45,304 bases of DNA from a virus (taxonomy: Duplodnaviria; Caudoviricetes), in IMG/VR virus record IMGVR_UViG_3300033145_000829, positions 1 through 45,304 of that record; one strand, written 5' to 3'. The notes under the pieces were generated by a model that made no database searches, was not told the origin of the DNA, and saw only the letters and a list, made by a program, of their open reading frames with translations. How positions within the stretch are numbered: position 1 is the stretch's first letter; every line of letters begins with the position of its first letter. Positions 1 to 45,304 of the stretch are shown here, piece after piece. The translations under genes and the position numbers were made by a program.

Positions 1-47
1 CAGACAGTTAACTATAAATCTGCCAAAAGAATAGTGAATATATCTGC

Positions 48-878
48 CTAATTGTTCCATACATCTTTGATATAAGAAGGTTCAGAAGATTGTTCAGCAG
101 TCGCATTAACTTGTTCTAATACCATTTGCCACATGCCTGAATGATGAACGTATGAGCCTTTAAAGTCGGCATAATGCCGAGAGTCAGGCGCCGGTATCTT
201 AATTAAAGTAACCACGGCAAATCCAACAAGCCCCTCATGATACTCAGCAGGAATATCCGTTGTTTTTGTTGGTCTGTACAAATAATCAAGCAGGATATCA
301 TTTTCAAAGGCAATGTCATCAACCACTATCAAATTTGCCCTCGGGTACCAGCTGTTTGATCTGTCACCTGTCGCTGTATTAGGTGCAATCTTTCTAATTT
401 CATCAGGAGATTGCGGTACTTCAAATACTTTTCCGCCAGATGTATAGGCCGCTGTGCCAGCAGACCCGTTCAAACTGTATGAACTTGCGCCAACAACAGT
501 AATTTGGAATGTGCCGTTAGCCGCTGTATTGCCTATGACATCATGGATAGTTATTATATCATCGTCGCTTCTCCCATGCGCAGCTTCCGTGATTACTATT
601 GGGGTTGTATTGGTCGCATCGGTAACAGTTCCGGCTACGGTTTCAAGATCCCACACCTTTGAGACCGTCATACAGTCTGAAGGTTTCTCAAAAATATGAG
701 TGTAGGATGATACTGACACCCGCTTTGAGAAAAAAAACGGATCAATCTCTTTGAGCTTCAAACCTAAAACGGTTACAGCCCTGCCAAGAGTGGTGGTTAT
801 TGTTGCGTCTGTGACCGTCTCGGGTTTGAGTTCTCTGATCCCCCGGCGAACGGCTGCCACAAGTTCGCTTGAGTTCAT
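48..878 (-). CDS. Head-tail adaptor / tail tubular protein-like virion protein with an inserted beta-rich module
   Basis: Lies downstream of the capsid genes. The C-terminal IPAEYHEGLVGFAV resembles adaptor proteins, and there is an internal ATNTTPIVIT..HG..ITIHDV.GNTAANG module. Confidence 0.55.
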   Translation of the reverse strand: MNSSELVAAVRRGIRELKPETVTDATITTTLGRAVTVLGLKLKEIDPFFFSKRVSVSSYTHIFEKPSDCMTVSKVWDLETVAGTVTDATNTTPIVITEAAHGRSDDDIITIHDVIGNTAANGTFQITVVGASSYSLNGSAGTAAYTSGGKVFEVPQSPDEIRKIAPNTATGDRSNSWYPRANLIVVDDIAFENDILLDYLYRPTKTTDIPAEYHEGLVGFAVVTLIKIPAPDSRHYADFKGSYVHHSGMWQMVLEQVNATAEQSSEPSYIKDVWNN

Positions 879-881
879 TGG

Positions 882-2072
882 CTATCTTCCTATAATTTCA
901 ACTTTTACGCCGATCAGCCCGGCCAGGTTAGTCGTGTCCGGGATTTCCAACGGCACAATGCCCTGAATCTCGCTTACATCTCCTGCGATATAGCTTGGCT
1001 TCAAATGAGCAGTGTCGGCATGATCTGATCCGAGTGTGAAAGTATTTGCCGCATTCATAATTGAAGTTGGCTGAATCAGTGTTGCAGTTGTTCCGACGGC
1101 CCCGGCAGAACGAATCAAGTTCGCAAATACTGTTGTAGGCCCAGGAAAATCTCCGCATGATCCGTAGAGAAGCGCATTGGACAAAACCGCTCCGATTCCA
1201 GCCGACAGAGTGCAAACATCAGTTGAAGGCGTGAGGTCATCTTCCTCAATAAACCGATCATAAAGAAATCCTGACGTAGGTTTTTTGATGTAATCAATAT
1301 AAACGCTGTCCGTGGCTGCGTCCATCGTGTCAGTCTGAAGCACAGAGATAGTTGTTGCCACCGGGCTTGTGTTGGTGAAATCAATGGTAGCTTCTGTGGT
1401 GGCTGCCGTTTCGCCCTTGTACAGCGCCTTCATCGGCTTATATGTACCGTTATCGGACCACGTGATATTCTGAATAGCACAGGCGAACTCACCAAGCGAA
1501 ATCACATCGGGCGTACCGGCGGTAAAGCTGAGACTGGCATGCCCTGAAACTCTTGCACCCGCGGTCAGTTTTGCATGGACCAGGTTGTCAAACACGTCTT
1601 TCCATGCCTGAGTAACGTAGGTCACATAACAAGATGTAACAGAATCACCGGCCAAAAAGGTCAAAGTGCTTTTTGCTCCTGCTACCGGAGTTGAAAGCGC
1701 ACAGGTTCCGGACACAGGCGTTAGGCCACCAGGAATAACCTTGTAGCTGGCATTGGCAGAACCGACATACATTACATAGGCTGCCGGATATTTAAGCGTG
1801 CCAACATTGGCCGTAACTGTAACAAGCTCCTCGAATACAACCGGAGGGGCCGGAGCGTATGCCTTCACTTTCCCGTTGGTGTAGTCGTACTCAAACGTGT
1901 ATCCGTCTTTTGGATGAATCTTAACCAGGTACGGCTTTGATATGCCAAACAGACTCCCAGCCATCAACTCACCGCCAAACGGATAAGACGAGTCAAAAGC
2001 CAGATCCCCGATAGCAGAATGAACATCTCCACCGTAGGGATTTAATATTTTATTTGTAATTGCTATCGCCAT
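882..2072 (-). CDS. Virion structural protein (putative head decoration/fibre)
   Basis: 396-aa Thr/Gly/Ala-rich ORF in the head operon, with an AGGAG RBS. Confidence 0.55.
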   Translation of the reverse strand: MAIAITNKILNPYGGDVHSAIGDLAFDSSYPFGGELMAGSLFGISKPYLVKIHPKDGYTFEYDYTNGKVKAYAPAPPVVFEELVTVTANVGTLKYPAAYVMYVGSANASYKVIPGGLTPVSGTCALSTPVAGAKSTLTFLAGDSVTSCYVTYVTQAWKDVFDNLVHAKLTAGARVSGHASLSFTAGTPDVISLGEFACAIQNITWSDNGTYKPMKALYKGETAATTEATIDFTNTSPVATTISVLQTDTMDAATDSVYIDYIKKPTSGFLYDRFIEEDDLTPSTDVCTLSAGIGAVLSNALLYGSCGDFPGPTTVFANLIRSAGAVGTTATLIQPTSIMNAANTFTLGSDHADTAHLKPSYIAGDVSEIQGIVPLEIPDTTNLAGLIGVKVEIIGR

Positions 2073-2096
2073 GAATAAACTCCTTGAAAGATGGTT

Positions 2097-2118
2097 GGGA
2101 GGCGGTTATCCGCCTCCC
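2097..2118 (-). terminator. GC-rich hairpin (terminator or mRNA stability element)
   Basis: GGGAGGCGG-TTAT-CCGCCTCCC perfect 9-bp stem between head genes. Confidence 0.45.
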
Positions 2119-2143
2119 TGTTGGAGGGTGGAGAAGAGGATTA

Positions 2144-2521
2144 TTATGCGCCGTGGAATTCGTCAAAAACAAGCGTAATATTTGCCGCGCCTGCGCCAGG
2201 AACGGCATCATTGGCAATCTTGAGATTCTTTCCAGGCCCGAGTTTGACGCCGACAGGGTCTTTTCCGGTCGAAGAGCAGGCCGAACCGTCAGAATCATAA
2301 GGGGCCATTTCATCAATATCGTTTACCGCGCACCCGCTCTGCGTAATAGTTACAACTCCGATGGTGGTCGTGCCATCGGAGAGGGTGATGGTCGAATCGC
2401 CTGTAGTGATTGCAGTTGTCAACGCTGTATAAGCCGTGACCAACCGACAGTTAAGGCCGGGGTTAACATAAGTGTTCGCCGCTGAAGAAAGATCCGATAA
2501 TGGTACAGTAATAGGAAACAT
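2144..2521 (-). CDS. Capsid decoration/cement-like protein
   Basis: 125-aa beta-rich ORF directly after the major capsid gene, with a GAGG RBS. Confidence 0.55.
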   Translation of the reverse strand: MFPITVPLSDLSSAANTYVNPGLNCRLVTAYTALTTAITTGDSTITLSDGTTTIGVVTITQSGCAVNDIDEMAPYDSDGSACSSTGKDPVGVKLGPGKNLKIANDAVPGAGAANITLVFDEFHGA

Positions 2522-2587
2522 AAATAAATTACCTCGCTATTGGTGTAGCGGGGAAGGCTAACCCTCCCCGATTTGGTTAAAAGTTTG

Positions 2588-3574
2588 TCAACTCACAGTA
2601 TCAAGTTTCGCATGAGCGCGTCTCTGGCTGGTACAAAATGCCCCTGACCAGATGATCTGGAAGGTTTTGGCATACTGGTTCGTGGGCTGTTTCCACACAG
2701 GTTTGGTGAAGTTAAAGTCCTTATGCGCCTTGAGGTAAAGATAGTTGGTATTCAAGGCAATAACGTCTCCTGAAGAACACTTATCATCTGCTACAAGCGG
2801 AGTCGATCCGAACATAACATTATCAAACCCGGCTTTCACCAACGTCGGATCATTGTGACGCTGTGCAGCCTGAAGGCTATTTTCGAATGCATCTTTCAGC
2901 GTTTCAGTTGTGATATACAGGTCAGCTTTCTCCCCGGCTCCGTCACCAACTTTGGTCAAACGTCTCAATTTCTGCATCGTTTCAAAGTTCATGGTGAGGG
3001 CATCCGAATTATATCCGGATTGCCAGATGTTCCGACTGGTTCCGCTCCCGTCCGTATAAGTCCCAAGGTCGGCCTGTGCGATATCGCCAAACTTCGGAGT
3101 TGTATCAGACTGGTTCAAGAGGTCTGCAATACCATAAAACGGTTTGGTCGTTGCCCCGTAAGTCACAAGAGCAGTTGCATACAGCGCCCAGAATGAATCT
3201 CCCATGATGTCCCGAATTGTTTTCTGAGCGTTATCCAGTTTCGCCATAGTCAGATCCACGTCAGCATCACCGCCTGAAGCCTGTGTCTCATCCAGAATAT
3301 CAACAGAGTTTCCGGAATAAAAATAAGCCCACGGGAACCTAGCAGCATTAACGATCTCTTTCTTGGTGGTATCAAACACGGTGGTTGCGCCCATTGCCCC
3401 GCCGTTTGCTTTTGCGTATTCAAGTACCGCCCTTACTTTCTCAGCTGATCCTATCGTCTGGACTTTGCCGAGCATTTTATACATCAAAATATTTCCCATA
3501 GCCCATTGGTTCTTAGCGCCGGGAAGCCACACGTCGTCAGTGACTGCTTGAATTTCAGTTAAAGTTAAAGCCAT
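2588..3574 (-). CDS. Major capsid protein (HK97 fold)
   Basis: 328 aa, follows the scaffold gene, AGGAG RBS. Motifs GFDNVMFGSTPLVADDKC and LNTNYLYL are typical of this phage MCP family. Confidence 0.85.
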   Translation of the reverse strand: MALTLTEIQAVTDDVWLPGAKNQWAMGNILMYKMLGKVQTIGSAEKVRAVLEYAKANGGAMGATTVFDTTKKEIVNAARFPWAYFYSGNSVDILDETQASGGDADVDLTMAKLDNAQKTIRDIMGDSFWALYATALVTYGATTKPFYGIADLLNQSDTTPKFGDIAQADLGTYTDGSGTSRNIWQSGYNSDALTMNFETMQKLRRLTKVGDGAGEKADLYITTETLKDAFENSLQAAQRHNDPTLVKAGFDNVMFGSTPLVADDKCSSGDVIALNTNYLYLKAHKDFNFTKPVWKQPTNQYAKTFQIIWSGAFCTSQRRAHAKLDTVS

Positions 3575-3587
3575 TTTCAGTTACTCC

Positions 3588-4367
3588 TTATTGCCCGGAG
3601 CGCATCCTTCTTATCAGATCCACGCCAGCGCTTACTCTTTCAGTCTTCGGGATTACTCCCGAAGGCGTATTACGTGCGGCTGGATCTCCTGAACCAGAAA
3701 GAACGCTTCCGGCTGCTTTTTTACCCTGTTCAATCTTGATGCCATTTTGAACACCTTTTTGCTGGGCAGTTTTTGTTATTTCATCCATTTTACCGGACAA
3801 TTCGGCATACTTCCCTTCAAGCTCACGCGCTTTAAACCTGTCCCACGAATGCTCTGCGCTGTAGCCTTTCTGCATATCTTCTGACAGAGCACCAGCATCA
3901 TAAGCTTCTACATACCCGGGATTATCCTTGATGAATTGATCGGCGTACTTTTCTTGGTCTGTTTGGGCCTTGAACTGGTTAAGCTGGCCAGCAAACTCTT
4001 TTTTAATGGCGCCTTCGCGTATCGAATCACGCTGAGAGAGAAATGTTGGCATATCTATCTCCCCAGCCTCGTACTGCTGATACAATGCTGATTCTGTCGG
4101 TCCTTGTTCCTGAGATCGCGAACTCATGGCTTCTTGCATCCCCTCAAGCTTGCCTTGCTGGATTGCTACCTGCTGCCTCAATGCTCCAAGTTCATTGCCC
4201 TGCCGGCCCTTTAGACTTTCAAGCTCTTTGACTTGTCCAGACACTTGCTTGAAACCATTGGCAAGTTCTTCCGGGGTCTGAAATCCTGCTAAGTCTGTGA
4301 CCTGCCCTGCATCAACACCTTGTCCGTCTGTTACGGGGGCGACTTCTGGGGTTACTTCATCTGGCAT
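3588..4367 (-). CDS. Capsid scaffolding protein
   Basis: Acidic coiled-coil protein (LESLKGRQGNELGALRQQV) between portal and MCP. Confidence 0.75.
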   Translation of the reverse strand: MPDEVTPEVAPVTDGQGVDAGQVTDLAGFQTPEELANGFKQVSGQVKELESLKGRQGNELGALRQQVAIQQGKLEGMQEAMSSRSQEQGPTESALYQQYEAGEIDMPTFLSQRDSIREGAIKKEFAGQLNQFKAQTDQEKYADQFIKDNPGYVEAYDAGALSEDMQKGYSAEHSWDRFKARELEGKYAELSGKMDEITKTAQQKGVQNGIKIEQGKKAAGSVLSGSGDPAARNTPSGVIPKTERVSAGVDLIRRMRSGQ

Positions 4368-4395
4368 AATCTACTCCCTTGCCGGGGCCACTGCT

Positions 4396-4821
4396 CTATG
4401 CGGCTTGTCCGGTCTGTAATGTGATTAATCGTTTATCCCGAATCATACGTTTTGCCTTGTCTGAACGTTTCTTTAATGCAAGCTTCTTGTCGGCTTCTGT
4501 CTGCCGTTCAGTGTCGCCTACAGATGATGGTATCGACGGGTGGCTTTCAACCGGTCTGATTGTGGGATTGTCTTTGTAAAACTGTCTTAATTCTCCAATA
4601 TTACTGACTGGCTTATAGCCAGGCTCTTCTTTGAAAAAGCTATTGATATCACCTAACCATGTCGGCTCATCCCTTTGGATTCCGCCATGGCCGAGCGCGA
4701 TAATCTTTTTTGATATTTTCCCGCACTCGGGGCACGGGAGTTCAATCGGCACGTCCGCTATTGAATAAATCTCATCAAACTCACCATGCTCAGGGCATTC
4801 AAATGTATAAAGTATTGGCAT
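4396..4821 (-). CDS. FmdB-like zinc-ribbon protein
   Basis: MPILYTFECPEHGEFDE...CPECG. The probable start is ATG 4821; the ORF track extends it to 4866. Confidence 0.7.
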   Translation of the reverse strand: MPILYTFECPEHGEFDEIYSIADVPIELPCPECGKISKKIIALGHGGIQRDEPTWLGDINSFFKEEPGYKPVSNIGELRQFYKDNPTIRPVESHPSIPSSVGDTERQTEADKKLALKKRSDKAKRMIRDKRLITLQTGQAA

Positions 4822-4862
4822 GTTCCCGCGGATCAGCGTTTTGGTGTCATTGGTCTGAGGTT

Positions 4863-6986
4863 TCAAATCTTCAGCTCCCCCATAGTATCCTTGGCTTGGT
4901 TAAGCCCTTCAGAGTACCCGCCAGCCCGCTCAGGCTTCTTTTCCACGCCAGCTCTTCCAGTCCCACCTTGCCCTTGCATCAGCATTTGATAGAGTTGCTT
5001 GGCTTCTTCTTCAGGCATCCCTGCTTGAATTAATATATCAATCGCACCAGGCAAGCTATTCTGCTCAGTCAGCCGCTCAATAATCGTTTGCGCATCAGGT
5101 ATCTCAAGCCGTGTTAGAAGCGTCTCAAGATCCATCGCTTGCATCCCATAAAGCTCTATATACTGCTGGCGTCTACCTGCTTTTGTAATAGGCGCAGAGC
5201 TTCCGGACTCAACAGTCATGCTAAACTCTCCCTCTAAGCTGGTGCCACACAATCCATATACGCCATCATCAATCTCAATCGGCACTTCCTTTGTCCCAAA
5301 ATTCATCAGAAATGACATGTACATTCGCCCTCTGTTGCGTATAAGATGATCAATCTGTCTGATAAGCGGCTGGAATACAGTCGCCGCCTTGTCCTGGAGT
5401 GCAATAATCGCAGTTGCTGCCGATACTCCGGTAGGCCGTCTACCCTCTGTAACCTCAGGGCTTCCAGATAATATATCCTCCTGCTGAAGCAAGAACATAA
5501 CCATTTCAAGAAGTTCTTTAGGGGCTTGCGGAACCTGAACATACCGAATTGCAGTTGAACTTGCAAGCGTTGGCTCGATAACCAAGCCAAGTTCATTTGT
5601 AATCTGACTTTTTTTTACACCACACTCTTTCGGCAGGATTAAAATCGGAAACATTGCACGATCAAGGTACGCCAGATATTTTGTTAGCAAACCTTCTGCC
5701 TTGCCTTGAACCTCCTCTAAAACCTCAATAGCCGCAAACCCCCACCACTGACTCGTATCAAAATAGAACGGTATCGCTGAAAACGGAAAATTATTCCATA
5801 AAAACATTTTCGCAAATTGTTCCGTAATTGTGTCTCTTGCGGTATCCTCATCGATCTCAACGGTTTGCATTGCTGGAGCATTCGTAGCTGGATCTATAAT
5901 TTGATTCCCAGACTCGTCAACCGCTGGCTCTTGGGTGCCATATTCAACAAGCTGGCTGATTCTATAATCGTACAGGCCCCAATTGATGTTCGGGTTCCGA
6001 GTATCATCTAACACTCCTTTGCATTCAGCGTCCATCAGCGCAGGGCATATCACGACTTTTCTAATCCCGCCAGGGTACTTCGGTAGCTTACGGGTACCAA
6101 CTTTGACCTTTTCAACCAGGGGGATAGTCTCACCGGTCTCGGGGTCAACACCTTCGACCTCTTGCTCCTCGTATATTGGTTCAGTCTTTGTACTGTAATC
6201 TCTTGCCCAAACCTCAACTACAAGCGTCTTCTTGCCGTCCTCGCTAAAGTCCTTTCCTTCGATCTCTGAATAATTAGATGGAAGGTTCCCGCCGCGCCAT
6301 TTATGATCATCTTTCCCTCCACGAACCGTCTCCCGATCCTTTCCGTAAAGCTGCTCGTCTGCATCTGATGGAATAGTGATTTTCTTGTCGACATTAAACT
6401 TGGCACTGACTTCCCAGGTGTCCATGAAATCAATGTCACAACAGTACGGAAGTTTTTCCATATTGCACATCGTTCCGCCAGGCGCGGGGAAGAAACAAAA
6501 CGCGTCTTTCAGGACAATCTCAGCGTCCCCTGTTTTAGCGTTCAATACGCCCTTTTCAATCGTTGTGCCGTACACGCTCATGTTCTGGACTGATGCGAAC
6601 AAGGAATTCTGCTGTTCCCGATCATTCCACCAAATTTTGATCGACTCTGAGATAGCTTGTTTGACTTCATCCGGTGCGTCTTCACACGATATTTCGAATT
6701 GCGGCTGCTTTTCGGTCAAGATCGCACAATGGCCTCGAATCGTTTTAAAAAGGTAATTCATACCAAACTTCGGATACGAGCCCTTACGTTTCCCACGTTG
6801 TCCACGCCATAGCGCATGGAGATCAAGCATCCGTTGATGAAGTTGCAGCCGGTCAATTTTCTCCCGCCTCGCATCCTCCCAGCACATATTGAAGAACCGG
6901 CCGACATCCTTGTGACCTTCTGGCGGTAGATTGCCAAAATTCCATTTTTCGAACAGTTGCCGTTCCCCTGTTGTTTCAGTTTTCAT
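4863..6986 (-). CDS. Portal protein (P22-like)
   Basis: 707 aa, downstream of TerL. Motifs SGSPEVTEGRRPTGVSAATAIIALQD and VESGSS are typical of podoviral portals. Confidence 0.85.
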   Translation of the reverse strand: MKTETTGERQLFEKWNFGNLPPEGHKDVGRFFNMCWEDARREKIDRLQLHQRMLDLHALWRGQRGKRKGSYPKFGMNYLFKTIRGHCAILTEKQPQFEISCEDAPDEVKQAISESIKIWWNDREQQNSLFASVQNMSVYGTTIEKGVLNAKTGDAEIVLKDAFCFFPAPGGTMCNMEKLPYCCDIDFMDTWEVSAKFNVDKKITIPSDADEQLYGKDRETVRGGKDDHKWRGGNLPSNYSEIEGKDFSEDGKKTLVVEVWARDYSTKTEPIYEEQEVEGVDPETGETIPLVEKVKVGTRKLPKYPGGIRKVVICPALMDAECKGVLDDTRNPNINWGLYDYRISQLVEYGTQEPAVDESGNQIIDPATNAPAMQTVEIDEDTARDTITEQFAKMFLWNNFPFSAIPFYFDTSQWWGFAAIEVLEEVQGKAEGLLTKYLAYLDRAMFPILILPKECGVKKSQITNELGLVIEPTLASSTAIRYVQVPQAPKELLEMVMFLLQQEDILSGSPEVTEGRRPTGVSAATAIIALQDKAATVFQPLIRQIDHLIRNRGRMYMSFLMNFGTKEVPIEIDDGVYGLCGTSLEGEFSMTVESGSSAPITKAGRRQQYIELYGMQAMDLETLLTRLEIPDAQTIIERLTEQNSLPGAIDILIQAGMPEEEAKQLYQMLMQGQGGTGRAGVEKKPERAGGYSEGLNQAKDTMGELKI

Positions 6987-7341
6987 TTATGGACTTTCTC
7001 GTATGTGCTTTCATGTGCATCGTGAACCCGCATTTGTTCTTACAAACCTTCCCACATACAGGGCAGACAAACTCCGATTCGATGTCTACCACAGCAACCG
7101 GCGTTTCATCTCTCATATCGTACTCTGTCAGAATCTTACCGGCCTTGATGAAATTGGCCTCACACCTCGGGCAATATAAGCTCCCGCCTGTCGTGGACTT
7201 CGAGAACTGAAAGTAATCAGGATTGTTCCACCTCGGCTGTTCAGCTTTTGAAAACATATCCCCGGAGTACGGGCCACCTGTAACAAACCGCTTGGTCGTA
7301 TCGAGTATGTACTCTCGGCAATACGGGCAGTAGATTTTCAT
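6976..7341 (-). CDS. Zinc-finger protein with a C-terminal C2H2 finger
   Basis: CPYC...CPRC plus CPVCGKVCKNKCGFTMHMKAH. Confidence 0.65.
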   Translation of the reverse strand: MKIYCPYCREYILDTTKRFVTGGPYSGDMFSKAEQPRWNNPDYFQFSKSTTGGSLYCPRCEANFIKAGKILTEYDMRDETPVAVVDIESEFVCPVCGKVCKNKCGFTMHMKAHTRKSINEN

Positions 7342-7625
7342 TTACCCATAACCTTTCTTAAGACGTCATTTTCTGGATTAAATTTCTGCCCCCTCAGCCT
7401 TGCAGCAGCTGGCGACAATTCGTCTGCCAACACGTCTTCAAGCGAGTCTGTATCAAAAGCAACGTATGAATGCGGGTTGTCCTTCCCGATCTTTGGCATA
7501 CTGACAAAACTGGCCCCCGTTGAAGCGTTGGCCGCCTTAAACGCGATATAACCTCCAACAAAGCAGGCAAATATAGTGAGTGCCATAGCTCCGATAATTG
7601 ATAAAACGATCACCAGTGTACTCAT
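7338..7625 (-). CDS. Small membrane protein
   Basis: N-terminal hydrophobic helix; ATGA overlap with the next gene. Confidence 0.6.
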   Translation of the reverse strand: MSTLVIVLSIIGAMALTIFACFVGGYIAFKAANASTGASFVSMPKIGKDNPHSYVAFDTDSLEDVLADELSPAAARLRGQKFNPENDVLRKVMGK

Positions 7626-7628
7626 TCT

Positions 7629-10193
7629 CTACTCCTCAAAATTGATGTATGTGTTGCCCTGGGTTTGTATGTCTTCCCACGGCGGGATTTCTGTTTTGCC
7701 GGTAACAAAATCTGCTATTCGTTGAGTGCTGCTCAATGAAACTAGTTGAGTCTCAGATCGTAACGGACGCGCCATAACTATTTGGGCTGATTCGTCGTAC
7801 ACGTGATCTTCTCCGGTAGTATCAACATCTTCAACATTATTTTCGTCTATGACCAAGTTAGGTAGCGTCCGAATAAACTGCTCGCAAGTATTATAAATAA
7901 GCATCATAGGCTTTTCGCCAGGTAATGCCCTCAGCCGCTCATGGAATTGACGTTTTTTAAGCTGCCTACTCGGGTCGCCTGGAGCCAGATACAGGCCATA
8001 GCCTGCAAACACGTCAGCCGTACTTGGCCCTTGTCCACCACCCTTATAATCAGGCTTTTTGTTAAATGATGTCGGGTCACAGAGCCGGGTGATATCTCTG
8101 CCTCGAATGTTAAGCCGCTCTTCCCGTTCGATAATTCCCTCAGCTACCTGAGAGTCTGACATCCTTAGACCCTGGTTAGCGGTACCGTTCCATCCATACC
8201 ACTCAGCAAACCTGTAAACTCGCCCATCATTGTCAACCCACCACCAGCCAATTGAAAATGGTGCACCATAGCCCCAGTCATATGTCATATACAACGAACA
8301 GAACGACGGGACCGGAATTGGCCTAATAACGTGAACAGCCTTTGAAAACTCTGGAAATGCCTGCCCAACAAATATATCCCAGTCGCCGTCCCGGAATGCT
8401 TTCCGTAGATTTTCAGGCAATGTCTGAAGCTGCGCCCAATAAGATGGATCAAGATACGGATTGTCGCTGGCCTTACTCGGTACATAAACAAACTGCGGTC
8501 TGAAATCTATCGGATGAATCCACTCATCAGGAAACACGCTATCCATCCAGAACTGTTTAACCCACCCGTGGCCAATGCCACCAGGATTTGTTGCGCCAAT
8601 GAATTTGCACTCAAAATCCTCAAGCCCAGGCCATCTAAGCCGTGACCTTAGAAACGTAAACACCTCGTAAACATTCTTCGTCAGCTCATCGACGCATATT
8701 AGAGCGAATTCTGCAGACTGATATTTGCTTGTGTCATCCAGATTCCTGAAGCAAATAACGCCAGATCCATATTCTGGCGCTAAAATAAAACTTCTGCCGT
8801 ACTCTTTGTGGTCGCTATGAGATTTGCCAAGCCATGGAGGAAACTCCTGCCCAATCTTCTGAAGCTGCCGGTCTTTCAGCGACGGATAATCTTCACACGC
8901 CAGCATTGAGTTGACGCCGCAAAAGCCATTTTTGGCGAGATACAGCAGATATCTGACACAAAACCAGCGCAGGAAATAGGAATTATGCGTAACAATAAAA
9001 TCATCTGTAATATACAGCCCGTTTGGGTTATCTACTGTGATACACTGAGCTTCTTGATCGCCAATATATTCAACCGATACGATTGCTCTTGAAAACTCTC
9101 CCAACCCATTATTGAAATTCTTGTCAGAAAGCCGTTCTATCTTTCTGGGGAGTTTAACCAATTCATTATCTATTTTTGTTCTAAAATAAACCGTATATGC
9201 CTTTTGGCCAATTCTTTTTTCTCCATTATGTGTAAATGTTGGAATCCTATCTGTTATAGTTGCTTTCCCACCGAGTGACCGTATTATCCACTGAAAATCT
9301 TCAGCAAGCCTATAGCTTATAGTTGTATATGATAAATGCCCTCTACCGTCAACGTAACCATCTGTGTCCACCAACCCACATACAAGCTCTTTTCTTTCTT
9401 CTAACGATCCCCACTTGTAACATTCTGGAATGAATTTAGTCTCTGCCTTATGCCCCCATAACCCCAACTTCTCCAAATCACCCTTAACATTTTTGACACC
9501 ATGTGATATATCTTTTCTGTCTGTCACTTCATACCCAAGCCCTCTTATATAAGCTACGATCTCCGGGTCTATGGTTGCAAAAGAAATGTTAGTTTGGGTT
9601 ATTGACCCGTCACCGATTAAAACCCCCAGCAAATACGGTGCTATTGTTTTCTTGTTATATTCAGGACGATAACTTTTCGTAAATTTTAATGGATTGCATA
9701 GCGGAATGAGAAGATTTTGCTTTGAATTGTGTTTGCCTGGAGCTTTTGAATCTAAAAAATCCTTAACCTGTGCAGTAGTCCATATCTTACCACCGAAAAA
9801 AGAATACCCAGTAAAATAACTTTCGTCTGCTATCTTCCTATGTCTCTGCGTTTTATTAACCAGCCATAAATGATCTAACGTGCATTCTGTAGAAGCGCCA
9901 TCGTTACACATTATTTTGTAAATTGGCTTAATGCCTTGTGGGTGAACTGCAATAATTTTCTGTGGTTGGCCAGTTGGATTACAAATTGTATCACCGACCT
10001 CTAAATCACCCATTCTTCTAAACCCAAATGGAGTAGCAACTAAGCTATTGATATTGCTGGCTTTCCCCCCGCCCAATGCGCCACCGTACAGCATGTATTT
10101 CACAGTTTCGGACATAGCAGTATCGCACGCCATCTGTTGCCGCTCTGAGAAATTCGCTAACTCACTGAATTTTATGACCTGTGCTTCTGCCAT
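7629..10193 (-). CDS. terL: Terminase large subunit containing an intein
   Basis: Walker A GGALGGGK|S, Walker B ICVDE, ATNPGG, and nuclease-domain DWGY and EDHVYD motifs. Confidence 0.93.
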   Translation of the reverse strand: MAEAQVIKFSELANFSERQQMACDTAMSETVKYMLYGGALGGGKASNINSLVATPFGFRRMGDLEVGDTICNPTGQPQKIIAVHPQGIKPIYKIMCNDGASTECTLDHLWLVNKTQRHRKIADESYFTGYSFFGGKIWTTAQVKDFLDSKAPGKHNSKQNLLIPLCNPLKFTKSYRPEYNKKTIAPYLLGVLIGDGSITQTNISFATIDPEIVAYIRGLGYEVTDRKDISHGVKNVKGDLEKLGLWGHKAETKFIPECYKWGSLEERKELVCGLVDTDGYVDGRGHLSYTTISYRLAEDFQWIIRSLGGKATITDRIPTFTHNGEKRIGQKAYTVYFRTKIDNELVKLPRKIERLSDKNFNNGLGEFSRAIVSVEYIGDQEAQCITVDNPNGLYITDDFIVTHNSYFLRWFCVRYLLYLAKNGFCGVNSMLACEDYPSLKDRQLQKIGQEFPPWLGKSHSDHKEYGRSFILAPEYGSGVICFRNLDDTSKYQSAEFALICVDELTKNVYEVFTFLRSRLRWPGLEDFECKFIGATNPGGIGHGWVKQFWMDSVFPDEWIHPIDFRPQFVYVPSKASDNPYLDPSYWAQLQTLPENLRKAFRDGDWDIFVGQAFPEFSKAVHVIRPIPVPSFCSLYMTYDWGYGAPFSIGWWWVDNDGRVYRFAEWYGWNGTANQGLRMSDSQVAEGIIEREERLNIRGRDITRLCDPTSFNKKPDYKGGGQGPSTADVFAGYGLYLAPGDPSRQLKKRQFHERLRALPGEKPMMLIYNTCEQFIRTLPNLVIDENNVEDVDTTGEDHVYDESAQIVMARPLRSETQLVSLSSTQRIADFVTGKTEIPPWEDIQTQGNTYINFEE
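8982..10061 (-). mobile_element. Class 3 intein (360 aa) with LAGLIDADG homing endonuclease
   Basis: Starts with Ala after the P-loop Lys and ends VTHN|S. Block B CTLDHLW, block F AQCITV, LAGLIDADG motifs LLGVLIGDG and VCGLVDTDG. Confidence 0.9.
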
Positions 10194-10197
10194 AATA

Positions 10198-10740
10198 TCA
10201 ATCCAATATCAAAATTGGTGCCTTTTGCGTATTATCTTTTTCGAAAATACCAAAATGCTTCCCGAGTGAATCTCTGTTTTTGATTTTGTCTGGGTATTTA
10301 TATTTGATACTCCGTTTTAAAACTGTTTTCTGCCCGTCATCACTTTCGGTGATCGTCTCGTTAATATCCATCCCGGCAAGGCTCAACGCTGTAGCGTCAT
10401 CCAGGTCCTTGACATCCTTCATCTGCCCGAACTCATCATAGAGCTTCCGAGGGTCAAAGCGAATATCTCGTGTGTAGCCGGCCAGGACTTCCGCAACGTC
10501 GGCAATGTCCCATTGTTTTGTGGGGAGCATCTCTTTCAGTCTATTGAGTTCAGACTGAACATCTTCCCGCTTTAACATTCGGCTTGCCCAGCTCCTTGCA
10601 GATGTTTTAGGATACCCTGCCCTGAGTGCTGCCTGAGTGCCGTTCCAGTCGATTAGAAATTCACGGCAAAACGCCCGCATCTTCTCAGTTCTTACAAACG
10701 ATTTACCGCCAGTCTCTGTTTTACCTTTTATTTCAGCCAT
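10198..10740 (-). CDS. terS: Terminase small subunit
   Basis: FCREFLIDWNGTQAALRAGY motif, immediately upstream of terL. The start could be GTG 10749. Confidence 0.9.
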   Translation of the reverse strand: MAEIKGKTETGGKSFVRTEKMRAFCREFLIDWNGTQAALRAGYPKTSARSWASRMLKREDVQSELNRLKEMLPTKQWDIADVAEVLAGYTRDIRFDPRKLYDEFGQMKDVKDLDDATALSLAGMDINETITESDDGQKTVLKRSIKYKYPDKIKNRDSLGKHFGIFEKDNTQKAPILILD

Positions 10741-10832
10741 TTCCCACACGTTTCAATTTGTTGTAACTAATTCGGCTCTCTTAAACCCCCAACATTAAAC
10801 GATCTATCTCTAACCTATGCTACCCTATTACC

Positions 10833-10965
10833 CTATGCCCTGTTTTCAGTTATCCAAACAACAGCCGACTTCAAATTATCAAAAGCCTGTCCACCATTCC
10901 GCTTCACCATTTTTGCGACTGCGCCATGTCGATTCGTTCCATGTTCCGCCTAAAAATACTTTCAT
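10833..10965 (-). pseudogene. Internally deleted nucleoside 2-deoxyribosyltransferase-like gene remnant
   Basis: MKVFLGGTWNESTWR is joined out of frame to AVAKMVKRNGGQAFDNLKSAVVWITENRA*. The ATG overlaps the upstream stop. Confidence 0.55.
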
Positions 10966-11285
10966 CTCTCTCCCCTCTCAATATACTCAGTCATCAACTC
11001 AATAATTCTCATTTTCACATCGACTCCCGCACAAAACCGCTCAACCCCAATCTGATGTCTCGCCGCATGGCACTTAGCGCAAAGCGGGATGCAAAACGTA
11101 TCCGGTGCCTTCAACCCCATTCCCCGCTGACCGAATCCCTCATGATGAGCCACTGCCTCCGGGTTCCCGCACTTCAGACAAGGATGCTCCCGGATAAACG
11201 CCAGATACTTTTTACTTCGATAGTTTTTCGATTTCGGCGCTGGCGTAAATACCATAGTTGCCTTTGTGTGATTCCCGGCCCCCAA
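10962..11285 (-). CDS. DUF968-like zinc-binding/HNH-like protein
   Basis: YRSKKYLAFIREHPCLKCG..AHH..GMGLKAPD..CIPLCAKCH. The start may be at an internal Met. Confidence 0.7.
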   Translation of the reverse strand: MGAGNHTKATMVFTPAPKSKNYRSKKYLAFIREHPCLKCGNPEAVAHHEGFGQRGMGLKAPDTFCIPLCAKCHAARHQIGVERFCAGVDVKMRIIELMTEYIERGER

Positions 11286-11380
11286 GAAAAACTCGGAGGC
11301 CGGGTAGGGTGAGGAGAGAATGCTTATATGCGTATCATATCACATTTTTTATATTTTTCAATTTATTTTTAAAATATCGC

Positions 11381-11410
11381 TTGACACACTATACGTTATG
11401 GCGTATAGTG
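11381..11410 (+). promoter_or_regulatory. Sigma70 promoter overlapped by a palindromic operator
   Basis: TTGACA-17 bp-TATAGT with an AT-rich upstream region. Inverted repeat CACTATACG-N6-CGTATAGTG at 11387-11410. Confidence 0.8.
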
Positions 11411-11444
11411 AACTTGAGAGTGAGGAAATTAACCAACCACCCAC

Positions 11445-11468
11445 GCCCCGGTCACCCGGGGCAGAAAG
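11445..11468 (+). repeat. Intergenic hairpin repeat A, copy 1
   Basis: GCCCCGG-TCAC-CCGGGGC-AGAAAG; second copy at 12553. Confidence 0.75.
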
Positions 11469-11500
11469 AAAAAAATAACCGCAAACCGAGGAGAAGCAAA

Positions 11501-12052
11501 ATGAAAAAAGAAATCAGAGACGAAATAATCAAATTGATCGAACTCAACGAAATTACAGATCCCTGCGACGAAAGAATTGAACAATGTGTCGCAGATCATT
11601 TTCCGGCAGAATACGACGGCACTCAAGGTTACTATGATTTTCAGATGGAGATCGGCAAAATCGTGAAAGAGACCCAGACGCCGGAAAAACTCACCGATCA
11701 AATCATGGAAGAAATCGACCTCATCGAACTCCGGAAAACTCTCGCACTCTCAGGCAGTGGGAGCGTATGGATATACTACGACGGTTCATTCGAATTTCAC
11801 GAAAGCAATACGCGCCCAAGCGGAAAAGGCAGGGCGATAATCGCGACTATCAAAACCGCAGGCCGTGGGAATATCGATGAAGATTGGTATGCGGAAGGGT
11901 GGGCAAAATATGACGATGAAAAAGACGCGTGGATCACAGAAGATGGTAGAAAATTAAGTCCTGATGAAATGATAGCAGAATCAATAGAAGAAGGAGAATT
12001 CGATTGGTACGAAATGTATAACGCTATCAAAGATAGTATCGAATCCAAATAA
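11501..12052 (+). CDS. Acidic hypothetical early protein
   Basis: ATG 11501 with a GAGGAG RBS; Asp/Glu-rich; first gene after the promoter. Confidence 0.75.
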   Translation: MKKEIRDEIIKLIELNEITDPCDERIEQCVADHFPAEYDGTQGYYDFQMEIGKIVKETQTPEKLTDQIMEEIDLIELRKTLALSGSGSVWIYYDGSFEFHESNTRPSGKGRAIIATIKTAGRGNIDEDWYAEGWAKYDDEKDAWITEDGRKLSPDEMIAESIEEGEFDWYEMYNAIKDSIESK

Positions 12053-12062
12053 CCCAACCAAC

Positions 12063-12087
12063 CCTTCCCCCGGGGGGGGTCAAACCG
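12063..12087 (+). repeat. Intergenic repeat B, copy 1
   Basis: CCTTCCCCCGGGGGGGGTCAAACCG; related copy at 12955. Confidence 0.6.
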
Positions 12088-12107
12088 TAAGCTAAGAGGA
12101 GAAAAAA

Positions 12108-12539
12108 ATGATGAAAAACACAGAAGAGAGAAACGCAGAGTTAAATCGGCATCGAGACAATGATTGTACATGTGACAACTGTTTGCATTTCGTTGCCGGG
12201 ATATGCGAAAACAAGGCAGCCCAGTATTTTGGGCTGCCATGTGGCGACGAATGGGCATGCATCGATCATACTATCCGTCCCAGCCGTCCCAGCCTTAAGG
12301 CTGAGATGGACAGTGAAAACTTTTTTGAAATAGTCGAAAGAGAGCGGCGTTTAGTCGGTGCGCCGTGTAGTTCTTTTGAAGAGAGCGTTGAGTTCTTACG
12401 AGAACTCGATGCAAAGGGATTAGTTAAAACTGCTGGCCCGATTGGCGACGTTATCGCCAGAGCGTATTGGACTAACAGTGACGGTGACATAGGGGGTTGT
12501 GTCTCAATCCCCAAATATGATCTGGATTATCCTCTTTAA
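12108..12539 (+). CDS. Hypothetical early protein with Cys-rich N-terminus
   Basis: GAGGAG RBS; CTCDNCLHF..C..C..C. Confidence 0.7.
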   Translation: MMKNTEERNAELNRHRDNDCTCDNCLHFVAGICENKAAQYFGLPCGDEWACIDHTIRPSRPSLKAEMDSENFFEIVERERRLVGAPCSSFEESVEFLRELDAKGLVKTAGPIGDVIARAYWTNSDGDIGGCVSIPKYDLDYPL

Positions 12540-12552
12540 ATAACTCACCCGT

Positions 12553-12576
12553 GCCCCGGTTCGCCGGGGCAGAAAG
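12553..12576 (+). repeat. Intergenic hairpin repeat A, copy 2
   Basis: GCCCCGG-TTCG-CCGGGGC-AGAAAG. Confidence 0.75.
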
Positions 12577-12590
12577 GAAACACAAAAAAA

Positions 12591-12927
12591 ATGGCAATCT
12601 ATATTACAACAACATTCTCTCCAATGATGTTAGGAGAGAGGTCAGTAGCAACTGTCCGTCGAATTCTGGAAAAAGAATTCCGGCAGAGTTTAGAGGCTGA
12701 GTCCAATGGCATAATATCTGCCGTTGGACATGAGGCGACTGCCTCAATCATGTCCCAAAAAGTTCGCTTTTACGATTAAAGCGAATAGGGTAAATTTGGC
12801 CTTGAAATTCGGGGATGTAGTTCTTGCAGCCATCCCGAAATTTCGGGCTGATATTTCTCGAGAATTCACTAAAAAGGAGCTTGAGAACTCAAAGTTTGAG
12901 TTCTTCAAGATCCTGGTGATAAGGTAG
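12591..12927 (+). pseudogene. DUF1874 / AcrIII-1-like ring nuclease split by a +1 frameshift
   Basis: ORF 12591-12779 (FSPMML..SAVGHEATA) and ORF 12724-12927 (NRVNLALKFGD..R..EEL-like) join into one protein of about 111 aa if one A is removed from CAAAAAG near 12757-12761. Confidence 0.65.
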
Positions 12928-12954
12928 TCTCAGTTAGAACTTTAAAAATTTATT

Positions 12955-12978
12955 CCTTCCCGGTGGGAGGTCAAACCG
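12955..12978 (+). repeat. Intergenic repeat B, copy 2
   Basis: CCTTCCCGGTGGGAGGTCAAACCG, followed by an RBS. Confidence 0.6.
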
Positions 12979-12993
12979 GGGAAAGGAAAAATC

Positions 12994-13194
12994 ATGACAT
13001 TATACGTCATAACAGAAAGGCAAAATCTTCAAAGCCTCAGAACCGGCCAGGTCATCTGGACGAAGAACCTCACAGCCGCAAAACGGATGGCCACCGCAGG
13101 GCAGGCATTCCAAGGGACTGTGCTGACAATCGAAACCCCAGCAGGTCTTGAACTGGCTTTCAAGAAAAATGGCAAATGGACTGATGTTGATTAA
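12994..13194 (+). CDS. Hypothetical early protein
   Basis: 66 aa, AAGGA RBS, in the operon. Confidence 0.7.
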   Translation: MTLYVITERQNLQSLRTGQVIWTKNLTAAKRMATAGQAFQGTVLTIETPAGLELAFKKNGKWTDVD

Positions 13195-13209
13195 AAAGAA
13201 AGGGAAAAC

Positions 13210-13467
13210 ATGAAAAACTTAATAATTTTCTCAGGTGAAGGCGAACGCGGAACTTTCGAGATATACACCGGGAAACAAACGCCCAGGGCAATCCGAGCAA
13301 AAATCACACGTGAAGCATGCAGCGGAGATAGGTTTGTAGAATTGTTTCGGGCAGCTGGACCTGAGTACGCGGACAACTCATATTTTGAGATCGACCCGGA
13401 TACAATGGAGCCAACCGGGGAAATGCGGACCATCAGACCGGATCAGATTGAGGGCTTAAATGGTTAA
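13210..13467 (+). CDS. Hypothetical early protein
   Basis: 85 aa, AGGGA RBS, overlaps the next gene. Confidence 0.7.
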   Translation: MKNLIIFSGEGERGTFEIYTGKQTPRAIRAKITREACSGDRFVELFRAAGPEYADNSYFEIDPDTMEPTGEMRTIRPDQIEGLNG

Positions 13468-13660
13468 GATCGGAACGAAAATGGAAACGTCGGATGCAGC
13501 GCTCGAACTCGGGACATCAATCCGGATCGTCCAACGACTGGCAAAAGATGGCAGGCTCCCGGCCGTAAAACTCGGCCGGAACTGGATAATTGACGAAAAA
13601 GACCTTGACCTCGTCCGGGATCGAAAGCCCGGGCGGGCAGGATGGAGGAAAAAAAGATGA
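13460..13660 (+). CDS. Helix-turn-helix protein (HTH_17/excisionase-like), possible operon repressor
   Basis: TSDAALELGTSIRIVQRLAKDGRLPAVKLGRNWII. Confidence 0.8.
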   Translation: MVKIGTKMETSDAALELGTSIRIVQRLAKDGRLPAVKLGRNWIIDEKDLDLVRDRKPGRAGWRKKR

Positions 13661-13667
13661 AGCTATC

Positions 13668-13695
13668 ACCCCGGCCCTAAAGCCGGGGTTTTTTT
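13668..13695 (+). terminator. Rho-independent terminator
   Basis: ACCCCGGC-N6-GCCGGGGT followed by a T-run, between convergent genes. Confidence 0.8.
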
Positions 13696-13704
13696 CTATC
13701 TAAA

Positions 13705-13902
13705 TCATATTCTTCGAACGTTTTCGGCCCCAATATCACTCAACCATCCGGTCACAATTCCCCGTTCAGTTGCCAACATCACAACCCCCAAAGACTCCGA
13801 CCATTTTAATTTTGTTTTTTGCATTCTCGCGCCTTTTCGAAATTCTACCGTGTCGCCGTCGTTCAGCGGCATACCGTTTACGTCGTTTAGTTTTACGTCC
13901 AT
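13705..13902 (-). CDS. Hypothetical protein
   Basis: 65-aa ORF with an AAGGG RBS. Confidence 0.55.
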   Translation of the reverse strand: MDVKLNDVNGMPLNDGDTVEFRKGARMQKTKLKWSESLGVVMLATERGIVTGWLSDIGAENVRRI

Positions 13903-13987
13903 TGATTACCCTTCCCAGCCAAGACTCGCCCAGACTAAACGCTCTCCACCGAGAGAGGCTTAGCTATTTACCGCCCTTTAACAAAAT

Positions 13988-14272
13988 TTAAAACAAAAGC
14001 TCTGTAAGTTCATTGATTTGGTTATGGGCGTATTCAATTTTATCCATAATTTGATCCCTGCCGTGCGACAATACATCGCATAATGATGGGATTACCGGCT
14101 TGGCAGCTACTTCCGAAGCTTTTTCTTCGTTACTTTCCGGCATCGGATGGACTCTTCTGATTAATTCGTTCAAAAGTTCATTAATTCGGTCAATGCTATC
14201 TATTGCATTGTTCAGCTCGACATGTTTTTCTTGTCGCTCACAACCACCATTGCAACACACCGTTTCTTTCAT
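13988..14272 (-). CDS. Hypothetical protein
   Basis: 94-aa helical ORF in the minus-strand operon. Confidence 0.6.
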   Translation of the reverse strand: MKETVCCNGGCERQEKHVELNNAIDSIDRINELLNELIRRVHPMPESNEEKASEVAAKPVIPSLCDVLSHGRDQIMDKIEYAHNQINELTELLF

Positions 14273-14298
14273 AACTCTATTGTCTTTCGTTTTTCTGT

Positions 14299-14805
14299 TT
14301 ATTGGTTTTCAAGCGCTTTTACTACCCAATACACCTTATTTTTAAACTCATCAATCGTACCATTATTTTCAATAATCCAATCATACAAATAATCTTCAAC
14401 GCCCTGATCCGCCCGGTTGTTTGCCGGTTTTGACCGATCCGACCGGATTAAAACCGTTGTTGCCTGGCCAGGATATGCCTCAACAAACTTTTTAATCTCA
14501 GCAGGCTTCCGACACATCAGCGTAATCCATATATCCTCGACGACATTCGAAAACTTGTTTATTTGAAAGCAGATCGAATTGAACGACATACCGTTATACC
14601 GATTTGTCGCATCCTCAATATCAGATAAAAGTCTCCGCCCTTTTTCATCTTTCTGACTATCCCACCCGGCTACTCTCGCAATTGCCGGGATCTGAGTGCT
14701 CCAAATTTTCGAAAGCCACACGGTCGGATCGTGGTATTCAGCGATAAAATCCGCGAATGTGTTCTTGCCCGATTTATTGTGTCCGTTAATAATTATAAGT
14801 TTCAT
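14299..14805 (-). CDS. P-loop nucleotide (dNMP) kinase-like protein
   Basis: IIINGHNKSGKNTFA..GWDSQKDEKGRRLLSD..YDWIIENNGT. Confidence 0.7.
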   Translation of the reverse strand: MKLIIINGHNKSGKNTFADFIAEYHDPTVWLSKIWSTQIPAIARVAGWDSQKDEKGRRLLSDIEDATNRYNGMSFNSICFQINKFSNVVEDIWITLMCRKPAEIKKFVEAYPGQATTVLIRSDRSKPANNRADQGVEDYLYDWIIENNGTIDEFKNKVYWVVKALENQ

Positions 14806-15260
14806 GCGTACTCCTCCGCAGCCCAGCGCGAAATGTGAACAGCATCCGCCTCATTATCGTCAATCGGCTCCCGCCCCAAAAACGACTTCGCTGCTTCGAT
14901 CATAGCAAGTTTTCCAGCATTGCCTTTCCCGGTAGCGAACTTTTTTAGAGTCGCTGTGTGAACGGTCGCGCACGGGACTACATACTCTTCCGCAACTTCC
15001 TGTACCCGGCCCGTAAGATTTACGCCGATTTCAGTCGCCGCCCCGCCTCGATGATGGGCCTGTTCATACGCTATAAGCCCCGGGCCGTAGTCTAAAATCA
15101 TATCTCTAAGCCACTTCCTGAATCTTAGGAACATCATACCATTCGATTCACCGCGTTTTTTCGAAAAATCCATGACGCCTGATTCAATCACCTTCTGTTT
15201 TTTTGAATCGTAAAAGCTCCAACCTGTGCGGGTCCCAGTATCTATGCCAAAAATTAACAT
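14802..15260 (-). CDS. RuvC-like Holliday junction resolvase
   Basis: IFGIDTGTRTGW, AYEQ, LKKFATGKGNAGK, DDNEADA. Confidence 0.85.
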   Translation of the reverse strand: MLIFGIDTGTRTGWSFYDSKKQKVIESGVMDFSKKRGESNGMMFLRFRKWLRDMILDYGPGLIAYEQAHHRGGAATEIGVNLTGRVQEVAEEYVVPCATVHTATLKKFATGKGNAGKLAMIEAAKSFLGREPIDDNEADAVHISRWAAEEYA

Positions 15261-15302
15261 CTTTTTCCCCTATTCCATTGTGCCCGATTTTTCCCCAAGT
15301 TT

Positions 15303-15680
15303 TCAAGCCGATCCAGCCGAATCTGTATTTTTGCAAGCGCTTTTTCGATTGGTTTTAATTCGGATTTTAGTGCTTTTCTTACTGCTTTTTCCATTTTTTC
15401 CTCCTTCTTTATCTAATTTTTTAATTTCAACAATTTCAGCGGTAAATGCTGAAGGAAACACAATTTTCCAATTCCAACCATCGCGAAATTCTTTTGTCTG
15501 CGGGTAAATTTCACCGATAAACGCCCACAGCTTCCGGCTATCGTCGTAAAGTCTGCACAGCTCTTTCATACAATAAGCGGGAACTTTGAATCGTCGATAT
15601 TCTTGTTCCAGGTTCAATGTTTTTCCGCAAAATTTATAATTCATTACTTCCTCTTTTTTTAAATTCTTCAGCAACGCCAT
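15303..15680 (-). CDS. Hypothetical protein
   Basis: ORF in the operon. The true start may be the internal Met after GAGG. Confidence 0.55.
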   Translation of the reverse strand: MALLKNLKKEEVMNYKFCGKTLNLEQEYRRFKVPAYCMKELCRLYDDSRKLWAFIGEIYPQTKEFRDGWNWKIVFPSAFTAEIVEIKKLDKEGGKNGKSSKKSTKIRIKTNRKSACKNTDSAGSA

Positions 15681-15694
15681 ATTTTTTTAAAATC

Positions 15695-16006
15695 TCAATC
15701 CTTTTTCCAATACCCTTCAGGACATTCCTCCAGATCAAATACTAATTTCTCAGCCCTGCCGCACCACAAACAATTCGGCATCTCATCAGCCTCTCGATAT
15801 TCTACATGACCGCAAACAAATCCAAGGCATCGTGGTATTTCCCGGCTCAAAGTTTCGATAATTTCCGACTTATACGCTTTCGCATATTCGAGAAGTTTCT
15901 CTCTTTGTTCCGGACAAATCCGGCCCATACCGTGTATCCGGGCCACATCGTTCTGCAAATAGACGTACAGGCCGCGTAAAAACAGATAATTTACTGGATT
16001 TTTCAT
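15695..16006 (-). CDS. Hypothetical Cys-containing protein
   Basis: 103 aa with a GGAGG RBS. Its first codons are duplicated at the primase stop. Confidence 0.65.
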   Translation of the reverse strand: MKNPVNYLFLRGLYVYLQNDVARIHGMGRICPEQREKLLEYAKAYKSEIIETLSREIPRCLGFVCGHVEYREADEMPNCLWCGRAEKLVFDLEECPEGYWKKD

Positions 16007-16013
16007 ATCTCTA
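15990..16013. repeat. 24-bp direct repeat, left boundary of the cassette block
   Basis: TTTACTGGATTTTTCATATCTCTA, identical to 18192-18215. Confidence 0.9.
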
Positions 16014-16033
16014 TATCCTCCGACTCGCCTATT

Positions 16034-16099
16034 AAAAAACGACGGTTTCAGTTTGTTGGCCTGCTGCTTTTGGCGTCAGAGTCAAGCGACTGGTTAGAT
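16034..16099 (-). other. Degenerate attC-like site (5' half intact)
   Basis: Minus strand ATCTAAC-CAGTCGCTTGACTCTGACGCCAAAAGC...; the 3' arm has lost complementarity. Confidence 0.45.
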
Positions 16100-16296
16100 G
16101 CAATCGCTTCCCACTCCGAAAAATCAACTGAACTGATTTTCGTCAACTTTAAGGTTTTATCATTGCTGAATAAAACCTCTTCGCCAGTTAGCGATAAACA
16201 CCTCACTGTTTTGCTGCCGTGATGAACGACTATCAATACCTTGTGAGGATTTCGCCCTCCCGCCCATTCATTTATAACAATATCTCCAAATTTCAT
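16048..16296 (-). CDS. Cassette gene, hypothetical protein
   Basis: Starts just after GTTAGAG and reads into the attC-like half site (SNQSLDSDAK). Confidence 0.65.
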   Translation of the reverse strand: MKFGDIVINEWAGGRNPHKVLIVVHHGSKTVRCLSLTGEEVLFSNDKTLKLTKISSVDFSEWEAIASNQSLDSDAKSSRPTN

Positions 16297-16303
16297 TTTC
16301 ACC

Positions 16304-16367
16304 CTCTAACGATTAAGCTCAGCCGCCCGCCGCTTTTCTCAGCGGTCGGCTGGAGCAACTGTTTATA
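16304..16367 (-). other. attC-like recombination site
   Basis: Minus strand TATAAAC-AGTTGCTCCAGCCGACCGCTGAGAAAAGCGGCGGGCGGCTGAGCTTAATC-GTTAGAG; a 64-bp imperfect palindrome. Confidence 0.8.
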
Positions 16368-16589
16368 TGCGGGTGGGGTATCTTCGCAACCCTTAGTTCA
16401 CCTAACAACCACCGATTGTTCGATGTTAGGGTCACCCCCATAAATGCTTCGTCACCTAAGCTTGCTTGCCGCATTACCCTCCTGGCACTCAACCATATTG
16501 GTTGGGAGGCTGCTCTCACGTGGCATCCGGAATTTATTGCTCGCACAAGGCTCCCCTAAGATCGGATGGCAACTCCGATCCCCGCATAT
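16365..16589 (-). ncRNA. Putative structured RNA (non-coding cassette)
   Basis: Closing stem ATATGCGGG/CCCGCATAT, several internal stems, no convincing ORF. The strand is assumed from the array direction. Confidence 0.5.
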
Positions 16590-16599
16590 TTTAAAGAGC

Positions 16600-16660
16600 A
16601 TATAACGCCTAAGCTCACAAGCCGCGCTATTCAGCGGTCGTGTGCGGTGGCGGGTTATAC
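16600..16660 (-). other. attC-like recombination site
   Basis: Minus strand GTATAAC-CCGCCACCGCACACGACCGCTGAATAGCGCGGCTTGTGAGCTTAGGC-GTTATAT. The Rha stop codon lies within TAAC. Confidence 0.85.
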
Positions 16661-17371
16661 TGTAATAAGCATTTGTTCGCTCAACACTTTTGATTGTCCA
16701 TGCAACTCGGCGAAAATTTCGACCTTCTTTTTAGCATTTTTATAAATTTCTTTATAAAAAACATTATTCTTCATATCTCCCCGTAACGATTTACCGATTA
16801 TCTGTTCGGCCGCTCCAATAGTCATAAGCTGTTCCGGGGACAAAACATCTCGAAGACTTTTGAATTTCCCTTCGCAAATAAAAAGCAGTGTGTTCATCAT
16901 GCGAGTAAAATTAGAATAATATTTGTCACAACCTTCGGGTGTTCCGCCCTGTTCTTTAGCATAGGTTATAAATTCTTGGATTGCACCGGTTTCAAGAAGC
17001 CTTATTGTTTTACTGGTGAGTCTCGCTTGATTCCATACTGGAGCATGCTTTTGATTAATTGCTTTCGCTAATTGAATCCTGCATCTTTTAAATTCTTTGA
17101 CAAGGCGTAGTTTGAATTTTACAACCTGAGCATCGTTCTTGAAAAGTGTTCCAAGGAACATAAATTGATCTTCGTCAAGCAAATATTCCCTAAACGATTT
17201 GGTTTTGCCCTTCGTAATATCACCTTTCAAAGGTGATATCTCTTCAAATTCTTTTTTATATTTAAGGATTAATCTTTTAACTTGATCATGCCCTCTATTA
17301 AATCCTTGTGCGATTAAAAGTGTTCCCGCCCTGCCTTCATTTCCGTGAATAACCACAATTTGTTTTCCCAT
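16655..17371 (-). CDS. Rha-family phage regulatory protein (cassette gene)
   Basis: IAQGFNRGHDQVKRLI..YLLDEDQFMFLGTLFKND..VKFKLRLVKEF is a Rha-type N-terminal domain. Confidence 0.8.
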   Translation of the reverse strand: MGKQIVVIHGNEGRAGTLLIAQGFNRGHDQVKRLILKYKKEFEEISPLKGDITKGKTKSFREYLLDEDQFMFLGTLFKNDAQVVKFKLRLVKEFKRCRIQLAKAINQKHAPVWNQARLTSKTIRLLETGAIQEFITYAKEQGGTPEGCDKYYSNFTRMMNTLLFICEGKFKSLRDVLSPEQLMTIGAAEQIIGKSLRGDMKNNVFYKEIYKNAKKKVEIFAELHGQSKVLSEQMLITV

Positions 17372-17407
17372 GGATATGCCCCTCTTGTTAAATTATTAAT
17401 ATTTAGC

Positions 17408-17436
17408 GTAATAAGGCATATTAATATATCTGTCAA
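17408..17436 (-). promoter_or_regulatory. Cassette-internal sigma70-like promoter
   Basis: Minus strand TTGACA-17 bp-TATTAC; the spacer contains the palindrome ATATTAATAT. Confidence 0.5.
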
Positions 17437-17455
17437 GGTTTAATTTTGTGATGTT

Positions 17456-17515
17456 GCATAACGATTAAGTTCAACCGGCACGGCTTTTTGTGTCCGCTGC
17501 ATTTTTTTGTTATAA
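17456..17515 (-). other. attC-like recombination site
   Basis: Minus strand TTATAAC-AAAAAAATGCAGCGGACACAAAAAGCCGTGCCGGTTGAACTTAATC-GTTATGC; 60 bp. Confidence 0.85.
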
Positions 17516-17517
17516 GG

Positions 17518-17736
17518 TTAAACTTCCCAAACAACAGTACCCCCAAGCTTAGTTATTCTACCTTTTCTAAAATTAGGTTTGAATAAATTAAAACGTTCTT
17601 TTAGTGCTTCAATATCTTCTGAAATGGACTCTTGCTGCCATTGCATTGTATATGTAACTGCTTGTGCTCTGCGTACGTATGTAACTTCTTGCCTCGCCGG
17701 TGCCAATTGCCCTAACTCTAATAAATATGTTGACAT
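17518..17736 (-). CDS. Cassette gene, 72-aa hypothetical protein (MSTYLLELG...)
   Basis: ATG 17736 with a GAGGA RBS right after the GTT core; the stop lies 2 bp before the attC-like site. Confidence 0.7.
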   Translation of the reverse strand: MSTYLLELGQLAPARQEVTYVRRAQAVTYTMQWQQESISEDIEALKERFNLFKPNFRKGRITKLGGTVVWEV

Positions 17737-17751
17737 GCTTATCCTCATAAC
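17668..17751 (-). repeat. 84-bp repeat, inverted copy at 28141-28224
   Basis: 82/84 identity by manual alignment. Confidence 0.9.
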
Positions 17752-17805
17752 GTTTGAAATCACAGGCCGCGCTGTTCAGCGGTCATGTGCGGTGGCGGGT
17801 TATGT
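17745..17805 (-). other. attC-like recombination site
   Basis: Minus strand ACATAAC-CCGCCACCGCACATGACCGCTGAACAGCGCGGCCTGTGATTTCAAAC-GTTATGA. It is a close paralogue of 16600-16660, and the upstream stop lies in TAAC. Confidence 0.85.
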
Positions 17806-18165
17806 GTGAAACAGTCTCTCTATTGCTGATCTATTAGCCATTCGTGTAATATCTTTGCAACAAATTCTATCAGCTTCGTACACGTCCATAGCCATATTAT
17901 AATAACCGTTGCCGAGGACATCGTTAACCATTAATCTAAAGTGTTTTCTCAAATTTTCATATTGTAATAATCTGACCCTATTTTCCTCATAAAAGCTTTT
18001 GTAAAAATCATATTCGCAGGCGGTCATCCAGATAGCAAAGTCTCTTAATGCATCTATTTCGTCTGCCGCTGCAATTAATTTTTTCGATATGTCTTTTGCA
18101 ACAGGCTCTTCAACAGCTATAAAAATAGCTTGCCCAGCTTTACGCAATTCCATTGTATTTATCAT
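17800..18165 (-). CDS. Cassette gene, hypothetical protein
   Basis: 121 aa with a GAGGAG RBS; its stop lies in the attC-like inverse core. Confidence 0.7.
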   Translation of the reverse strand: MINTMELRKAGQAIFIAVEEPVAKDISKKLIAAADEIDALRDFAIWMTACEYDFYKSFYEENRVRLLQYENLRKHFRLMVNDVLGNGYYNMAMDVYEADRICCKDITRMANRSAIERLFHT

Positions 18166-18191
18166 TATTACTCCTCTCGTATAAAAAACGG

Positions 18192-18215
18192 TTTACTGGA
18201 TTTTTCATATCTCTA
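18192..18215. repeat. 24-bp direct repeat, right boundary of the cassette block
   Basis: Identical to 15990-16013 and overlaps the primase stop codon. Confidence 0.9.
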
Positions 18216-19152
18216 CATCATTTTGAATAGCTGGGCCTGATTCACGATTTAATTGATCTAAAAAATCCCCATTCTCATCAGGAAAACAAACTTCAACGTC
18301 AATCTTATTTTGCACCGTCAATCTATTCGCTAATATATATGCTGATTTTTGCCCTGTATACGATAAATCTTTATCTCCAAAAATAAATACGCATTTTATT
18401 CCTTTAGGCGGCTCAAAACCTTCTAATATCGTATTAGATACAGCGCTCCACGTCGGTATGCCTTTCAATTCATAACACGCCATAGCAGTTTCTATACCCT
18501 CAGCTATCCCGATTACCCCATCTATCGGCTCATATAGCCTTATTGCGCCGCCAACCATGCTCTGGAGCGCTGGTAAAACCTTTTTAGGATTTTTTATACT
18601 GGCCTTATCGCCATTTTGCGTTAGGAAAGTTCTGTGCATCGTAATAGCTGTCCCGTCAGGCAATGCGAAGGTGGCGAGCATAGCAGGCATTTTATAATGC
18701 GTTTCGGGTTCATAGCATACCGGATGATATCTTAATTTGTCAGATGTTAATTTAAGGCCACGGTTTTTAAGATAACAAAATACCGGGTCTCCAGCGTAAA
18801 CCGGTTTTGATCCGATATAAATTTTTCTAAGTAGCTCTTTTGATATTTTTGGTTCCGGTTGTGTTTTTGTCATATCACATGCCCCGATAACGTCTCTGAT
18901 CGCTTTAACTGCTTCTTTGAAATCTATACTTAGAACCTTCATAACCAACGAGAATCCATCTCCTGCCCCGCAATTGTTACATATCCACGAGCCTGAACCA
19001 TCTTTGTCATCCATCCTGAACCTATCACAACCGCTTTCTCCTGGCTGGCATATCGGGCATGCGGTATGGCATCCAGATTGCCCAACTTCTATCCCTAACG
19101 CAGAAAAAATCCCGGGCCAGCGTCCAGTTGTCTCCTCTTTTATGTCTATCAT
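18205..19152 (-). CDS. DNA primase (Zn ribbon + Toprim)
   Basis: HTACPIC..DRFR..WICNNCGAGDG; IAEGIETA; FGDKD. Confidence 0.9.
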   Translation of the reverse strand: MIDIKEETTGRWPGIFSALGIEVGQSGCHTACPICQPGESGCDRFRMDDKDGSGSWICNNCGAGDGFSLVMKVLSIDFKEAVKAIRDVIGACDMTKTQPEPKISKELLRKIYIGSKPVYAGDPVFCYLKNRGLKLTSDKLRYHPVCYEPETHYKMPAMLATFALPDGTAITMHRTFLTQNGDKASIKNPKKVLPALQSMVGGAIRLYEPIDGVIGIAEGIETAMACYELKGIPTWSAVSNTILEGFEPPKGIKCVFIFGDKDLSYTGQKSAYILANRLTVQNKIDVEVCFPDENGDFLDQLNRESGPAIQNDVEI

Positions 19153-20675
19153 ACGCTCACTCCTTTAGATTTCTGATATGCTTTAGCCTTCTTAATTAAC
19201 ATATGGGTTAATAAATTCTTTACCTCCCCCTCTGGCTTTATTGGCCCAACGTTTTTGACTCTCGGATCGTTATTCCAAACCCCCATATAGTCTTTGTAAG
19301 CATGCGACACCCACCCTGGTTTATACCCCTTACTTTGCGCGTGCCATTCAAGGGCTCCGACAAATCTTCTCTTGTCTGCCCATGACATATCTAGATTCGT
19401 TTTCTTCTTCGCTTTTAACTCAACCAATTCAGCGTCAACGGTTTCAATCAATTTTCCAAAACTTTTCAAAGGCGTACCACATCGTGGGCATGTGAATCTC
19501 CCTGAAAATATCTCCTTACACACACTGCATTGAGATAATTTTTTTTCTTTACCATCCCGTTTTTGTTTTTTAAACGCCTTTTCTTTTCCGTCGAGAGTCC
19601 ATTCTATTTCTTCGTCGAGCGTTCCAAGTTCCTCTACGACATTCGCGTGGTCAATAAAAATTAGGTTCTCTTTTCCTTCTTCAACCCTCAGCCCGCGACC
19701 GCCTGCTTGCCTATATAATCCAAGGCTTTTGGTCGGTCTTGCAAATACTATACAAGAAATAGAAGGTACGTCCAAGCCTTCGACATACAATAAAACATTT
19801 ATCAAAACCTGAATATCACCGCGTTCCATTGCGTGAAATACATCATCCCGCTCTTCGTCTGAACTTTTTGCGTCAAGCCTAGCTGTTTTTACCCCTGCTG
19901 ATTGAAAAGCCTCGCATAATGATATTGAATGCTTCACGTTTATGGTATAGACTAAGGTTTTTCGATTCTCTGCAAGTTTCAGCCAATTTTCTACAATATC
20001 GCCTATGAGCTTTTTCTTGTTTATCTTTTTCTCAAGAGACCCCGCCTGATAATCACCTCCAAGCTCCTTCACGCCGTTAAGATCAATCTTGCCAGGAACG
20101 AAGTATCTGACAGGCGAAAGATACCCGAGTTCTGTCAATTCTCTGACTTCGGGCCCAACAACAAGGCTATCAAATACCATCCCCATGCCGCATCCATTTG
20201 CTTTTATTGGAGTGGCTGTGAATCCTATTATTATTTTATCTTCGTATAGATCTATAACGTCTTGATACGTCTTACTTACGGCGCGGTGGCCTTCATCGAT
20301 CAAAATTAAATCAGCTGCTACAACGAATTTATTATATTCCGGTTTTTCTAACTTAACCCTTCTTGAAAATGTTTGAATTGATGCAAGCTGAACCGAATTA
20401 TCAAGATCAAGCTCATGGCCGCTCATAATTATACCGGGCGTTATTCCATAATGTTTTTCCAGCATGTCGTTTATCTGGGTTACAAGATTCCGCCTATGTA
20501 CAAGAAAAAGAACGCGAGTTCCTTTGTTTACAGCTCTTTTTATTATCTCGCACATTGTGGGGCTTTTCCCGCTTCCGGTCGGCATGGCAACAATCGGACG
20601 CTTATTGCCGTTTATGAGCTCATCTCTTACTTTTTTAATAACATCAAGCTGATATGTCCTTAATTTAATTAACAT
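19149..20675 (-). CDS. Superfamily 2 DNA helicase
   Basis: LRTYQ, PTGSGKS, DEGH, TATP, EGLDVP, QAGGRGLR, and a C-terminal Zn ribbon. Confidence 0.92.
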   Translation of the reverse strand: MLIKLRTYQLDVIKKVRDELINGNKRPIVAMPTGSGKSPTMCEIIKRAVNKGTRVLFLVHRRNLVTQINDMLEKHYGITPGIIMSGHELDLDNSVQLASIQTFSRRVKLEKPEYNKFVVAADLILIDEGHRAVSKTYQDVIDLYEDKIIIGFTATPIKANGCGMGMVFDSLVVGPEVRELTELGYLSPVRYFVPGKIDLNGVKELGGDYQAGSLEKKINKKKLIGDIVENWLKLAENRKTLVYTINVKHSISLCEAFQSAGVKTARLDAKSSDEERDDVFHAMERGDIQVLINVLLYVEGLDVPSISCIVFARPTKSLGLYRQAGGRGLRVEEGKENLIFIDHANVVEELGTLDEEIEWTLDGKEKAFKKQKRDGKEKKLSQCSVCKEIFSGRFTCPRCGTPLKSFGKLIETVDAELVELKAKKKTNLDMSWADKRRFVGALEWHAQSKGYKPGWVSHAYKDYMGVWNNDPRVKNVGPIKPEGEVKNLLTHMLIKKAKAYQKSKGVSV

Positions 20676-20850
20676 AAACCTCCCGATAGAACATACATAG
20701 TAAAATATTTTCTTTACTTACATCCCCGTAAACGCTTGGTACGACGGGTTTTATAATAAAAAGTAGTTAATAAAAGTTGCCAAATATGGTTACTAACATT
20801 TTGCTACATGCTGCTTAAATGTTTGTTAAACCCCTTACCAGAGATAAATA

Positions 20851-21363
20851 TCAGGGTTTGCTAAATTTCCAGCTTTCTAAAAATCCCCTAATATCTAGTA
20901 TGCTGTTATAATCAAATTCTTTTCTTTGGTTAGGGTTTTTTCGCTTAAAAACATTGGCATTGACATTAACCCTACCACTAACGGGTTCGCTTGGGTTTTC
21001 TGGGTTCGCTTGGGTTTTCTGGGTTCGCTTGGGTTTTCTGGGTTCGCTTGGGTTTTCTGGGTTACGAAAAAACCCACTGGGTTTTCTGGGTTATTTTTGG
21101 GTTTAATCATTATTTGTTTTTGGCCTCCCGCCTTTCTTGCCGTTTTCTTTGTTTCTTGCTGCTATCTGTTTCCATTTTTCAGCGTCCCTATCAAGCGTAA
21201 CTCTAAAAAACTTAAATGCCATATTAACGACTGGGTCTAAATTGCTTATTTTGCCACATCTACTATATATAAATATAGCGTTTAAAAGGTTCCCTTTTTG
21301 CTCAACGGTCAAGTCTTCTATCGCATCAAACTGGTCATGGTAAAGGATAAAGCTCTTTTTCAC
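20851..21363 (-). pseudogene. Fragmented DUF6291-type replication initiator gene
   Basis: The N-terminus KKSFILY..NGKKGGRPK stops at 21103. The middle part (KPKNNPENPVGF) and the tail (PVSGRVNVNANV) are not connected to it in frame. Confidence 0.55.
20983..21063. repeat. Four tandem 19-bp repeats (putative origin iterons)
   Basis: GGGTTCGCTTGGGTTTTCT x4 plus a partial copy, with an adjacent palindrome AAAACCCA-C-TGGGTTTT and an AT-rich region. Confidence 0.85.
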
Positions 21364-21553
21364 CTTTTATACCCCCTGCCTTCAGCTCTTTAATTAACGA
21401 CCGTGTTGTGCTATAGCAAAGCCCTGTCCCGATTGAGCATTCCATTGCGTTAGCATCAGGGTTTCTTGATATCCAAGCAATGATTTTTTTTAAATTTTCA
21501 GCCCTAATAGCCTTCATGTGTTGGCCTCGTCCGTCTTTTACTTTATGATACAT
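21335..21553 (-). CDS. Small winged-helix/HTH-like protein
   Basis: ATG 21553 with an AGAGG RBS; NPDANAMECSIGTGLCYSTTRSLIKEL. Confidence 0.6.
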   Translation of the reverse strand: MYHKVKDGRGQHMKAIRAENLKKIIAWISRNPDANAMECSIGTGLCYSTTRSLIKELKAGGIKGEKELYPLP

Positions 21554-21590
21554 TTTAACCTCTTTCTCTATATTGTTAACTTTCTCTATA

Positions 21591-21619
21591 GCTATACCAA
21601 ACAAAAAAATATATGTCAA
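21591..21619 (-). promoter_or_regulatory. Sigma70 promoter for replication genes
   Basis: Minus strand TTGACA-17 bp-TATAGC. Confidence 0.7.
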
Positions 21620-21622
21620 ACT

Positions 21623-21656
21623 AAAAAAAGGCGCAATGTTTAATTGCGCCTTTTTA
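21623..21656. terminator. Bidirectional-type intrinsic terminator
   Basis: A-run, GGCGCAAT-loop-ATTGCGCC, T-run. Confidence 0.75.
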
Positions 21657-21685
21657 ATATTTATTTTTCAGATCAGATTATTTTT

Positions 21686-22321
21686 TTATGCCCATCCTCC
21701 ATAAGCAGCCTGAACCTCACTCATAAAATCCGCGCCAAGCCTAGACATAGATTTTTCACCATCGCCAGCAGCCCGGCTCCGGAGCAGACACGTTTCACAT
21801 CTCTTATCTGTTCGTGTCTCACATGGGCAGAAATCGCAGTGCCGCTTATATCCGCCAGCTTTATACCCTGCTACGTTAAAGCCCGCAGGGATAACCAGCT
21901 TCTTTGATTTAATTGAAGCAGGTGGTTGCGCTGGATGATTAATCCCTGCCCTGTGCATAGCGCTAGCAACTGTCTGCGTTTTACATTCACATAGCTTCCC
22001 GATTTCAGCGCTAGTCATTCCTTGTTTGCCTAGTGCCGATAACATTTCTTTATGAGTTAAATAATTACTCCCCATTTTTTTATTTACTAGACGTGTTCTA
22101 CGAGGCCAATTACTCATCCTACTTGCACGCTTACGCCCACGCCCACAGCCACAATCTCGCGCCTCCCCCCTTCTAAGCTGGTTTCCGCTTACAATGCGTG
22201 TCCCGCCGCATTCACATGCGCAAAACCACTTAGCTTCACCGCTTGTGCTGCTTTCAGCGCGACGAATAACCGTCAATTTAGTGAAAGTTTTTCCGGTCAT
22301 GTCTTTCAGTCTTGCAGCCAT
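21686..22321 (-). CDS. Protein with homing-endonuclease-associated N-terminal Cys domain
   Basis: DMTGKTFTKLTVI..WFCACECG..LRRG..CGC, then an HTH-like segment and Cys pairs. No HNH motif is recognised. Confidence 0.6.
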   Translation of the reverse strand: MAARLKDMTGKTFTKLTVIRRAESSTSGEAKWFCACECGGTRIVSGNQLRRGEARDCGCGRGRKRASRMSNWPRRTRLVNKKMGSNYLTHKEMLSALGKQGMTSAEIGKLCECKTQTVASAMHRAGINHPAQPPASIKSKKLVIPAGFNVAGYKAGGYKRHCDFCPCETRTDKRCETCLLRSRAAGDGEKSMSRLGADFMSEVQAAYGGWA

Positions 22322-22475
22322 TTTCTTCCCCTTTCACTGGTAAAGTTCTACTGAACGCAAACTCCATTTCTTTCCTTAAAATATCTACATCTATAAAAGA
22401 TAAGTGGATTTTATTTAACGATGAAACTTTGCAATACGCAGACCACCAGTCGTTAAATGATTTGAATTTTTCCAT
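22278..22475 (-). CDS. Hypothetical protein
   Basis: 65 aa with an AGGAG RBS. Confidence 0.55.
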   Translation of the reverse strand: MEKFKSFNDWWSAYCKVSSLNKIHLSFIDVDILRKEMEFAFSRTLPVKGEENGCKTERHDRKNFH

Positions 22476-22488
22476 TTTTTTCTCCTGC

Positions 22489-22683
22489 TCATTTTAATAA
22501 ATCCTTTCCATCAACCCCAAGCACTTCAGATATTTTGCTGAGCGTTTTAAAAGTTGTAGTTTTCCTCATAAAAATAAAGTCGAGCGCCTGGCGCGTAATA
22601 TTCACCGCGCCCGCAAACTCAGCATTATTTTTATACCCTGCCATTTTTATTTCTCGTCGTAGTTTAGTAATATTTATTTCCAT
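22489..22683 (-). CDS. Cro-like HTH regulator
   Basis: AEFAGAVNITRQAL..TLSKISEVLGVDGKDLL; first gene of the leftward arm. Confidence 0.75.
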   Translation of the reverse strand: MEINITKLRREIKMAGYKNNAEFAGAVNITRQALDFIFMRKTTTFKTLSKISEVLGVDGKDLLK

Positions 22684-22787
22684 GCTCTAACTATAAATTA
22701 ACCAAATTATTTTTGCAATCATTAATTTACGAAGTCTATCCTTATATATATATAAATTCAACATGCAAATTTATTTTGAAATAGCGC

Positions 22788-22816
22788 TTGACATCTTTTC
22801 TGGTATCCAGTAACAT
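22788..22816 (+). promoter_or_regulatory. Sigma70 promoter of the rightward recombination arm
   Basis: TTGACA-17 bp-TAACAT. Confidence 0.7.
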
Positions 22817-23086
22817 CAAGCATAAGTCGGGCATACCCCGCCGGAGACGGAAACGTTGAAACCGGGGTCACTCGACGCCAAGCTCAACCGTTTGCAGCGC
22901 CCCTGATCGGGTAGCGGCGGGAGGGCAGAGGAAAGAAAATAAAAGATTGATTTTTTTAAACCCATATAAAAAAAGGAGAAGCCTATGGATAGCAACTAAA
23001 ATATAGTGCGAAGCCGCACAGGAACATATGGCAACAAAGACAAAGAATAGTGTAGTACACTTAAAAAAAAAGCAACGGAGGCGCCA

Positions 23087-23293
23087 ATGGATCGACAATT
23101 ATTAGCTAATAAAACTCTTAAACGCCGATCTGTTGGCGTGTCCTGCGCTACATTTGCGACTGGCATTGCGTGGGTGGTCGGGTTACTCCTAGCCGGATCG
23201 GATGGCGAGTGGATGCCTTGGGGAAATATTGCAGGGGTTATAATTTTTATGATCAGTTCATGGAGGATGACGCATCATGAAATTTGGAAATGA
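23087..23293 (+). CDS. Small membrane protein
   Basis: GGAGG RBS and two hydrophobic segments. Confidence 0.6.
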   Translation: MDRQLLANKTLKRRSVGVSCATFATGIAWVVGLLLAGSDGEWMPWGNIAGVIIFMISSWRMTHHEIWK

Positions 23294-23564
23294 AGTAACG
23301 GTGAGCGCTGTATTTAAGCGACGCACAAAAGGCCAAAACATGCCCGATACTGTTTATAAATATTGGGAAAAAGTGAGAATTAAGACAAGAAGTGGCTTAT
23401 TTCTCGGCATCCGTACAATCTCTAACGGGGCTAGGGATTACGACCCAGACTACGGATGTGTGTACAGAGCTAAAGAATATATTAAGGCAGCGCTAGTTGT
23501 GTTTTCGGAACGTGAAAAACCTGTATATGCTCCTATGGAAAACGTTGAGGAGATAAAGGCATGA
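23277..23564 (+). CDS. Hypothetical protein
   Basis: 95 aa with a GGAGG RBS, translationally coupled. Confidence 0.7.
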   Translation: MKFGNEVTVSAVFKRRTKGQNMPDTVYKYWEKVRIKTRSGLFLGIRTISNGARDYDPDYGCVYRAKEYIKAALVVFSEREKPVYAPMENVEEIKA

Positions 23565-23812
23565 AAAAACTATCGGAAGATGCAAAAATTTTAATCACCG
23601 AGGCTATTCTATGTGAAGTATATAGACGCATGGCAGATACTCCGATCCGAGTGTTTTATGGCGATATCGAAATTGATGCGTATCGCGAGGATAGCAAAGA
23701 AGGGGTTTTTTTGACTATCGATGAAAAAGATTTTTCTGAAAAAATGCGGGCCGAGGATGCTGTTAATCAGGCGTTTGCTGATGAAAAAGATTATTATGAG
23801 GGGAGAAGATGA
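23561..23812 (+). CDS. Hypothetical protein
   Basis: 83 aa with ATGA overlaps on both sides. Confidence 0.7.
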   Translation: MKKLSEDAKILITEAILCEVYRRMADTPIRVFYGDIEIDAYREDSKEGVFLTIDEKDFSEKMRAEDAVNQAFADEKDYYEGRR

Positions 23813-25716
23813 ATATAAAAATTAAAGAAATTACGCTTAAAAATTTCAAAGGTGTTAAGCGTTTAAACATAGATTTTAACGGTGGAAATCTATCTATTTT
23901 CGGCGATAACGGAACCGGAAAAACAACTGTTCAGGACGGCTTCACATGGTGTTTGTTCGGAAAAGACAGCGCAAATTCAGCAACATTCGATATTAAACCG
24001 ATTCAAGAAAACGGCGAGGCAACCCATAATCTTGATTGCTCTGTTGAGCTAATCCTCTCCGCTGGCGATATCGATCTAATTTTAAAGCGAGTCTATGCTG
24101 AAAAATACACTCGGCGTCGAGGCCAGGCATCGGCTGAATTTACCGGGCACACGACCTCATATTTTGTCAACGATGTGCCAGTCAACGAAAAAGAATATAA
24201 GGCTAAAATTTCTGGCATCATTCAAGAAGATACGTTCCGCCTCCTCACGAATCCGAAATATTTTAATGGGCTTCATTGGCAGGAAAAAAGAAAGCTTCTT
24301 CTGGAAATCTGCGGTGATATTCCAGACGAAGATGTGATCAAATCCGATCATCGGCTTACCACGCTTCCCGAAGTGCTGGCTGGCCGGACCCTTGATGACT
24401 ACCGAAAAATTGTCACCGCTCAAAAAACAAAAATAAATGGCGAGTTAAAAAACATTCCGGTCCGGATAGATGAAGCCAAGAAAAGCCGGGTTGAAATCAC
24501 TGCCACGGAAACCGCTACCGCTTCAGAGGCTGCAAATTTGCAGGAAAAAAAACGAAAAAAAGAACAGGAACTCTCCGATATCGTTAACGGCGGTGATATC
24601 AGTAAGAAACGGGTTGAGCTTCAGGAGGTCGTTGCAAAAATTCAGAAAGCTGATAATGATTTTGAAAAAGATCGAACGGTACGAATAAAGGATAAAAGCA
24701 TTGAACTCGATAAATTAAATCAGACAAAAGAGACGCTCGAAAAGACATTGCGAGAATACGCGAATGATATTTCATCTTACACGCTGACTATTTTAGGCTC
24801 TAGACTCAATATAAAACAGCTAAAAGATGAATGGTTTGCCACAAGAGACAATATTTTTAAATCTGATGGTGTCTGCCCTACCTGTGGTCAGGAACTCCCT
24901 GAAGACCAAATAGAGGCAGCTAAAGCCGCATTTAATAAAAATAAATCAGACAATCTTGAGGCAATCAACACCGAAGGCAAGCAGGCCAAAGCCGATATCG
25001 AATTGATCCAAAAAAATATTACAGAAATCGAAAAAAAACAGAAGGCAGAAAATGGAAAACTGGAGGCCGTCAAAAAAGATATAGCCGATGTTCAAAAAGA
25101 TATCGCCGATATCCAGGCGGAAGGATTGATTCAAGCCGAATTGGGTATGAAAAAGACCGAGCTAGAAAAAGCCATTGTCGATACTGAAACAAAGACCGAC
25201 ACTGAGCCGCTCAAAGCCACTATTCGTGATCTTGAAACTCAAATACAAGCCCAGCAACTTATTTTAAGTCAGATCGAAGCAAATAAAAAAACCGAATTTC
25301 GCATTACCGAGCTGACTGGGCAAGAAAAAAAGCGGGCCTCAGAATTTGAGCAAATCGAAGGGAACCTTTTCCTAATAGAATGCTTTATAAAAGCCAAGGT
25401 TAGACTCCTTGAAGAAAAAATAAACGGTAAATTCCGGCAGGCAAGCTTCAAACTGTTTTCTGACCAGATTAATGGGGGCCTAAATGAGTGCTGCATTACG
25501 ACACTAAACGGCGTCCCGTATGATTCTGTCAATTCAGCTGGAAAAATTCAGGCGGGCCTTGATCAGATAAAAACATTTCAAGATCATTATGGATATAGAG
25601 CACCGATTTTTATTGATAACGCTGAGTCTGTGGTGAAGCTGCCGGAAATGGATTGCCAAATTATCCGTCTGGTTGTTTCTGAAAAAGATAAAACTTTGAG
25701 ATTTGAGGAGAAATAA
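23809..25716 (+). CDS. SMC/Rad50-like AAA ATPase
   Basis: LKNFKG, GDNGTGKTT, coiled coil with a CPTCGQ zinc hook, PIFIDNAES. Confidence 0.9.
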   Translation: MNIKIKEITLKNFKGVKRLNIDFNGGNLSIFGDNGTGKTTVQDGFTWCLFGKDSANSATFDIKPIQENGEATHNLDCSVELILSAGDIDLILKRVYAEKYTRRRGQASAEFTGHTTSYFVNDVPVNEKEYKAKISGIIQEDTFRLLTNPKYFNGLHWQEKRKLLLEICGDIPDEDVIKSDHRLTTLPEVLAGRTLDDYRKIVTAQKTKINGELKNIPVRIDEAKKSRVEITATETATASEAANLQEKKRKKEQELSDIVNGGDISKKRVELQEVVAKIQKADNDFEKDRTVRIKDKSIELDKLNQTKETLEKTLREYANDISSYTLTILGSRLNIKQLKDEWFATRDNIFKSDGVCPTCGQELPEDQIEAAKAAFNKNKSDNLEAINTEGKQAKADIELIQKNITEIEKKQKAENGKLEAVKKDIADVQKDIADIQAEGLIQAELGMKKTELEKAIVDTETKTDTEPLKATIRDLETQIQAQQLILSQIEANKKTEFRITELTGQEKKRASEFEQIEGNLFLIECFIKAKVRLLEEKINGKFRQASFKLFSDQINGGLNECCITTLNGVPYDSVNSAGKIQAGLDQIKTFQDHYGYRAPIFIDNAESVVKLPEMDCQIIRLVVSEKDKTLRFEEK

Positions 25717-25717
25717 C

Positions 25718-26482
25718 ATGGAAAACAAACAGCTTACGCCGGTTGACCGCCTGAAAAATATTATATCCGCTGAATCGGTTCAAGATCAGTTTAAAAATGC
25801 TCTTGCAGGCAATAAAGACCTTTTTACCGCGTCATTGGTAGATATTTATGCATCAGATACTTACTTACAAAAATGCGATCCCAAAAGCGTAGTGATGGAG
25901 GCCTTGAAAGCCGCGACTTTGAAACTTCCGATTAATAAGAATCTGGGTTTTGCTTACATTGTGCCATATAAAGGCAAGGCGCAAATGCAAATTGGGTACA
26001 AAGGATATTTGCAGCTGGCGCAGAGAACAGGGCAGTACCGGTTTATCAACGCGGACATCGTTTTTGAAGGGGAAACTGTTGTAGTTGATAAGCTCCGAGG
26101 GAATGTTTCAATTGAAGGCGTAGCAACGAGCGACACATCAATTGGGTATTTCGCTTACATTGAAACTCTGAATGGTTTCCAGAAAGCTGTCTACTGGACG
26201 AAAGAAAGAATATTGGCTCACGCAAAACGGTACAGCGAAAGCTATCGACGGAAAAAGGGGGCCTGGGTAACAAATTTGGATGAGATGGGAATTAAGACGG
26301 TATTAATCAACCTACTGTCGCATTACGGCATCATGTCTGTTGAGATGATATCTGCCATGACAGCGGATAGCGCCGAAACTCCGGAGCAGGAGGCCGCCGA
26401 ACATGCAAACCAAAATATCATCGACATACAGCCAGAACCTACAGAAGAAGAATCGAAAACAGCGCAAGGGCCGGACTTTTAA
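25718..26482 (+). CDS. recT: RecT family recombinase
   Basis: LGFAYIVPYKGKAQMQIGYKGYLQLAQRTGQY; ATG 25718 with a GAGGAG RBS. Confidence 0.9.
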   Translation: MENKQLTPVDRLKNIISAESVQDQFKNALAGNKDLFTASLVDIYASDTYLQKCDPKSVVMEALKAATLKLPINKNLGFAYIVPYKGKAQMQIGYKGYLQLAQRTGQYRFINADIVFEGETVVVDKLRGNVSIEGVATSDTSIGYFAYIETLNGFQKAVYWTKERILAHAKRYSESYRRKKGAWVTNLDEMGIKTVLINLLSHYGIMSVEMISAMTADSAETPEQEAAEHANQNIIDIQPEPTEEESKTAQGPDF

Positions 26483-26483
26483 T

Positions 26484-27182
26484 ATGATATCCTTCCAGCC
26501 ATATGCCTCCTCCAGTGCAGGCAACCTTTATCGGGTGAGCAGCGAAATCTCTTCTCTCCTGATAGAGTGCGGCCTGCCAATTAAAAAGATCAGGCAGGCG
26601 CTTGATTTCAAGCTATCAGAAATTGACGCCTGCTTACTCACTCACGAGCATTTAGATCATGCCAAGAGTGCAAAAAAGATTATGCAGGCCGGTATTGATT
26701 TATATTGCAGTAAAGGAACGGCGGAGGCTTTGAAACTTGAAGGCCATAGACTCCGCATTATCGAGCCGTTGAAACAGTTTAAAATCGGGCCATGGACAAT
26801 CCTGCCATTCGATACGCAACATGATTGTGCCGAGCCTGTCGGATATCTGATTCAAAATGGGCCAGACAAACTTTTGTTTGCAACTGATACATATTATATC
26901 AAATATAGATTCCGCGGGCTTACCTACCTTGCTGTTGAATGCAATTACAGCCAGGAAACCATGGATCCGGATATCAATCCAGCGCAAGAACACCGGTTGA
27001 AAAAATCACATTTAAGTCTCGATTCGGTTAAAAAAATCATTAAAGCGAACGATACGACCAATCTGAGAGAAATCTTTTTATTGCACTTATCGGACGGGAA
27101 TTCCTCTGAAGAATATTTTAAGAACGAAATTCAGGGCCTTGCTGGGGTTCAGGTTACGGTGTGCCAAAAATGTGAATTATAA
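26484..27182 (+). CDS. Metallo-beta-lactamase fold exonuclease
   Basis: SSSAGNLY, THEHLDH, ATDT, ECNY, LHLS; the usual partner of RecT in phages. Confidence 0.88.
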   Translation: MISFQPYASSSAGNLYRVSSEISSLLIECGLPIKKIRQALDFKLSEIDACLLTHEHLDHAKSAKKIMQAGIDLYCSKGTAEALKLEGHRLRIIEPLKQFKIGPWTILPFDTQHDCAEPVGYLIQNGPDKLLFATDTYYIKYRFRGLTYLAVECNYSQETMDPDINPAQEHRLKKSHLSLDSVKKIIKANDTTNLREIFLLHLSDGNSSEEYFKNEIQGLAGVQVTVCQKCEL

Positions 27183-27331
27183 AATGTATTTTCAACGGAC
27201 GCTATAAGAAAAATACGATGCATCAAAAATCAGAACGGCTGGAAACACTACGGTCGGACAAAGAAAAATTGCTATACTTTGCTAAAGAAATTAATGAAGC
27301 CGTTGAAACACTTTAAACGAAAGGAAATAAA

Positions 27332-27568
27332 ATGAATCAATTTACGGTAGTCGTAAAATGTCAGAAATGCAAAAAAGCTGTTATACTGGAGCTCGATAGT
27401 ACCGAAATAGGCGAAAGATTCTTTGGAGTATTGCTTCGATTAACAAAGTACGCCCCCGTCGAGGGGCCAAACACAAATGCTTTTTACTGTCCTGAATGCC
27501 AGGCAGAGATAAAGGAATACCGGATACGTAAAAAGAATGACGAATCTGAATTTATGGCTGGGCAGTAA
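27332..27568 (+). CDS. Zinc-binding hypothetical protein
   Basis: CQKC...CPEC, with an AAGGA RBS. Confidence 0.65.
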   Translation: MNQFTVVVKCQKCKKAVILELDSTEIGERFFGVLLRLTKYAPVEGPNTNAFYCPECQAEIKEYRIRKKNDESEFMAGQ

Positions 27569-27741
27569 AACATGAAAAGTCAAATCCTAAGATACGAATT
27601 GTTTTATTATTCGATCGGAGACATGGCCCGGGATAACGATTATCAAATTTGGATGGAGCGAGTCGGCAAGGGGGATGAATGCCAGGTTATTATTGAGGAT
27701 GAGGTTGTTTTAAAATAAAAAATAAAGAGGAGGAGAAACCA

Positions 27742-28131
27742 ATGTATCCAAGAACAAAATACGAAATGACAGAGGCGGATTTAAAAGGATTAATAGACGC
27801 TTGCAAATCAACGCCCTGTATGATGATAGGTGGGTCAGTCGGCAGCTCACCGCAGGAAAACGCAAACAGAGCATGGAAAGCACTCGGTAAAAAGATGGGG
27901 TTTGATTCGATGACGGTTGAGCCGATCAACGGAAAGGGCACACGGTTTTTTACAGCGGTTCCGAGCGAAACTGAAGGGCAGAAAGAGGCCAGATTGAAAA
28001 AAGAAGCTGAAGAAAAGAGGTTAAGAGACATTGAAAAGATTGAGTCTTCTATTTCTGCCGACCAGAAAAAACTATCAAAGCTCAAAGCCGACTGCCCTGT
28101 CATAAATCTGGATCAGGGCAAAAGCGCCTGA
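27742..28131 (+). CDS. Hypothetical phage protein
   Basis: 129 aa with a GAGGAG RBS. Confidence 0.75.
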   Translation: MYPRTKYEMTEADLKGLIDACKSTPCMMIGGSVGSSPQENANRAWKALGKKMGFDSMTVEPINGKGTRFFTAVPSETEGQKEARLKKEAEEKRLRDIEKIESSISADQKKLSKLKADCPVINLDQGKSA

Positions 28132-28140
28132 TAATCAATG

Positions 28141-28236
28141 GTTATAAGGATAAGCATGTCAACATATTTATTAGAGTTAGGGCAATTGGCACCGGCGAGG
28201 CAAGAAGTTACATACGCACGCAGAACAGCTTTATGA
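28141..28236 (+). pseudogene. Truncated second copy of the MSTYLLELG cassette (26-aa ORF 28156-28236)
   Basis: 84-bp match to 17751-17668, starting at GTT. Confidence 0.75.
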
Positions 28237-28280
28237 TTATTTAATAACTCAGATATAATTCTACTTCAAATGTTTCTCCA

Positions 28281-28313
28281 GCGCTGACGGTATAATGTTT
28301 TTACCGTCAGCGC
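28281..28313. terminator. Hairpin between convergent transcription units
   Basis: Perfect 12-bp inverted repeat GCGCTGACGGTA/TACCGTCAGCGC. Confidence 0.65.
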
Positions 28314-28325
28314 CATAATCATGTG

Positions 28326-28745
28326 TCATCTTGTTAAATTATGTTTCTTTTCATACGTCCGTGTGGCAGCCATACCAAGCATCGCCAATAAAATAGTGAT
28401 TAATTCGCCAATATCCATCTCAAGTGGCTGTACTGTTTTATTGCACAATGCAAATACCCAGTATAATATCGGTATGATAACGTATTGGATTGATAATCCG
28501 GCCCCGCAAATCCATCCGATAAAGGGTCGCCAGCCAGCAATGAAAATTGATTTGTGTGCCGCCTCGATTTTATTTATTTCGATCTGCCATTTATCTGGCT
28601 CCTGCTGTATTTTCATAAGTAGTTGTTCGGCAGCTTTTTTTTCTTCCGGTGTTTCGACGAATCTATCAATTGCAGACGCCAAGCCGTTAGCGGTTTCCGA
28701 TATTGCCGATCCGGTAAGCTTCCCTAAAAAACTTGAAATACCCAT
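28326..28745 (-). CDS. Holin (3TM, GTA-holin-like family)
   Basis: EINKIEAAHKSIFIAGWRPFIGWICG..LLAMLGM..RTYEK; next to the endolysin. Confidence 0.85.
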   Translation of the reverse strand: MGISSFLGKLTGSAISETANGLASAIDRFVETPEEKKAAEQLLMKIQQEPDKWQIEINKIEAAHKSIFIAGWRPFIGWICGAGLSIQYVIIPILYWVFALCNKTVQPLEMDIGELITILLAMLGMAATRTYEKKHNLTR

Positions 28746-28748
28746 ATA

Positions 28749-29123
28749 TTACCTCTCAATCAATTCGTAATGAGGCCCATCAAAAAATCCTTTAAAATCT
28801 CCACCCCATTTTAGCTTAATATTTTGTGCAGCAGCAACTCCGAGTACAAAATTAGCAAATATATAAAAGCGCTCTATATCATCCCAATTAATCGGGTATG
28901 GTGCGACATCAATTGCAATTGAGGGAATTGTATTATGCTTGGAGTTTGGCCATTTTGCATGAGATTTTCCTGATTCATACGCTTGATTCTGAGCTGACTC
29001 GATTCTGTGCCCGCAAAGCACAGTACAATCACGATGTCGTATAACAGTTTCGAAAACATCGATTAATCGTTTATCGCACGTAAAAAGATTTGATTTTGAT
29101 GATTTGCTAAAATTAAAAGACAT
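28749..29123 (-). CDS. Endolysin, peptidase M15 (L-Ala-D-Glu type)
   Basis: SKHN..AIDVAP..WGGDF..DGPHYEL. Confidence 0.9.
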   Translation of the reverse strand: MSFNFSKSSKSNLFTCDKRLIDVFETVIRHRDCTVLCGHRIESAQNQAYESGKSHAKWPNSKHNTIPSIAIDVAPYPINWDDIERFYIFANFVLGVAAAQNIKLKWGGDFKGFFDGPHYELIER

Positions 29124-29223
29124 GTTTAAATCCCTATTAAAATTATCTCGTTATTCAACAACAAAACAACTTTCGACACATACCAAATATACTTGTTCGT
29201 GTTTTATCACATCATTTGAGGCG

Positions 29224-29631
29224 TTACCTTAATTTTATATCACCAGATCGCCTTGAAATCGCTCCGACAGCCGCCAGGTCAGCACGTAAATCTGAGATAT
29301 TTTTATTTATTACATCAAATTTATTATTTTCTTTACGCTCTTTGTCTAACTCCCGTTCGAGAGACTTTGTAATATATTTATTTAGTAGGTCTTTGTTTTC
29401 TTGCAATTCTCCGAATAACTTTTGAAATTTATTGCAGATATTGCTCTCAAATTTATCAAACGTTTCCCTTCTAAGATACTGAGTTTTCATTTTTTCAATA
29501 TCATCCGTTGTTTTTGTGAGTTTAGTTTCGTTTTGCTCTTGCGCTCGTTTCATCTTTCCGAACGCAAATACCCAAGCGCAAATCGTTACAATAACCGGAA
29601 GCGCTCTAATAAATATTTCTGTTGAAGTCAT
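29224..29631 (-). CDS. Membrane-anchored coiled-coil protein (lysis module)
   Basis: N-terminal TM helix and a GAGGTG RBS. Confidence 0.65.
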   Translation of the reverse strand: MTSTEIFIRALPVIVTICAWVFAFGKMKRAQEQNETKLTKTTDDIEKMKTQYLRRETFDKFESNICNKFQKLFGELQENKDLLNKYITKSLERELDKERKENNKFDVINKNISDLRADLAAVGAISRRSGDIKLR

Positions 29632-29676
29632 ATCACCTCATATTTCTGTCTTGAGATTTAGTGCCTGCTTATACCC

Positions 29677-29721
29677 CCCCGCTATCGCGCGGAAAAACAG
29701 ATTTCAGGGTACAGATTTCAG
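29677..29721 (-). promoter_or_regulatory. Putative DGR IMH and hairpin cis element
   Basis: Minus strand CTGAAATCTGT x2 followed by the GC-rich imperfect hairpin CCGCGC-GATA-GCGGGG, directly after the VR-like 3' end. Confidence 0.5.
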
Positions 29722-30725
29722 TGGACAAAAGCGAGCCGGAAGCCGACGTGCGAGTAGACGCTCGTGCGCGAGTTGTACAAGCTCAGCGCAAACACGCCGT
29801 CCCCGCCGCCGCTGAACCAGCGCCCGCCCCGGAACGGCATCCGCTCATCCGTAGCGTTGTGCCAGTAGCCACAAAAATCAAAATCGGCCGATCCGGTCGC
29901 ATCAGATGACGCTGGGATACTCAACCCTGTAAAGTCGTCACCAGTTTTCAGTGCGGTTATTTTGTTCTCGGACGTCATGCCGGTGGTGATATTTTCCCCG
30001 GTATTTTTCCAGGTAGCCTCCAGCATATCAAACGAATTTCCGGGCGCACCGCCCCCGCCGCCGTCGTTTGTGGCGATATAGGCAATGCCATCAACGATCT
30101 TCAGCCCGTCAACCCACTCCCAGACGTTACCGTTCATGTCGGCTATACCAAACGGGCTATGATCGTGATTCCATGCATCCGGCCCGGAGCCCGTGTACGT
30201 CCGTGCATCACCCGATATACCCTTAACGATTCCGCTTTGAGTCGGAACACCGCATTCATGGGGGTTGTCAACATCCTCTAAATAGTTATTGTTGCCATGC
30301 GGCCACGTACCGTTCTGGGCACACCAAGGGGCAATCGCACCCCATTCGGCATTTGTAGCCAAATGCCAGCCGTCGCCTTTTGCCGTGCACGCCGCTTTCG
30401 CCGCATCAAAGTTAATGCTGACTGCCGGGTCCTTGTACGGCAAACTGTATGCCCGATTACCGTATTTATAGCCGATATATTTCCCGATTTCAAAATATGG
30501 CACAATGCCCGACTCGCCGCGGCCATTACACCGGAACGCCGGGAGATAATTGTCAGGCGCACCCGAAGGGGCGGCCAGTCCGACATCGGCAAAATAAAAT
30601 TTCGGTATCCGCACCATCACGCTGGGCAGGTCAAGATCATCAAATTCAACTGTGTTTCGGCCACCGCTGAGCGCTTCGATTGTATGTTTGTAATTATCCC
30701 AAAAGCTCAAATCCATCAGACTCAT
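29718..30725 (-). CDS. FGE-sulfatase / C-type lectin fold receptor-binding protein (Mtd-like DGR target)
   Basis: GWHLATNAEW, DMNGNVWEWVDG, and C-terminal RGGRW...GVFALSL.NSR....VGFR. Confidence 0.85.
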   Translation of the reverse strand: MSLMDLSFWDNYKHTIEALSGGRNTVEFDDLDLPSVMVRIPKFYFADVGLAAPSGAPDNYLPAFRCNGRGESGIVPYFEIGKYIGYKYGNRAYSLPYKDPAVSINFDAAKAACTAKGDGWHLATNAEWGAIAPWCAQNGTWPHGNNNYLEDVDNPHECGVPTQSGIVKGISGDARTYTGSGPDAWNHDHSPFGIADMNGNVWEWVDGLKIVDGIAYIATNDGGGGGAPGNSFDMLEATWKNTGENITTGMTSENKITALKTGDDFTGLSIPASSDATGSADFDFCGYWHNATDERMPFRGGRWFSGGGDGVFALSLYNSRTSVYSHVGFRLAFVH

Positions 30726-30734
30726 ATATGACTC

Positions 30735-30992
30735 CTATATTTTTGCTACTTCATTTTTTAAACAAGTTGCTGTCTGCCGCCGTTCTGATTGGCTTAATCC
30801 ATGGGGTAGACCGTATTTATCCAATATTGGCACTGTGTTGAGCACCGCACGATAGCCACAGCCACGACACGATAAATAAATCCGTTCCGGCATATCTGAA
30901 TGTACTGGAATCGACACAACCCCTTTGCATTGTGGGCACCACAAAATTTCAGTTCCAAGATATAATTTTGATCTGCTGATAATAGTGACCAT
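30735..30992 (-). CDS. Zinc-ribbon hypothetical protein
   Basis: CPQC...CRGC; fills the gap between tail genes. Confidence 0.5.
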   Translation of the reverse strand: MVTIISRSKLYLGTEILWCPQCKGVVSIPVHSDMPERIYLSCRGCGYRAVLNTVPILDKYGLPHGLSQSERRQTATCLKNEVAKI

Positions 30993-30993
30993 A

Positions 30994-31287
30994 TTAAATT
31001 TCCTTCAAATCCCAGAGAATTACAGTCACGTCAGAATCATCCATATCTTTTTTTACAGATTGCGTTTCTTCCCCCTCCCCGACTGAATCATAGCTGATTG
31101 CGGGCAGGATTACCTCACATAGTAGCCACGTACCTACCATATCGAGAGCACCGCCATTATCATAAATCCGGGCCCTTATCTGATCGGGCATCTGAAATTG
31201 TGCGAGGTCAATTTCTCCGGAGTATCCATCAATTGTTAATATATTATTCAATATCGTTACGTTAGGTTTCATAATGTTAAGCTCCAT
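30994..31287 (-). CDS. Tail fibre-associated small protein
   Basis: Acidic ORF of about 92-97 aa between the tail fibre and the lectin-fold gene. Confidence 0.6.
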   Translation of the reverse strand: MELNIMKPNVTILNNILTIDGYSGEIDLAQFQMPDQIRARIYDNGGALDMVGTWLLCEVILPAISYDSVGEGEETQSVKKDMDDSDVTVILWDLKEI

Positions 31288-32855
31288 GTAAATGTTGTTG
31301 TAATATCACTCCCTGAATTTTTCACTACAAATGAATTTTCTGCTTTTGATTCAACGCTAATTTCTCCGATATAGCCGCTTGAAGTATCCGGCGTGATATC
31401 TACGTGATAGGATGTAGTTCCAACTGCAAGAGCTGTTATGTCTATCGTGTCGCCCGTTGTTGACGTGAAAGTTCCTGTGCCGAAAAGACCTTCTCTTGCA
31501 GCCCCAGCCACTTTTATCACTGGGATTCCATCATCATCCAGGCCTGTCATGGCTGTGATATCATCGTTTACGCCAGGAATAGTAATCATTGCAGCTCCAG
31601 CAGCCTCAACATTCGTAGCATCGGTCACGTCTGCCAATGCCTCTATACCATCGAATTTAGTCTTTTCATCAGCTGACAGATGCTTATAATCACCAACATT
31701 CAAATTTGCAAGATTATTATGATCAACTGCCTGGGCCGTTTCTAAAGTGGTTTTAAAAGCTGAAATAATTTCTTCAGTTGTTGTTTGTCCTTCACGAACA
31801 ATAACCTTGCCGATTAAGATACAGAACTTAGAGATAAAATCAGGCAGGTCGGTATAAAGTTTTTCGTTTTGATTGATACTTAGTGTAGATGAGTTCAGCC
31901 GGCCGTACACGAAATTAAGGTTTCCGTCGAAGGATACGAAACACCAAATATTGCCATATTTCCCAGCGCCTAATTCTCCGAGTGTACCATCCCCATCATC
32001 GTAATGAATATTTTCATATGTCGTTTCAGTTGATTGATTCCAACCTTCTGAGCCATCTCGATGCCAATACCGTACTAACCCGGCAACGTTCGTATTGATG
32101 GCATCAATCGCCTGCTTCTCATACAGTGCATAGTAATGTCCGGCTGTTAAACTTACTTTAAGAGCAGGAGTCCCAGTTGCGCCTAATTTCAAACCATCAG
32201 ATCGCTCAAAACCTCGCAGATCATATTCCCTTAATGCCTGTCTATGTGCAAGATCATAACGCCGTGACCCGACTTCTTGAATATTGATGGTTGTGCCTTC
32301 ACGATAAACTATCCCGATAAAAAACTGAGTAGTATAATTAATCGAATCAAAAGCCGTAGTGGCCTGAATTATCGGCGCCCCAGAGTTATAACATACACAA
32401 ATCCAATTAATACTTCCGTTATCTGTCAACGTTACATTAATGCCTGTATCCCATTTGAAAAATTTTGTTTCTGCTGTTGGCGAGTCAGCTGTTTTTATAA
32501 AACCCTCACCAGATTGAACCGTCACGCTCCCGTCTTCATTATCTGTGATAGCGCCACCCGAGATTAAACCAGATGACTGTGTTACGTTAAACCAGTCCTG
32601 AACAGATTCAAGGGATGGCGCGCCAAGCTTTAAAAAATTTATATTATCAGCGGTTAAATCTGAGGTTTTAGCATAGTTATCGCCGATCTGTTTTGCATCT
32701 GGGATCACATCAGCTGCACCCGATATCACCTCAGCATCCGATGCTTTTGAGCCAAAGCCTTCCTTTAGCGTAGCAGGTGAAACGGCTTTATTTGCCACTG
32801 TCCCGGCCTCCACCTCCGCGGACGATGCAAATTTGTCAAAATCTCTAAAGCCCAT
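31269..32855 (-). CDS. Tail fibre protein
   Basis: ASSAEVEAGT..KAVSPATL, EKTKFDGIEALADVTD and NDDITAMTGL fibre-type repeats, with a beta-rich C-terminus. Confidence 0.75.
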   Translation of the reverse strand: MGFRDFDKFASSAEVEAGTVANKAVSPATLKEGFGSKASDAEVISGAADVIPDAKQIGDNYAKTSDLTADNINFLKLGAPSLESVQDWFNVTQSSGLISGGAITDNEDGSVTVQSGEGFIKTADSPTAETKFFKWDTGINVTLTDNGSINWICVCYNSGAPIIQATTAFDSINYTTQFFIGIVYREGTTINIQEVGSRRYDLAHRQALREYDLRGFERSDGLKLGATGTPALKVSLTAGHYYALYEKQAIDAINTNVAGLVRYWHRDGSEGWNQSTETTYENIHYDDGDGTLGELGAGKYGNIWCFVSFDGNLNFVYGRLNSSTLSINQNEKLYTDLPDFISKFCILIGKVIVREGQTTTEEIISAFKTTLETAQAVDHNNLANLNVGDYKHLSADEKTKFDGIEALADVTDATNVEAAGAAMITIPGVNDDITAMTGLDDDGIPVIKVAGAAREGLFGTGTFTSTTGDTIDITALAVGTTSYHVDITPDTSSGYIGEISVESKAENSFVVKNSGSDITTTFTWSLTL

Positions 32856-32865
32856 AATATCCTCC

Positions 32866-33258
32866 TTAGTATGTCGCTAAAATTCCGGTTACAACGCAAT
32901 CGTTCAATCCGCCAGTTTCAGCTACCGACATTTTGTAATATCTTGCGAACTGGGGTTTAAACCCAATCATTACATTTCCGTCCGCCACTGGGCCACTGGT
33001 TTTGGTCAATGCCGTTGCAATTGGGGTATAAATTGTCCCTGAATAAGTATCCTCGGCAGCCAGGTAAGTTATACCATCGTTAGAGCAGACATAGCCAACA
33101 GCCAACGTGCCATCTCCGGTTATTACAAGCTGCGCTGAAAAATTTCCGTTTTCTCCTGAGACAGGGCTTTGGATATCAAACGCCTCTGAATACACCGTTG
33201 TCCCCGCTGGCACTGACTTAGCCGCAAAGACTGGCCGCAGTGTTAATGTCCTTGACAT
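32866..33258 (-). CDS. Virion structural protein (beta-sandwich)
   Basis: 130 aa with a GAGGA RBS, in the tail region. Confidence 0.6.
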   Translation of the reverse strand: MSRTLTLRPVFAAKSVPAGTTVYSEAFDIQSPVSGENGNFSAQLVITGDGTLAVGYVCSNDGITYLAAEDTYSGTIYTPIATALTKTSGPVADGNVMIGFKPQFARYYKMSVAETGGLNDCVVTGILATY

Positions 33259-33340
33259 AATTGGTTCCTCTCGTTATTCGGTTATCCGCTTTATGCGTCT
33301 AAGATTATATCGATTTATCTTTTGTGAAAGAGATTTTGCG

Positions 33341-36300
33341 TTATTTAAACCTTTCCCTTTCACGTTTAGGTGCCGTTAAGACTCTGCGCTGTGCAGAGCG
33401 GATTTGTTTTTTCGTATAAAGCGGAATGCCTTTGGCTGTGAGTCCGTTCTCTTTTATCCGCTGGTTGTAAGCTTTAATATCAGACTCAATGTCAATCCTG
33501 GCTACTTTGCTTCGTCTACCAAGATACCATTTTTTCAATCGGGCCGTGATGTCTCCCCGCATTTTCTGATAATGAATTTTAAGTTTGCGTTCCGACCACT
33601 GTTTTTCCCTGATTCCCGCCATTCGTGCCGGGTTAAACGAAAAGAATCTCAGCATGGCATCTAATCCGGTTGCCTTGAGCTGTTCATCACCGTAAAATAT
33701 AGGCGTTCCGGTTCGGGATGTAACGCCTTCTGTGGACTCTCTGACCGATTTAATTATAGAGCCGGCTGCGCTGGGTAGGACTTGCTCAAACCCCTTTGCG
33801 ATATTACCGCGAAAGAGATTTGAAACGCCCCGGCCGATATCACTGATCACTGATCCAGGAGCCCCAAATATATCTGCCGGCTTATCAATTGCAAAATCCC
33901 CGATTCCGATAGCCAGAGAACTTTTAATATTGATATCGGCTGCCCCCAGCAGGCCATAACGCCCGATTTGTTCCCCATAGCTACCCATATGCTCCTCTAA
34001 TTTAGCGTAAAATTCCTCCTCAGGATCATCACCCATACCGATTGCTTTTGCTACCAGCGCAAGGAGCGGAGTGGCAACTGAGGCCCCAGCCCCGGCCAGT
34101 ACCGCAGGAGACAAAAGCATCCACATTGCACCTTTAACATCCTTCTCGTTAAACCCTAAAGACACCATCGTGTTGATGTAATTAACGGAAAATGTTTTAA
34201 ACACCATAAAACATAGTGCTGCGTTTGCCGCAAGTCCGCCGCCTCTAACCCAATGCATCCGGTTGGCCTTGCCGTATTCGCCGTTGGCCTTGTCAGAGAC
34301 TTCCTTTGAAAGCTCAAGGGCTTCATCATGGCCCATTCGGCCCCTTACTGAAAGATAAGTGCCAGCAATCGAAGCAGCCCGGTTGATTTGCTCTGTAACG
34401 GAAAACATCAGCATACCCTTATCAATCAGTTTATTATACCCTCTGCCTGCTTTGGACTGCAATACGATCAGAGCTTCCCGGTCGTATTGCGCCACAAGCC
34501 AGCCTTTCTTGTCGATATCCTCAAATAGCCGTTTGATATCAGCGGGGAGCTTTTCTTTATCGCCCCATCGATAGGTGGAGTAAAGTTTGATAGCCCGTGT
34601 GATATTCGAAAACGCTTTTGTGATCGGCACTTTTGCGATTCCATGCATAGTGCCGACAAGGGCTGTTGGAAGCGCGGTTAGGTTTACCAATGGGGCCGCG
34701 ACCCGGAAGGCCAAATATTTCAACACCGCTGCCCCAGCCATAGTTCCCACGATCCGGTCCGTCTGCTCTTGGTTTCTTAACACGTCTTTCATGTAGGTGA
34801 GGCATTCATTGTGAGCGTTTTTCTGCCGAGTTGGATCAATCCTGCGCTCGTTGCAAAGATCTTTGTAATCGTTCCACTCTGCGCCCTCTCCAATTCGCTC
34901 CTTATATTCAGTCCATGTTTCCCATGTGCCAGTAAAATCCTTGACCAGGCTAATAGCTAAATCCCGTTTGGACTCACCCGCAGCAATACCACGGATATAC
35001 TTCCCGATAGCCTGCAAAGCGTCCGTCTCATAACCGATTACTACGTCTTTCCCGGTAGCCTCAGAACGCTGAATCATGTGGCTTCTTGCGCCACGGGCCT
35101 TAAAAATATTACTGATATTCCTTGCAATTTCGGTTTGAAACTCTGCAACAAAATCCGGGTTGATAGATTCCACTTCAAATATCCGCTGTGCAATTTTCTT
35201 TTCGATATCTCCATCAGCATTTTTAAATGTCCATTCGCTGTAACCAATCTTGCCGGCCGGGATATGCCGCTCAACATAGCGAACCTTGCCGCCGAATTCC
35301 CGAAAGATGTCTATATACCTCTCCCGGTAAGCAGATTCACCAGTCAGAACAAAGTTTCTATCTTCGCCCTTGTCTGTCCATTTGCCTTGAAGCCCCATAT
35401 CCTTAAAGGAAGTAATAGCATCCATACCAACGCCTTCAATCGCTTTGCTGATCATTTCGAAAAAGCCGAGCCTCTGACCGACCAAATCAAACACGGATTC
35501 TGGCATGGCCTCAGATTTTGCCCAAGTAACTTTATACCCTTTGGCTTCCAGCCGCCGGGTTTTAATCTGCATCGTTGAAGGCAGGTTTAACGACCGCTTT
35601 CCGATCTTCACTCCAGCGGGCACGTCAAAATGATGCCGTTCAGTATTAGCCCCTTTCTTGGTGGCTGTTAAAACATAAGCTCCGGATTTTCTCACACGCG
35701 GGAAATAATGTCCCCTTAAATCGCCCATCTGCGCAAGTGCCACGTTGAAGCCAACTCTCCGCTGTCCGGTTGTTTTGTCCTCCTCGATGACAGCCGGGAT
35801 ATCCAGCACCGAATCCCACGCCTCAGCCTCTGAATCAAAGCCGCCGCCTTGGAACTTGCCATCCACGGTATTATAGACTTGCCATTTCCCGTTAGCAGCC
35901 AGTTTTACGCCCAAGTGTTTTTCTCTGAGAGTCCCCTTGGCCTTGACGATCATCTCCCGCATGGGCCTCATCAAAGCTTCAAAGCCACGGTCAAGGATTT
36001 CGTTCTTTCCTGCATGAACCTTCATTGCATCTTCTGAAAAGCCTTCTGCCTGAAGATCCTCAAGCTCTTTTTGCCTACGGAATAAGTGAGCTTCGGCCTC
36101 GGTTTCATGCTCGGCAACCTGTTTTTTCTTTTGGTCGAATACGCGCCATTTACCTTTAGAATAACCAATGCGATAACCCCGGCCTTCCATATCGTCATCC
36201 ACCCATCGCTTGTTCAGCTTTTTAAACTCCTTGGGGTTAGACTTGGCGAGAACCTCCATGTCTCCAAAGTAGGAGCCGCCTTCTCCGTCTGAGAACATCT

Positions 36301-39300
36301 CATCGGTCTTAAGGTAAAAATCAGCCTGGCTCCCAGTGGTGTGCTTATACATCCTGCCAGCAGCTTCGATTTTATCAAAATGATGGAGGGGCGGAGAAAG
36401 TAGTTTTGATGCCGGGGAGAAGTCCGTCTTCTGCGGTTTATAGCGGTCTGCCGAATCAATAACGGCTGTTTTTATGAAATTCCAGAACGATTTATCCGGT
36501 TTCATTCGTTCATCATCCAGCGCTTTGCCTAATCTTGTTGAGTATTGGATATGCTCCTCAATATCTTTACTAAATCCATATTTTTCAAAATTAAATTCAG
36601 CACCATCTTTTCTCGGCAAATCTGTTGTGCCTGTTTTTTTATTAATTTCAGATACTTCAGCATCCGACAAAATACGATTCACCTTTATAGCCCCAGTAAT
36701 AATCCATGAGCCGGTCATGTTTGGGTTTGTTTTGTATCGATAATGGCCGTCAATAGGCACTTGGTCCGTAATGTGAGCAGTTCTTGGGATAATCTTTCCT
36801 GCTTTAGTTTTCCGTGCCCGGCTATTTGCTTTAGACTGCCAATCCACGTCATCTGCGACTTCAATCTCTGCCCACACTTGATCTTCTGGTCGGTATTGTG
36901 GCGGGGTCCCGCCCTCACCGATATGTGTTGCGACTGGCATATCCCCTGCATGCCATCCTGGGCGGAATGCCAACGGGCCAAGCTTGGATTTTACCTTTCC
37001 CTTATCAGTCATAGGACCAACTTCAGCATCAAGCCATGTGCCGATTTCCACGGGGTCATTGGCCCCGACAAACAACGGGAAAAGCTTACCCGGGTGCTTC
37101 TTTTTTACCTTGAACAGCTTGTACGCTTTAGCGGTCTTTTTGGGGGCTGGCTTGGTTCTTACGGAGTATTGGATGTTTTGTTCTGGCTTTATTTCTGTTC
37201 GCTCTCCATCTTTTGTTATAGCTTCAAGTGTTAAATCCTTTTCCCTGCCAGTCATCGGAACAATAAAGACTTCTCCTTGCTCGTCTGTTCCGGCTGCCAT
37301 ATCATATCCAAGAGCTTTAGCCATATGCCCTTGCTGTGCCTGCACCCACCAAGACAATTTTGCAACCTCTTCAAAATCAACGCCATAGCCTTCATCCTCT
37401 GCGTATCTTCTAAGCTCAGATACATCGATTGACTCATCCAGAAGGTCTTGAGCTTCTTCCTGGTCAACCTCTACCACATCCATAACCCTTTCGATTATCG
37501 CTTGGAGCTTGGGGGTTTCTTCTGGATCGTATTCGTAAAAAACCCTATTTACATCTAATATTTTTGAATTTGTGATGTCTAAAGCGTATGTGTGGTAATT
37601 CATTGGGTTGGTCATGGTGTATTCATTACGCGAAAAGAAAAGAACGTCCCCAAAATGGCCGTCCTTATTTATTTTTTTAATCTCAACAGGGCTTGTATGA
37701 TAAACCGTTTCCATCTCAACGTCATCTTTAGCTGAATACATAATATCCGGATTATCCGCCGAGAACGTTCCGCGATTGTAGATGGACTTGATTTGATTGG
37801 GGTTGAAGATGCAAATCTCCTCTCCATTAGTTTCCATAAACCCATCAAAACCTCTTTTGTTCATAATCTCTGCCAATGCGCCATCGATATTTTCTCCATT
37901 AAACATCTTGTCATCTATTTCATCCATTATTTCATCATGGATTTTCCCGCCTTCTTCTGTGTCTATTAACAAAGGGTTCTTTAAGCTTAAATAAACGGAG
38001 TATATTTGACCGCCTTCTGCTCTGCTCTTATATTCCTCTGCATCTCGCTTATTTGGTGTAAAATAAAACCCTCCCCCTATTTGTATTTTTTCTGCTTTAA
38101 ACTCGCCTATCCCGCCCGCTCCTCCGTGGTAAACCACCATAGGCTTGCCATCCTCATCCACAACTTTACTATCCCCAAACCACTTCCGGAACTTAGGGTT
38201 GTCCATGATATTCTTGGCTGCCTGTTTAACCGACAATGTTACAGGCTGGGCAAATTCGTTAACCCCTTCAGCCTGCTGATCCATAATCTTCCCAGACTCA
38301 ATATTCCGAATCACGCCCCGGCTCGTCCGTTTAAACAAATTCACAAAGTTGCCAATAGCATCAGCAATCTTCTTCATCACATTTCGAATAAAACCCTTCT
38401 GCGCCCGGTCGTAAAGCACCTGTTCAATAAACTTGGCCCGGTCCTCCTCGCCTCCGATATCGGTTTTTGATTCAGGAGTGAACTCGCCTTTACGGGTAAG
38501 CCTCCGAATCTCAGCTTTTAAAATGTCTGTGTCCATCCTGGTTAATATGCCAGACCTCTCCAGAAAATGGACAAATTCATGTCCTACTGTCCATTTGTCG
38601 CCCACTCCTTTAACAATGCTTATCTTCCTATTGTCGTGTTTATATGCGCCTGCTATAGCCTCACTGGTTCGCTTGGCTCGTTTATACCCAGCGCTAAAGG
38701 CGATTTCGTTTGGCGTAATCGAATCCACACCTTCGATGGTAAAACCGTGCTGGCCTCGTGTGCGGACGTAGACCTTGCCGTCTTTTTCCGTGAGCTTCCA
38801 TGATTTTGCTATGGGCATGGAGCGGATGGCTTTGGCGGTTATGGTAGAGGCGGGTGGTTTGGTTTGGGTTGAGTAAAGAACATCTTTTGAAAGCAGTTTG
38901 CTGAAATCAGCCTGCCCCGCACCGACGTGTGGCATATAATCCGTATCGCTGAATGAAATTCCTTTTTCAATAATATCGACAGGACTTAAGTTTAGATCTT
39001 TTAAGTTTGCTACAAGATGATCAATATATTTGCCGCGAGGCGTCCCCATTATAGAGGTATTGGAATTTAGTATATATGTAGAGGCATTGGTTTTTTCGGC
39101 AGCAGCTATGATATCTTTAGTGGCTTCTTTCATGGATTTACCAGCCGGCCACGGTAAAAACCCCACCTCCTTAAGTTTCGTATCAAGAAATAGGATACCG
39201 TCTTTGTTGCCATGCCGATTAATAGCCTCGTTAGCTTTAACATGGGAACTTATTGCCTCTGTACTAGCTTTCCCGGCGATGCCGCGCTCTTTTACTGGAA

Positions 39301-42300
39301 GTTTCACTTTGCGTAGAATGGGCGGAATCTTGGCGCCTCGATAACTTTCATCAAGTATGGTTGTGAATTTGGTGCTACCAATTACAAACGATTCTAACTT
39401 TATATCTCCGGATTTTAATATGTCTCCGATCTTGTCTGATGCCGCAATGTCCTCATTACTTGGCATTGGATCGCCTGCCGGGTGGTTGTGAGCGAAATAA
39501 ACTGTGGCTGCTCCGGGAATGTTTAAAGTGCGGCCGGCGATTTCTATCGGGTTGATGTCCGCCGAGTCCTTTGCACCCTTTGAATACTTATGAATTTCAA
39601 GGATAGTGCCGTTTTTATTGGTTGTAACCGTGTAGGCATATTCCTGAGCAGATTTGCGAATATGGGCTAAGAGAGAAGCAACATGGGCGGTGTCTTTTGC
39701 CACAAGGCCATCGTGGCCGATGTATCCGGTAGTAACCATTCGGGTTTTTCGGGTAGCCTGTAGGCCACCGGGAACCGGAGCAGGTTTGAACTTGGGCTTT
39801 CGTTTTTCGGCAAAGGGCGGGAACAGTTCTGGTTGAATCGCTTCTGTTGGGGCTGTAAATAAACCACGTTGCGCCTGTCTGGGCGGTTGTTTTGTGCCTT
39901 GTTTGCGTTTGGGCCGTTTTGGTTTTGCGGCATCTTTTCCTCCAAAAATGGTCTGCTGGGCTGGCGTTTTTTTGCCGAACAGGTCTAACGGTTCTGCTGT
40001 TTCGCGTCTGATTCCAGTATCAGGCTCCCGTCCTGTACCATAGCGTATAACTGCTTCAGAAACTTGTCTGCTTGGTTTTTTGAGCTCACTTTCAGCTGCG
40101 CGTCTTGCTGCTTGGAGGAAACTGGTTTTGATGTCGTTTTTTTTACCTGTTGATTTTGCATCTGCAAGTTCCTTTGCATATTGGTTTAATGCATCACTGA
40201 TCGGCCCCTTATGTCCTGCCAGACGGTTTATGATATCAGCAATTTCCCCTGCGTTTTCCGATATCATTTTATTTCTTTCTAAGTCTAATACATTTCCTTC
40301 TTGCTGTAAACGCTTTCCCTTAGAAGGATCACCAACCACATCGAATAACCGCTTGTCTGTGGACAGGGTTTTAATCGCATAGTCTCTAAGCTCGGCCCTC
40401 TCCATAAGCAGCGGCCTTATTTTAATCTCGTCACCAAAAAGCGATGTTTGAACCTCTGTTTTTGTTTCAACTCCTGCTACATCATTGATCAGCTGTTCAA
40501 TAAAGCTTGCGCTAATATTTTTACGCCGCTTTGATTTCTTCTCGAGTATTTCAACCAGAGCTTTTTGCGATTCATAATCAGGAAGTTTTTCGCCGATGGT
40601 AACACCCCATGCGCGTGGGATTCCGCCAGTTTCGACCTTTTTAAAGATAGAGCCATCTAATTGAGACAGCCCCAATCCTTGTTTCGCTATATTACCCTTG
40701 ATTGATACTCCGTAATCTTGTTGGAGCTTATCTGGCGTAATGCCTGACTTACGGAAAACAACCGCGGCATCTTCAGGGCTACCCTGTCCCTCTGCAATAT
40801 TGATTAATGCTCCTATCGTTTTAGCTTCTCCGGCAGAGTCTGCGTCCAGATAACGAACTGCTATTTCAGGGTATCCGGCCCTTGTTGCCAATTCAAACCG
40901 GTGATGCCCATTTACCACATAAGTTTTGCCATCGTCAGGGTCTTTCCATACAGCTATAATTCCACCAAGCTCAGGCTTATACTTTTTGACCTCACTTAGT
41001 TTAGAGCCAACTCCGCCTCTTCCCATGTACCGTTTATACTGGAAGCGTTCTGGATCTACACTTAACGCCTCTACCGGAAGCGTCGTAATTCTTGTTGGTT
41101 CGCCCGGTTCCGCTTCAACGTCGCCCAGCTCAAGATCGTCCAACTCAGGGCCGCTCAGAGCTTCAGCCTTTAAAGCCTTAATATCAGTGGGTTTAGAAGG
41201 AATTGCTTCAAGTTTTGCCAGCGCTTTCTTAATTTTAAGTATTTGGCCAGCAGGGGAGGCCGGGCTTTCTTCGATCAAATCCTTGGCTGACTGAATCTGC
41301 TCGTCAGAAAGCGTGTCGATGAAAGCGTGATATTCCTCGGTGGCCTTTTGCTTTTTGGTTTGTGGTATCTGCTTGGCTTTGATCTTAGCTGTCTGTATCG
41401 GTTCGTCTGCAAAGAAGAAATTCATTATATCTTTATGAATCTTTTCCGCTTTAAGCTTGCTTTCTCTAAGAAGAGCCTCCTTGCCTTTTCTCGTCAAGCC
41501 AGAATCAGAAGATTCCATTGTCGCAAAATAATCGGCGTCAGGGTTATCACGCGCAAAAAGAAGCTTACTTATATCCGTGCTAAGTTTTTTTATTGTACCG
41601 GCAGGATCGCTTAACGCCTTCCCAGTGTATTTGCTCATCATATAAACGCCAGCTGGATTTTTCGAAAGTGAATAGTTTTCTTTCAAAATAGAATCAACCG
41701 AAGCGTATAACGAACTTTTAGGCACACCGCTTCCAAGTTCATCAGTTATTATTTTACGAGCGCCCTCATATCCTTTGGCGGCTGCGGCCGTATCGAATTT
41801 AATTCTTTCCCTGTAAAGCTTTTTTATTTCTGGATTCTTATCGTGTCTGTTAAATTCAATTCCATCTGCTTCAAGCTCATCGTGTTTATCATCTATTTTA
41901 ATTTGTAGTTCGTCTGACTTTTTTGACAACTCAGAAAACGATAAGCCTTTAAATTCTTCGTAGTCACTTTCAACGTCTTTACCGCTTACAATTTCATCAG
42001 GGGCCAACGGCTTTGGTTTGTCTGTAGGCGTTTCCGGTGGCATTTCGATTCCGGCTGTTCGGTCTATTTCATCTAATAACGGATCTGCATCGGTAGAAAT
42101 TTCATAATCCATTTGCGCCGGTACCATTGGAGTAGTCGGCTCTATTCCAAGTACTTTGCTGGCCTGATTATATTTTGCAATTCCGGCTACTGGCTTTTCA
42201 AGGCCTATATTCGCTTCCTGCCGTTCCATGCTACTTCTGATATCACGTTTCTTGCCAAGCGCCTCAATTCGTCTCAGTACGGATTCATGCTCCTCTAAGA

Positions 42301-43438
42301 CTGTAGTGGCATCCTGTCCGTTTTTTTTAAGGTATGCAGCCCTTCGCTCTAATTGCCCGAGTCGGTACTGAAGGTTTTTGGCTTGTTTTTCTTCTTGTTC
42401 GGGTTTTGGTGCTGGCGGTTCCTCCTTCTTCCTCATCTGTCTGACGGTAGAGACTGCACCGGGAATATTCGCCCCGCCCCCCATCGCAGCCCCGATCAAT
42501 AATCCTTGTGCCCCGGCTTCCGGAACGCCTTCCAGTAGGGGTTTATCAAGCGCCGCATTTTGCCAGATTTGCTCCTGCATAGACTGAGGAAGTTCTTTAA
42601 ACGCACCTTCAGAGATCCCGCCGCCAATAATCTTTTTTACGACATCCTTTCCAGTCTTACCAGTCGTTAGCTTTCCACTGGCAAGCATGGTATTAATATC
42701 ATCAAAACCAAACTTTCCGGCAAGACTGCCTCCTACAAAATCAAATATTCCCGTTCCGATACCAGAGCCAACCGCCGCGCCTGTTTCTTTTAGGGAAAGC
42801 GTACCGTTCGGTGATTCCTGTCGGTATTGTTCTGCTGCCGAGCCAGCTCCAATAAGCCCTTCTCCACCAGCAGCCGCAATGAGTGGGGACAGCTTTGGCA
42901 ATAACCCGATAGCGCTCCTTGCTGCTGCTGCGCCGCCTCCCATTGAAGGGAGAGCTTCAATCACGCTATGGGCAATCGTACTCGGGTGTTGAAGCATGGC
43001 CTTTGCTTTGCCGGTAAACCCTTCGGCTTCAGCCACCTTCCGAAAGGCTTCCTGTTGTGGGTCTGAATAAAGGCTTCCAAGGAATCTTTGCGTTGCCTCC
43101 AGATCGTACCCGGTATATTTTTCAAGCCCCTTACCGACAGCGCCTCCGGTTGGGAGATCAAGCAGCCCTACGGCAGCACCTCCAAGCCCGACTATACCCT
43201 TCCCAGCTGAAACGAGAACGTCTCCTGCGGTTCCGGCAAGAGTACGGCCGGTGCCCTTCTTGGGTTGACTTACTTGAAGATCCTCATCATACCCAGCCTG
43301 AGAAAGAAAGTCCTCATACCCAACACCTTTTTCAGCAAGTGCAGGGTTGTTCCGGTAAATCTCCTGCGCCAGTGTATCGGTATCAAGGTGTGACAACTCT
43401 GGATGTGCTGCTCTAAATTGTGAGAGTGAAAACGCCAT
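33341..43438 (-). CDS. Giant polyvalent internal virion / ejection protein (3365 aa)
   Basis: ParB-like (VVNGHHRF), JAB/RadC-like (HNHPAGDPMPSNED), zincin (HEFVH) and ART-like (KWFGDSKVVD..VVYHG) motifs, plus a helical C-terminus. Confidence 0.85.
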   Translation of the reverse strand: MAFSLSQFRAAHPELSHLDTDTLAQEIYRNNPALAEKGVGYEDFLSQAGYDEDLQVSQPKKGTGRTLAGTAGDVLVSAGKGIVGLGGAAVGLLDLPTGGAVGKGLEKYTGYDLEATQRFLGSLYSDPQQEAFRKVAEAEGFTGKAKAMLQHPSTIAHSVIEALPSMGGGAAAARSAIGLLPKLSPLIAAAGGEGLIGAGSAAEQYRQESPNGTLSLKETGAAVGSGIGTGIFDFVGGSLAGKFGFDDINTMLASGKLTTGKTGKDVVKKIIGGGISEGAFKELPQSMQEQIWQNAALDKPLLEGVPEAGAQGLLIGAAMGGGANIPGAVSTVRQMRKKEEPPAPKPEQEEKQAKNLQYRLGQLERRAAYLKKNGQDATTVLEEHESVLRRIEALGKKRDIRSSMERQEANIGLEKPVAGIAKYNQASKVLGIEPTTPMVPAQMDYEISTDADPLLDEIDRTAGIEMPPETPTDKPKPLAPDEIVSGKDVESDYEEFKGLSFSELSKKSDELQIKIDDKHDELEADGIEFNRHDKNPEIKKLYRERIKFDTAAAAKGYEGARKIITDELGSGVPKSSLYASVDSILKENYSLSKNPAGVYMMSKYTGKALSDPAGTIKKLSTDISKLLFARDNPDADYFATMESSDSGLTRKGKEALLRESKLKAEKIHKDIMNFFFADEPIQTAKIKAKQIPQTKKQKATEEYHAFIDTLSDEQIQSAKDLIEESPASPAGQILKIKKALAKLEAIPSKPTDIKALKAEALSGPELDDLELGDVEAEPGEPTRITTLPVEALSVDPERFQYKRYMGRGGVGSKLSEVKKYKPELGGIIAVWKDPDDGKTYVVNGHHRFELATRAGYPEIAVRYLDADSAGEAKTIGALINIAEGQGSPEDAAVVFRKSGITPDKLQQDYGVSIKGNIAKQGLGLSQLDGSIFKKVETGGIPRAWGVTIGEKLPDYESQKALVEILEKKSKRRKNISASFIEQLINDVAGVETKTEVQTSLFGDEIKIRPLLMERAELRDYAIKTLSTDKRLFDVVGDPSKGKRLQQEGNVLDLERNKMISENAGEIADIINRLAGHKGPISDALNQYAKELADAKSTGKKNDIKTSFLQAARRAAESELKKPSRQVSEAVIRYGTGREPDTGIRRETAEPLDLFGKKTPAQQTIFGGKDAAKPKRPKRKQGTKQPPRQAQRGLFTAPTEAIQPELFPPFAEKRKPKFKPAPVPGGLQATRKTRMVTTGYIGHDGLVAKDTAHVASLLAHIRKSAQEYAYTVTTNKNGTILEIHKYSKGAKDSADINPIEIAGRTLNIPGAATVYFAHNHPAGDPMPSNEDIAASDKIGDILKSGDIKLESFVIGSTKFTTILDESYRGAKIPPILRKVKLPVKERGIAGKASTEAISSHVKANEAINRHGNKDGILFLDTKLKEVGFLPWPAGKSMKEATKDIIAAAEKTNASTYILNSNTSIMGTPRGKYIDHLVANLKDLNLSPVDIIEKGISFSDTDYMPHVGAGQADFSKLLSKDVLYSTQTKPPASTITAKAIRSMPIAKSWKLTEKDGKVYVRTRGQHGFTIEGVDSITPNEIAFSAGYKRAKRTSEAIAGAYKHDNRKISIVKGVGDKWTVGHEFVHFLERSGILTRMDTDILKAEIRRLTRKGEFTPESKTDIGGEEDRAKFIEQVLYDRAQKGFIRNVMKKIADAIGNFVNLFKRTSRGVIRNIESGKIMDQQAEGVNEFAQPVTLSVKQAAKNIMDNPKFRKWFGDSKVVDEDGKPMVVYHGGAGGIGEFKAEKIQIGGGFYFTPNKRDAEEYKSRAEGGQIYSVYLSLKNPLLIDTEEGGKIHDEIMDEIDDKMFNGENIDGALAEIMNKRGFDGFMETNGEEICIFNPNQIKSIYNRGTFSADNPDIMYSAKDDVEMETVYHTSPVEIKKINKDGHFGDVLFFSRNEYTMTNPMNYHTYALDITNSKILDVNRVFYEYDPEETPKLQAIIERVMDVVEVDQEEAQDLLDESIDVSELRRYAEDEGYGVDFEEVAKLSWWVQAQQGHMAKALGYDMAAGTDEQGEVFIVPMTGREKDLTLEAITKDGERTEIKPEQNIQYSVRTKPAPKKTAKAYKLFKVKKKHPGKLFPLFVGANDPVEIGTWLDAEVGPMTDKGKVKSKLGPLAFRPGWHAGDMPVATHIGEGGTPPQYRPEDQVWAEIEVADDVDWQSKANSRARKTKAGKIIPRTAHITDQVPIDGHYRYKTNPNMTGSWIITGAIKVNRILSDAEVSEINKKTGTTDLPRKDGAEFNFEKYGFSKDIEEHIQYSTRLGKALDDERMKPDKSFWNFIKTAVIDSADRYKPQKTDFSPASKLLSPPLHHFDKIEAAGRMYKHTTGSQADFYLKTDEMFSDGEGGSYFGDMEVLAKSNPKEFKKLNKRWVDDDMEGRGYRIGYSKGKWRVFDQKKKQVAEHETEAEAHLFRRQKELEDLQAEGFSEDAMKVHAGKNEILDRGFEALMRPMREMIVKAKGTLREKHLGVKLAANGKWQVYNTVDGKFQGGGFDSEAEAWDSVLDIPAVIEEDKTTGQRRVGFNVALAQMGDLRGHYFPRVRKSGAYVLTATKKGANTERHHFDVPAGVKIGKRSLNLPSTMQIKTRRLEAKGYKVTWAKSEAMPESVFDLVGQRLGFFEMISKAIEGVGMDAITSFKDMGLQGKWTDKGEDRNFVLTGESAYRERYIDIFREFGGKVRYVERHIPAGKIGYSEWTFKNADGDIEKKIAQRIFEVESINPDFVAEFQTEIARNISNIFKARGARSHMIQRSEATGKDVVIGYETDALQAIGKYIRGIAAGESKRDLAISLVKDFTGTWETWTEYKERIGEGAEWNDYKDLCNERRIDPTRQKNAHNECLTYMKDVLRNQEQTDRIVGTMAGAAVLKYLAFRVAAPLVNLTALPTALVGTMHGIAKVPITKAFSNITRAIKLYSTYRWGDKEKLPADIKRLFEDIDKKGWLVAQYDREALIVLQSKAGRGYNKLIDKGMLMFSVTEQINRAASIAGTYLSVRGRMGHDEALELSKEVSDKANGEYGKANRMHWVRGGGLAANAALCFMVFKTFSVNYINTMVSLGFNEKDVKGAMWMLLSPAVLAGAGASVATPLLALVAKAIGMGDDPEEEFYAKLEEHMGSYGEQIGRYGLLGAADINIKSSLAIGIGDFAIDKPADIFGAPGSVISDIGRGVSNLFRGNIAKGFEQVLPSAAGSIIKSVRESTEGVTSRTGTPIFYGDEQLKATGLDAMLRFFSFNPARMAGIREKQWSERKLKIHYQKMRGDITARLKKWYLGRRSKVARIDIESDIKAYNQRIKENGLTAKGIPLYTKKQIRSAQRRVLTAPKRERERFK

Positions 43439-43446
43439 CTTCTCTC

Positions 43447-44403
43447 CTATAACCTAAAGCCGAACTGACGTTCAGCGATTTTATGCGCCTCTGTGTAGCC
43501 TCTGCCGTTTGCCCGGAGTTTTGTCACCATCTGCCGGTATTCAGCTTTTTGTTCCGGAGTTGGCCCTCCGTCGGTCATTCCCTCACTTCTAACCTTGGCC
43601 TCCGCCTCTGACCTTGTGTATTTCTTCCCGGTTTTTGGATTGGTGGCATGCTCCATATAAGAGCGAACTCTTGCGTCGAAATCATATCTCTGCCGGGCTT
43701 TTTCTGTCATCTTTGCCCGCATGCTGGTTTTCTTTTTGGGCTGCTGCACTGGCTCAGCTGGTGCCAGTGTCTGTTGTCTTGTCTCGCTCGGCGTAAACCC
43801 GCCAGTGTCTATCTTGAATTGATCAGCCGGATCAGCCGTGTCTTTCGCGTCTTTCGCGTCTTTCGGCGGGAATAATCCAATTGGCATAAGCGCCTGAGTC
43901 GTTTTTTCATTCCACGGTACCCAATCAGATCCACCAGTGGTTACATCTATTTTCTGAAAATACGGTACAAGCCCCCTTGATGCTGCGATTTTTCGTAAAT
44001 TTTCGTATTGTGGCGGTGTCAATTCCCCTGCCATTTGGCCCGTCATTTCATCATATTGGATTGGAAGTCCGCTTTGCCTTGCTTCTGCGACAATGGCGGA
44101 ACGGGTGGTTTCAAGCTCTTGATTAGTCCGTTTCTTTGTACCTGCGGCCTTACCTATGGCCTTTTTACCACTCGCCTTAAATTCAAGCTCTTTAATCTTG
44201 GCTCTTGTCAAATCATTTTCAAGCTCCTGCCTTATTTTTTCCGCCGGGGTTAAAATACTTCCAAGTATCCTATCAATGCGTTTAATAGAGGTATCAAATG
44301 AAGGGGTCTCCTTACCCATGCTTTTTAGCTTTGCTCTTTGCATTTCAAGGACTTGCCGTTGCTGAATATATCGCGCCTTGGCCCACTCCGGATCTGATTG
44401 CAT
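43447..44403 (-). CDS. Internal virion/ejection protein, C-terminal part
   Basis: The reading frame stays open upstream to about 44538 with no clear RBS; probably continuous with the upstream ORF. Confidence 0.6.
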   Translation of the reverse strand: MQSDPEWAKARYIQQRQVLEMQRAKLKSMGKETPSFDTSIKRIDRILGSILTPAEKIRQELENDLTRAKIKELEFKASGKKAIGKAAGTKKRTNQELETTRSAIVAEARQSGLPIQYDEMTGQMAGELTPPQYENLRKIAASRGLVPYFQKIDVTTGGSDWVPWNEKTTQALMPIGLFPPKDAKDAKDTADPADQFKIDTGGFTPSETRQQTLAPAEPVQQPKKKTSMRAKMTEKARQRYDFDARVRSYMEHATNPKTGKKYTRSEAEAKVRSEGMTDGGPTPEQKAEYRQMVTKLRANGRGYTEAHKIAERQFGFRL

Positions 44404-44501
44404 TTTTCTTGCTTTTGCAAGATTTCCTTCTAATTTAATACGCCTATCAGGGTTTATCGTCGGGGATGAAATTTCTCTTTCCAGCCTATCAATATGCCCT
44501 T

Positions 44502-45304
44502 CTAAAAATCTAACTGGATCTGTATTGGCGTAAAGCGCTCAGCTTGAACTTGGCCTTTATCCCGAAAGTATTCTTTTCTGGTGACTGCCGTTCCGTCTTT
44601 CTTTACATACTGTCTGGTTTTCGGGTCATATTTTCCGCCCCAAATTTTTGCAATTTTGTTAGGAATATCATAAAGGCTGATGTGAAAAGCCTGATTTAGA
44701 TCAAGCTTTCGGCCCGTCCAGTCAGATGTTTCAAAAGGCTTGTTCATCCAGGCTTCATGTTCTATTTTATTCTGCGCGTCAATATTTGCGGCCTCTCTGC
44801 CCAATGCCCCAGCGTCCCAACTCCGCTGATTTTGCCGTATATTGTAATCCTGCCCAGCGCGTTCCAGTGCCAAGGCTGCCCCTTCCCGCTTTGCCTGCCC
44901 CAATCCGGCAAGCCCGGTTCGTGCTGTTTGGGATAAATCGCCTAATATACCAGAAGATCCAGTAGCTTCATTGCCTGTGGAGCCTCGTCCGCCGCCTATT
45001 CCACTGCCACCATCACGATCACCTCCGCCGCCTTCTCCGCCACCCCACGCACCTGAACCAGGGCTTAATCCTCCAGAACCTAACGCACCAGGGCTGCCAG
45101 GAGAAGAGTCGCCTAAGCTTGGGTCATCAATCCCAGGGCCATAGGTGTTAGCAGGGTAATCGCCAATATCAATATCGGCAAGGTCATCGTTTACGTCAGA
45201 ATCGCCAGGGTTGGTGGCAACGCCTCCGCCTAAACTTGGGTCATCAATCCCAGGGCCATATTTGCTAACAGCCCCTTTCCGTTCTCCGGTCTGAAGGTCG
45301 GTCT
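44502..45304 (-). CDS. Gly-rich internal virion protein, 5'-truncated by the window edge
   Basis: The frame of ORF 44502-44903 has no stop up to the window end and contains the repeated peptide YGPGIDDPSLG. Confidence 0.65.
   Translation of the reverse strand, partial: TDLQTGERKGAVSKYGPGIDDPSLGGGVATNPGDSDVNDDLADIDIGDYPANTYGPGIDDPSLGDSSPGSPGALGSGGLSPGSGAWGGGEGGGGDRDGGSGIGGGRGSTGNEATGSSGILGDLSQTARTGLAGLGQAKREGAALALERAGQDYNIRQNQRSWDAGALGREAANIDAQNKIEHEAWMNKPFETSDWTGRKLDLNQAFHISLYDIPNKIAKIWGGKYDPKTRQYVKKDGTAVTRKEYFRDKGQVQAERFTPIQIQLDF

Follow-up and report, generated by a model that had tools for sequence, protein, structure and literature searches.

Can a phage in which no integron integrase is found acquire and exchange integron cassettes, and by which kinds of recombination would its cassettes be inserted and lost? 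The question arises from a row of palindromes with attC-like boxes in a phage replication operon. We analysed the whole virus record, a linear stretch of 45,304 bp with an estimated completeness of 74%, which we call the window. It contains terminase, portal, major head, a 3,365-aa polyvalent protein, holin, endolysin, a RecT early operon and a helicase-primase operon, and the array sits on the minus strand with the primase on one side and gene X on the other.

Genomic setting of the array

18205..20675, minus strand: primase (18205-19152) and helicase (19149-20675), upstream of the array
18192..18219, minus strand: upstream copy of a 28-bp direct repeat, comprising the end of the primase gene and a dead copy of the gene X start
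15990..16017, minus strand: downstream copy of the 28-bp direct repeat, containing the real gene X start
15695-16006, minus strand: gene X, 103 aa, its true start inside the downstream repeat copy
25703..26482, plus strand: RecT-like annealing protein, a candidate agent of homology-driven deletions

A transcript of the helicase and primase genes would run through the array. The two repeat copies are 96% identical and flank the entire 2.2-kb array, and it is at them that the coordinates of the initial annotation end; recombination between them would remove the whole array and couple the primase to gene X. No relative with an empty site was found, the searches with primase and gene X returning a single close relative, the virus record G001.

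As the initial annotation had stated, no tyrosine recombinase is visible: none was found among the 57 ORFs or in six frames (PF00589) of the 45-kb, 74%-complete contig, a search that covered at least 16 kb on each side of the array, and PF00589 had no match in the window or in five related virus records, one of them complete. No reverse transcriptase was found among the 57 ORFs scanned, Rfam gave no gathering-level match in the window (two chance matches fell inside the array), and a BLAST search of the array against phages and plasmids matched one phage gene and no plasmid.

Four of the five palindromes are attC sites

17745-17805, minus strand: attC site D, canonical, 30.2 bits, 86% identical to site B
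17456-17515, minus strand: attC site C, canonical, 23.5 bits, its type being frequent in the class of bacterial genome G006
16600-16660, minus strand: attC site B, canonical, 26.5 bits
16304-16368, minus strand: attC site A, R'' damaged, 19.3 bits, right arm identical to bacterial attCs
16034-16099, minus strand: attC site E, broken by the absence of the R' box at the expected distance, with a normal left half

The four palindromes and the degenerate fifth lie where they had been annotated and are all co-oriented, with the genes and the attC top strand both on the minus strand, which is the ordinary orientation of integron cassettes. Taxon-specific attC models are described in the accessible part of PMC8352920. 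Ours was a covariance model of 21 bacterial attCs, none of them from the window, of which 10 form an intI-linked array in G006 and 11 come from other loci; these training sites were selected by our own geometry scan, and their structure was assigned by hand. On the 45-kb window, D, B, C and A were the top four of 11 hits, the next scoring 13.3 bits, while E gave no hit. The attC identity proposed earlier was thus confirmed for four palindromes and not for the fifth.

Sites D, C and B share the layout R''(7)-5-L''(8)...L'(7)-6-R'(7), with 6 and 6, 5 and 5, and 6 and 7 bottom-strand pairs out of 7 in the R and L boxes, respectively. The first extrahelical base is a C in all three, a bulge that is also present in the intI-linked array of G006. 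Site A pairs 7/7 in its L box and has an extrahelical G, and its R'' ends in AAA rather than AAC when read in the correct register. The combination of an R'' ending in AAC and an R' starting with GTT is present in D, C and B and absent in A and E. The predicted geometry of L boxes and extrahelical bases was accordingly recovered in D, C, B and A, with R'' damaged in A and R' missing in E. The geometry scan scored B at 16.2 and D at 15.7, with 0.05 hits of at least 15 per shuffled window (20 shuffles); it scored C at 12.8, which is chance level, and missed A and E.

Could these hairpins be terminators or regulatory stems whose likeness to attCs is accidental? Free folding energy was significant for A only (z -3.2; B -1.75, D -1.5, C +0.5, E -0.1), and that C and E fold no better than shuffled sequence is what such an explanation would lead one to expect. 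However, no terminator was called at any of the sites, and the model scores, the box geometry and the near-identity to bacterial attCs all speak against it, leaving it largely refuted and very improbable. A 21-mer of site A occurs at six loci in bacterial genomes, five of which are full attCs and the sixth a damaged attC inside an array. Many genomes of the class of G006 contain attCs that share 80-97% identity with site C over 30-80 bp. The exact pattern of B and D was found in G001 alone among viral contigs and in no genome contig, and its 99 metagenome loci included 97 below the attC geometry score and none that continues like B or D. The right-arm pattern of A and C was found in viral contigs in G001 and in six chance matches in coding DNA.

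With the threshold of two attCs used in the available text of Qi 2023 (PMC9892861), the array has the makeup of a CALIN: four co-oriented attCs lie within 1.5 kb, and the 74%-complete contig holds no integron integrase. Sequence evidence shows the sites to be attCs that form a CALIN in a phage replication operon. The array does not qualify as a complete integron, since there is no intI beside it.

Cassette units and their cargo

17800..18165, minus strand: unit 1 ORF, 121 aa, whose stop lies within R'' of site D; it lacks a matching opener
17518..17736, minus strand: unit 2 ORF, 72 aa; the cassette spans 17751-17516
16655..17371, minus strand: unit 3 ORF encoding a phage regulator of the Rha family (238 aa); its stop falls within R'' of site B
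17408..17436, minus strand: promoter-like stretch in unit 3, found by eye, with a perfect -35 hexamer, a 17-nt spacer and a weak -10
16369..16606, minus strand: unit 4, a 238-bp cassette without a convincing gene
16048..16296, minus strand: unit 5 ORF, 82 aa, which runs on into site E

Our analysis shows that units 2-5 have the structure of cassettes and are oriented in the ordinary way. The TAA stops lie where they had been annotated, within R'' in units 1 and 3 and 2 bp before R'' in unit 2. The openers of units 2-5 are complementary to their own closing R'' at 13/16 variable positions, the best of all 24 permutations, if site A is read in the shifted register that its L box dictates; in that of the initial annotation, which had first claimed this complementarity, the count is 9/16 and 6/24 permutations do as well. 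Because the register was chosen after looking at the data, the point depends on that choice. For unit 2, a second copy of the opener (see below) independently gives a 4/4 complement, and for unit 1 the opener matches its closing R'' at 2/4 variable positions.

The protein of unit 1 fuses members of two families of small phage genes, ~70 aa each, and the family of its C-terminal part occurs at 24 viral loci. We found it in 0/301 genomes of the class of G006, in a search that had no positive control and in which it was the only family tested. Unit 3 matches phrog_2657 (5e-34) and PF09669 (2.7e-13). These two units bear out the earlier description of the cargo as phage-type. The protein of unit 2 has no relatives in our searches, and unit 5 has a single one, at 78% identity; ESM Atlas at 0.9 gave no hit for units 1 and 5, and for a possible role in defence, PADLOC returned among seven proteins only a weak match of Rha to PDC-S22 (2e-6). 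Consensus promoter scans for Pc gave counts at chance level, and the promoter-like stretch in unit 3 is absent from the eight sites of the scanner.

Unit 4 has a GC content of 51%, compared to 35-41% in the other units. As a structured noncoding RNA it folds with z -1.8 to -2.1, and 3/40 control windows fold equally strongly; we rejected this candidate, as well as ncRNA, retron and riboswitch more generally, upon finding no signal, no Rfam match and no homolog for covariation. The absence of a convincing ORF likens unit 4 to the gene-less promoter cassettes described in the accessible parts of bioRxiv 10.1101/2023.11.21.568050 and PMC6557892, from which it differs in that no consensus promoter was called in it.

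A related phage has probably lost two units by an IntI-independent deletion

The record G001 (34.6 kb) shares an early/replication module of ~15 kb with the window at 94-99.9% identity and has different structural genes. It lacks units 2 and 3 (1,145 bp). While excision by IntI predicts that the arms of D are joined at G|TT to unit 4, all eight informative bases at the joint of G001 derive from B (8/8); the joint falls at a microhomology of 3 bases immediately ahead of R'' and keeps all of site B. Since the joint lies away from G|TT and site B is intact, we conclude that IntI did not make this loss. G001 is likely the derived state, because site B matches the opener of Rha. We infer that annealing or slippage between sites D and B, which are 86% identical, deleted the two units, possibly with RecT as the agent. 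As the longest identical stretch of D and B is 18 bp, a collapse during assembly is unlikely. In G001, gene 1 now stands fused to the attC of the Rha cassette. A further difference between the window and G001 is an indel of gene size that contains no attC (23289-23548).

These observations run against the proposal of the initial annotation that IntI shuffles the array. It had named joints unrelated to the GTT boxes, ahead of any comparison, as evidence to the contrary, and the sole change inside the array has just such a joint; moreover, two of the five sites are damaged.

A second site took different cassettes in two phages

28132..28143, plus strand: second cassette site, located where the RecT early operon ends; its attI-like core consists of a 4-nt L box, a spacer of 5 nt and G|TT, the G being base 28141
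28141..28227, plus strand: truncated second copy of cassette 2, beginning exactly at that G and lacking an attC

Cassette 2 is present twice in the genome, and each copy starts at G|TT. From the G onward, the second copy is identical to the array copy at 84/87 bases, compared to 6/30 to the left of it, and the left flanks differ, being attC D in the array and the attI-like core at the second site. The opener of the second copy is a perfect complement of the R'' of site C, which closes unit 2, and the copy ends before a hairpin. At 28141 the sequences of the window and G001 agree fully as far as the G and show no relationship beyond it: the G001 allele holds an 87-codon ORF that runs through a full attC (23.9 bits), followed by the start of another unit, where the contig ends. 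Its opener reads GGT and not GTT, and one later mutation or a secondary-site event must therefore be assumed.

The likeness of this site to attI was noticed before any matrix was built. When the GTT positions of the window are scored with a matrix built from bacterial attI cores, the nine bases preceding the G at 28141 rank 1/1531 in all three training variants. The matrix is tiny, with 4-5 cores, of which three were validated at 4/4 (two of them identical), one at 3/4, and one was taken from a paper; the training sites came from 30 integron loci and were picked by complementarity to the first attC, not by likeness. The head of the main array ranks 133-295/1531 under the same matrix and is not attI-like. 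That the sequence to the left of the second site descends from a decayed attC is disfavoured, for although it has a 6-bp hairpin, it scores 2.7 bits as an attC.

A crossover at G|TT is hence seen at 28141 and for both copies of unit 2, and not for the loss of units 2 and 3 in G001, so that the earlier expectation of junctions at G|TT in related phages came true at the second site and failed within the array. The idea of a host IntI as the likeliest inserter stands, with its main support at 28141, outside the coordinates of the initial annotation.

We therefore favour, at a probability of about 0.68, the reading that this is a genuine attC array accompanied by a second site at which the two phages carry different cassettes starting from the same G, and that a host IntI likely inserted cassettes and IntI-independent deletion likely erodes them. 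During infection of an integron-bearing host, IntI would recombine the folded bottom strand of an attC with attC or attI-like sites. Early and replication transcripts of the phage could replace the integron promoter Pc, and the Rha cassette seems to bring a promoter of its own. Homology-driven deletions, together with the decay of A and E, would fix useful genes and erase attCs, and the cargo would represent an exchangeable pool of small phage genes rather than a fragment of a bacterial array.

The main array itself may have arrived in the primase operon by block capture. Extended to the whole system, this notion holds that ordinary recombination captured the array as one block from another phage or a host integron, and that it is inert, with the attCs as passengers. 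It accords with the 28-bp direct repeat around the whole 2.2 kb, which resembles the trace of a circle integrated by homology, with the damage to A and E, with the non-IntI loss in G001 and the attC-less gene-sized indel between the two phages, and with the preference for off-target homologous or illegitimate recombination in Qi 2023 (PMC9892861), as far as its available text goes. It leaves unexplained, however, how two different cassettes came to start from one G behind an attI-like core, and the phage-type cargo disfavours a host origin; we consider it unlikely.

Cargo families and attC sites in other viruses

The cargo is phage-type and is also found without attC in other phages. Among 15 scanned loci of the unit 1 family, attC hits were obtained only at one (L207), which lies in a complete 75-kb phage (G408) and where attCs of reversed orientation flank the gene; a cultured Vibrio phage carries a gene of the family without attC. 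Three relatives of Rha (42-46%) have no adjoining attC, and two of their viruses bear reversed attC units elsewhere. The cassette gene of G001 has nine relatives without attC, and its tenth match is itself an attC, in G407, where it stands in forward orientation between small genes. Overall, attC polarity is forward in the window, G001 and G407 and reversed in G408, G429 and G431. Searching whole records with the model gave at least 3/34, a lower bound because the loose prefilter of this search misses known sites (that in G407 and one in G408).

Host and source of the integrase

Matches to site C occur in 14/101 genomes of the class of G006 compared to 2/151 of the class of G005, the only two classes compared. 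IntI above the family cut-off was found in 104/201 genomes of the former class, which we take to be Desulfobacteria in GTDB; G006 includes the record of the Olavius Delta 3 symbiont, a deltaproteobacterium. Sites B and D had no attC match in 401 genomes of the class, their one weak hit not being an attC. Judging from these matches, the host is likely a deltaproteobacterium of this class that carries an integron.

Alternatively, the phage lineage might have, or have had, an intI of its own, either in the missing quarter of the genome or since lost, which would make the array a dispersed or decayed phage integron. The window is linear and 74% complete, G001 ends inside its own second array, and temperate phages with complete integrons exist according to the accessible part of Qi 2023 (PMC9892861), all of which leave room for such a gene. 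Yet no intI lies beside the attI-like core, its usual place in an integron, where phage ORFs are found upstream instead, and the complete 75-kb phage with attC-bounded unit 1 relatives has no PF00589 match. We regard a phage-borne integrase as very doubtful compared with insertion by a host IntI.

Relation to known systems

Phage CALINs are already published and have until now been seen as rare captures, as presented in the text available of Qi 2023 (PMC9892861), where 17 CALINs were reported in 10,705 phage genomes; a view of them as nearly undescribed is therefore not supported. In that study, again as far as it was accessible, IntI1 recombined 5/6 phage attC sites. Its CALINs resemble ours in having at least two co-oriented attCs (up to four per CALIN), small ORFs and no intI; the sections available report neither a comparison of related phages nor a cassette swap, nor an attI-like site in a phage wholly without intI, and the M16-3 prophage described there has an attI before a CALIN but a full integron too. 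The cargo named in these sections is methyltransferases, whereas the window carries other phage-type genes. The accessible parts of PMC13323075, PMC5737381, PMC11023631 and PMC12901181 added nothing on phage arrays. In a literature that was mainly non-subscription, with Qi 2023 as the sole primary study, we found no comparative evidence that phage-type cargo is swapped at an attI-like site of a phage.

SALINs and attG sites, as described in the accessible part of bioRxiv 10.1101/2022.09.11.507474, likewise involve cassettes that IntI inserted elsewhere than in an integron platform, with the crossover at GWT and expression from resident promoters; here, by contrast, one attI-core-like site took different cassettes in two phages. 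With the sedentary integrons of deltaproteobacteria, represented by the intI array of G006, the phage array shares the attC geometry, the sequence family of site C and the layout of the attI core. It differs from them in lacking intI and Pc and in carrying phage-type genes of 60-240 aa.

Implications

On a broader and more tentative reading, which we place on the unlikely side, phages of sediment deltaproteobacteria keep an attI landing site of their own where an early operon ends, swap phage-only cassettes via the host integrase, and also make cassettes by joining ordinary phage genes to attCs through short homologies. The making of cassettes is suggested by the fusion of gene 1 to the attC of the Rha cassette in G001, as well as by one gene family that occurs attC-free and also with attCs of either polarity. 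If this were true, phages would serve as a workshop in which cassettes arise. The two phages, whose early modules are nearly identical, show both kinds of joint, a swap of the IntI type where the site resembles attI and a deletion of another type, and because these lie side by side, two open questions become testable with short synthetic DNA: whether phages vary their accessory genes via host integrases, and how genes first gain an attC.

Comparison with a related phage

Upon comparing the window with a related 34.6-kb viral record (G001), we found their early and replication modules (window 11362-28145) to be 94-99.9% identical, interrupted by several indels or swaps of gene size (23289-23548 and 12539-12953); the head and tail genes of the two phages are unrelated. 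Features of the window:

15990-16017 and 18192-18219: 28-bp direct repeat that copies the start of gene X and brackets the attC array
20983-21063, within the replication region: short tandem repeat
22413-22458: palindrome close to helix-turn-helix genes
28132-28227, compared with L015:1-380: second site for cassettes, whose core is attI-like

At the second cassette site, the comparison of the two phages showed different cassettes. The array ends share a short motif that terminates in a T run. The tandem repeat, whose copy number differs by 38 bp in G001, is possibly the replication origin. The palindrome gave a weak match to the attC covariance model (13.3 bits, on both strands); it is probably not an attC, an operator being likelier.

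Elsewhere in the window, the 854-aa terminase large subunit (7629-10193) contains a LAGLIDADG domain, likely an intein, and a 3,365-aa polyvalent protein (33341-43438) combines ADP-ribosyltransferase (ART-PolyVal) and RadC/JAB domains.

attC arrays in other viral records

Further viral records carry attC units:

G407, L200:280-690, forward: attCs of the site-C type (window 17456-17515), interspersed with small genes
G408:C1, about 70000-71200 (L207:2880-4100), reversed: attC array with small genes
G429:C1, 3600-5500 and 8200-9500 (L225, L230), both reversed: two attC arrays

In one attC of L200, a long insert splits the arms and an ORF reads through. G408 is a complete 75-kb phage in which no tyrosine recombinase was found; its array sits behind a promoter-like stretch, and its small genes include a relative of unit 1, the first ORF of the window array. 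The two arrays of G429, a 25-kb viral record, each hold at least six attCs plus decayed ones, with phage-type genes of 60-100 aa as their cargo.
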